Shown here: piece after piece, positions 1 to 42,053 of the stretch
How positions within the stretch are numbered: the first letter of the stretch is position 1
How the letters are laid out: each line of letters begins with the position of its first letter
From: a virus
Taxonomy: Duplodnaviria; Caudoviricetes
DNA: 42,053 bases
Direction: 5' to 3' (one strand)
IMG/VR virus record: IMGVR_UViG_3300033475_001142
Location: 1 to 42,053 of that record
Notes under the pieces: generated by a model
The model's database searches: none
Told to the model about the DNA's origin: nothing
What the model saw: the letters and a program-made list of their open reading frames with translations, nothing else
Translations under genes and position numbers: made by a program

Positions 1-102
1 CCATGACGACGCCGCTGTTCTACAACCCGCCGGTGTTCGGCCAGGCCTACACCGCCACCAACAACTCGCTGACGGCCAGCTTCGACCTGCTGTCGCTCGA
101 CA
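1..102. repeat. Exact 102-bp terminal overlap (copy 1; copy 2 at 41952-42053), indicating a circular assembly
   Basis: ccatgacgac...tgtcgctcgaca is identical at both ends, and the reading frame is continuous across the join. Confidence 0.95.
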
Positions 103-341
103 ACACCAGCGGCAACGGGACGACGACGTTGGGCTTGGAATACTCGGGCATCGCCCACCTGACCGGCTTCGATGCCACGCCGGGGCAGCTCGTCTACACC
201 ATCAACCAGTTCGGCCAACTGATCGGCAGCTTCAGCGCCTCGACCATCGCCAACCCGGTGGCCGAGCCGGTCTCGCTCGCGATCCTGGGCACCGGGCTGC
301 TCGGCCTGGGCCTGGTGCGCAACCGCCGGCGTGATGTCTGA
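3..341 (+). CDS. C-terminal part of PEP-CTERM-type surface protein 2 (N-terminus starts at 41750; 180 aa when joined)
   Basis: Ends in VAEPVSLAILGTGLLGLGLVRNRRR (xEP motif, TM helix, basic tail); paralogous to 37796-38332. Confidence 0.85.
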   Translation: MTTPLFYNPPVFGQAYTATNNSLTASFDLLSLDNTSGNGTTTLGLEYSGIAHLTGFDATPGQLVYTINQFGQLIGSFSASTIANPVAEPVSLAILGTGLLGLGLVRNRRRDV

Positions 342-534
342 CACCCCGCCGCTCGACCGGTTGGCGGGCTGCGAGATGACGCTGACCCAGGACGGGACGC
401 TGAAAGTCACGCTCTACATGACGGATCTGGAGGAGGCCCGCGCCTGGGCCTCCTACCTGCTCGCCTGGCGGAAGTTCCGAACCAAGCCTGACGAGCCGCT
501 CGGCGGCCTCCTGCAGGTGCGGAATGCCCGCTAA
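331..534 (+). CDS. Hypothetical protein
   Basis: ORF overlapping both neighbours in a coupled + strand run. Confidence 0.6.
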   Translation: MMSDTPPLDRLAGCEMTLTQDGTLKVTLYMTDLEEARAWASYLLAWRKFRTKPDEPLGGLLQVRNAR

Positions 535-754
535 GCTGTCTTACCCGGTGTATCGGCGCTGGCTGAGCGGCGCCACGCCGTTGGAGGTGGAGGTGCTGCA
601 CGAGACCGGCTCGCAGGCGCTGGTGCGGGTCTGGCGCGAGCCTGGGGCGCCGAAGCAGGAGAGGATCGCGTGGTGGGTGGCGGTCAGCGCGCTCCAGGAC
701 GAGCCGCTGAAGATGCGGCGGCGGCCCAAGCGGTGCCTCCAGGTACAGCGGTGA
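524..754 (+). CDS. Hypothetical protein
   Basis: Overlaps the upstream stop; GTGA overlap with the next gene. Confidence 0.55.
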   Translation: MPAKLSYPVYRRWLSGATPLEVEVLHETGSQALVRVWREPGAPKQERIAWWVAVSALQDEPLKMRRRPKRCLQVQR

Positions 755-960
755 CCGGCGAGGATCTGGAGCGCCAGTTGGTGGCACTCGCCGGGGATCA
801 CATCAGGTCGTTCCAGGCCTACGCCGCGCGCATCGACGCCGATCCGGCGCTGATCGCACACGCGCTCTGGCTGCTCGCCGAGGCGGCCGAGAACCGGCGC
901 CAGGAGATACTGGGCCAGGGCTGCGGCGCCATGACGTACAAACCAACAAGTCACCCGTAA
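751..960 (+). CDS. Hypothetical protein (GTG start at 751)
   Basis: GTGA start/stop coupling; helical sequence (TGEDLERQLVALAG...). Confidence 0.55.
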   Translation: MTGEDLERQLVALAGDHIRSFQAYAARIDADPALIAHALWLLAEAAENRRQEILGQGCGAMTYKPTSHP

Positions 961-984
961 ACGGTCGTTTGCAGAGGTGGCCAG

Positions 985-1191
985 ATGATTTTCCGTTGCC
1001 AGAAATGCGGCGCCCGCTGGCTGGACGCTTCCGAGTGCCTGCGGTGCAGCGCCGATCAGGAGGCTACACAGCACCGCTGCATGCAATGCGGCACAGAGTT
1101 CCTGGCGCGACCTGACTGTCCGCCGATCTGCCCGGATTGCTACCTCGTCCGCACCCAGTTGCTTACCACGCCATATGCAGCGCTGCCTTAA
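985..1191 (+). CDS. Small double zinc-ribbon protein
   Basis: Four CxxC motifs; GAGG RBS upstream. Confidence 0.65.
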   Translation: MIFRCQKCGARWLDASECLRCSADQEATQHRCMQCGTEFLARPDCPPICPDCYLVRTQLLTTPYAALP

Positions 1192-1309
1192 TCGGCCGCC
1201 ATAATCGCCAAAGCCCGCGCCTGGATCGCCTCCGGGGTGCGGGCCAGGGCCGGCCCGGTGTTGCACCGCCGGCCGGCCCGCTCACCGCCGCTTAACCCCA
1301 CGCACGGTC

Positions 1310-1347
1310 CCGTCAGCGGGTCCGTCAAACTCCGTCAAATCCCGTCA
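1310..1347 (+). repeat. Four phased CCGTCA repeats abutting the terL start codon
   Basis: CCGTCA at 1310, 1322, 1332 and 1342. Confidence 0.7.
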
Positions 1348-2690
1348 TGTCCGAAACACAACCGGCCGCCAGGCGGCGGATTGCGCTGCCATTCGCGCCG
1401 CGGCCCTGGCAACTGGAAATGATGGAAGACCCGGCGCCGCGCATCGTGGCCGTGGTCCATCGTCGGGCCGGCAAGTCCACGGCGCTGATGTGGATGGGCC
1501 TGAAGCGGGCGCTGCTCGAGCGAAAGCCCAACCCTCGCGTGGTGCATATCCTGCCCTACGGCGTGATGTGGCACCGCACCGGGCTGTGGGACCAGCTAGC
1601 GGCGGCGGCTGACGCCATTCCGGGCGCCGTGGTCCGGCGATCCGAACTGTCGGTCAGACTGCCCAACGGAGGCGTGTTCCAGGCCGGCGGCGCGGATAAC
1701 GTCGATTCGTGGCGCGGTGGCGGCGCCGACCTGGTGGTGGTCGATGAGTATGACGACACACCGCCCAGCCTGGTCCCGCTGGTGATTGAGCCGATGCTCG
1801 CCGACCGCAACGGGACGCTGGTACGCTCGGGGACGCCGAAAGGGCGCGGCGTGCTGCAGGCAGCCTACGACCGGGCCAAGACGACGCCCGGATACAGCAG
1901 CTACCTGCTGGATTATCGCAAGACCGGCGTGCTGTCCGACGAGGCGATAGACCGCCTCAGAACGGAAATGAGCGACGAGGAGTTCGCCCAGGAACTCGAG
2001 GTCTCCTTCGAGTCACCGAATAGCGGATCGTATTACGGCAAGCTGATGCAGGCGGCCGAGGCCGAGGGACGCATCACCGCGGTGCCGTACGATCCGGACC
2101 TGCCGGTGTGGACCGCTTGGGATCTCGGTGTCGCCGACAGCACCGCCATCTGGTTCGCGCAGGTGACCTGGAGCGGGCAGTGGCGGCTGATCGACTACAT
2201 CGAGGACAGCGGCGCTGGGCTGACGCACTACACCGACCAGATACGTGCCAAGCCTTACCGTGACTACGCGATGCACCTGCTGCCGCACGACGCCGCGGTG
2301 AAGGAGTTGGGCAGCGGCATGAGCCGGACGGAGGTGCTGACGAGCCTTGGGCTGCAGCCGTGGCGCATCGTGCGTCAGCACAGCGTCGCAGACGGGATCA
2401 ACGCGGTGCGGATGGTGTTGCCCAGGGCGTGGTTCGATGCGGAGCGATGCGCCAAGGGCATCAACGCGCTGCGGCATTACCGGCGCGAGTGGAACGAGGC
2501 CGGGCAGACATGGCGCAGCAGTCCGGTGCATGATCACGCTAGCCACGGTGCGGACGCCGCGCGCTATCTGTGCCTTGGTGTGCGTGAGATGCAGCCGCCG
2601 CGGGCGGTGGAGGACACGGGCGATAGTTGGGAAAAGGCATGGCGCAGCCAGGCGCAGCGGGAGCGCGCAGCGGCATGGCGCGTGGCATAA
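1347..2690 (+). CDS. terL: Terminase large subunit
   Basis: Walker A-like HRRAGKS, Walker B VVVDE, coupling motif GTPKG, RNase H-like nuclease WDLG...D and SHGADAARY. Confidence 0.95.
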   Translation: MSETQPAARRRIALPFAPRPWQLEMMEDPAPRIVAVVHRRAGKSTALMWMGLKRALLERKPNPRVVHILPYGVMWHRTGLWDQLAAAADAIPGAVVRRSELSVRLPNGGVFQAGGADNVDSWRGGGADLVVVDEYDDTPPSLVPLVIEPMLADRNGTLVRSGTPKGRGVLQAAYDRAKTTPGYSSYLLDYRKTGVLSDEAIDRLRTEMSDEEFAQELEVSFESPNSGSYYGKLMQAAEAEGRITAVPYDPDLPVWTAWDLGVADSTAIWFAQVTWSGQWRLIDYIEDSGAGLTHYTDQIRAKPYRDYAMHLLPHDAAVKELGSGMSRTEVLTSLGLQPWRIVRQHSVADGINAVRMVLPRAWFDAERCAKGINALRHYRREWNEAGQTWRSSPVHDHASHGADAARYLCLGVREMQPPRAVEDTGDSWEKAWRSQAQRERAAAWRVA

Positions 2691-2705
2691 GCAGGAGGAT
2701 CACAG

Positions 2706-3065
2706 ATGCCGTTTGATGGGTTGCCGGATGGACTGCTGTCTGACTTGGCAAAGCTGAAGGTGGCGCTGGAGGGCGTGAAGAGCCGTGGCCGCTGGTCGAA
2801 CCAGGCGATTGGCGGGCGTGAGATCGGCGGCCGACCGGAACAGGCGCATTGCGCCATTGGGTGGCTGCTGGTGGCAACGGACTGGGACCGTGAGGAGACG
2901 ACCAGGCTGGCACTGGCCTACGTTTATCCGGCTTTGCCTGATACGGCCCGCGATGACCGACAGCGGATTCTGTCGATATCGCAGTACAACGACCGGGGAT
3001 CGCGCAAGCGGGTGGTGCAGCTCTTCGAGGACGCTATGCAGTTGGCGGAGCAGCGGGTTGTGTGA
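2706..3065 (+). CDS. Hypothetical protein
   Basis: AGGAGG RBS; coupled to the next gene. Confidence 0.7.
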   Translation: MPFDGLPDGLLSDLAKLKVALEGVKSRGRWSNQAIGGREIGGRPEQAHCAIGWLLVATDWDREETTRLALAYVYPALPDTARDDRQRILSISQYNDRGSRKRVVQLFEDAMQLAEQRVV

Positions 3066-3772
3066 ATGCCTATGAAGACCAGCTAATCCGGCGGCTGGAT
3101 CTTCGCCGGCAGTTTGACCGATTGGATGCGCGCCAGCGCCGCATCCTCTGCGCGCGATTCAAGCACGATGACACGCTGCGGGACGTTGGTGCGGGAGAGG
3201 GCATCAGCGCTGCTCGGGTTAACCAAATCCTCCTCGACGGCCTGCGGCGAGTTAGACACCGCCTTACGCAGGAGCCGAAACCGCAGAAGCAGCACGATCT
3301 GCGGGCGACGCCGCCACATGAATGGTTCGATAAGGCGGCATTCCTGCGCCATATGGAGCGGCTGCAGCGGCTCAAGCGCGAAGCGGGCGAGCGGGCATAC
3401 GAGAACGAACGGGCCGCTCTCGACCGGCTCATGAGGCGGGAAGAGGAGGCGGGTTATTTTGATCCACCGCCGCCACCCAAGCCACCGCCGCAGAGGCTGC
3501 CGACATGGTTTGAGGTGCAACTGCGCCGCTACCACGAAACGCCGGAGACGGTGAAGCAGAGCGCCGGTGATGCGTACGACCGATGGGTGGCGCGCAGCCT
3601 GGTCTACAAAGGGATGCAGATGGCGCTGGTTGTGATGCCGAGGGCCTGCACGCTCTATGACGGCTCGCACATCGTCCAGATCGAGCCTGACAGGCCGATA
3701 TGGCTGCCGGCGACCCTGGTGTCGCAGATGCTGCCCAACGCCGCGGTCCTGGCGCACGCCAGCCCAGCATAG
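3062..3772 (+). CDS. Sigma-70 region-4-like HTH protein with unknown C-terminus
   Basis: LDARQRRILCARF...TLRDVGAGEGISAARVNQI resembles the sigma region 4 HTH. Confidence 0.7.
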   Translation: MNAYEDQLIRRLDLRRQFDRLDARQRRILCARFKHDDTLRDVGAGEGISAARVNQILLDGLRRVRHRLTQEPKPQKQHDLRATPPHEWFDKAAFLRHMERLQRLKREAGERAYENERAALDRLMRREEEAGYFDPPPPPKPPPQRLPTWFEVQLRRYHETPETVKQSAGDAYDRWVARSLVYKGMQMALVVMPRACTLYDGSHIVQIEPDRPIWLPATLVSQMLPNAAVLAHASPA

Positions 3773-3794
3773 ACAGCGACTGGATCACACAACA

Positions 3795-3953
3795 ATGCCA
3801 TCATCCAGCAAGGCTCAGAAACGCACTATGCAGGCTGCGGCCCATAGCCCTGCGTTTGCGAAGAAGGTCGGCATTCCAGTGTCGGTGGCGAAAGACTTTG
3901 TGGCAGCCGACAAAAAGCGCGGCACCAGGAAGCTGCCTGAGCGGAAGAAGTGA
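3795..3953 (+). CDS. Small basic phage protein (52 aa)
   Basis: MPSSSKAQKRTMQAAAHSPAFAKKVGIP...; this type of protein is often seen near head genes. Confidence 0.7.
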   Translation: MPSSSKAQKRTMQAAAHSPAFAKKVGIPVSVAKDFVAADKKRGTRKLPERKK

Positions 3954-4723
3954 GCGGCTCGCGCAACGCCCTGCTCGGTGACTGGTTTCAGCCACCGGAC
4001 GACCCGCAGGCCAACGTGCTGCTGCGTCAGACGCCGCTGGCGCCGCGGCCATCCTACGCCAGCGCCGCAGATCAGGCGTGGGCGGCGATCCAGGCCAAGC
4101 TGGATGAGCAGCAGCGCATATCGCAGGAGCGCGGGCTGTGGACCGGCGGCCAGGTGTGGGAGGGTGGTCATCCGACGACTAAGGGCGCAGTGGACGCGAC
4201 GCGGCAGGTTGGTGATGCTCTGCTCATGGGCACAACGACACCAGGATTGCGGGCATTCCACGGGAGCCTCGAGGACTTCAGCACGCTGGATCGCTCGAAG
4301 GTTGGCTCGGGTGCCATGAGCGATCGATGGACCGCAGATGCGAAACACGCGGACGAATACTACCTGACCACCAACCCGGAACATGCCGAGCATTATGGGC
4401 CGGTCGTCCATGAGTTTGAGATCGGTAAGCCGCTTTATCAGAAGGACGCCAAGGCCGATTTAGAGGCGTGGGCCAAGTCTGAGGGATATGACAGCGCGCA
4501 GAAGCACCTCGATGAATACTACGATGGCAACATCTACTCGGCGCTGGATATGGATAATTACCTGAAGGATGCGCTGAGCGAGGCTAAGGCGGCAGGCTTC
4601 CCTGGCGTGCATGTATCGCTGGGCGACCTGAAGAACCCGCGCCGCAAAGCTTTTGGCGACTTCATCGTGTTGCACGATCCGTCTGTTGCAACGCGCGTGG
4701 CTGCGCGCCAACGCAAGGACTGA
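3950..4723 (+). CDS. Protein with a C-terminal ADP-ribosyltransferase-like (ART-PolyVal-like) domain
   Basis: FHGS..DF..LD.SKVGSG...YYLTTNPEHAEHY pattern. Confidence 0.55.
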   Translation: MSGSRNALLGDWFQPPDDPQANVLLRQTPLAPRPSYASAADQAWAAIQAKLDEQQRISQERGLWTGGQVWEGGHPTTKGAVDATRQVGDALLMGTTTPGLRAFHGSLEDFSTLDRSKVGSGAMSDRWTADAKHADEYYLTTNPEHAEHYGPVVHEFEIGKPLYQKDAKADLEAWAKSEGYDSAQKHLDEYYDGNIYSALDMDNYLKDALSEAKAAGFPGVHVSLGDLKNPRRKAFGDFIVLHDPSVATRVAARQRKD

Positions 4724-4845
4724 CCAGACCTTCCGGGCCGGGACGGACCCACTCTGCCACGGGGAGTGGCGCCGTTGGCAGGCGTGTGGTCACCGAGCGC
4801 TCCGGTTCGCCGGTTCGGTGACGGAAACCCACAGCGATTGATCCG

Positions 4846-5214
4846 ATGAGCGGCAGCACGATCAACCCATTGTTCGGCATGGCGATGCAGAGCGGCGCCG
4901 GCTCGCTGTTCGACCGTCCTGGCCCGACCGCATCAGGCCTCGTGGTGCCGGGCAACATCAACACCCACCGCAGGCCCGTGGTGCGCAACGCCGATGGCAG
5001 CATCTCCACAGTGCGCAGCATGAACTTCGAGGACGAGCACGGGCGCCAGGTGCTGGTGCCGACCGTCATCGAAGGTCGCGGCGTCGTGCCGCCGGACGAA
5101 GCGATCAAATACTACTACGCAACAGGTCAGCATCTCGGCATCTTTGATACGCCGGAGAGCGCGGAAGCCTATGCGCAGTCGCTGCATGAAAGTCAGGCGA
5201 CGGAATACCGATGA
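4846..5214 (+). CDS. Conserved phage protein, function unknown
   Basis: GNIN..RPVV.NADGSISTVRS...VLVPTV...TGQHLGIFDTPE.A..YA..LH; ATGA overlap with portal. Confidence 0.7.
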   Translation: MSGSTINPLFGMAMQSGAGSLFDRPGPTASGLVVPGNINTHRRPVVRNADGSISTVRSMNFEDEHGRQVLVPTVIEGRGVVPPDEAIKYYYATGQHLGIFDTPESAEAYAQSLHESQATEYR

Positions 5215-7391
5215 GCGAAGCACTCGCAGTACCGCAGGAGCGCTACGGGGCGCACCGCCTGACAGGCCACATCGGCCCGGGCAGCACCGATCCGGCAGCG
5301 GCCGTCGATGTCTATCCCGGCGACCTCGGCAAACTGCACAGCGAACTGAAACAGTGGTTCGAGGACAGCGAGCAGGCATCGCGCCACGAGCGCGAGTTCG
5401 CCGAGCAGTCGCGCAATTACTACGACGGCTACCAGTGGACCACCGAGGAACAGAAAGCCCTGCGCGAGCGTGGCCAGCCGGAAATCACCATCAACAAGAT
5501 CCACGACAAGGTGGCGATGCTGTGCGGCCTCGAGCGGCGCGCCCGCACCGACCCGAAAGCCTTCCCGCGCACGCCATCGGAAGAGGACCGCGCCGACGCC
5601 GCCACCCAGGCGCTGCGCTACATCGCCGACGACAACAACTATCCGCTGGCACGCTCGGCGGTGTTCGAGGAGATGCTGGTCGAGGGTTACGGCGGCGTGG
5701 AGCTGACGCTGGAGGACGACGGCCAGGGCGGCACCTCCATCGTCATCACCCACGTGCCGTGGGACCGGCTGTGGTACGACCCGCACAGCCGACGCCCGGA
5801 CTTCAGTGACGCGCGCTATCTCGGCGCCGTGGTGTGGATGGACCGCGACGCGGTGGAGGAACTGTATCCCGGTGCGGCGGACGTGATCGACGCGTCGTTT
5901 CAGTCAGGTTCCGGCATCGACAGCTACAGCGACCGGCCCGACAACGTGGTGTGGAGCGACAACCGCCGCAGCCGCGTGCGTGTCGTGCAATGCCACTGGG
6001 TGCGCAGCGGCACATGGTGGCAGGCAACCTACACCAAGGGCGGGCTGCTCACCGATCCGGTGGCCTCGCCGTTCAAGGACCGCCACGGCAAGTCAGCCTG
6101 CGGCATCCTGCTGCAGTCGGCCTATATCGACCGCGAGAACCGCCGCTACGGCATGGTGAGGAATTTGATTTCGCTGCAGGACGAAATCAACAAGCGGCGG
6201 TCCAAGGCGCTGCATCTGCTCAGCGTGCATCAGACGATTGCCGAGAAGGGCGCCGTCAAGGACGTGGACGCGGCGCGGCAGGAACTCGCGCGGCCGGACG
6301 GCTATGTCGAGGTCAACGCCGGCATGCGGTTTGAGGTGATGCCGGGCGGCGAGATGGCGCTCGGACAGTTTCAGTTGTTACAACACGCCACGGCCGAAAT
6401 GCAGTTGTCCGGGCCGAATGCGGCGATGTCGGGCACCGAAAGCCGCGAGCTGAGCGGCCGCGCGATCCTGGCGCAGCAGGCGGGCGGGGCCACGCAGAAT
6501 GAGCCGCTGGCCGACAGCCTGCGCTGGTGGTCGCGGCGCGTCTACGAGATGGCGTGGATGGCGGTCCGGGAATACTGGACCGGGCCGAAATGGCTGCGCG
6601 TGACTGACGATCTGGGCGAATTGCGCTGGGTCGGCCTCAACCGCCCGGTGACGGTGGGTGAGCAGATGGCAGCGCAGATCGCCAAGCTCGACCCGCAGCA
6701 ACAGCAGATGGCGATGCAGCAACTGCAGCAGGCGGCCGCCAACCCGCAGACGGCGATGCAGTTGCAGCAGGTCGTCAATATCGAGAACGACATCGCCGGC
6801 CTCGATGTCGATATCACCATCAGCGAGGGCGTCGATGTGCCCGCGATGGCGGCGGAGAACTTCCAGACGCTGGTGCAGCTCGCCGGGATGCAGCCGGGAC
6901 TGATCCCGCCCGAGGTGCTGATCGCCGCGAGCAGTCTGCGCGACAAGGACCAGTTGCTGGCGATGATGAAGCAGCACGCCGAGGCCAAGGCGGCGCAGCA
7001 GCAGAAGATGGCGCCGCTGATTGAGCGCAACGCGGTGGCCGAGGTGTCGCAGAAGGAGGCCAAGGCACAGGCGGACTTCGCGCTGGCCAAGGAGCGCGGC
7101 ATCAACTCGGTCAAGAACCTGCACTCGATGCATTCCGACTTCAGCGCGCCACCGGCCGGCCAGCCGTGGGTGGCGCCCGATGCGCCGTCCGCACCCGGCA
7201 CCGCGGGCGGCGTGCCGCCGCTGACGCCGATGGATCTCGCGCACCAGATGGCCGACCTGCACACCAAGCGCGCCGACCTCGACGCCAAGCAGGCCAAGGC
7301 GGCATCTGACCGCGCCTCCGTCGTGCAGAAGCTGGCGCAGGCGCAGGCCACGCTCAACCCGCCACAGCCAAGGCCCACACAGCAACGGTAA
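5211..7391 (+). CDS. P22-like portal protein
   Basis: 726 aa; YYDGYQW, ITINKI, DEINKRRSK and SGRAI motifs; Q-rich C-terminus; lies after terL. Confidence 0.92.
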   Translation: MSEALAVPQERYGAHRLTGHIGPGSTDPAAAVDVYPGDLGKLHSELKQWFEDSEQASRHEREFAEQSRNYYDGYQWTTEEQKALRERGQPEITINKIHDKVAMLCGLERRARTDPKAFPRTPSEEDRADAATQALRYIADDNNYPLARSAVFEEMLVEGYGGVELTLEDDGQGGTSIVITHVPWDRLWYDPHSRRPDFSDARYLGAVVWMDRDAVEELYPGAADVIDASFQSGSGIDSYSDRPDNVVWSDNRRSRVRVVQCHWVRSGTWWQATYTKGGLLTDPVASPFKDRHGKSACGILLQSAYIDRENRRYGMVRNLISLQDEINKRRSKALHLLSVHQTIAEKGAVKDVDAARQELARPDGYVEVNAGMRFEVMPGGEMALGQFQLLQHATAEMQLSGPNAAMSGTESRELSGRAILAQQAGGATQNEPLADSLRWWSRRVYEMAWMAVREYWTGPKWLRVTDDLGELRWVGLNRPVTVGEQMAAQIAKLDPQQQQMAMQQLQQAAANPQTAMQLQQVVNIENDIAGLDVDITISEGVDVPAMAAENFQTLVQLAGMQPGLIPPEVLIAASSLRDKDQLLAMMKQHAEAKAAQQQKMAPLIERNAVAEVSQKEAKAQADFALAKERGINSVKNLHSMHSDFSAPPAGQPWVAPDAPSAPGTAGGVPPLTPMDLAHQMADLHTKRADLDAKQAKAASDRASVVQKLAQAQATLNPPQPRPTQQR

Positions 7392-7467
7392 GCGCGCGGC
7401 AGCCGAGGTCGGAGGCCTCGGCGTTCGGAAGCTACCCTAGCCGCGCCGCCAAACTCTAGGAACTAAC

Positions 7468-8316
7468 ATGGCTAACGACAAGCTCGAGGCTTTCCTGTCT
7501 GCCAACGCGCCGGACGCGCCCGCACCGCCCGCCACAGAGCCGCCAGCGGCGCCGCCACCGGAGCCGCCGCATCAGGAGCCGGACAAGCCGCAGCCCACCC
7601 AGGCGCCGCCCAAGGCGCCGGAAACCGACGAGGACGAGCCGCCACGCGATGCCCGCGACGGTGAGCCGGCGGTGCCGCGCCAGGCGCTGATCGACGAGCG
7701 CACCAAGCGGCAGGACTGGAAGGACCGGGCATCACGCGCCGAGGCGCTGGCCGAGGAGCGCCGCCAGCAGCTCGAGCAGCTGCAGAATCAGCGCGAGGCA
7801 GCAGCACGGCCACAGCCGCAGCAGGAGCCGCAGTTCCGCTTTGCAGATCCGCAGCAGGACCCGGCGCTGTATGCCGCGCAGCAGGCGCAGAATGCGGTTT
7901 ACAACACCAGCGAGCTGCTGGCGCGGCAGTTGCACGGCGACGAGGTCGTGGACAAGGCGGTGGAGGAGTTCATCGGGCTGGCGCAACGCGATCCGACGCT
8001 GTGGCACAGGATGCAGCAGCAGAGGCACCCGTTCGAATGGGTGCGCCGCGAGGTCGAGCGCCAGAAGCTGCTGCACGAGATCGAGGACCCGGAGAAATAC
8101 AAGGCGAAGCTGCGCGCCGAGTGGGAAGCCGAGCGGGCAGCACAGATGCCGCCGGCCGTAGCTACACCCGCCAACACGCCGCCACCCAACATGCCGCCGT
8201 CGCTGGCCAACGTGCGCTCCGCCGCGCCACGCACCGCACCGCAATGGTCCGGCCCGCTCAGCGATACGCAGGCCGCCAACTATTTCCGCGAGCACCGGAT
8301 GGCCAACCGCCGCTGA
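7468..8316 (+). CDS. Scaffolding protein
   Basis: Pro/acidic N-terminus, VP..AL.DER.KRQ coiled coil, PPSLA near the C-terminus; between portal and capsid. Confidence 0.8.
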   Translation: MANDKLEAFLSANAPDAPAPPATEPPAAPPPEPPHQEPDKPQPTQAPPKAPETDEDEPPRDARDGEPAVPRQALIDERTKRQDWKDRASRAEALAEERRQQLEQLQNQREAAARPQPQQEPQFRFADPQQDPALYAAQQAQNAVYNTSELLARQLHGDEVVDKAVEEFIGLAQRDPTLWHRMQQQRHPFEWVRREVERQKLLHEIEDPEKYKAKLRAEWEAERAAQMPPAVATPANTPPPNMPPSLANVRSAAPRTAPQWSGPLSDTQAANYFREHRMANRR

Positions 8317-8343
8317 CGCTCGCGTCCCACTGACCATAGCCGC

Positions 8344-8465
8344 ACCGGCCGCCGCGGTTAATCGGGCGTCTCCCCAGGCACGTGGTTCCTGCCGCCGAGG
8401 TTACGGGCGCATCGGCCGCTGACGGGCCGCTTTCCGTCGCACCTGCCGCCGAGGTCTATCGGGCG
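8344..8465 (+). promoter_or_regulatory. Three copies of a hairpin/pseudoknot element in the capsid gene leader
   Basis: stem-GCCGCCG-stem-N3-4-CGGGCG at 8344-8368, 8388-8409 and 8441-8465, with a compensatory stem change. Confidence 0.7.
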
Positions 8466-8507
8466 AAACCCAGAGGAAAGAACCCATGCCCAATAGGCAC
8501 CTGAACT

Positions 8508-9620
8508 ATGGCCGACATGAATGTAACCCCGGCAAGACCGGGACTAACGCCGATCCAATGGCAAGAAGAATTCTGGGTCGAATACCTACGGGATAACCAG
8601 TTTACCCCGTATTTCGGGTCCGATATGGACTCGATGATCCAGCTACAGACTGACCTTACACGCAAATCAGGCGACTCAGTAGTTTTCCCGACCGTCCGCG
8701 CTCTCGCGGGTGCCGGCGTCACCGGCAACACCGTCCTCGAGGGCAACGAAGAGGTCATCAATGCCCGCTCCCTGAAAGTGCCGGTTGGCGTCATTCGCCA
8801 CGCCGTCGCTGTATCGGACTGGGACAAGCAGAAATCCGTCATCGATCTGTTGCAGGCCGGGCGGACCAACCTCAAGAACTGGGCCTCCAACAAACTCCGC
8901 AGCGACATCATCGTCTCGCTCGGTGCCATCACCGCCGATGGCGACGTGCAGATCAGCTACGGCTCGGCGAGCGCCGCACAGCGCAACACATGGCTTGTCA
9001 ACAACGCCGACCGCGTGCTGTTCGGCGCCTCCAAGAGCAACGCGGTGTCAGGCGTCTATGCCACCGCGCTGACCACCATCGACAACACCGCCGACAAGCT
9101 CACCGCGGCGCAACTCACCCTGGCCAAGCGTATCGCGCGCACCGCAAAGCCCGCCATCCGGCCAATCCGCATCAACAACGATGAGGAATGGTTCGTGGTG
9201 TTCGTGCCGTCCCTGCCGTTCCGCGACCTGATGCAGGACCCGACCATCGTCAACAGCCTGCAATATGCCTGGGACCGCGGGCGCAATAACCCGCTGTTTA
9301 CCGCAGGCGACATCCTGTGGAATGGCATGATCATCCGCGAGATCCCGGAGCTGCCGGTGCTCGCCGATGTCGGCGCCGGCGCCACCGTCGATGCCGCTGC
9401 ATCCTACCTCTGCGGCGCACAGGCCATCGGCATCGCCTGGGCACAGCGGACCACCACCATCACCAACTCACGCGACTACGGGTTTTTCGAGGGCGTTGGC
9501 GTGATGGAGATCAGGGGCGTGGCCAAGCTGCGGTTCGGCACCGATCCCACCGTTGACCAGACCAAACCGGTGGACAACGGCGTGGTTACGATCTGGTCGG
9601 CCGCAGAGCCTGACGCGTAA
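8508..9620 (+). CDS. Major capsid protein (N4-gp56/DUF4043-like)
   Basis: DL..KSGDSV.F, LEGNEE, NPLFTAG, LCGAQA.GIAWAQ and DYGF motifs. Confidence 0.92.
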   Translation: MADMNVTPARPGLTPIQWQEEFWVEYLRDNQFTPYFGSDMDSMIQLQTDLTRKSGDSVVFPTVRALAGAGVTGNTVLEGNEEVINARSLKVPVGVIRHAVAVSDWDKQKSVIDLLQAGRTNLKNWASNKLRSDIIVSLGAITADGDVQISYGSASAAQRNTWLVNNADRVLFGASKSNAVSGVYATALTTIDNTADKLTAAQLTLAKRIARTAKPAIRPIRINNDEEWFVVFVPSLPFRDLMQDPTIVNSLQYAWDRGRNNPLFTAGDILWNGMIIREIPELPVLADVGAGATVDAAASYLCGAQAIGIAWAQRTTTITNSRDYGFFEGVGVMEIRGVAKLRFGTDPTVDQTKPVDNGVVTIWSAAEPDA

Positions 9621-9630
9621 GGAGACACAC

Positions 9631-10182
9631 ATGGCACAGCAACCACACGAGAACGGCGACCGGGAGCGCCCGCATCCTGGCGCGGGTCCGGCAGCCCGCA
9701 CGCCGGAGCAGGACCACACGCCGCGCCGCGAAGAGCGGGAGGAGCGGGAACGGCAGGAGCGCCGCAGGCCGCAACAGTCCGCCGCGGACAAGGCGGCCGT
9801 AGAGAAGGCGCAGGCCGAGCAGCGGGAGGCAATGGCGGCCGCGTCCATCGGCGCGCAGATCATCCTCGATTACAATGAGGATGGCAGCAAAGGCGCGCGC
9901 GGCGGCGCTGGTGGCACCATCGAGGAGAACACCATGGCGCGGGACGCGCACCTGGTCGCGCTGGGCCTCGATCCCATCGCACCGAGCGGCCCGCCACCGA
10001 CGCCGGAGGCACTCGAGGCACGGAAGCGGCGCGAGGAGCAGCAGGCGAAGATAGCCGCCGATCCGCAGTTCGTCGCGCCACCGAGCGGCAAGGCGACGCG
10101 CATGTCGTCGCTGGCAGCGGGCATTGCCCAGGAGGACCTGCCGGACCCGGAGCCGCCGCCCGTGCGCGGCGCGGCGGACTGA
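9631..10182 (+). CDS. Hypothetical, largely disordered protein
   Basis: AAGGAG RBS, ATG at 9631 directly after the capsid gene. Confidence 0.75.
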   Translation: MAQQPHENGDRERPHPGAGPAARTPEQDHTPRREEREERERQERRRPQQSAADKAAVEKAQAEQREAMAAASIGAQIILDYNEDGSKGARGGAGGTIEENTMARDAHLVALGLDPIAPSGPPPTPEALEARKRREEQQAKIAADPQFVAPPSGKATRMSSLAAGIAQEDLPDPEPPPVRGAAD

Positions 10183-10200
10183 CGAGCGAGGGCGCGTTCA

Positions 10201-11148
10201 ATGACCACAGTTGCGGTAATCGCTGAACGCGCCCTGCGCCGGCTTGGCGTCTCCGTCGTGCCGGTTGCCGACCGGCCGCTGCTCAACACCAGCGTCTCGC
10301 CCGGCGATATCGCCAACAACGCGCTGGTCGATTTGGGCATCATCGCTACCGACGAGGTGCCGCTGTCGCAGGCCACGGTGGTTGCAACCGCAACCATCGC
10401 CACCACGGCGCTGCAGAAACTCGGCGTGATCGCCGCCGACGAAACACCGATTGCCGCCGACCAGACGCTCGCCCAGAACACCGTGCAGGCCGTCCATTCG
10501 TCGCTCGTGGCGCAAGGCATCTGCGACTGGACATCGGCGGAAATCACCGACGCGGTGTCGGAAGAATATGCGGGCCTCACCGCATTCCATCTCGCATCGG
10601 CATTCGGCAAGCCGGCCGATCCGGCGGTCATCGCGCTGCTCGAGGGCCGCATCGCCACCGTGGCGCGCGTGATCCGGGCAAAGAACCTGGCGCTGGCCAA
10701 GGTCACCGAGGTGCAGGCGTCGCTCGCCTCGCAGGCGTCGGTGTCGTGGCCCAACACCGGCATTCCGATGGCTGTGGCAGAGGAATACACGCGGCTCGTG
10801 GCGATGTCGCTGGCGTCGTCATTCGGCAAGCAGGTGGACCCGCAGATGCTGCCGGTGATGGAGGCGCGGGTGCGGCGCATGGCGCAGGTGCTGGCGGCGC
10901 CGGAGAGCGCGGAGAACGCCGTGATGGCGGTGCATGACAATCTGGTCGCGCGCGGTGTGGCGCGGTGGACCTCGCAGGACATACCCGGTCCCGCTGAGAT
11001 GCCGTATGAGCAGCTCGCCGCGAACCGCCTGGCGCCGCTGTTCGACAAGCGCGCTGATCCCGCGGAGGAGATGCTGGCCAACCGGGCGCTGGCGCAGATC
11101 GTGGCGCTGGAGCCGTCAGGCCGGCCCGTGCGGGTGGATTACTTCTAG
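10201..11148 (+). CDS. Head-tail adaptor (P22 gp4-like) with internal triplication
   Basis: Repeated IA..AL..LG(V/I) and L.A.G...W....IP.....Y..L.A..LA..F motifs; gene position. Confidence 0.65.
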   Translation: MTTVAVIAERALRRLGVSVVPVADRPLLNTSVSPGDIANNALVDLGIIATDEVPLSQATVVATATIATTALQKLGVIAADETPIAADQTLAQNTVQAVHSSLVAQGICDWTSAEITDAVSEEYAGLTAFHLASAFGKPADPAVIALLEGRIATVARVIRAKNLALAKVTEVQASLASQASVSWPNTGIPMAVAEEYTRLVAMSLASSFGKQVDPQMLPVMEARVRRMAQVLAAPESAENAVMAVHDNLVARGVARWTSQDIPGPAEMPYEQLAANRLAPLFDKRADPAEEMLANRALAQIVALEPSGRPVRVDYF

Positions 11149-11967
11149 ATGGCAGACGGGCTGGCGTTTGGCAGCACTGCGGCGGCCTGTCCGGACGACG
11201 GGCTGGACTTTGGTGGCACGCTGCCGCCGCCGACAATCCCGCCAGATCCGACCGGTGAGAACTGGCGCGGGCCACCGGGGCCTCCGGGGCCACAGGGGCC
11301 GGCTGGACCGGCCGGAGTTGACGGCCAGGACGGAGCTGACGGTGTAGACGGTGCGACCGGCCCACAGGGTCCGAAGGGCGATACCGGTGCGACAGGCGCC
11401 ACGGGTGCCACTGGGCCACAAGGCCCGGCCGGTCCCGCCGGTGCGGACGGCGCGTCCATCACCATCTCGGACACTGCGCCGACGCCAACCGCCGGCGCGC
11501 TGTGGTTCGATTCAGCCGGCACGCAGCTTTACGTTGGCTACAACGACGGCAACAGCACGCAGTGGGTCATCGCGACGAATACCGGCGGGGCGCCGATCTC
11601 CTACGCCCAACTGCCGACCGAGGTGGCGCAGGTGCCGATAGCGTTTCCGTTCAGCGGCAGGCCCGCGGCGAATGCCAGCGTGTATGTGCCGATGGCGATG
11701 GCGCTGACCGTGGCGAGCGGCCTGGCGGGCAGCGTCGGCTATGCGGTGACCAACCCGACTGTGGCGGCGACCTTCACGCTCACCCGCATTCGCTCGGGCG
11801 CCACGCTGGCGCTGGGCACCGTGCAGATCGGCACGGGTGGTACGGTGACGCTGGCGGGTGCCGGCGGCTCGCTGGCGATTGGCGACGTGCTGCAGCTCAC
11901 CGCTCCGACCGCGCAGGACGCGACGCTCGCGGACGTGGGTCTGAGCATCATGACGCAGCGGGTGTAG
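11149..11967 (+). CDS. Collagen-like fibre protein
   Basis: 21 Gly-X-Y triplets (11269-11457), then [21 protein letters not shown]. Confidence 0.85.
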
Positions 11968-11971
11968 CGCG

Positions 11972-13012
11972 ATGGCCTGGACATTCGGTGACGGGTTCGA
12001 CCTCTATGCAGCAACCGCTGATGCGGTGGCGGGTTACTGGGACAGTGGCAGCACGGGTTTTTTTACGCTTCAAGCGGGCCGCTTCGCTGGCGGCCAGGCA
12101 TTACAGATTAGCAATCAAAACGGCACCATCGCCGTTACAAAAAGCAGCGGGGTTAACGACGCCGCGCATCATATCGTCGTTGCCTTCCGTCAGACCGCTG
12201 TGCTCAGCGGCACGACGCTCGGTATGTATCTCCAGTTCAGTGATGGCGCGACCAACCAGTGCTGCATCGTGTTCAGGTCGGACGGCGTGGTTCTGCTCAC
12301 CTCAGCCACACCAGCCGGCTCGGTGCTCGCGACCTACACCGGAGCGGTAACGGCGGCGAACACCTGGTTCGCGTTCGAGTTCGAGGTGGTCATCTCACCC
12401 ACAGCAGGGCGGTTCCGCGCGCGGAAGAACGGCAACGCCAGCGACGATTTCGATAGTGGCGCGACACTGAACACACGTCCAGGCGCCAATTCTTACGCGA
12501 ACAAGCTTCAGGTGGGGATGCAAGCTGCTGTTGGCGCGCAGCAGATCGACGACCTGCTCTGGCGCAGCGACGCCGCCAGCGTGCCGTTCGTGGGCGACAT
12601 CCGCTGCTACACCCGCATGCCCGCGAGCGATGTGAGTGTGCAGTTCAGCCGCAATACGGGCGCCACCAACTTCTCGGCCGTGGATGAGCCGCAGCAGAAC
12701 GGCGTGACGGATTACGTGTTCAGCGCTACCGCAGGCCAGAGCGATCTCTACGGCATCGCCGCACTGGCTGCGACGCCGGTCAGCGTTGTCGCGGTGACCA
12801 CGCGCGGCTTCATCCAGAAGAGCGACGCCGGCACCCGCAACGGCGCGGTGCAACTCAAGAGTGGCGCGACCACGGTGCAGAGCACCAGCACGGCGCTGAG
12901 CACGTCATGGCAGTGGTTATGGCGCACTGACGCGACGGACCCTGCGACCGGTAGCACGTGGACGCCGGTTGCGGTGAACAACGTTAACATCGGGCCGGTG
13001 GTGACCGCCTGA
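11972..13012 (+). CDS. Putative virion beta-sandwich (lectin-like) protein
   Basis: Beta-rich, Thr/Ala/Gly-rich sequence within the fibre cluster. Confidence 0.6.
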   Translation: MAWTFGDGFDLYAATADAVAGYWDSGSTGFFTLQAGRFAGGQALQISNQNGTIAVTKSSGVNDAAHHIVVAFRQTAVLSGTTLGMYLQFSDGATNQCCIVFRSDGVVLLTSATPAGSVLATYTGAVTAANTWFAFEFEVVISPTAGRFRARKNGNASDDFDSGATLNTRPGANSYANKLQVGMQAAVGAQQIDDLLWRSDAASVPFVGDIRCYTRMPASDVSVQFSRNTGATNFSAVDEPQQNGVTDYVFSATAGQSDLYGIAALAATPVSVVAVTTRGFIQKSDAGTRNGAVQLKSGATTVQSTSTALSTSWQWLWRTDATDPATGSTWTPVAVNNVNIGPVVTA

Positions 13013-13794
13013 TGCCAACAACGTGGAACCCCTCCGATCTTGCTAACTGCACACTGAGCGGCGGCAATCTTGTCGCGACCATGACGGGGGCCAACCCTGG
13101 CGTGCGTAGCCTGGATCGTGTGCTGACAACTGGTAAATACTACTGGGAATGTGCGTTTACTACGCTGACGAACGCTGCCACTGGCGTGTGTCTCGGCACG
13201 GCGACATTCGCTGGAATGGCATCGAGCGCACTGCTTGGTGTCGTGGCGTCGCAAGGCGGTATTGTGACGCTGAACGGCGTCAGCCAGGGCAACTTGCTGG
13301 GTGCGTTCACCGCAGGCGATGTGTGTTGCATCGCGCTTGATGTAGCCGGTAGTCAGGTCTGGTTCAGACGCACAGCGGCCGGAAACTGGAACGGTAATGC
13401 CAGCAACAATCCGGCAACGGGTGTTGGTGGGCTTAGTCTGCGTGGGTTCTGTGGTCCGGGTTACGATCTCTATGCGTTTGCCGGTAGTGGTTCAGGTGCA
13501 GCCATCACCGCAAATTTCGGTGCGACCGGTTACAGCGGCACGGTGCCGAGTGGTTTCGTCAATATCCCGACAGGCACAGCGGTAGTCACCAACGAGGCGG
13601 CGACTACCATCGCCGCAGAGCAGTGGGGCAGCGGCACGCCCGACATGTGGGCGACGCAGGCGGCTGTCGAGATGTGGGCCTCGGTGCAGGCGACCTCCGG
13701 CACCAGCATGGTTGCCACAATGGTCTCGCTGGAGATGTGGGCGCCGGTCGTCAGTGCGGTCACCGCACCGCCCCGCGTGTTCATACTGGCCTAG
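13012..13794 (+). CDS. SPRY/concanavalin-like domain virion protein
   Basis: TLSGGNL, TGKYYWE, GDV.CIALD and ANFGA..Y..VPSGF motifs. Confidence 0.7.
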   Translation: MPTTWNPSDLANCTLSGGNLVATMTGANPGVRSLDRVLTTGKYYWECAFTTLTNAATGVCLGTATFAGMASSALLGVVASQGGIVTLNGVSQGNLLGAFTAGDVCCIALDVAGSQVWFRRTAAGNWNGNASNNPATGVGGLSLRGFCGPGYDLYAFAGSGSGAAITANFGATGYSGTVPSGFVNIPTGTAVVTNEAATTIAAEQWGSGTPDMWATQAAVEMWASVQATSGTSMVATMVSLEMWAPVVSAVTAPPRVFILA

Positions 13795-13804
13795 AGGACG
13801 CGCC

Positions 13805-14983
13805 GTGTTCGATTTCGCCAATTCACCAACCGTCGGCCAGGTCGTCAGCAACGGCGGCGTCTCGTACACCTGGGACGGCGCGAAATGGGCACCAACGGCC
13901 GCGGGCGCCACGGGCGTGTCGAGCTTCAACACCCGCACCGGCGCGGTGACGCTGAGCAGCGGCGACGTGACCGGCGCGCTGACTTACACGCCATACAACA
14001 GCACCAACCCCTCCGGCTACCAGACGGCGGCGCAGGTCGCGACGGCGGTGGCGCCATATGCCAACAACGACGGGCGCAACCTCATCCACAATGCGTTGTT
14101 CAACATCGCGCAGCGTGGCACGGGGCCGTTCAATAGTGGAGGTTACACGGCGGATCGCTGGAACCTGGCGCTGTCTGTGGACACGTCCAGCGTAAACATA
14201 GCCGCTCTGGGTAGCACCGCCATTACGCAGATCGGCGACGAGGCTGCGACAAATGCTCTAAGCACCACCGTCGCAGGCAATGCGGGAGCCAGTGCTTTCA
14301 CCTTCGTTTCCCACAAGATCGAGGACGTGCGGCGCCTTGCCGGTAAGACGGTCACGGTGTCGTTCTGGGCTAACGCCGCTGGCGCGACAAAACTTGGCCT
14401 GAACATCTTGCAGGATTTCGGCTCTGGTGGCTCGCCATCGGGAGGCGTCTGGATGACGGCTGTTTCGTTTACGCTCACCGGAACATGGACGCGGTATAGC
14501 GCGACGTTCGCGTTACCGTCGATTGCCGGGAAGGTGCTCGGGACGAACAACAATCACCTGACGAACCTGGCGTTCTGGATGTCGTCGGGTTCCAGCAGCG
14601 CGGCCGTCGCAGGCAATCCTGGCGTCCAATCCGGCACCATCAACCTGTGGGGCGTCCAGCTAGAGATCGGCAGCGTTGCCACGCCGCTGGATTACGGCGG
14701 CTCGCCGCAGCAACAGCTCGCCGAATGCCAGAGGTTCTATCAGACTGGCAGCTTCACTTATGGCGCATATTCACAGGCAGGCTGGGGCGCGCAGGTCGGT
14801 ATAATGTTGCCGGTTTGTATGCGGGCGTCGCCGACTATCGCAAGCAACTTCAGCTCCGCAGTGAATGTTACCGGCCAAGCCATAACTGCGGCGGGAGCAA
14901 GCGGAGTGACTGTTTACGGATCAACCACTGCAACCGGACAGGTCAACATGCAGGGCACTTTCGCCGCATCGGCGGACCTGTAA
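13805..14983 (+). CDS. Tail fibre / receptor-binding protein with a CBM-like domain (GTG start at 13805)
   Basis: F.NSPTVGQ...YTWDGAKW, VSSFNTRTGAVTL, RNLIHNA.F.IAQRG, VQLE.GS.ATP, ECQRFYQ. Confidence 0.8.
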   Translation: MFDFANSPTVGQVVSNGGVSYTWDGAKWAPTAAGATGVSSFNTRTGAVTLSSGDVTGALTYTPYNSTNPSGYQTAAQVATAVAPYANNDGRNLIHNALFNIAQRGTGPFNSGGYTADRWNLALSVDTSSVNIAALGSTAITQIGDEAATNALSTTVAGNAGASAFTFVSHKIEDVRRLAGKTVTVSFWANAAGATKLGLNILQDFGSGGSPSGGVWMTAVSFTLTGTWTRYSATFALPSIAGKVLGTNNNHLTNLAFWMSSGSSSAAVAGNPGVQSGTINLWGVQLEIGSVATPLDYGGSPQQQLAECQRFYQTGSFTYGAYSQAGWGAQVGIMLPVCMRASPTIASNFSSAVNVTGQAITAAGASGVTVYGSTTATGQVNMQGTFAASADL

Positions 14984-15295
14984 ATGCAGCTCATCTTCGC
15001 GAATGCAGAGAACACAACGATCCAGGCGACGCTGGACGACAAGGAGACGCTCGGCAATCTCACCGGCCCCGGCGTGTTCTACGTGCCCACCGATCCGGCA
15101 AATGCCGAATACGCCGAGATCGTCGCGCAGGGTCTCAAGGTCGAGGCATACGTGCCGCCGCCGGAGCCAGTGCCCGAGGCCGTGGATCTGCCGCCGGTGA
15201 TGCCGACCGACCCGACGCACGCCACGCCGAAAGCCTACGTGGACACCGAGATCGCCGCGCTCGCCGCCCGCATCGAGGCACTGGAAAGGCGCTAG
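14984..15295 (+). CDS. Putative tail fibre-associated/chaperone protein
   Basis: VPTDPANAEYAEI motif directly after a fibre gene; HATPKAYVD. Confidence 0.6.
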   Translation: MQLIFANAENTTIQATLDDKETLGNLTGPGVFYVPTDPANAEYAEIVAQGLKVEAYVPPPEPVPEAVDLPPVMPTDPTHATPKAYVDTEIAALAARIEALERR

Positions 15296-15296
15296 C

Positions 15297-15872
15297 ATGC
15301 AACAGTGCATCACCCTGCCGTATATGCGGACCTCGCCGATCCAGCTACCGCGGCGCGACCTCGTGCTGTCCGCCTCCGACAGCCTGGCACTCACCGTCAC
15401 CGTCGTGGAGCGCGATCACCCGTCCGCGCAACTGCTCATCCTCAGCACCGCGGCAGGCGGCCCGTCGATGCAGCTCGTGCTGTGGGAAGACCTCGACCAG
15501 CCCAACCTCTGGTGCGACTACCAGCGCCCCGGATCGCGCTACGGCACCGTGCTGCATTCGTCGTCCGGCGTCGCCAGCGCCGCGCCAGGCAGTTGGGACT
15601 TCGCCTTGCCCACCGGCACCTTCTACGGCTTCCCGCCGCGCTGCGGCTGGTCGGTCCTGCTGCTGTGGGACGACGGCGCCAAGAGCGAGGTGCTGGGGCA
15701 GGGCATCATGCATCTGCTGCGGCCCTATGTGACCGGCCTGTCGCTCGTCCCGACGCCACCGACCGAGCCGCCGATCATCCCGCCGGGCTACACTTCGCTT
15801 GCCGGCCTTCTCACCGACGACAACCGGCCGATCTGGACCACAGACACTGACGAATGGTTGGAGACCTCCTGA
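15297..15872 (+). CDS. Hypothetical tail protein
   Basis: Coupled ORF in the tail module; beta-rich. Confidence 0.65.
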   Translation: MQQCITLPYMRTSPIQLPRRDLVLSASDSLALTVTVVERDHPSAQLLILSTAAGGPSMQLVLWEDLDQPNLWCDYQRPGSRYGTVLHSSSGVASAAPGSWDFALPTGTFYGFPPRCGWSVLLLWDDGAKSEVLGQGIMHLLRPYVTGLSLVPTPPTEPPIIPPGYTSLAGLLTDDNRPIWTTDTDEWLETS

Positions 15873-17098
15873 TGTCCGGCACTGAAATTCGCGTCGCCGA
15901 TCTGGCTGATCTGGGCACCGTCGCGGACACGATGTCCGTGGTCGGCGATACCGGCACGATGACCGGGCGCATCACCGCGCTGTCGCTGAAATCCTACTGT
16001 GCCACGACAACGCTGCCCGAGGCGCCGTTCACCAACCAGCCCTATGGCCGGCAGAACGGTGCATGGACACTGGTGCTGCCGGAGGCGCCACAGAACTCCG
16101 TTGCCTACGGCCGGATGAACGCGACCTGGACGGCGGTGCTGCCGGAGGCGCCGCTGAGCGGCTCGACATATGGCCGGGCCGGTGGAGGCTGGACGCCCGT
16201 GCTGCCGATCACCGGCGGTTCGCTGAGTGGCGGACTTAACGTCAGTGGCAATATCGCGACCAGCACCGGCGTCTATGCCAACCAATACTCGCTGTCCTCA
16301 TCGAATGGCTACGAGTGGCAGTTCTATATCCAAAGCGGCTCCGGCCACCACATCCAGCAGCACCGTGCTGGCTGGTATGATTATTGGGACTCGAGCAGCG
16401 GCACACGCTCCTGGGTCGGTCCAAGCGGCACGCAGATGACGCTCGATGGGGCGGGCAATCTCGTGGTGACCGGCAACATCAGCGCCCCATATGTCACGTC
16501 GAACGGCAGCATCAATGCGACGGGGGCGGCAACAGCCGCGCAGTTCTGGATCAACGGCACGTCGAACACGTTCGGTTTCACACCCGGCGCCGGCGGTCGC
16601 ATCTTCCAGTTCTCGCCGGCCTTTTATCTTGAGTTCGTGACCGCGAATGCGACGCTGCAGTGGAATGTCAGCAACGGCCCGCTGTGGGTGATGCGGGCGG
16701 CCGACGATTTCTGCTTCAACCCGCAAAGCTCGGTTGGCGGCAATGGCTCCTATCTCAACATCAGCGACCGGCGTGCAAAACAGAACATCGCACCGACCAC
16801 CAAGGGCCTTGCCGAAGTGCTGCAGTTGCAGCCGGTGAGCTTCACCCGCACCGACCCCACCACGGGCCACGCCGAGGAAATCGGCCTGATCGCCCAGGAC
16901 GTGCAGCCCATCGTGCCGGAGGCCGTGTGGCAGGCCGGCATTCCGCTGCGCGACGGCACCGGCGGGCTGGACTCGGGCGACCCTACGCTCGCGCTGTCGC
17001 ACGACACCATCGGCGCGCTCAGCGTCAACGCGATCAAGGAACTCAACGCACTGATTGCCGCGCTCACCGACCGCGTGGCGGCGCTCGAGGCGCCCTGA
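15872..17098 (+). CDS. Tail fibre with foldon-like repeats and a C-terminal intramolecular chaperone (peptidase S74-like)
   Basis: 3x LPEAP....YGR..G.W; SDRRAKQNI...GLIAQDV...PEAV...AIKEL coiled coil. Confidence 0.88.
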   Translation: MSGTEIRVADLADLGTVADTMSVVGDTGTMTGRITALSLKSYCATTTLPEAPFTNQPYGRQNGAWTLVLPEAPQNSVAYGRMNATWTAVLPEAPLSGSTYGRAGGGWTPVLPITGGSLSGGLNVSGNIATSTGVYANQYSLSSSNGYEWQFYIQSGSGHHIQQHRAGWYDYWDSSSGTRSWVGPSGTQMTLDGAGNLVVTGNISAPYVTSNGSINATGAATAAQFWINGTSNTFGFTPGAGGRIFQFSPAFYLEFVTANATLQWNVSNGPLWVMRAADDFCFNPQSSVGGNGSYLNISDRRAKQNIAPTTKGLAEVLQLQPVSFTRTDPTTGHAEEIGLIAQDVQPIVPEAVWQAGIPLRDGTGGLDSGDPTLALSHDTIGALSVNAIKELNALIAALTDRVAALEAP

Positions 17099-18582
17099 TG
17101 TCCGACGCGCCGACCAGACCAGGCATGCGGCGGATTCCGTTTCCGCTGGAAAGCTACGCACACCCCTCACTGCCGCTCAGTGCGAAACGGCTGATAAACC
17201 TCATGGCCGAGAAACAGCCGGAGGATGCGCGCACGGCAGCCGCTTTGGTGTCCACGCCGGCGCTGGTTGCGTGGTCAACGACCGGCGGCGTCAGCCCAAT
17301 CGGCAGCGGTCCTATCCGGGCGATGAACGACGACGGCCCCGGCCGTATCTACATCGTGTCCGGCTCGCACTGCTATCGGTTGTCCTTCCCGATCAGCGGC
17401 GGCGTCACCGTCGAGGATCTCGGCGACATCGGCATCGCCGACAGCGGCACCGGCTCGTGGAACACGTTCATTACCATCGCCGCCAGCCCGATCAACGCCG
17501 TGGTCTGCGTGCCGCCCAAAGCCTACGCCTGCGGCCACAATGTCGGCGATCCGCTTACCGAGATCGTTGACCCGGACTTCCCGGGCGCCACCTCGGTTGC
17601 CTACGTGGACGGCTATTTCGCGTTCTCGGCGCCGGGCAACACCGCGATGTGGTTCATCTCGCGGCTTAACGACCCGGCGAACTTCGATGCACTGGACTTC
17701 GCCTATTCCGATGCGACGCCCAACGTGGTGCGGCGCGTCATCAATCATCGCGGCGAGCTGTGGACCATCGGCGAGGGCGGGTTCCAAATCTGGTACAATG
17801 CCGGCAAGTCCGGCCTGACCGGCGAAGGGGCCATGTCGTTCTTTCCCTTCCGCCACAAGACGGGAGGCGTGGTGCCGATTGGCTCGTCGTCGCCGATGTC
17901 GGTCTGTCGCGCGGACAACTCGATGTGGTGGCTCGGCACCGACGGGCTGGTGTATCGCTCAAACGGCTACAATCCGGTGCGGGTCAGCACGCATGCCATC
18001 GAGTCGATCATCGGCACCAGCACGGTCGGCCTGTATGCGCTGACGCATCCGTATCGCGGCCACTGGTTCTACTGCCTGACCACGGCGAGCAACCGGACGC
18101 TGGTGTTCGATGCGGGCACCGGCACATGGCACGAGCGCAGCACCAGCACAGACGGCACCGGGCCGTGGCAGGCGGCGAGCGCGGCAGTGGACAATAACTC
18201 CATCCACCTGCTCGGCGACCGCAGCACAGGTGCGATCTACACGCTGGACATGGCGTCGGCCGATGCCGGCGTCACCACGATCCGCCAGGCCACGCTGCCG
18301 CCACTCTGGGCCGGCACCTACCGCGCGTTCTGCGCACGGCTCGAGGTCGAGATGGAAACCGGCGGCACGGCACCCGGCTCGGTGCTGCTCGACTGGTCGG
18401 ACGACGGCGCGCACACCTGGACGCCGACGCGCAGCATGTCGTCAGGCGCCTCCGGCGAGTATCGGCGGCGTGTCTATACGACCCGGCTCGGCTCGTTCAG
18501 GCAGCGCACGTTCAGGGTCACCAGCCACGGGCTGACGCGGCTCTATGCAGTGGACGCCGAAGTGGTGGGCGGCAGTGCCTGA
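17098..18582 (+). CDS. P22 gp10-like packaged DNA stabilisation / tail hub protein (true start 17098)
   Basis: YVDGYF, FDALDFA, P.RVSTHAIE, WSDDGAHTW and RLGSFRQR motifs; TGATG coupling. Confidence 0.88.
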   Translation: MSDAPTRPGMRRIPFPLESYAHPSLPLSAKRLINLMAEKQPEDARTAAALVSTPALVAWSTTGGVSPIGSGPIRAMNDDGPGRIYIVSGSHCYRLSFPISGGVTVEDLGDIGIADSGTGSWNTFITIAASPINAVVCVPPKAYACGHNVGDPLTEIVDPDFPGATSVAYVDGYFAFSAPGNTAMWFISRLNDPANFDALDFAYSDATPNVVRRVINHRGELWTIGEGGFQIWYNAGKSGLTGEGAMSFFPFRHKTGGVVPIGSSSPMSVCRADNSMWWLGTDGLVYRSNGYNPVRVSTHAIESIIGTSTVGLYALTHPYRGHWFYCLTTASNRTLVFDAGTGTWHERSTSTDGTGPWQAASAAVDNNSIHLLGDRSTGAIYTLDMASADAGVTTIRQATLPPLWAGTYRAFCARLEVEMETGGTAPGSVLLDWSDDGAHTWTPTRSMSSGASGEYRRRVYTTRLGSFRQRTFRVTSHGLTRLYAVDAEVVGGSA

Positions 18583-19105
18583 TCCGCCGCTTAAGCGTCT
18601 GGACCCGCCGTTCTTCGAGCCGCCGATTGTCGATGTGGCGACCGGCCAGCAGCATTCGCACGCCTGGACGGATTACCACCAGCAGATCGCCGACCACATC
18701 AACACCATCGTCTCCGGCTCCGGCGTGACGGACGGCAGCGATGCCGGCGAGGGCCAGATCGGCGAGGTGCTGACGGCGAGCGGCAGCGGCGTGGCGCTGT
18801 CGAGCGGTGGTGTGGCGACGGTGGCGACGCTGACACTGACGCCCGGCGACTGGGACGTGACGGGCGGCGTGACGTTCAACATCAGCGGCGCGGCGTCGTC
18901 GCACTATGCCGTGGGCATCGACGGCGTGTTCGGCACCGAGATCATCGCGACGATCCCGACCGGCAGCGGCGTGTGGCGGCTGCAGGCCGGCACGGTGCGG
19001 CGCAATGTGACGGCGAGCACGGCGGTCGCGCTGTCGGCGGCGGCCTTCTTCTCGTCTGGCGCGGTGTCGGCGGACGGGACGCTGCGAGCGAGGCGGATGC
19101 GCTAG
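18575..19105 (+). CDS. Tail-associated protein in the gp26 (needle/plug) position
   Basis: Follows the gp10-like gene; P..D..TG.....W motif; LTLTPGDWDV. Confidence 0.55.
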   Translation: MPDPPLKRLDPPFFEPPIVDVATGQQHSHAWTDYHQQIADHINTIVSGSGVTDGSDAGEGQIGEVLTASGSGVALSSGGVATVATLTLTPGDWDVTGGVTFNISGAASSHYAVGIDGVFGTEIIATIPTGSGVWRLQAGTVRRNVTASTAVALSAAAFFSSGAVSADGTLRARRMR

Positions 19106-19657
19106 ATGAGGCACTTTGTCAGGATCGCCGCGGGGATCGAGACGCTGCCGGTGGCACTCGATCTCTACCGCCAGCCAGAGCTGTGGAACCAGCACACTGC
19201 GCGCACTGGCGGCGTGGGCGCGTTCGTAGGCACCGACGACATCTGGGTAAGGTTCCGCGATCCCGCTGAACTGGTGTCGCGCGAAAGCTTTGCAGAGCCG
19301 CATGTGCCGGTGTTTTATCCAGCCTGGCATGCGCTGCCGCATCTCAGGCCCATCGTGTTCGGTCTGATGTCACGCGTCGAGGCGGTGCAACTCGGTGGGA
19401 TACTGATTACGCGGGTTCCGTCCGGCCAGCAGGTCGCGCCGCACGACGACAAAGGCCGGTGGCATTCCGAGTTCTTCCAGACCAAAGCTTACATCCCGCT
19501 GGCCACGAATGCACAGTGCGTCAACACCTGCGGCGACGAGCGGGTGGTTATGAACATCGGTGATGCCTGGCTGTTCGATAACCTGCAGACACACTCGACC
19601 GTCAATGACGGCGAGACAGACCGCGTGACACTTATCGTCTCGATGAGGTGCGAATGA
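19106..19657 (+). CDS. Aspartyl/asparaginyl beta-hydroxylase-family 2OG-Fe(II) oxygenase
   Basis: PHDD (HxD), W.FDN...HS..N.G..DRV.LIV. Confidence 0.85.
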   Translation: MRHFVRIAAGIETLPVALDLYRQPELWNQHTARTGGVGAFVGTDDIWVRFRDPAELVSRESFAEPHVPVFYPAWHALPHLRPIVFGLMSRVEAVQLGGILITRVPSGQQVAPHDDKGRWHSEFFQTKAYIPLATNAQCVNTCGDERVVMNIGDAWLFDNLQTHSTVNDGETDRVTLIVSMRCE

Positions 19658-19998
19658 AGCGCGCAGAGCACCAGCCCGAGCAGGTTGATATCGCGATCTA
19701 TGCGGGCGTATTCGTGAAAACATGGAGCGTGCGCGATGCCGGCACATGGCTGCCGCAGCACGCACACGAGCATCCGCACCTGACGCTCGTGATGCGTGGC
19801 ACGGTGCGGGCCTGGCGCGGCGAGGAGATGCTGGGCGACTACCGGGCGCCCGGCGTGGTGCAGATCCCGGCCAACACGCCGCACAATTTCCTGACGCTGA
19901 CGCCGGATGTGGCGCTGGCGTGTATCCACAACGCCGATCACATCGAGGGCGCGGAGCCTGCGGTATCGCAGCAAGCCGGCCTGGAACTGGAGGACTAG
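19654..19998 (+). CDS. Cupin-domain protein
   Basis: QHAHEHPHLT.V.RG...IPANTPHNF...CIH; ATGA overlap. Confidence 0.8.
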   Translation: MKRAEHQPEQVDIAIYAGVFVKTWSVRDAGTWLPQHAHEHPHLTLVMRGTVRAWRGEEMLGDYRAPGVVQIPANTPHNFLTLTPDVALACIHNADHIEGAEPAVSQQAGLELED

Positions 19999-20001
19999 GC
20001 C

Positions 20002-20712
20002 ATGCCTTTCGCGGTCGCAGGTGCTGCTATCGGAGCCGCTGGCGCCATCGGCGGTGGCATCATGCAGAGCCAGGCCGCCGCCGCAGGGCAGAAGCAGGCG
20101 CAGAGGCAGTTCGAGCAGCAGCGTGCGGACATGCAGCCGTATCGCGAGGCCGGGCTGCCGTCGCTCGATGCCACGCAGTCGCTGCTCGGTCTGCAAGGCC
20201 CGGACGCGGCGGCTGCGGCGATGGCCAATTTCACGCAGTCGCCCGGCTACCAGTTCCAGCTGGACCAGGGCCTGCGGGCGGTGGATGCCGGGGCGGCAGA
20301 ACAGGGGTTGCTACGAAGCGGTGCGACGCTCAAAGCGGAGCAGGCGTTCGGCAGCGGCCTGGCGGCGAGTGAGTTCGGCAACTACTACAACCGGCTGTTT
20401 GAACTATCGAAGCTAGGGGAGTCTGCGGCGGCGGGTGGTGTCTATAACTCGAATGCGGCGGCGAGTACGGCAATCGGCGGCGCCAACGCACAGAGCAGCA
20501 TCTATGGCAACACGGCGTCCAGCCTTGGCAACATCGCCAATTCCCTGCTGAGCAACAAGGACTTTCAGGGGTGGCTCAGTGGCAGTGGCGGCGGCAGTTC
20601 GGTCTATTCCAGCACGCCGAACCTGATCTGGAACCCGAATAATCCGGTCGGCACAAGTACGCTGGGCGGCGGGACCGCCAATCAGGGCTGGTTCGGCAAC
20701 AACTTCGGATGA
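20002..20712 (+). CDS. DNA ejection/transfer protein (gp7-like)
   Basis: Gly/Ala-rich N-terminus, QPY..AG, F.QSPGYQFQL.QG, G.L.SGA.LKA. Confidence 0.8.
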   Translation: MPFAVAGAAIGAAGAIGGGIMQSQAAAAGQKQAQRQFEQQRADMQPYREAGLPSLDATQSLLGLQGPDAAAAAMANFTQSPGYQFQLDQGLRAVDAGAAEQGLLRSGATLKAEQAFGSGLAASEFGNYYNRLFELSKLGESAAAGGVYNSNAAASTAIGGANAQSSIYGNTASSLGNIANSLLSNKDFQGWLSGSGGGSSVYSSTPNLIWNPNNPVGTSTLGGGTANQGWFGNNFG

Positions 20713-20719
20713 TGCTGAC

Positions 20720-22963
20720 ATGAGCGGCACACAGGTAAGCTCCGGGCCAGACCCGAACATCCTCTACAAGGCGCTGTCCGGCGTCGGGGTGCGTGAGCAG
20801 ACGGCGATGGACGACACGCACGCCAACGCACTGCTCACGCAGGCGCACCAGCAGCAGCAGAACCAGGCGACCGACTTAGAGATGGTCTCGCGGGCTTCGG
20901 CGTATCTCAACCAGTTCGATGAGGCGAAGCAGGCAGAGCTTTGGCCCGGCGTGATCTCGCAGTTGCAGCAGTACAATTTTGCGATGAAAGCGAACCCGTC
21001 GGTCTTTCCCGGTGCGGCGCGCATTGCGCAGCTCGCGGCGGCGAGCACGCCGTCGAAGGAGCTGATGGAGATCGGCGAGGGACGCGCCTGGATGAATGCT
21101 CAGCGTGGCGTTCCTCCTGTCGCGGCGTCTGGCGCAGCACCGGGTGCAGCGGCGCCAGCGACAGCGGCTATTCCGGCGCGTGGCACGGGCGGACCTGGGG
21201 GTGGAGCTGTTTTGCCGACCGAGTGGTTGCCGCATTTCTACGAGGCGTCGCGCGAGACTGGCATTCCCGTCGAGCTGCTGATCGCCCAGGCACGGCAGGA
21301 GAGTTCGTTCGATCCGAACGCACGCGGCAAGGCGGGCGAGATCGGGCTGTTCCAAATCATGCCAAGTACGGCCCGCGCTCCTTCCGGCATGACCGGCGTG
21401 GACCCGGCGACGCTCACCGGGCCGGAGAATGTGCGTAACAATATCCTGTTCGGTGCGCGCTATCTCGCGGCCATGGCTGGAAAGGGCGTCGATTGGAATA
21501 ATCCGGCGGTGCAGGCGGCGGCGCTCAGACGTTACAACGCTGGCGGCGATCCGGAATATGTCGCCCACGTCAACCAGTACCGCCCAAGCATGTCGCCGAC
21601 CGACCCGGCGCGGGCTGTGACGACGTACGCCACGACAGCGCCGCCACCAGCGCCTGCCGGTGGGGTGGCGGCGCGCACGGGCGGCACCGACGTAGCCGGC
21701 CCACCAGGCACCGTGCCGGCCGCTCCAGCGGCTCCTGTGGCGCCTGTGGCTGGCACTGGTGCTCCGGCTGTCCCAGCGGCGCCAGCGGCCACCACAGCGG
21801 CCGTACCGGGTGCTACGCCGGCACCGCCAGCGGCTCCGGCGGCGGCACCTGCTGCGACCGCCCCACCCGCCGCGGCGCCACCGTTCACGCCACCGAAGCC
21901 GGTTCTCGCCTCTGGACTGACGGCCGACCAGCAGCGGTCGATGGATGCGCTGCTGCCCTCGGCGGCGCGGACCCGCGAGGGGCGGGCGAACTGGACGGCG
22001 AAGGTGGAGCAGCTCAAGCAGCAGAACGTCAACGAGCAGCAGGAATACGAAACGAAGGTCAACACCTGGCAGAACCAGCAACAGACGGCGGCGCGTGCGG
22101 AGCAAACGGCCGCACAGACGCTCGCCAATCAGGCGGCGCATCTGGACTTGGCGCGGAGAGCTGACCAGCGGGCACAGAAAGAAGCGGACGATAAAGCCAG
22201 GGAGAGAGGCGAAACCCTGGTCCCAGGTCAGGGCATCGAGGCGGTACATGAGAACACGCTGCAGAAATATGCTGCGAAAGTGGCGCGTGGTGAGCAACTC
22301 ACCGAGGACGAGCAGCGCCTTTACGATGGCGCCTATTACGCGATGCAGCAGAGTGGCGGCCAGACCGGCACAATGACCGACCCAAACAACCCTGGGCAGC
22401 AAATCCCATTCCAGACCACCCGCCGCTTGCCGCCGAACTTGCCGGAGCCGAAGGGTGGCGCGCTGCCGCCAGTGATTTCGCAGCCAGGGGCGCCGAAGAA
22501 AGACCAGATGACGGAAGGCCAAGGACAGGCAGCGGCCTTCGCCGACCGGATGGTGGTGGCTAATCCCATCATGGAGCAACTCGATGAGAAGGCGCTGAGC
22601 TGGGGCGAAAAAGTGCGTGAGCGGGTAGGTAGCTTCGCCGGCTACAGCATCAACTCGCCCGACTATCAGAAGTTGCGAGTGGCGCAGGAGGCATTCCTGG
22701 CCGGCATACTGCGCAAGGAAAGCGGCGCGGCGGTCTCGCCAAGCGAGTGGGACCGCTATGCAAAGCTGTACTTCCCGATGCCGGGTGATGATGCCTCGAC
22801 AGTCCGTTTGAAGCGGCAGTTTCGCCAGACCGCAATGGAGGGTATGCAGCGAGAAGCTGGCCCGACCTATAAGCCGCCGGCTGCACCCACAGAGTCAGCC
22901 GCGGGCAAGCCACTATCCAATACGACGATCAGGGTTGATGCGAATGGTAAGATCATTCCATGA
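20720..22963 (+). CDS. Ejection protein with a lytic transglycosylase (SLT) domain
   Basis: QESSFDPNA, GLFQIMP.TA, N...GARYL and AL.RYNAG motifs; Pro/Ala linker; LRKESGAAV. Confidence 0.85.
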   Translation: MSGTQVSSGPDPNILYKALSGVGVREQTAMDDTHANALLTQAHQQQQNQATDLEMVSRASAYLNQFDEAKQAELWPGVISQLQQYNFAMKANPSVFPGAARIAQLAAASTPSKELMEIGEGRAWMNAQRGVPPVAASGAAPGAAAPATAAIPARGTGGPGGGAVLPTEWLPHFYEASRETGIPVELLIAQARQESSFDPNARGKAGEIGLFQIMPSTARAPSGMTGVDPATLTGPENVRNNILFGARYLAAMAGKGVDWNNPAVQAAALRRYNAGGDPEYVAHVNQYRPSMSPTDPARAVTTYATTAPPPAPAGGVAARTGGTDVAGPPGTVPAAPAAPVAPVAGTGAPAVPAAPAATTAAVPGATPAPPAAPAAAPAATAPPAAAPPFTPPKPVLASGLTADQQRSMDALLPSAARTREGRANWTAKVEQLKQQNVNEQQEYETKVNTWQNQQQTAARAEQTAAQTLANQAAHLDLARRADQRAQKEADDKARERGETLVPGQGIEAVHENTLQKYAAKVARGEQLTEDEQRLYDGAYYAMQQSGGQTGTMTDPNNPGQQIPFQTTRRLPPNLPEPKGGALPPVISQPGAPKKDQMTEGQGQAAAFADRMVVANPIMEQLDEKALSWGEKVRERVGSFAGYSINSPDYQKLRVAQEAFLAGILRKESGAAVSPSEWDRYAKLYFPMPGDDASTVRLKRQFRQTAMEGMQREAGPTYKPPAAPTESAAGKPLSNTTIRVDANGKIIP

Positions 22964-25086
22964 CCGTTGATGTGAAGCTGCCGGACGGCAGGACGGTGCA
23001 ATTTCCTGACGGGGTAACGCCTGACGTCATCGAACGGACAACGCAGCATCTGATGGGCACCGATGCGGAAAGCCAGCCGTCAGTGGTTGGCTCTGCGCTG
23101 CGCGGTGTGGTGAAGGGCGCGACATTCGGCTTCGGCGATGAACTGCGCGCCGGCACGGACGCACTGGTGCAGGGCGTCGGTAATCTGTTTCGTGGAGGGC
23201 CAACGATCAAAGATGTCGTGGCTCGTGAAACTGGAGCCGGTGGTGGGCGCATGACGATGGGCCAGGCTTATGACGCTAGTCTGGCAGCTTCGCGCGAGCA
23301 GGACCGGCGAGATGTGGAAGTCAACCCGGTGTCAACTGTCGCCGGACAGGTGGCTGGCGGCGTCGGATCGACGGTGCTGGCGCCCTACACTGGTGCGGCG
23401 CGTGTGGTGGCACCCATAGCCCGCGCGGCTGCGCCCTATGTCAGTCCGTTGCTGGCTATGATGCCCGCTTGGCTACGCACGGCAGGGGGCGTGGCCGGCA
23501 CCGGAGCGGCGCTTGGCGGTGTGGCGGGTGTCGGCGAAGGCGAGGGCGGCCTGGGGCCGCGGCTGGAAAGCGGGGCGATAGGCGCGGGAACGGGGGCTGT
23601 CGTGGCGCCGGTCATCCATGCCGTTACCAGCGCCGTCCCGGCGGTGGCCGGTCGCGTGACGCACGCTCTCGGATTGCGCAATCCGGAGACAGCGGCCGAC
23701 CGGCAGATTGTGAGGGCGCTCGACCGTGGCGGTGTGACTGTGGATGAGGCATCGACGCGGCTGACTGCGGCAGGTGACCAGCCGGTGGCGCTGGTCGATG
23801 TCGGCGGGCGCAATGTCGTTAACCTTGGGGCTACTGCTGCAAATACTCCCGGGAAGTCACTCGATGCGGCTGACGCCCTTGTTGAAAGCCGCAGGATCGG
23901 ACGACCTGACAGGCTGACAACGGCAAGCGATGATGCTTTCGGTGGCGGTAGTGGCACAGATTTGCCGGAGACCCGCGCTGATCTGAGGAAGCAGCGCTCA
24001 GAGGCGGGCGAGCTTTACGATAGGGCGTTCAGAATACAGCCGACTGCTGATGAGTTCAGCCAGGTCGCGCCGTGGGTTAATGACCGTATCGGCCAGGATG
24101 CCATGCAGCGCGGTTTGCGCGTGATTGAGCTTGAGCATCTGGCAGAAGGGAAAGCCTTCAAGCCCCAGGACTATGGCGTGACGCGTGGCGAGGGCGGCAA
24201 GTTCGTGCCAGTCGAGGGCGAGACGCCCAACATGCGGCTGCTGGATGCTGTGAAGCGTGGCTATGACGAGATTGTCGAAGGCTTCCGCGACCCGACATCC
24301 GGCAGGTTGAACCTGGATCAGGGGTACGGGAGGGCGGTTGATGCGAACCGCCGCGCGTATCGCGACACACTTGCCGGCATGTATCACCCGTATCGCCGTG
24401 CTCTGGAGACATGGGCAGGACCATCGGCACAACTCGATGCCATAAAAGCCGGCGAAACAGCATTTCGCCAGAATCGCGATGTAGTCGCTGATCGGATGAC
24501 ACGTTCCGCCGATGAGCGGGCGGCTTATAGGCTCGGTGCAGGTCGCGACTTTTCCGGTCGAGTGAGCGATCCCGCGAGCGCAAGCGGCGTTGCTCGTAAG
24601 ATGCTGGAAGACAGCACGATGCAGGCACGCCTTCGCAGCATGCTCGACGCGCAGCAACTGGAGGATCTCAATGCTGTGCTGCGACGTGAGACGGAGATGA
24701 CAGCCGTTGAGCGGGCGATCAGCCCACGCGCCGGATCACAAACCGCACGACTTATGGCTGGTGGCGATGACATGGGGCGCGACGTGGCGGGTCCTGTCAT
24801 CACGGGTATCAGGCAAGCTGTCAGTGGCCATCCGCTCCAAGGCGCGGGAACGGTGGCTAACGATTGGCTGGTGCGTCGGCTTGGGCAGGGCATCAATCCG
24901 GCAACCGCTGATGCGCTCGCCAACCGCCTTTTCGTGACGGACCCGACTGGGCGTCAGCGTGTGACTGATGCACTGCGCAACCGGCTGTTACAGGACGCAC
25001 TGAGAGCGGAGCAGGTCAGGGCGTTGACGGTTCCCGTCATCCGGTCGCTGGGAGCGACGGCTGGTGGCAGAGCCGGCGGACCTTAG
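22960..25086 (+). CDS. Large ejection protein (gp16/gp20-like)
   Basis: GATFGFGDEL motif, Gly/Ala-rich hydrophobic segments; last gene of the ejection cluster. Confidence 0.75.
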   Translation: MTVDVKLPDGRTVQFPDGVTPDVIERTTQHLMGTDAESQPSVVGSALRGVVKGATFGFGDELRAGTDALVQGVGNLFRGGPTIKDVVARETGAGGGRMTMGQAYDASLAASREQDRRDVEVNPVSTVAGQVAGGVGSTVLAPYTGAARVVAPIARAAAPYVSPLLAMMPAWLRTAGGVAGTGAALGGVAGVGEGEGGLGPRLESGAIGAGTGAVVAPVIHAVTSAVPAVAGRVTHALGLRNPETAADRQIVRALDRGGVTVDEASTRLTAAGDQPVALVDVGGRNVVNLGATAANTPGKSLDAADALVESRRIGRPDRLTTASDDAFGGGSGTDLPETRADLRKQRSEAGELYDRAFRIQPTADEFSQVAPWVNDRIGQDAMQRGLRVIELEHLAEGKAFKPQDYGVTRGEGGKFVPVEGETPNMRLLDAVKRGYDEIVEGFRDPTSGRLNLDQGYGRAVDANRRAYRDTLAGMYHPYRRALETWAGPSAQLDAIKAGETAFRQNRDVVADRMTRSADERAAYRLGAGRDFSGRVSDPASASGVARKMLEDSTMQARLRSMLDAQQLEDLNAVLRRETEMTAVERAISPRAGSQTARLMAGGDDMGRDVAGPVITGIRQAVSGHPLQGAGTVANDWLVRRLGQGINPATADALANRLFVTDPTGRQRVTDALRNRLLQDALRAEQVRALTVPVIRSLGATAGGRAGGP

Positions 25087-25190
25087 AACGCCAGGATTAA
25101 GGCGGCTACTATCCAAAGACCCTTCAGCAGCAGGAATGCCGGAAACGCCAGCATGAGCGCGATGAGGAATGCGCCAGGAGCGTCGATCAT
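25083..25190 (-). CDS. 35-aa hydrophobic membrane peptide (not in the ORF track)
   Basis: MIDAPGAFLIALMLAFPAFLLLKGLWIVAALILAF*; AGGA upstream. Confidence 0.55.
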   Translation of the reverse strand: MIDAPGAFLIALMLAFPAFLLLKGLWIVAALILAF

Positions 25191-25240
25191 CTTCGTGTCC
25201 TGATGTGGTGGTAACGCCGGCCGGAGCCGGCGCCCTCATG

Positions 25241-25480
25241 TCAGTTGCAGTTGGTGTAGACGGTGCTGCCGATGGTGTAGCTGTGACAGCGCGTCATCTG
25301 CCCGTTCGGGCTGGTGAAATCGGTGTACTGATCACGCCCGATCTGGTAGCCATAACCGGTCGTGCCATCACTGCCGTTGTAATACGTGCCAGAGCCGATC
25401 TGATACTGTTGCCAAGTCTGCGCCAAGGCTGGCGTTGCCGCGGCAATGGCGAGAGCGGCGATAATTGCTAGTCGTGTCAT
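25241..25480 (-). CDS. Small secreted protein (signal peptide, Tyr/Gly/Thr-rich, 2 Cys)
   Basis: MTRLAIIAALAIAAATPALA|QTW...; AGAGGA RBS. Confidence 0.75.
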   Translation of the reverse strand: MTRLAIIAALAIAAATPALAQTWQQYQIGSGTYYNGSDGTTGYGYQIGRDQYTDFTSPNGQMTRCHSYTIGSTVYTNCN

Positions 25481-25544
25481 AGTCGGTAAGTCCTCTGAAT
25501 GTGCGGCGCGTGTGTCATCCAAAGCGCTGCGCCGCTGATGCGCT

Positions 25545-25784
25545 CTAGTGGTCACCCTCGATCTTGCTGACGCGCTCCTCGACTGCGGCGATCCGTCGCA
25601 GCAGCGGGTCCTCGACCGCCTTCAGCACCGCGGCAGGCAATCCCATTACCAAGGCGCGGGTGCTGTCCATGCGGGTGTCGAGGTCACGCAGCTTGGCCAG
25701 CAGGATCTCGTGATTGTCATTGATGCGTCTCATCAGTTCGGCCACAGCCACGACGAGCAGCTTGCTGGGATCGTTGTCGCTCAC
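25545..25784 (-). CDS. Coiled-coil hypothetical protein
   Basis: AAGGAG RBS; GTGA coupling to the RHH gene. Confidence 0.65.
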   Translation of the reverse strand: MSDNDPSKLLVVAVAELMRRINDNHEILLAKLRDLDTRMDSTRALVMGLPAAVLKAVEDPLLRRIAAVEERVSKIEGDH

Positions 25785-25936
25785 CGCGCCGTCTCCTTGG
25801 CCTTCGCTGGCTTGGCGAGTGCGGCCTGCAGCAGGCGGGTGACGAGCGTCGAGAGCGACTGCCCGCGCTCCTCGGCGAGCTGCCGCAGCCGGTCGTCCAG
25901 GTCGTCTGGGATATATACCCTAATGAGACGGCTCAA
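25781..25936 (-). CDS. Ribbon-helix-helix (Arc/CopG-like) regulator, 51 aa (not in the ORF track)
   Basis: TTG start with GGAGG RBS; SRLIRVYIPDDLDDRLRQLAEERGQSLSTLVTRLL. Confidence 0.8.
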   Translation of the reverse strand: MSRLIRVYIPDDLDDRLRQLAEERGQSLSTLVTRLLQAALAKPAKAKETAR

Positions 25937-26199
25937 TTGATGCCTCCGACATGGGTGCCGTTGAAGCCGGCTAGCTCGGCATACTCAGCACGAGCGGCTG
26001 TGGCGGCTGCCTTGTCGCCTGCGGCATAGGCGGCGGCGGCACGATCAGCTGCATCTGCGGCGGCCAACGCACGGCTGGTGACGTGATCCATGCGGCCGGG
26101 CGCGCTCTGCTCCATCCGGTCTGCAAACGCGCGGATCTGTTCTGCCAGGGTGGTGAAACGGGTCACGCGCTGTGTGGTGATTTCGTCGCTCATCGTCAT
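25933..26199 (-). CDS. Ala-rich helical hypothetical protein
   Basis: AAGGAG RBS; first gene after the leftward promoter. Confidence 0.7.
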   Translation of the reverse strand: MTMSDEITTQRVTRFTTLAEQIRAFADRMEQSAPGRMDHVTSRALAAADAADRAAAAYAAGDKAAATAARAEYAELAGFNGTHVGGIN

Positions 26200-26216
26200 C
26201 TCCTTGTCTGGGCACC

Positions 26217-26245
26217 GTTATGCCCTAATGAGCACAGAATGTCTA
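26217..26245 (-). promoter_or_regulatory. Putative sigma-70 promoter of the leftward operon
   Basis: TAGACA-N17-CATAAC on the minus strand. Confidence 0.55.
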
Positions 26246-26268
26246 CACAATAATGCAGGGGAAACCGC

Positions 26269-28251
26269 ATGGCCGAGCCACCGACATACCCGCACATCAT
26301 CGTATTCGAGGACGCCGGGACGCAGCGGCTGTTCGTGCCGGCCGAGACGGAGCCGGAGCCGCCTGATCCACCCGATCCGCCGGACCCGGAGGAGCCGCCG
26401 CCGGACGACGGCGAGGCGCGCGCCACCATCACCATCGGTGGCATCGACTGCGTATTCCGCGCATCGGAGGGCACGACGCTCGCCCCCTACGCTGACCCGG
26501 ACGGCGCCTTCGTGATGGACAACGTCGTCTGCACGCACCCCGACCTGCCGCACACACTGGCGTTCTACCGCCCGGACAGGGCCGGCGGCCGCGAAGAGTG
26601 GGTGTTCGAGCACGGGGTGCCGCGCGCCACGGCACAGGACGACAACCTGCCGGCCTACACGTGCACCATCACCCGTCGCGACGGCACCACCGCCACCGTA
26701 GAGGCCACCAGCGGACACTACTGGTTCGGCCGCTGGCGCTGGCAGTCGGCGCCACGCCCGGTGCGTCGCACCTACGCACAGCTCGTGGCGCAGAACCTGA
26801 TCCCGCCGCTCGACACGACCGGGCTGGCGAAAGGCCCCATCCTGTCGGTGAGCGCCTACAAGCCCATGGCGACGTGTGGCATGCCCGGGAATCAAGGCCA
26901 AACCGGCGGCTATCCCGGTCTCGGTTTGATAACTGGATGGCAAGCGCAGTACCTGGTGCGCAACGCCCCGGAAACCGCGTGGCGCGATCAGGCTGAGGCG
27001 ATCAACAGCTACCCCACCATCGTGCGCGATCCCGACACGCTGGCACCCTGCCCCGGCGATATCGTGGACGACTTTCCCGGCGCGAATATGTATTCGTCCA
27101 GTGAGGGCACGCCGTACATCGCCAAAGGCCCCAGTCCGCTGCGGACGGACCAGGGCCACCTGCCCTCGGCGGTGTATATACCCTTTCTGCTGACCGGCGA
27201 CCCCTACTATCTGGAGGCGATGCAGTTCACCACGAATTACCAGCAGCTCAGCCTGCCGTCCGATTCGCGTTGTATGGTGATGGGTAGATACTGGGCCTGG
27301 CCGACGCGCGCGATTGCCGAATGCGTCGTCGCAACGCCCGCCGTGGTGCCGTCGTGGCTGCTGCCACGCAGCTACTGGGAGCATTGGCTGGAGGTGAACC
27401 GGGGCCACGTCGAGACGCGCATGGCGAACGCGTCCGACCCGTATTACTACGTCTTCCATACGATCTACGAGAGCGGCCAGTCGTCGGAATTGGACCCCAA
27501 CCGGTCGGGCGATCATGTCTGGCAGCAGGCTTTTGTGGACCTGACCGCGGCGTGGATCGCATCCTGGCGGCCGGAGTGGGTCGAGCCGGCAGAGTGGCTC
27601 ATGCACTCCAGCATCGACCGCGCCTCGGCGACCAGCGGCTGGTGTCGGTCCCGTTGCTCGCCCTATCACATCCGCATGCAGAACGCCTCGGTGCTGGCGA
27701 CGGCGATGACCAAAACAAGCTGCGAGCTGACCATCAAATACACGCAGCAATTCATACCCGGCATGAGCGTGACGATTGACAGCGAGACGCTCACGCTCGG
27801 CGACAGCGCGGACGGACTGACGTGGGAGATCGCGTCGCGGCCCACGCCCGCCGACCACGCCGTCAACAAGCCGGTCTATGGCGCCAAATGCCTGAGCTGG
27901 CGCGAGGCGACGGATCTCAACGTCATGACATACGGTTGGGATGTCGCGGCGGACGGCGACCAACTGCCGGCCAATACGACCGACCTGACGTATCCAAGTT
28001 ATCAGCGCGCGGCGCTCGCCCAGGCGCTGCACAGCGGGCTGGAGGTGCCTGGCCTGGCCGACGCCTATGCGTGGCTCGACGGCGAGGTGCGGCGGCTGGT
28101 GAGCACCAAGAACCTGCCGGTCGGCGACAACTGGGCCGTGGTGCCCGGCACCACAACGCGCCGGCGGCATCACCGGCGGTCAGACCGGACGGATTTGCAG
28201 CGGAACGCCAAATTGCAGGACATCATTGACGCCATCCGCGGCGAAGACTGA
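26269..28251 (+). CDS. 660-aa putative polysaccharide lyase-like (alpha/alpha toroid) protein
   Basis: QTGG.P.LG, D.GH.PS..YIPFLLTGDPYYLE and R.WAW motifs; Pro-rich N-terminal linker; function inferred. Confidence 0.45.
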   Translation: MAEPPTYPHIIVFEDAGTQRLFVPAETEPEPPDPPDPPDPEEPPPDDGEARATITIGGIDCVFRASEGTTLAPYADPDGAFVMDNVVCTHPDLPHTLAFYRPDRAGGREEWVFEHGVPRATAQDDNLPAYTCTITRRDGTTATVEATSGHYWFGRWRWQSAPRPVRRTYAQLVAQNLIPPLDTTGLAKGPILSVSAYKPMATCGMPGNQGQTGGYPGLGLITGWQAQYLVRNAPETAWRDQAEAINSYPTIVRDPDTLAPCPGDIVDDFPGANMYSSSEGTPYIAKGPSPLRTDQGHLPSAVYIPFLLTGDPYYLEAMQFTTNYQQLSLPSDSRCMVMGRYWAWPTRAIAECVVATPAVVPSWLLPRSYWEHWLEVNRGHVETRMANASDPYYYVFHTIYESGQSSELDPNRSGDHVWQQAFVDLTAAWIASWRPEWVEPAEWLMHSSIDRASATSGWCRSRCSPYHIRMQNASVLATAMTKTSCELTIKYTQQFIPGMSVTIDSETLTLGDSADGLTWEIASRPTPADHAVNKPVYGAKCLSWREATDLNVMTYGWDVAADGDQLPANTTDLTYPSYQRAALAQALHSGLEVPGLADAYAWLDGEVRRLVSTKNLPVGDNWAVVPGTTTRRRHHRRSDRTDLQRNAKLQDIIDAIRGED

Positions 28252-28252
28252 T

Positions 28253-28504
28253 GTGGCCGGGCGGCCGTCACACGAATGGATGCTGCGCGCGTGTTTCGCG
28301 CTGTTCGGCGCCATCGTGCTGCTGCAGGCGCTGTGGGTCAGCATCGCGGCTATCGGGTGCGTCGTGCTGATCTTCCGCGGTAGCGTTGTGGTCGGGGAAT
28401 GCGCCGATGTCTCGTCCCGCGCGCGCGAGGTGTTCGCTGAGATGCTGGCCGGTATCCTGGCGCTACTGCTGGCGGGAAGGCCGCCGCCGGGTGAGGAAAA
28501 ATAA
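28253..28504 (+). CDS. Small membrane protein, possible holin
   Basis: Hydrophobic segments and a charged C-terminus; last gene of the rightward block; start uncertain. Confidence 0.45.
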   Translation: MAGRPSHEWMLRACFALFGAIVLLQALWVSIAAIGCVVLIFRGSVVVGECADVSSRAREVFAEMLAGILALLLAGRPPPGEEK

Positions 28505-28572
28505 GGGCCGGGTTTGGTTACACATCGGGGGGATGCGCCCCGGCCCAAGTTGCTTGTCTTCCGCCGCGCAGC

Positions 28573-29505
28573 TTATGCCGGCACCGTTTCCGGGTCCAGC
28601 GCGCTCTCGTCCTCGTCCTCATTCGGGAACCGGGCATAGTTCTCGGCCAGCAGCGAGGCGATCTCCGCCTTGACCCACTCCGGCCCGGTGGCAACCGCCT
28701 CGCTGACGGTGCTGCGCCCGCCGATCTCCACCACCTCGCTGCGATGGTACACGGCGCCCAGCGCCTCCCGCAGCTTGTCGAGCCAGACGCGCCACTGTTC
28801 GTCCGTACGCTCGCGCTTGGCGGCCCTGGCCTTTGCCGCAACGGCGGCAGCTTCCGCCGCTTCCCAGCGATCCGCGTCCTCGCCTTCGGCGCTGCGCCAC
28901 GGCTTCTCGGTGACACGCGGCGCACGCGGCATCGGCGCAGCGGCAGCACGCAGCGGCACCTCGTCGTTGATCGCCTGGCGCTCAGGCGATGCCTCCAGCG
29001 TCGGGCCGTTGTGCTCGTCCTTGGCCGGGATGTCGGCCTGCTCCTCCGGCACGTACATGCCTGACGTGGCCAGCGGCCAGAGCGTGCGGACGCCCTCCGA
29101 CACCACACGGCTGCGCAGCATCTGGCGCGGGAATTTGGCGTACATGTCTTTCTTGCCAAACGCCGTCTGCGCCCGCTTCATGTCCCAGTCGATCCGCACT
29201 TCGCCGGTCTGCGGGTGTGTGAATGTCGCATCAGCGAGTTCGTCGGTCAGGCTGTGCCATTTCACCGTGCCGCCGGCCTTGATGAAATCGCGCAGCATCG
29301 CCTCCGCTTTCTTGGCCGGGCGGTTGTTGATGATGTCGTAATCGCGCGCGGCCTCGACGGCGTGCCGGCCCTCGGCCTGGGCAATGGCCATCAGCACCAG
29401 GGCCTGCTCAGGCGTGCGGATACCGAACAGCCCGCTCTTGGCGATGGCGACGGCGAGCGTCTGCATATCCTGCAGCGGCATCGCGGTGGGCACGAGTGCG
29501 TTCAT
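28573..29505 (-). CDS. RecT-like single-strand annealing recombinase
   Basis: LA..IAKSGLFG..TPEQA...II..RP, Y.KFPRQML..R, GMY.PEE; acidic tail. Confidence 0.75.
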   Translation of the reverse strand: MNALVPTAMPLQDMQTLAVAIAKSGLFGIRTPEQALVLMAIAQAEGRHAVEAARDYDIINNRPAKKAEAMLRDFIKAGGTVKWHSLTDELADATFTHPQTGEVRIDWDMKRAQTAFGKKDMYAKFPRQMLRSRVVSEGVRTLWPLATSGMYVPEEQADIPAKDEHNGPTLEASPERQAINDEVPLRAAAAPMPRAPRVTEKPWRSAEGEDADRWEAAEAAAVAAKARAAKRERTDEQWRVWLDKLREALGAVYHRSEVVEIGGRSTVSEAVATGPEWVKAEIASLLAENYARFPNEDEDESALDPETVPA

Positions 29506-29831
29506 TGTGAGGCGCTTTCTGTGGCTTTGCGGAACTGCCGCGCTGGCACGACCTCACCGTCCTCGGTGATGCCCGACAGCACGACGCTGGTGATCTCGGT
29601 CGGGAAGGTGTACTGCTCGGCGATGTCCGGGTGGTTGGCGCGCAGCTCCTTCCAGTCGGTGCGCTCCTGCTGCACCGTCTTCACCTCGGCGATCCAGGAG
29701 GCGCCGGTGCGTGTGTCGGGGTCCGAGAGCAGGATGCCGCGGATCGCCGCCTCGCGTTCCTCCAGCCGTTTGATGTCGGCGCGGATCTGCGCCAACTCAT
29801 CTGGCAGCGGGAGGTTGGGCCGGTCGCTCAC
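29502..29831 (-). CDS. Hypothetical early protein
   Basis: DELAQIRADIKRLEERE coiled coil; coupled to neighbours. Confidence 0.75.
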   Translation of the reverse strand: MSDRPNLPLPDELAQIRADIKRLEEREAAIRGILLSDPDTRTGASWIAEVKTVQQERTDWKELRANHPDIAEQYTFPTEITSVVLSGITEDGEVVPARQFRKATESASQ

Positions 29832-30067
29832 GCCGCGCCCTCCAGCTCGGGCTGTGGCGCCGGCTCAGGCGCCTCTGGGGGCGTCTCCACGAGCCGTGGC
29901 GCCCGCTGGCGGCGCACCCGTGGCTTGCCGGTCAGCGCCGCCACAACCTCGCGGGTGGCCTCCAGGCGGGTCTGCAGGATCGTCATCTCGATCTCCAGCG
30001 CCCGCTCGTCGGCCCTGGCGCGTTCCAGCAGGGCGGCGGCGTTGGTGAGCAGATCGGCGTTTTCCAT
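29828..30067 (-). CDS. Hypothetical coiled-coil protein (start 30067)
   Basis: GGAGG RBS; TGATG coupling. Confidence 0.65.
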   Translation of the reverse strand: MENADLLTNAAALLERARADERALEIEMTILQTRLEATREVVAALTGKPRVRRQRAPRLVETPPEAPEPAPQPELEGAA

Positions 30068-30426
30068 CACGCGTCCTCCCTCAGATCCACACTGTCGTAT
30101 GGCTCGGTGGCCTCGTCGCAGCAGGGGCAGAAGCTCGCGCAATCGAAGGCGCCGTATTCGTCCCACTCCGTCTCGCACGGATCGCAAAAATAGTGGTTGT
30201 GCCAGGCGGAATTGGTTGCATCCGCAGCATTATCGGTAACCAAATGACTATTTGGTGCGGCTGCATTTCCCGCATCGGGAAGCACGCGGCCACTTTCCGC
30301 GTAGCACGATTGTGGCAGACGGATTACCGTCGCGGCGGGCGCGACTATCCCGCCACCTGAGCGTTCCGCTACCGAACGCCCTCGCCGGTCCCGTCGATAA
30401 TCAGCAAGGGGAACACTATGTCGCAC
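30067..30426 (-). CDS. Protein with a C-terminal zinc ribbon (start 30426 or 30285)
   Basis: NHYFCDPC..EW......CPCC...EPY.S; GGAGG 7 nt before the GTG at 30426. Confidence 0.6.
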   Translation of the reverse strand: MRHSVPLADYRRDRRGRSVAERSGGGIVAPAATVIRLPQSCYAESGRVLPDAGNAAAPNSHLVTDNAADATNSAWHNHYFCDPCETEWDEYGAFDCASFCPCCDEATEPYDSVDLREDA

Positions 30427-30450
30427 GTCATGACCTCCAGATCCGGAGGC

Positions 30451-30492
30451 ATTATAGCAGCTAATTTGTCATGTGCGACAGAAAAGTTGTCT
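30451..30492 (-). promoter_or_regulatory. PL-like promoter with two putative operators
   Basis: Extended -10 TGcTATAAT (30451-30459); operator-like sites at 30455-30471 and 30476-30492. Confidence 0.7.
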
Positions 30493-30511
30493 GATGGGGA
30501 ATGTTGTTACG

Positions 30512-30889
30512 TCAGGCGGCGCGTGCCTCCGATCTCCGCGCGCCCTTCGCCTGTGCCTTCTTCCGCTCCGATTCGTCCTCCGGTCCGACCTCCGGCAATT
30601 CCAGTTTCTGCCTGAATGCCTCTACAAAAATCGCCAGTTCGCGGGCTAGCTGCCCCGGCACCAGCCGGTCATTGTTGAAGTACACCCACTCCAGGGTGAT
30701 GCCGGGTAAAAGCTTCTGGAGTGCGTAGACCGTCTCGTAGCGGGGCAGCACGTAGCCGTTGACTGAGTTGGACAGGCGCTCGCGTCGCATGCCCAGTTCC
30801 GCCGCCGCGTTCTCTACTGACAAGCCTAGCTTTCGCAGGATCGCGCGCATGCGCAATCCAACCTCTTTTGGGTTGGGCTTTTCCATCAT
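30512..30889 (-). CDS. CI-like XRE HTH repressor (no S24 peptidase domain seen)
   Basis: VGLRMR..L..LGLS....A.ELG....LSN..NG..LP; divergent from the cro-like gene. Confidence 0.8.
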   Translation of the reverse strand: MMEKPNPKEVGLRMRAILRKLGLSVENAAAELGMRRERLSNSVNGYVLPRYETVYALQKLLPGITLEWVYFNNDRLVPGQLARELAIFVEAFRQKLELPEVGPEDESERKKAQAKGARRSEARAA

Positions 30890-30947
30890 GTTTGTCACCA
30901 CCGATTACCAGCACCGCTTCGCCACGCGGCCTCCGAGTATTGCACGC

Positions 30948-31015
30948 CGACAGATTATCTGTCGCCGCCCGTCTTGGCCATCATCTTGCCGGCAAATCTC
31001 TTGTCGGGCTAGTAT
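30948..31015. promoter_or_regulatory. OR-like operators and PR-like promoter
   Basis: Perfect palindrome CGACAGAT-T-ATCTGTCG (30948-30964); variant at 30990-31006; TTGCCG-N18-TAGTAT. Confidence 0.7.
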
Positions 31016-31024
31016 GTCACGACA

Positions 31025-31246
31025 ATGACGACGGCCAAGCTGTTCCGGCTGTTTGGGGGACGGGAGATCGTGATGGCTGTGACGGGGGCCACCCGGCAGG
31101 CAGCGAACCACTGGATGCACAACGGGGTGCCTTACCGGCACTGGCCGGCGATCCGCGCTGCGGCGGCTGACGCTGGCATTCCGGGCATTACTGACGCGGT
31201 GCTGGCCTCCACGCGGCCGCGGTCACGCCGGAAGGCCCCTGAATGA
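31025..31246 (+). CDS. Cro-like regulator
   Basis: FGG...V...TGATRQAANHW..NGVP; divergent from the repressor. Confidence 0.8.
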   Translation: MTTAKLFRLFGGREIVMAVTGATRQAANHWMHNGVPYRHWPAIRAAAADAGIPGITDAVLASTRPRSRRKAPE

Positions 31247-31731
31247 GCGTCCACAACCCGGGCCGGCAGCCGCATGCGTGGGGCGAGGCCGCCACGGCGC
31301 AGTTGCGCCAGCGGTGGTCGGACGGCGCGGTGACCGCGCTGATCGGCGCCGAGCTGGGCGTCAGCAAATCGGCGGTGGTCGGCAAGGCGCGCCGGCTGGG
31401 CCTGGCGCCGCGGCCCTCGCCGATCCACGCCGCCGGCCAGCCTCCGGTGGTGCGCCCCCGCAAGCGCCCGACGTTGCCGGCCCTGGCCGCACCCGCGCCA
31501 GAACCACCACAAGAGCCGGCGCCGCCGCCTGTGGTGGTTGCGCCGCCACCGCCGCCCGAGCCTGTGGCGCCACGAGGCTGCCAGTATCCGCGCGGGTCCA
31601 AGCCGCACTGGAACTGGTGCAACGCGGCGGTCGTCGGCAGCGGGCCGTACTGCCGCGAGCATCGGGCGGTCTGTTACCTGCGGCCCGGCACCCGCGCCTG
31701 GATGCAGGAACGCGCTGAGGAGGCGGCATGA
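31243..31731 (+). CDS. gcrA: GcrA-family cell-cycle regulator homologue
   Basis: W....L...W..G.....I...LGVSKSAVVGKARRLGL; C-terminal CQYP...C......PYC.EH. Confidence 0.88.
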   Translation: MSVHNPGRQPHAWGEAATAQLRQRWSDGAVTALIGAELGVSKSAVVGKARRLGLAPRPSPIHAAGQPPVVRPRKRPTLPALAAPAPEPPQEPAPPPVVVAPPPPPEPVAPRGCQYPRGSKPHWNWCNAAVVGSGPYCREHRAVCYLRPGTRAWMQERAEEAA

Positions 31732-31994
31732 ACAGCGACCGGCCCATGCGGGTGAGCGGCAGCATCGGCAACGGCGTGCTGGCGGAATCGCGGACGCTGG
31801 ACTGTCCGATCTGTGGGCGCGAGATGGGCATTCCGGGCCATCGGCCGCAGCAGCCCTGGACGCCGCAGCAGGTGGCGATGATCCGCAAGATGTGGGCTAT
31901 CGGGCTGCAGCATAAGCAGATTGCGTGGCTGTTCGGCCCGCGGGTGACGGCGCGGGCGATTGGTTCGCTGCTGCGCTCGGGTGTGGCGTCATGA
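31728..31994 (+). CDS. Small protein with CxxC and a GcrA-N-like HTH
   Basis: WTPQQVAMIRKMW..GL....IA..FG..VT.RAIG. Confidence 0.6.
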   Translation: MNSDRPMRVSGSIGNGVLAESRTLDCPICGREMGIPGHRPQQPWTPQQVAMIRKMWAIGLQHKQIAWLFGPRVTARAIGSLLRSGVAS

Positions 31995-32164
31995 CCGTGA
32001 TCGACCGCACCGCCATCCTGCGGCGTCAGGCGCGACGTGAGGCGGCGGTCGTGCTGGCTGCCGCGGGCTGGGATCTGGATCGCATCGCGCTGGCGTTCGG
32101 TATCGCGCTGGGCCGTGCGCAGGAGCTGCTGCCGGCAAAGGATCAGCCGGAGAAAGCCGCATGA
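31991..32164 (+). CDS. Small HTH-like protein
   Basis: ATGA coupling; GWDLDRIALAFGI. Confidence 0.55.
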   Translation: MTVIDRTAILRRQARREAAVVLAAAGWDLDRIALAFGIALGRAQELLPAKDQPEKAA

Positions 32165-32568
32165 GTTACCGCCTCACCGCGCCGGTTGAGCCTGAGCACG
32201 GCATCCAGCGCCGGATCGCCGGCGTGCTGCGCATCGAGATCGGTGCTGAGGCCAAGATCAGCGAGCACGGCGTGACCTGGTTCTGCATCGACCACGCGAA
32301 CCACCACGGCGAGGTGCCAGGCATCCGGGTCGGCCGCGGCATTCCGCCGGGCATATTCGACATGTTGGTGCTGTATCAAGGTAGGGCGTTCTGGATCGAG
32401 CTGAAGAGCCGCAACGGCACGGTGTCCGATCCGCAGCGGTCGATGGCGGCGACGCTGTTGCTGTCGGGCTGCCGCATCGGCATCGCGCGCGATGAGGACG
32501 AGGTGCTGAACTGCCTCGATGAATGGCAGATCCCGCGCAAGCGCCGGGTCAGGAAGGCTGCGGCATGA
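32161..32568 (+). CDS. VRR-NUC (PD-(D/E)xK) nuclease
   Basis: EHGIQ, GI.PGI.D, WIELKS..G..S..Q. Confidence 0.85.
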   Translation: MSYRLTAPVEPEHGIQRRIAGVLRIEIGAEAKISEHGVTWFCIDHANHHGEVPGIRVGRGIPPGIFDMLVLYQGRAFWIELKSRNGTVSDPQRSMAATLLLSGCRIGIARDEDEVLNCLDEWQIPRKRRVRKAAA

Positions 32569-32768
32569 GCGACGACGAGCCTGCTTACACCGGCCGTCTG
32601 CTGCCGGCCGGCAACGATAAGGTCGAACTGTGGCTCACCGACAGGCTCGGCGTGGTGATCCGCGTGGTCGGACACCGGGACCGTGCGGGCGGTGGCTATC
32701 TGCTGAAGAGCACAGCGGTCGAGACGCCCGGCTATCTGCGTCTGCCGCTGGTGGATGAGGAGGCGTGA
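32565..32768 (+). CDS. Hypothetical protein
   Basis: ATGA coupling at 32565. Confidence 0.6.
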   Translation: MSDDEPAYTGRLLPAGNDKVELWLTDRLGVVIRVVGHRDRAGGGYLLKSTAVETPGYLRLPLVDEEA

Positions 32769-33601
32769 TGGATTGGCTCGACCTCAATGCTCTGACCCTC
32801 GACGTGGAACTACAGCCGCGTGCGGCAATCGACCGCAGCGTATTGGAAAACTATGTGCAGTTGCTGGTTGATGGCGTGCGGTTCCCGCCAGTGGTGGTGT
32901 TCCGTGAAGACAACGTGCTGTGGCTGGCTGACGGCTTCCATCGCTGGCACGCGCACAAGGTCATCGACGCCGACACCATCAATGCGACGATCCATGACGG
33001 GACGCGGCGCGATGCACTGCTGTATTCGTTGTCGGCCAATGCGAAGCACGGCCTGCAGCGTGGGGCGACTGATTATACGCGGGCGTATGAGATCGCGTGC
33101 CGCAATGGGCTGGTAGACCCCGCGGATAGCGAGGCCGTGGCGGCATTGCTTCAATGCTCCGGCTCGTGGGCGGAGAAACTGACGGCTGAAGTGCGCAGGG
33201 CAGCGAAGGTCAAGCGCGACGCTGAGATCATCCAGCTCAAAAGCGAGGGGAAGAGCAACCGAGAGGTGTCGCGTGAGACTGGATGGTCAGAGGGCACCGT
33301 CCGAAACGTCAGTGCGCAAAAAGAGCACAGTGCTGAAATTACGCAGAGCACATCTCCCCTCCTGACCGACCGGGCGAAGGACAAGTTGCGGGAGTTGGAA
33401 AGCCCCGAGGCGCAAGCGTGGTCATCGGTACTGCGCGCACTGCGGCACATCAACGAGCAGATGCCGGTGGATGAACTCTACGAACTGCGGTTCGTCGGGT
33501 TTGACCATGTGGTCGCGGTTGAGTTGGAGAAGTCCCACCGCTGGATCAGCGAATTACATGGGAGATTCGTCAATGAGCGGGATCAACGGAGACGTGCGTG
33601 A
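32765..33601 (+). CDS. ParB/Srx N-terminal domain protein with HTH
   Basis: LQPR, FPPVVVF, LADGFHR and NAKHG motifs; SNREVSRETGWSEGTVRN HTH. Confidence 0.85.
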   Translation: MMDWLDLNALTLDVELQPRAAIDRSVLENYVQLLVDGVRFPPVVVFREDNVLWLADGFHRWHAHKVIDADTINATIHDGTRRDALLYSLSANAKHGLQRGATDYTRAYEIACRNGLVDPADSEAVAALLQCSGSWAEKLTAEVRRAAKVKRDAEIIQLKSEGKSNREVSRETGWSEGTVRNVSAQKEHSAEITQSTSPLLTDRAKDKLRELESPEAQAWSSVLRALRHINEQMPVDELYELRFVGFDHVVAVELEKSHRWISELHGRFVNERDQRRRA

Positions 33602-34100
33602 TATAGTCAACGAACTCGATGCCGACGGATCTGGATATCAGACCAGAGAGGCTGCCAATCTGCTGGTGTCCCGTTACGTTGATGCTGGCATCTGCGACGA
33701 CTGGGGCGATCCCAAGCCAAAGGTGCGTACCCTGATGCGGATGGGCGCGAGCGTCGCGTTCAAGAACTACAAATCAGACGGCAAGGCCGAGGAACGCAAG
33801 CACGAGCGAGCCTTTTCATTTGCTGGCGGCGAGCAGCGCGACTTTGCCGAGGACCATGACGATTTCGGCTTTGAGTGGCTGCGTGTTTATGCGGCCTGGG
33901 ACGAGGGTGAGACAGCAGAGCGCAAGATGCTGGTGCGAATGACGTTGTACGAGGTGCTCGATGTCATTGCACTGAAGCGCAAGAAGGCGGCAGAGGCAAC
34001 GGCGGTTGCCAATCTGTTGCAAGACATCATCGACGAGCATCCAGGCTGGTACGACCATCCCGAACTGACGGTTGCCGACATCCTGGACATCCGAGAATGA
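33573..34100 (+). CDS. Hypothetical protein
   Basis: GGAG RBS; overlaps the ParB-like gene. Confidence 0.7.
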   Translation: MSGINGDVRDIVNELDADGSGYQTREAANLLVSRYVDAGICDDWGDPKPKVRTLMRMGASVAFKNYKSDGKAEERKHERAFSFAGGEQRDFAEDHDDFGFEWLRVYAAWDEGETAERKMLVRMTLYEVLDVIALKRKKAAEATAVANLLQDIIDEHPGWYDHPELTVADILDIRE

Positions 34101-34357
34101 ACCAGAAAGAGGCGCGTGCGAACGGGCTGCCTTTTGGTGCTGCCAATGCTCAGAAGGTGCTGAAGCGTATTCGGGAGCATGTGCTGTGGGCAAACGTGCC
34201 GCTGGACGACTGGCGGCAGTTCAATGAAGCGCTGCTGATTCTGGAGCCGTTGGCTGAGAAGTACCAAGCGCTGTGGGATGAGCGTTGTGCGGAGGTTGAG
34301 GAGCGCAACCGGCGCCGCCGCGAGGAATGGCTGGCGCGGCAGGAGCGCGCGCCATGA
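34097..34357 (+). CDS. Hypothetical protein
   Basis: ATGA coupling on both sides. Confidence 0.65.
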   Translation: MNQKEARANGLPFGAANAQKVLKRIREHVLWANVPLDDWRQFNEALLILEPLAEKYQALWDERCAEVEERNRRRREEWLARQERAP

Positions 34358-34818
34358 CCGTTGCACGGACTCGTTTCACGACGCAGAATAGAGAACGGCC
34401 CGCACGGTCAAGGTGCGAGCCGCTCTATTGGTTACACAATCGGCTCCGAGGTGCAGAACCGCTGGCGCATTCGACAACGCCAGTAAATCGCACCTCAGGC
34501 CGCAACGCAAGAGGTGTGTCTGTGACTATCCGGGAAATCCAGTTCCTCATCTGCTCCAACCAGGGCGTCACGCGCCTGGACCTGCTCTCGCGCCGCCGGG
34601 GCAAGGCAGCGGCCCGTCAGCGTCAGCTCGGCATGTGGCTCGCCCGACACCTGACGCCGGCCAGCCTCACCGAGATCGGCATGGCGTTCGGCGGCCGGGA
34701 CCACACCACAGTCGGGCACGCGATCTGGCGGATCGAGCAGGAAATCGCCGGCGGCAGCGCGCTGGGGCAACGCGCTCTGCGGCTCAGAACAACGCTCGAA
34801 CAGGGGGGAGCGGCATGA
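34354..34818 (+). CDS. DnaA C-terminal (domain IV) HTH protein (start may be 34522)
   Basis: RQLGMWLARHLT.ASL.EIG.AFGGRDHTTV.HA. Confidence 0.85.
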   Translation: MTVARTRFTTQNRERPARSRCEPLYWLHNRLRGAEPLAHSTTPVNRTSGRNARGVSVTIREIQFLICSNQGVTRLDLLSRRRGKAAARQRQLGMWLARHLTPASLTEIGMAFGGRDHTTVGHAIWRIEQEIAGGSALGQRALRLRTTLEQGGAA

Positions 34819-35789
34819 GCAACTGCAACGGGCATAGCTGGTCCAAGTTCTGGTGGCGGGACTGGCAGAACGACCCGAAGCTCCGAAGCTGCAGCATGGG
34901 AGCGCAGGGCTACTGGATGCGCCTCCTGTGCCTGGCCCACGAGGCCGAGCCGGTTGGCTACGTCACCATCAACGGCAAAATTCCCACCGACAAGCAGCTC
35001 GTAGGCAATACCGGTGCCACGCTGAAGGAGGTCAAGGCATACAACCAGGAGCTTGTGGATAACGGCGTCTGCAGCGTGACCGAGGACGGCATCATGTACT
35101 CGCGCCGAATGGTCAAGGATGCTGCCGCATCAGCGGCTGGACGCGAATGGGGCCGCGCAGGCGGCAACCCCAATCTCAAGCCCAACGGAACCACCTCCCC
35201 TCGACAAGAGGGGTTAACCCCCCCCTTAACCCCCCCGGTTAAGGGACCCGGTTATCCGGTAGGGTTAACCCCACCCTTAACGCCCCCCGTTTACCCCCAG
35301 AAGCTAGAACCAAGAGTCTCAGAAGAACAAGATAAGGAAGAAAGAAAGATTTTAATTAAAAAACCTTACTTTGGAGAAGAAATGCGCGCGCGAGCCGAGG
35401 AACGGGAGGAAATTCCTCGCAGCAGCTTCGACGATGAGCTGGACCGGCTGCGCGAAACGCCGCTGCCGGAGGCCGGTGACGACGAGCCGGAAACCTTCGC
35501 CCGACAGCCCGATGAGCCTCTGCCGGAGCCGTTCCAGGTTCACGTCCGACGCGCCGCCAAGGCCGCCACCATGCGCATCCCCTACGGCGAAACCCGCTCC
35601 GTCGAGGCGCAGCTCGAAGCCCTCAAGGCACAACCACAGGCTGTGGGGGCGGATCAGACGATGGGCCTCCGATGGCAGCCCGCCGCGCCCGTCAGGAGCA
35701 TCGAGGAAATGCGCGCCGCCGCCCTCGCCGGCTGCACCCAAGAGCAGATCGCCCGCGCCGAGCGCTACGCCAGGCGGGCCGCCGCATGA
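34815..35789 (+). CDS. Phage replication initiator (lambda O-like position; true start 34815)
   Basis: WSKF.W.DW..DP.L..CS..A.G.WM.LLC...YSRRM; internal iterons. Confidence 0.75.
   Translation: MSNCNGHSWSKFWWRDWQNDPKLRSCSMGAQGYWMRLLCLAHEAEPVGYVTINGKIPTDKQLVGNTGATLKEVKAYNQELVDNGVCSVTEDGIMYSRRMVKDAAASAAGREWGRAGGNPNLKPNGTTSPRQEGLTPPLTPPVKGPGYPVGLTPPLTPPVYPQKLEPRVSEEQDKEERKILIKKPYFGEEMRARAEEREEIPRSSFDDELDRLRETPLPEAGDDEPETFARQPDEPLPEPFQVHVRRAAKAATMRIPYGETRSVEAQLEALKAQPQAVGADQTMGLRWQPAAPVRSIEEMRAAALAGCTQEQIARAERYARRAAA
35210..35380. repeat. Putative replication origin: iterons followed by an A-rich tract
   Basis: GGGTTAACCCC(C/A)CCCTTAAC twice, plus further TTAA/C-run units, then an A/T-rich stretch inside the initiator gene. 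Confidence 0.7.
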
Positions 35790-36058
35790 TGCCCGACGAC
35801 GCCCGCACCGCCCGCCGCCTCGGACTCCGCTTCGAGCGCCGCCTCTGCACCGCCATCGAGCAGTCCAACATCCACCCCAACTTCGCCCTCGCCATCATGG
35901 CAACCGTGCTCGGCGAACTGCTCAACAGCATGCCAGAAGCCGAACGCACCGAATGCGTCGAAGCCATCTGCCAGATCATCCGCACCCACGGCCTCCACGG
36001 CTTCGACGCCGCATCCGAACTCGCAGCCGCAAAACTCCGGCCACACCTCGATGCTTGA
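35786..36058 (+). CDS. Hypothetical protein
   Basis: ATGA coupling to the initiator. Confidence 0.65.
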   Translation: MMPDDARTARRLGLRFERRLCTAIEQSNIHPNFALAIMATVLGELLNSMPEAERTECVEAICQIIRTHGLHGFDAASELAAAKLRPHLDA

Positions 36059-36629
36059 CGTCCAACCACACAGCCGGTTAGATGCCGGTCAACGGGATGT
36101 CATCCACCGTTCGGATGTAAGCCCTGCGGCAGCCGTCCAGGGCTGGGCCGTCTTCACCACACACCCCAATACCGAAGACCAGGCAGAAAACCACCTCACC
36201 CAACAAGGCTTCGAGGCATACTGCCCTCGCTACACATGCCGCCGCCGCATCGGCACCACTCTCCAGCCCGTCGCCCGACCGCTCTTCCCGCGCTACGCCT
36301 TCGTCTGGCTCAGCAACACCCCATGGCACAGCATCCTCTACACCACCGGCGTCTCCGATCTACTGCGCTCCCCCCAAGGCAAACCATACATAGCCCCAGA
36401 AGCCGCTGTGAGCGCGCTACAGGCCACCGAGGCCCTTCGCCGCACACTCCCCCCCGGCAAGCCGCTCTGGCGCCTGGGAGACGCCTGCACGCTCGCTGGC
36501 GGGCCATTCGCCGGACACCCCGCTGTAATCAGCGAGATCGGAAAGCACACAGCCCTCGTCGCCATGATGCTCTTCGGACAACTCCGGAATATGGCTGTGC
36601 CGCTGGATAATCTCGTTGCGCGAGATTGA
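36051..36629 (+). CDS. NusG/RfaH-family transcription antiterminator (Q-equivalent position)
   Basis: W.V..T.P..E..A..HL..QGFEAY.P, PLFPRYAFV, KOW motif GD....GGPFAG. Confidence 0.88.
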   Translation: MLDVQPHSRLDAGQRDVIHRSDVSPAAAVQGWAVFTTHPNTEDQAENHLTQQGFEAYCPRYTCRRRIGTTLQPVARPLFPRYAFVWLSNTPWHSILYTTGVSDLLRSPQGKPYIAPEAAVSALQATEALRRTLPPGKPLWRLGDACTLAGGPFAGHPAVISEIGKHTALVAMMLFGQLRNMAVPLDNLVARD

Positions 36630-36656
36630 GCCAACTAAGCTAGTGGAACTCTAGTC

Positions 36657-37031
36657 GTGGGCGAGTTTCGGCCCTCAAGGCCAGGCGAAAGACGCGGTGG
36701 AAGGCAGAAAGGAACGCCTAACAAGGTCGATGGGGACATCAAGCACATGGTCCTCGCTGCCTTGGCTGGCGTCGGAGGCGAGCAATACCTGATGCGTCAG
36801 GCTGACGAGAACCCAACCGCCTTCCTGACACTCGTCGGTAAGGTGCTGCCGCTGCAGATCACCGGCGATCCCGACAGGCCCGTCAGCATCGAGTTCACCT
36901 GGGCACCAGCAACACCTGCGCCGGCTGTTTCACATGAAACTAACGACACGCCGCCGGTGATCGACGCAACGCCAGAGCCGAGCGACAACACCGAGTTCGT
37001 GTGGGGTAAGAGCAGCGATGACGCAGCGTAG
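36657..37031 (+). CDS. terS: Terminase small subunit
   Basis: GGRQKGTPNKV...GG..YL...A.ENP.AFLTL.GKVLPLQ; follows the antiterminator. Confidence 0.78.
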   Translation: MGEFRPSRPGERRGGRQKGTPNKVDGDIKHMVLAALAGVGGEQYLMRQADENPTAFLTLVGKVLPLQITGDPDRPVSIEFTWAPATPAPAVSHETNDTPPVIDATPEPSDNTEFVWGKSSDDAA

Positions 37032-37079
37032 CTACACTCGTCCATACCGTAGCTACGTGCGCCACTACACATCGGACGG

Positions 37080-37169
37080 GTGCTGATTGCGCTGCTTGGT
37101 ATATACGGCGCCGTCTGCATCGCCGGCTATTGCGCGCTGATCCTCGGCGCTCGCTGCGATAACTGCTGA
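37080..37169 (+). CDS. Possible 29-aa membrane peptide
   Basis: VLIALLGIYGAVCIAGYCALILGARCDNC*; weak RBS. Confidence 0.3.
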   Translation: MLIALLGIYGAVCIAGYCALILGARCDNC

Positions 37170-37170
37170 T

Positions 37171-37674
37171 TCAATGCGCATCTCGGCGAGCGGTTGCCGC
37201 CTTGCCCTCGTCGGTGATCATCCACTCAATCAGCTTATCCACAGTAACGCCCATATCAGCGTATCCACGCATCGTCGGGCGTCCAGACGCAACCAGCCGG
37301 CCGGATCGCAACTCAGCCAGCAACTCTTCGTCGGTCAGCTTAAAACACTGCTGGACCTGATGCAGCGGCACGATGAGTTTTTCCGGTTCTTCGCGTATGC
37401 GACGCATGACCGTACCAGGATCTGAAGCGTCCAGCGTCTCCATGTCCTCAAACGGCTTGCGCCTCGCCTCAATCCGGTCGGATAGCGGGAGTAACAGGCG
37501 CTCAGCTTCGACAGGCAGCACCATCGGTAGCCCAAGGCCCTTCGGCCAGCGGTTCTGCTTCGCGGCCTCCCAAAGCTGCTCGGCGTCAGGGCCGGAGAAT
37601 AGCCGTACCGCCTTGCGTTTGCGCCATGCGATCCATGCCAGCGTCTGCCAGCCGTTCCAGTGCTCGTCCCGCAT
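37171..37674 (-). CDS. Hypothetical protein, antisense to the late operon
   Basis: 167-aa ORF; W..WQTLAWIAWR and EL..ELRSGRL.A motifs. Confidence 0.6.
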   Translation of the reverse strand: MRDEHWNGWQTLAWIAWRKRKAVRLFSGPDAEQLWEAAKQNRWPKGLGLPMVLPVEAERLLLPLSDRIEARRKPFEDMETLDASDPGTVMRRIREEPEKLIVPLHQVQQCFKLTDEELLAELRSGRLVASGRPTMRGYADMGVTVDKLIEWMITDEGKAATARRDAH

Positions 37675-37795
37675 GCCGGCAGGCTAGCACGAGTTAGGCG
37701 CGCGAGTACCTCCCCAGGTGGCCGCGCCTGATGGGCACGGGCGGTTGCCCATTGCCGCCCGCCGCTCAACCACACAACACACACCGGAGACACCG

Positions 37796-38332
37796 ATGCG
37801 CCCGCTGCTGCTCGCCGCCACGGCACTGCTCGCCACCGCGCCAGCCTATGCCGCGCCAATCGACGCCGGCAGCGTCATGAATATCGTCGGCAACGCCACA
37901 TTCAGCGCCACCGCCATCAGCTTCAGCTCGCCCGCCAATCTCGTGACCGGCACCGGCGTATACACAGCGCTCGGCACCTGCCTCGGCTGCGTCACTGTAT
38001 CCACACCCGTCACCTACAACCCGTTCACGCCGGTCGCCGACCTGTTCAGCGCCACCAACAACGGATTGACGGCGACGGTCAGCGTCACAGCGCAGCTCGA
38101 GGCGCCGGACTACACCGGCAACACGCTGCTCATCGTGGACGCCGCACTGCTGACGCTCACCGGCTTCGATCCGACACCCGGCCGGCTCGCGCTGACGCTC
38201 AACCAGGACACCGGACAGATCTCCGGCTCGTTCTCGTCCACCGTGCAGGGCATCAGCGTGCCGGAGCCTGCGACGCTGGCGCTGCTCGGCATCGGCGCGC
38301 TCGGCCTCGGGCTGGCGCGGCGGAAGGCGTAG
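37796..38332 (+). CDS. PEP-CTERM sorting-domain surface protein 1 (178 aa)
   Basis: Signal peptide MRPLLLAATALLATAPAYA; C-terminus VPEPATLALLGIGALGLGLARRKA; GGAG RBS. Confidence 0.92.
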   Translation: MRPLLLAATALLATAPAYAAPIDAGSVMNIVGNATFSATAISFSSPANLVTGTGVYTALGTCLGCVTVSTPVTYNPFTPVADLFSATNNGLTATVSVTAQLEAPDYTGNTLLIVDAALLTLTGFDPTPGRLALTLNQDTGQISGSFSSTVQGISVPEPATLALLGIGALGLGLARRKA

Positions 38333-38333
38333 C

Positions 38334-38507
38334 GTGACCGAGCCGTCCGTCGAGCAGCGCGTGCGCGAGCGTGCATACGCACTGTGGATACAGGCCGGCA
38401 GGCCGGACGGCCGCTCCGCTGAGTTCTGGCAGCGCGCACGCGATGAGATCGAGCAGGAACTGCTGCAGCAGCAGGACGACGTGATCGACAAGCCGGAGAG
38501 CGTCTGA
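38334..38507 (+). CDS. DUF2934-like protein, 57 aa (not in the ORF track)
   Basis: EQRVRERAYALWIQAGRPDGRSAEFWQRAR. Confidence 0.85.
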   Translation: MTEPSVEQRVRERAYALWIQAGRPDGRSAEFWQRARDEIEQELLQQQDDVIDKPESV

Positions 38508-38680
38508 TGTCGCCCATTGTGCTGATCCTGATCATCTTGCTCATCGTCGTCGCGTTTGGCGGATTCGGCGGCTATCGCTACGGCTGGTATGGGCCGGGAT
38601 ACGGCGGTTACTACGGCTTCGGCATCGTCGGCGTGATCATCGTGGTGTTGCTGATTCTGCTGCTCCTGGGGCGCCTCTGA
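38507..38680 (+). CDS. DUF3309-like two-TM protein, 57 aa (not in the ORF track)
   Basis: MSPIVLILIILLIVVAFGG...GYGG..GFGIVGVIIVVLLILLLLGRL; TGATG coupling. Confidence 0.8.
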   Translation: MSPIVLILIILLIVVAFGGFGGYRYGWYGPGYGGYYGFGIVGVIIVVLLILLLLGRL

Positions 38681-38934
38681 TGCCGCAGCCTGTCTGTAGA
38701 CGGTGCGACGGAAGCGGAATTGAGGTGGAGGCCGGTCTGCTTCCTGGTATTCCGCCGCTTAACTGCCGCATATGCGACGGAGCTGGCAGGCAACCTGTCT
38801 GGGCGCTGTCCGTGGAAGGGTGGGAGATTCAGTTCCGCCGCTGTCAGACTGAGCGAGGCACTGATCTAGAGATGCAAGACATGGCGGTTCGTGTGTTGAC
38901 GCCGGCCATCAGGAAGATTGTGCATGGACGGTAG
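38680..38934 (+). CDS. Small protein with a DnaJ-type zinc finger
   Basis: CRRCDGSG and CRICDGAG. Confidence 0.7.
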   Translation: MPQPVCRRCDGSGIEVEAGLLPGIPPLNCRICDGAGRQPVWALSVEGWEIQFRRCQTERGTDLEMQDMAVRVLTPAIRKIVHGR

Positions 38935-38982
38935 GCTGCCGCCCCTGCTCGTCGTGCTGCTGCTGTTCGGATACCTGCGTTG

Positions 38983-39213
38983 ATGCCGCGCTGGCGTGTC
39001 GAGATGCCGCCGACGCACATCGGGGCCGCAGCACCGCTCGAAATCGTCGAGGCGGACAACGTGGCCATCTCCGGCGCATTGGTGTTCATGCACCTCGGCT
39101 GCATCGTGCGCGCCCTCGCGCCAGGCCAGTGGCTGCACCTGACGCTGCTCGGCGACGACGCGCCGGACGACGCGGGCGACCGCTACACCGCCGCCACGCA
39201 GGCGTGCCGGTGA
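38983..39213 (+). CDS. Hypothetical protein
   Basis: Coupled run; V.AD.V.ISGALVF......V.ALAPGQW. Confidence 0.6.
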   Translation: MPRWRVEMPPTHIGAAAPLEIVEADNVAISGALVFMHLGCIVRALAPGQWLHLTLLGDDAPDDAGDRYTAATQACR

Positions 39214-39278
39214 CGATCCGGCTGCTCACCGGCGATTGCCGCGACGTAATGGTGGATATCTGGTTCAGCGTGGGATAG
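39210..39278 (+). pseudogene. Orphaned original 5' end of the DNA methyltransferase gene
   Basis: Encodes VTIRLLTGDCRDV then a stop after 22 codons; matches the MTase start VIKLLTGDCRDV at 39836. Confidence 0.8.
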
Positions 39279-39871
39279 GATAAGCGAGGCCCGATGGTGT
39301 TCCACCACCTATCGGGCCTCTAACCACAACTGATGCTGGAGGCATCCGCCGTGGCTATTCCCAGACGTAGCATAGTTCGAGCCGTGGCCGTGTGTAGGGC
39401 TTGTCGCTGGTCATGGAAACCGACCACAGGCTTGCTCGAGGAATCCTGCCCATCTTGCGGCAAAAGAAAAAGCCTCAGGGTGCGCGGCGATACGAGAGAT
39501 AATCTAGTTGCTTTAAACGCGTGGCGCGCGAAGAATCCTGGCTACGCGACGTTTGCCTCACGGGCCATTAGACGCACAGCGTCGCTACTCGTGGGTAAAG
39601 GCAAGATGCAATGCGTCCGTTGTGGCTGTGATATGGAACAGTTGTTAGAGATTAACCATAAGAATGGCGGCGGGCAGAAGGACTTGCGCGGCAGGAGCCA
39701 GCAATTCTACCGCGATATTGCGCTGCACCGACGTGATGTCGATGACCTCGAACTGCTGTGTAAGCCTTGCAATGCCGTTCATGCCCTAGAGCTAGTCCAC
39801 GGCCCTCTGCCATTTCGTGTTGTGTGGCGCGGCGAGTGATTAAGCTCCTCACTGGGGATTGTAGGGATGTG
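39249..39871 (+). mobile_element. Free-standing HNH endonuclease cassette carrying a recoded MTase start (ends approximate)
   Basis: Lower GC by eye; own promoter-like sequence and hairpins; bounded by duplicated N-terminal coding sequence. Confidence 0.7.
39351..39839 (+). CDS. HNH endonuclease with an N-terminal zinc finger
   Basis: CRAC..CPSC; CVRC...LEINHKNG...LELLCKPCNAVH; GGAGG RBS before the GTG at 39351. Confidence 0.8.
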   Translation: MAIPRRSIVRAVAVCRACRWSWKPTTGLLEESCPSCGKRKSLRVRGDTRDNLVALNAWRAKNPGYATFASRAIRRTASLLVGKGKMQCVRCGCDMEQLLEINHKNGGGQKDLRGRSQQFYRDIALHRRDVDDLELLCKPCNAVHALELVHGPLPFRVVWRGE

Positions 39872-41458
39872 CTCGCCACGCTGCCGGCGTGCAGTGTGCA
39901 TACAGTTGTAACCTCGCCGCCGTATTACGGCCTCCGCGACTATGGCACGGCGCAGTGGGAAGGCGGCGACGCGGCGTGCGATCATGTGCGCCCTGTGACG
40001 TATCTCGCGAGCACGTTGGGTGCATCGACTGGCGGGAGGAGTCCAGAGACGCATGCGCGTAGTATTGGCGCTCAGACCACGCCCTATCGCGACGTATGCG
40101 GCAAGTGCGGTGCGCGGCGCATAGACCGGCAGCTCGGGCTGGAGGCGACGCCCGAGGCGTATCTGGCGGCGATGGTGGAGGTGTTCCGCGCGGTGCGGCG
40201 CGTGCTCCGCGACGATGGGACGTGCTGGGTGAATATCGGCGATAGCTACGCCTCGCAGCCCGCTGGAAATCGTATACCAAGCGGCATTAGCCAGAATACG
40301 CCTAAGCGGCTGGCAACCGACTTGGAGAGATACAACACGCAGGGCAAGAGTTGGGGCGACGCCAAGCCCAAGGACCTGCTGCTGATGCCGGCGCGGCTGG
40401 CGCTGGCGCTGCAGGCGGACGGCTGGTGGGTGCGCTCCGACATCATCTGGCATAAGCCGAACCCGATGCCCGAGTCATGCACCGACCGGCCCACGTCAGC
40501 GCACGAGCACGTCTTTCTGCTCAGCAAGCGGGCGCGCTACTACTACGACAGCGCGGCCATCGCTGAGCCGGCCATCAACGCCGGGCGTGTTGTGGACTAC
40601 GACGGCACGCAGAAGAATTGCAGCGCTGGTGATGCGACGAATGACATGCGGACGCGCATACAGCGACCCGTCGAGGTTGGTGCCACACGCGCCTGTCGGA
40701 ACGTCTGGACGATCCCCACTGCGCCGTTCAGCGAGGCCCATTTCGCGACCTTCCCGCCCCAGTTGGTGGAGCGGTGCATCCGTGCCGGCACCAGCGAGCG
40801 CGGCTGCTGCGCGGCGTGCGGCGCGCCGTGGGTGAGGGTGACGGAGCGCAACCTGGACAATATCCCGACGCGCATGGCGACGAAGCGGGCGCCCGTCGAT
40901 TGTGAGGCAATGGCGGCGTATCTGCGGGAGCGCCGTGAGGCGCTGGGTCTGTCACGCTCTGCTGTCGATGCCGCCTTAGGAACACGCACACTCTATTCGT
41001 GGTTCGAGGGGCGTCCTGCCGGCATTGAGCCGCCGACGCCAGAGCAATGGACGAAGCTGAAGAGCGTTCTGGCGCTCGATGACCGATTTGACGAGCAGAT
41101 ATACGGGACGGTGGAGGTGGAGATCACCGACCACTCTCCGTCAAAGGCTCCGGGCGTTCGCACTTACGCCAAGGCATGGAACGCAGAGACCACCACCACC
41201 GGCTGGCGCGCCTCCTGCCAGTGCGACGCCGACGTGGTGCCCTGCACGGTGCTGGACCCGTTCGTCGGCAGCGGCACAACTGCCCTGGTGGCGGATCGCC
41301 TGCAGCGCCACGCCATCGGCATCGACTTGAGCATCGACTACGCCGCGATGGCGCAGCGCCGGCTGGAGGACGACTGCCCGCTGTTCACGTCCTGGGCGCC
41401 GGCTGAGCATCCGGTGGAGACGGAGATCGCCGACCTGTTCAGTGTCGCAGCGGACTGA
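39836..41458 (+). CDS. Beta-class N4-C/N6-A DNA methyltransferase with Cys-rich and HTH insertions
   Basis: TSPPY (motif IV) precedes DPFVGSG (motif I); IIWHKPNPMPES; HFATFP. Confidence 0.92.
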   Translation: MIKLLTGDCRDVLATLPACSVHTVVTSPPYYGLRDYGTAQWEGGDAACDHVRPVTYLASTLGASTGGRSPETHARSIGAQTTPYRDVCGKCGARRIDRQLGLEATPEAYLAAMVEVFRAVRRVLRDDGTCWVNIGDSYASQPAGNRIPSGISQNTPKRLATDLERYNTQGKSWGDAKPKDLLLMPARLALALQADGWWVRSDIIWHKPNPMPESCTDRPTSAHEHVFLLSKRARYYYDSAAIAEPAINAGRVVDYDGTQKNCSAGDATNDMRTRIQRPVEVGATRACRNVWTIPTAPFSEAHFATFPPQLVERCIRAGTSERGCCAACGAPWVRVTERNLDNIPTRMATKRAPVDCEAMAAYLRERREALGLSRSAVDAALGTRTLYSWFEGRPAGIEPPTPEQWTKLKSVLALDDRFDEQIYGTVEVEITDHSPSKAPGVRTYAKAWNAETTTTGWRASCQCDADVVPCTVLDPFVGSGTTALVADRLQRHAIGIDLSIDYAAMAQRRLEDDCPLFTSWAPAEHPVETEIADLFSVAAD

Positions 41459-41472
41459 GCTACACTGGCGGC

Positions 41473-41592
41473 ATGAGCGACTGGCGGCGTGTTCTGCTCG
41501 CGATCCTCGCCCTGGCGGCGGTGGGCACCACGGTGTTCCGCGGCGTGCCCGGCCGGATGATGGACCCGGCCTGCTGGCCCGAGTGTCCGTAA
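41473..41592 (+). CDS. Possible 39-aa single-TM peptide
   Basis: MSDWRRVLLAILALAAVGTTVFRGVPGRMMDPACWPECP*. Confidence 0.4.
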   Translation: MSDWRRVLLAILALAAVGTTVFRGVPGRMMDPACWPECP

Positions 41593-41749
41593 AGATTTCC
41601 GACACACAAGGTGTTTCGTTGCCCGAATCCTGGGTAGAAACGCAACATAGTTGCACGATTCTGGGTTGTTTGTCGGAACTCTTTACACTCTGGCCTTCCG
41701 GGCCACGCCTACACTCCGACAGGGCGCCTTCCGCCCGAAGGAGGACGAC

Positions 41750-42053
41750 ATGAGGACACTCTTACTCGCTGGCGCTGCCACGCTGGCACTCGCCACCGCC
41801 GCCCAGGCCGGCCAGATCTCCGCTGGATCGGTGCTGAACATCGTCGGCAACGCCAATTTCGACGCCAACGCGGTGACGTTCACCAACCCGGCCAATCTGG
41901 TGAATGGATCTGGCGACTTCGCCGCTCTTGGCACCTGCATCGGCTGCGTCACCATGACGACGCCGCTGTTCTACAACCCGCCGGTGTTCGGCCAGGCCTA
42001 CACCGCCACCAACAACTCGCTGACGGCCAGCTTCGACCTGCTGTCGCTCGACA
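41750..42053 (+). CDS. N-terminal part of PEP-CTERM-type protein 2 (continues into 3-341)
   Basis: AAGGAGG RBS; signal peptide MRTLLLAGAATLALATAAQA; the ATG at 41954 (equivalent to position 3) is in frame. Confidence 0.88.
   Translation, partial: MRTLLLAGAATLALATAAQAGQISAGSVLNIVGNANFDANAVTFTNPANLVNGSGDFAALGTCIGCVTMTTPLFYNPPVFGQAYTATNNSLTASFDLLSLD
41952..42053. repeat. Exact 102-bp terminal overlap (copy 2)
   Basis: Identical to 1-102. Confidence 0.95.

What the first reader, a model, noticed from the sequence alone, without database searches (positions are those of the whole stretch)
8344..8465. Triplicated, covarying hairpin/pseudoknot RNA motif in the major capsid leader
Seen: ACCG-GCCGCCG-CGGT-taat-CGGGCG, CCT-GCCGCCG-AGG-tta-CGGGCG and ACCT-GCCGCCG-AGGT-ctat-CGGGCG. 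The loop and the 3' hexamer are invariant, while the stem covaries (G-C versus T-A). Loop CGCC can pair with the downstream GGCG, giving an H-type pseudoknot. Inference: a tandem cis-regulatory RNA, such as protein-binding sites for capsid or scaffold autoregulation or an antitermination loading site. I cannot match it to a family I know.
Basis: seen in the sequence. Interest (0 to 1): 0.75.

Follow-up and report, generated by a model that had tools for sequence, protein, structure and literature searches.

The report
Permutable pseudoknot array before capsid gene
The gap in front of this phage's major capsid gene holds four back-to-back small RNA units, predicted to fold as pseudoknots, three of them copies of a module found in 150 of 156 sampled related phage lineages with matched base changes and also reused in reversed order by unrelated phages; the array likely shields the capsid message from decay so that far more capsid than portal protein is made.

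Summary
Three units lie at 8344-8368, 8388-8409 and 8441-8465. The phage is a complete 42 kb Pam1-like podophage.

The unit occurs in 150 of 156 capsid-protein clusters, almost only on the sense strand. Both predicted helices covary. The second helix has five pairs and an invariant bulged G.

In most relatives the array abuts the scaffold ribosome-binding site and scaffold and capsid genes are coupled. In this clade it has moved to the capsid leader. It stays intact 620 nt from the capsid start behind an HNH insertion. It precedes head genes of unrelated families and occurs circularly permuted inside scaffold coding regions.

Nearly every placement lies 5' of the capsid ORF and 3' of portal, so a decay barrier is the best reading (0.4). 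Rivals are a protein-bound operator (0.22) and ribosome loading (0.17). A site for the NusG paralog or for scaffold autoregulation is disfavoured.

There is no Rfam match and my searches found nothing in print. This scan already noted similar, probably the same, units on other genomes (e1-9714703, e1-10039594). Function is untested.

The parts
7468..8316 (+). head scaffolding protein gene (upstream gene; its own leader has no core unit)
   Evidence: Between portal and capsid genes; 22% identity over 169 aa to the Pam1 scaffold, E 4e-6 pairwise; no unit in 7392-7467
8344..8368 (+). Unit 1: 4-bp stem, loop GCCGCCG, 4-nt spacer, tail CGGGCG; predicted H-type pseudoknot with 5-bp second helix and bulged G
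8388..8409 (+). Unit 2: same core, 3-bp stem, 3-nt spacer
   Evidence: stem alone is weak (-0.8 kcal/mol duplex)
8413..8440 (+).
   Evidence: the unit at this position changes both helices together among close relatives
8441..8465 (+). Unit 4: same core as units 1 and 2, 4-bp stem
8466..8507 (+). 42-nt A/C-rich spacer with an SD-like GAGGA (8473) before an out-of-frame ATG (8486, 36-codon ORF) and a weak AGG before the capsid start
   Evidence: the short ORF was not shown to be conserved
8508..9620 (+). major capsid protein gene (PF13252 / phrog_334, Pam1-like)

Best explanation
The four units are predicted to fold in the late mRNA as compact back-to-back pseudoknots that likely act as a barrier to decay coming from the 5' side, so that the capsid part of the message would outlast the portal part and supply the much larger amount of capsid protein a head needs. 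Shown: the units exist, are kept on the sense strand by compensatory changes in both helices, and lie between portal and capsid ORF in nearly all placements found. Inferred: folding in vivo; cleavage or trimming of the polycistronic RNA upstream; stalling of a 5'-3' nuclease (RNase J) or of 5'-end-dependent RNase E scanning at the knot; and that the invariant G1, C6-G3 pair and bulged G make tertiary contacts that stiffen the knot. In the ancestral layout the array protects scaffold plus translationally coupled capsid. In this clade, and in the phages with the in-frame permuted copy, it would protect the capsid ORF alone. A secondary effect of keeping the ribosome-binding site open is likely where the array abuts it.
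For: (1) Placement tracks the capsid ORF. 122 of 127 distant clusters have units in the scaffold leader and none in the capsid leader; the scaffold-capsid gap is 2-75 nt in all but two of them. 28 of 29 clusters of this clade have units in the capsid leader. The clade is nested among scaffold-leader lineages (SH-aLRT 100, midpoint root, quick tree of 73 rows) and 4 early-branching members carry both. (2) Distance tolerance: 7 loci keep 3-4 intact core units about 612-626 nt from the capsid start behind an antisense HNH-type gene (6 measured, 7 aligned). (3) Position tolerance: a circularly permuted form lies 49-127 nt inside the scaffold ORF in 25 of 46 distinct loci of an unrelated capsid family, with synonymous codons constrained. 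(4) The partner is unlikely to be one phage protein: the same core precedes head genes of phrog_1357, 283, 10, 544 and 371/133 modules. (5) Shape can replace sequence: pseudoknot-like folds of other sequence fill gaps between core units above chance (51 vs 14.9 shuffled; 25 vs 12.1), and unit 3 covaries. (6) Precedent: T4 gene 32 mRNA is cut by RNase E at -71, next to its pseudoknot at -67, the upstream part decays fast and gene 32 mRNA is the most stable T4 mRNA (PMC3014915 section 24; that section credits translation, not the knot, for stability). Breaking a pseudoknot lowered IRES mRNA accumulation about twofold in E. coli (PMC9458429 section 23). Pseudoknotted viral xrRNAs stop RNase J1 (PMC5760640 passages). 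(7) All 5 alphaproteobacterial genomes tested that carry a prophage of this capsid family have a near full-length RNase J-like gene (1 of 5 over the curated cut-off).
Against: There is no functional or expression evidence. The near-invariant 13-nt core, kept even under circular permutation, looks more like a recognition surface than a generic roadblock. In scaffold leaders the SD starts 0-5 nt after the last unit in 70 of 84 cases, which suggests a ribosome-level role (or only compaction). An A/U-rich cleavage site upstream is only modestly enriched in scaffold leaders (0.55 vs 0.41 locus average) and absent in this clade (0.35-0.40). A terminator-like hairpin lies just upstream in only 25 of 157 leaders and not in this window. 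The units are much smaller than xrRNAs and show no ring. Nested-fold prediction does not favour the region (z +1.44) and prefers the second helix alone for units 1, 2 and 4; that program cannot model pseudoknots. The HNH insertions may have spread by homing into already divergent arrays, so persistence at a distance is suggestive only. Single-sequence pseudoknot candidates also precede scaffold genes of Pseudomonas and Vibrio phages, whose hosts lack RNase J (recalled).
Confidence: 0.4

Rival explanations
1. Protein-bound translational operator. Free capsid (or scaffold) subunits bind the knot with its bulged G and repress translation when assembly is saturated, as gp32 does on the T4 gene 32 pseudoknot.
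For: Near-invariant core: loop G1 286 of 289, tail G2 286 of 287, C6-G3 286 of 286. The core survives circular permutation. Tandem copies would allow cooperative binding. The distance to the start in this clade, mostly 38-66 nt, resembles the 67 nt of T4 gene 32. P22 scaffold autoregulation is published (titles seen in the reference list of PMC5529062; content recalled).
Against: The same core is used with capsid and scaffold proteins of different PHROG families. Arrays sit 620 nt from the start or 49-127 nt downstream of it. The last unit contains an anti-SD 4-mer in only 9 of 157 leaders. The unit is lost from the scaffold leader in this clade and absent from P22 gene 8.
Confidence: 0.22
2. 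Ribosome-loading (standby) element. The knots plus the A/U-rich linkers bind protein S1 or the 30S subunit and feed it to the nearby start, raising translation of head genes.
For: The last unit ends 10-20 nt before the scaffold start in 83 of 129 leaders and the SD follows within 5 nt in 70 of 84. Spacers are 75-77% A/U. 29 of 65 distinct capsid leaders in this clade use a non-ATG start. The tisB standby site needs a 5' structure and S1 (PMC6690012 abstract).
Against: It does not explain copies inside the coding region or 620 nt away. In E. coli the pseudoknots of the IGR IRES were not needed for ribosome recruitment (PMC9458429 abstract).
Confidence: 0.17
3. Assembly or localisation tag. The module tethers head-gene mRNA to the portal or nascent procapsid so that scaffold and capsid are made where the shell nucleates.
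For: It fits every placement and the conserved surface. An obligate portal-mRNA interaction is mentioned as a hypothesis for P22, with little evidence (PMC5529062 passage).
Against: There is no direct evidence. Portals and capsids of the carrier phages are of different families, and P22 lacks the unit.
Confidence: 0.07
4. Antitermination element acting on RNA polymerase, with the phage NusG paralog or alone (put/EAR-like, recalled).
For: The window encodes a NusG paralog. The model is tolerant of position, and terminators occur next to some arrays.
Against: A NusG homolog was found in only 10 of 31 array-bearing genomes (9 of 24 near-complete). The terminators lie upstream of the array, too early to be helped. 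The array sits mid-operon at translation starts and moves with the capsid gene.
Confidence: 0.06
5. A double-stranded DNA binding site, or a functionless repeat.
For: CGCCG and CGGGCG form a loose inverted repeat.
Against: 355 sense vs 10 antisense hits in 66.5 kb of leaders. Spacing varies from 5 to 10 nt and more. G-U pairs occur, the flanking stem covaries (81% vs 18% permuted), and the order of the halves can be reversed.
Confidence: 0.02

Closest known systems
T4/T2 gene 32 mRNA pseudoknot (PMC3014915, passages and section 24 read)
   Same: A small two-helix pseudoknot in a phage mRNA leader, tens of nt before the start, followed by an unstructured stretch; a highly expressed, stable message processed next to the knot.
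   Different: Single copy, different sequence, in front of an ssDNA-binding protein that is its proven ligand. Here 2-5 tandem copies sit before head genes, the ligand is unknown, there is an invariant bulged G, and a permuted form exists.
Exoribonuclease-resistant RNAs (xrRNA) of flaviviruses (PMC5760640, passages read)
   Same: Tandem pseudoknotted units in viral RNA; proposed protein-free block to 5'-3' decay; xrRNAs block bacterial RNase J1 in vitro.
   Different: xrRNAs have a three-way junction and a ring around the 5' end and lie in 3' UTRs of eukaryotic viruses. This unit is about 22-28 nt, has no junction, and resistance is untested.
tisB ribosome standby site (PMC6690012, abstract and opening text read)
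   Same: A 5' structure plus a single-stranded stretch upstream of a start site.
   Different: One element on a chromosomal toxin mRNA, controlled by an antisense RNA; no tandem repeats; S1 dependence is shown there and untested here.
P22 scaffolding protein autoregulation (titles seen; paper not held; content recalled)
   Same: Post-transcriptional control at the scaffold gene of a podophage head operon.
   Different: P22 1-8000 has no core unit, and in this window the array is in front of the capsid gene, not the scaffold.
Rfam GP20-a/GP20-b candidate motifs before phage scaffold genes (name from note e1-8345222 and recall)
   Same: Candidate cis-regulatory RNAs before scaffold genes.
   Different: No Rfam hit of any family on the window or on the leaders in 27 related loci; the source paper's supplement could not be read.

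Membership tests
H-type pseudoknot | Hairpin stem supported by covariation | tested here: met
   With no stem required, 81% of 351 anchors have 3 bp vs 18% with permuted partners (max 24%); many stem types
H-type pseudoknot | Loop pairs with a strand outside the hairpin, supported by compensatory changes | tested here: met
   Leave-one-pair-free test: deviants that still pair are 4 of 4 (4/5), 5 of 5 (5/4), 7 of 12 (3/6), 18 of 33 (7/1, 14 of the rest G-A or A-A); pair 6/3 never varies and so says nothing
H-type pseudoknot | Both helices form at the same time in solution | not testable with these tools
   ViennaRNA folds nested structures only; needs probing or a structure
Any Rfam 15 family | Score at or above the gathering threshold | tested here: not met
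   0 hits in the window; only two chance hits at E 1.2 and 5.7 on the minus strand; only group I introns and a tRNA in 27 related loci
T4 gene 32-type autogenous operator | Pseudoknot 5' of the RBS followed by an unstructured stretch | tested here: met
   42 nt A/C-rich spacer in the window, with only weak hairpins predicted
T4 gene 32-type autogenous operator | Lies before an ssDNA-binding protein gene | tested here: not met
   The downstream gene is the major capsid protein
T4 gene 32-type autogenous operator | Gene product binds the knot and represses its own translation | not testable with these tools
   needs binding and reporter assays
xrRNA | Three-way junction and ring around the 5' end | tested here: not met
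   The unit has two helices only; an enclosing helix around unit 1 was not above permuted controls (11 of 18 vs 8.9)
xrRNA | Protein-free resistance to 5'-3' exoribonucleases | not testable with these tools
   needs an RNase J1 or Xrn1 assay
Site for a phage NusG-type antiterminator | Co-occurs with the NusG paralog | tested here: not met
   10 of 31 array-bearing genomes have a NusG match
P22-type scaffold operator | Present at the scaffold start, including in P22 | tested here: not met
   Absent from the window's scaffold leader and from P22
Translational switch that sequesters the SD | Unit pairs with the SD or start codon | tested here: not met
   Anti-SD 4-mer in the last unit in 9 of 157 leaders; only the last unit and only SD complements were tested

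The most novel reading that the evidence does not exclude
A 13-nt-core RNA module, natural in two circularly permuted forms, is a general phage device that sets head-protein stoichiometry: a minimal prokaryotic counterpart of xrRNA, or a tag read by a conserved host factor, shared by unrelated head modules across several host groups and moved by evolution to wherever the capsid ORF needs it, even inside another gene's codons.
Probability: 0.3. Interest if true: 0.85.

Novelty: new variant of a known kind. Interest (0 to 1): 0.64.

Why it matters
How a single late transcript yields about a dozen portal subunits but hundreds of capsid subunits (established knowledge) is rarely explained at the RNA level. 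This is a tiny, sharply defined, widespread RNA unit at that boundary. It is present in cultured phages (Pam1, Pam5, Pan3, CBW1004C-Prop1) and in prophages of Caenibius, Paracoccus and Rhizobium, so it can be tested directly with compensatory mutants that nature has already supplied. Natural circular permutation of a 25-nt module, and its embedding in coding sequence, would interest RNA structure specialists. If it blocks decay, it would be a very small portable mRNA stabiliser for bacteria.

Tried and rejected
Rfam at gathering and E-value level gave no meaningful family.

Literature searches listed no paper on this motif; others returned 0 papers. In Fremin et al. 2023 (PMC10690425) I read passages and searched supplementary files 3-6 for the core strings and family names, with no hit. 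Its alignment archives could not be searched, so the motif may be among its unnamed candidates. For Weinberg et al. 2017 (PMC5737381) I saw passages only; the supplement was unreadable. The P22 autoregulation paper is not held.

Genome collection: the protein scan found no relative, and the pattern scan showed no convincing tandem array in 120 loci. The capsid family was not found in 400 genomes drawn from the class of G029 (one not scored). It was found in 6 of 401 from the class of G028; core units were seen in 3 of those 8 loci, from 2 genomes.

No RNA holder was listed for the region; this is no evidence either way.

An enclosing helix around unit 1 was not above the permuted control. The pseudoknot candidate in the window's scaffold leader (7397-7422) was not supported as a class (18 vs 12.8 shuffled) and is not evidently conserved. 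No promoter-like site was found in 1-16000, and no sense-strand terminator near the array.

Three 'scaffold leader' descriptor hits in this clade (L396, L405, L436) are non-canonical and far from the start. I rejected them, so the 7 'both' become 4. More distant capsid relatives KLEP18-1 and RHph_Y1_10 show no core unit in the intergenic stretches printed. No complex or structure prediction was run.

Full report
Setting. The window is a complete 42,053-base virus record with direct terminal repeats. It has the gene order terminase, P22-like portal (5211-7391), scaffold (7468-8316) and major capsid protein (8508-9620; PF13252, phrog_334). A GcrA-like gene and prophage relatives in Caenibius, Paracoccus and Rhizobium point to an alphaproteobacterial host (inference). 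The closest cultured relatives are Pam5, CBW1004C-Prop1, Pan3 and Pam1, at 36-44% capsid identity.

Observation. The three units are at 8344-8368, 8388-8409 and 8441-8465 and are the only strict stem-bearing hits in the window. None of 500 whole-window shuffles gave two within 130 nt, and none of 20,000 local shuffles gave two. A fourth unit of different sequence lies at 8413-8440. Among close relatives the unit at that position changes both helices together. Rfam has no match.

Conservation sample. Four capsid-protein scans of IMG/VR gave 306 loci. Of these, 281 had the capsid 5' end and at least 300 nt upstream, and they fell into 156 clusters at 90% identity. The hits were ranked by protein only, but the query alignments were seeded from motif-bearing loci, so the sample is not fully unbiased. 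A descriptor found 355 units in 150 of 156 clusters, against 10 on the opposite strand of the same 66.5 kb and 10 in 151 kb of capsid coding sequence. Pam1, Pam5, Pan3 and CBW1004C-Prop1 carry one or two units before the scaffold gene. The Caenibius, Paracoccus and Rhizobium elements carry two or three.

Structure. Anchoring on loop and tail alone, 81% of 351 anchors have a 3-bp flanking stem, versus 18% when partners are permuted. Freeing one loop-tail pair at a time gave: pair 4/5, G-C 286 and A-U 4; pair 5/4, C-G 286, A-U 3, U-G 2; pair 3/6, C-G 285, seven other pairing types and five mismatches; pair 7/1, G-C 286, U-A 8, A-U 8, G-U 2, fourteen G-A or A-A and one A-C. Loop G1, loop C6 and tail G2 and G3 are almost invariant, loop position 2 is free, and tail G2 is left unpaired. 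On a gap-free alignment of 73 units of one length, 98.5% of cells pair and both helices show two-sided changes; those units were chosen by the descriptor, so that figure leans towards the structure. Counts are clusters, not independent events. The predicted fold is an H-type pseudoknot: 3-5 bp stem, 2-nt first loop, 5-bp second helix with a bulged G, and an A/U-rich 2-5 nt last loop. Simultaneous formation of both helices is inferred; nested folding cannot show it and does not favour the region.

Where it sits. In 122 of 127 clusters at 35-55% identity to the window's capsid, the units lie in the scaffold leader and none lie before the capsid gene. The scaffold-capsid gap is 2-75 nt in nearly all of these. 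The last unit ends 10-20 nt before the scaffold start in 83 of 129 leaders (start codons were picked by script, some wrongly), and the SD follows within 5 nt in 70 of 84. In the window's clade, 28 of 29 clusters have the array before the capsid gene, mostly 38-66 nt from the start; only 4 also have it before the scaffold. A quick tree of 73 of the 156 proteins nests this clade (support 100) among scaffold-leader lineages, with the double carriers branching early. This fits duplication into the capsid leader followed by loss at the scaffold, but the root is midpoint only. Seven loci keep three or four intact core units about 620 nt from the capsid start behind an antisense HNH-type gene; arrays are 72-93% and inserts 81-97% identical among them. 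A terminator-like hairpin with a U-tract lies within 30 nt upstream in 25 of 157 leaders, against 0 of 1,248 control positions.

Beyond this family. Of 80 flanked hits to a single-unit pattern (123 found), 43 lay near a capsid gene of this family. ORFs from 21 of the other 37 were scanned. Ten loci had major head or scaffold genes of phrog_1357, 283, 10, 544 or 371/133, one lay before a small terminase gene and one before a portal gene. About twenty look like chance matches in coding sequence. In phages with phrog_1357 capsids the order is reversed. Of 80 metagenome loci, 16 were dropped for short upstream sequence and 18 as near-duplicates. In 25 of the remaining 46, CGGGCG precedes the hairpin by 2-14 nt (mostly 5-9), the stem is 5-8 bp with 12 types, only one has a downstream tail, the tail lies 49-127 nt after the scaffold ATG (21 measured), and controls gave 0 hits. 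Selecting on the protein motif alone, 12 of 18 matches use all four synonymous codons that build the unit, while in the same phages' capsid genes ACG is 23% and GCC 41% of their codon families. The constraint is therefore on the RNA. That these are circular permutants of one fold is inferred. A Firmicutes host is inferred from the LQLFA-type N-terminus (recalled). P22 itself has no unit.

Mechanism. Four placements must be explained: scaffold leader with coupled capsid, capsid leader, 620 nt upstream of the capsid start, and inside the scaffold ORF. All lie downstream of portal and upstream of the capsid ORF; the two hits before terminase and portal genes are exceptions. A steric operator or a local standby site explains only the first two placements. 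A site for the phage NusG paralog fails co-occurrence (10 of 31 genomes). A barrier to 5'-side decay explains all four and has the right sign. It needs no phage protein, which fits reuse by unrelated head modules, and it tolerates pseudoknots of other sequence in the array (where some hits are terminators or missed core units). Precedents: processing next to the T4 gene 32 knot (PMC3014915 section 24), lower mRNA accumulation after breaking an IRES pseudoknot in E. coli (PMC9458429 section 23), and xrRNA blocking RNase J1 (PMC5760640 passages). RNase J-like genes are present in 5 of 5 candidate host genomes tested. Against it: the invariant core suggests a ligand, the SD abutment suggests a ribosome role, an upstream A/U-rich cut site is weak or absent, and there are no RNA data. 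I put the barrier at 0.40, a protein-bound operator at 0.22, ribosome loading at 0.17, an assembly tag at 0.07, antitermination at 0.06 and a DNA site at 0.02. Before reading earlier scan notes I had the operator first and the barrier at about 0.2. The notes raised the stabiliser reading, and the placement tests above are what moved the odds.

Known and new. It works most like the T4 gene 32 leader knot or, if the barrier is real, like a minimal xrRNA. It is a member of neither by the features tested. Ten literature searches found no description. Unread supplements of PMC10690425 and PMC5737381 could hold it as an unnamed candidate, and subscription journals are not covered. This scan has noted tandem pseudoknot leaders before head genes on at least six other genomes, two of them probably this same unit; I could not compare sequences. 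A words search of the scan found no note on a permuted form of such a unit. Verdict: a real, widespread, uncatalogued cis-acting RNA module; new variant of a known kind; interest 0.64.

Noticed in passing
L410:4063-4275, L433:1221-1444, L452:4970-5188, L466:4456-4666, L467:4984-5194: Small group I introns (Rfam RF00028 above gathering score) interrupt the major capsid gene at two different sites in close relatives.
   Followed up: partly
L434:2817-3440 and L444, L446, L449, L455, L463, L467: An antisense HNH-type gene (label from its motifs, by eye) is inserted between the array and the capsid RBS. Long insertions also lie between scaffold and array in other relatives.
   Followed up: yes
capsid start codons, L396-L474 and kin; window 8508: 29 of 65 distinct capsid leaders in this clade have TTG (16), GTG (9), ATC (3) or ACC (1) at the position of the start codon, at normal SD spacing; possible non-canonical starts for the most abundant protein.
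   Followed up: partly
window 8473-8596: An SD-like GAGGA and out-of-frame ATG (8486) open a 36-codon ORF over the capsid start. Several relatives have a second SD-like AAGGAG about 10 nt after the last unit with no start codon.
   Followed up: partly
window 7397-7422: A single-sequence pseudoknot candidate in the scaffold leader (6-bp second helix); conservation not shown.
   Followed up: yes
L860, L867, L874, L883, L884, about 190-220 nt into the scaffold ORF: A second hairpin with the GCCGCCG-type loop (coding QAAAA) and a lone CGGGCG or TGGGCG 50-90 nt upstream; may be a long-range copy of the permuted unit. L866, L874 and L897 have variant loops.
   Followed up: no
L753, L771, L759: Single units directly before an SD and start of a small terminase gene (L753), a portal gene (L771) and an unassigned gene before large terminase (L759).
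   Followed up: partly
L838 (PAE2), L841 (VvAW1), L846 (Pascal), L273 (Pam1): Mini-pseudoknot candidates of unrelated sequence just before scaffold starts of cultured phages; PAE2 and VvAW1 by script, Pascal and the two extra ones in Pam1 by eye.
   Followed up: partly
window 3062-3772, 31243-31731, 36051-36629, 37718-38332, 19106-19657: A sigma-70 region 4 protein between terminase and portal, a GcrA-like regulator, a NusG paralog, a PEP-CTERM protein and an Asp/Asn beta-hydroxylase-like gene in this phage.
   Followed up: no
scaffold leaders, e.g. L522, L639, L685, L271: An intrinsic-terminator-like hairpin and U-tract 0-20 nt before the first unit in 25 of 157 leaders, leaving no room for a promoter; implies read-through or processing.
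   Followed up: partly
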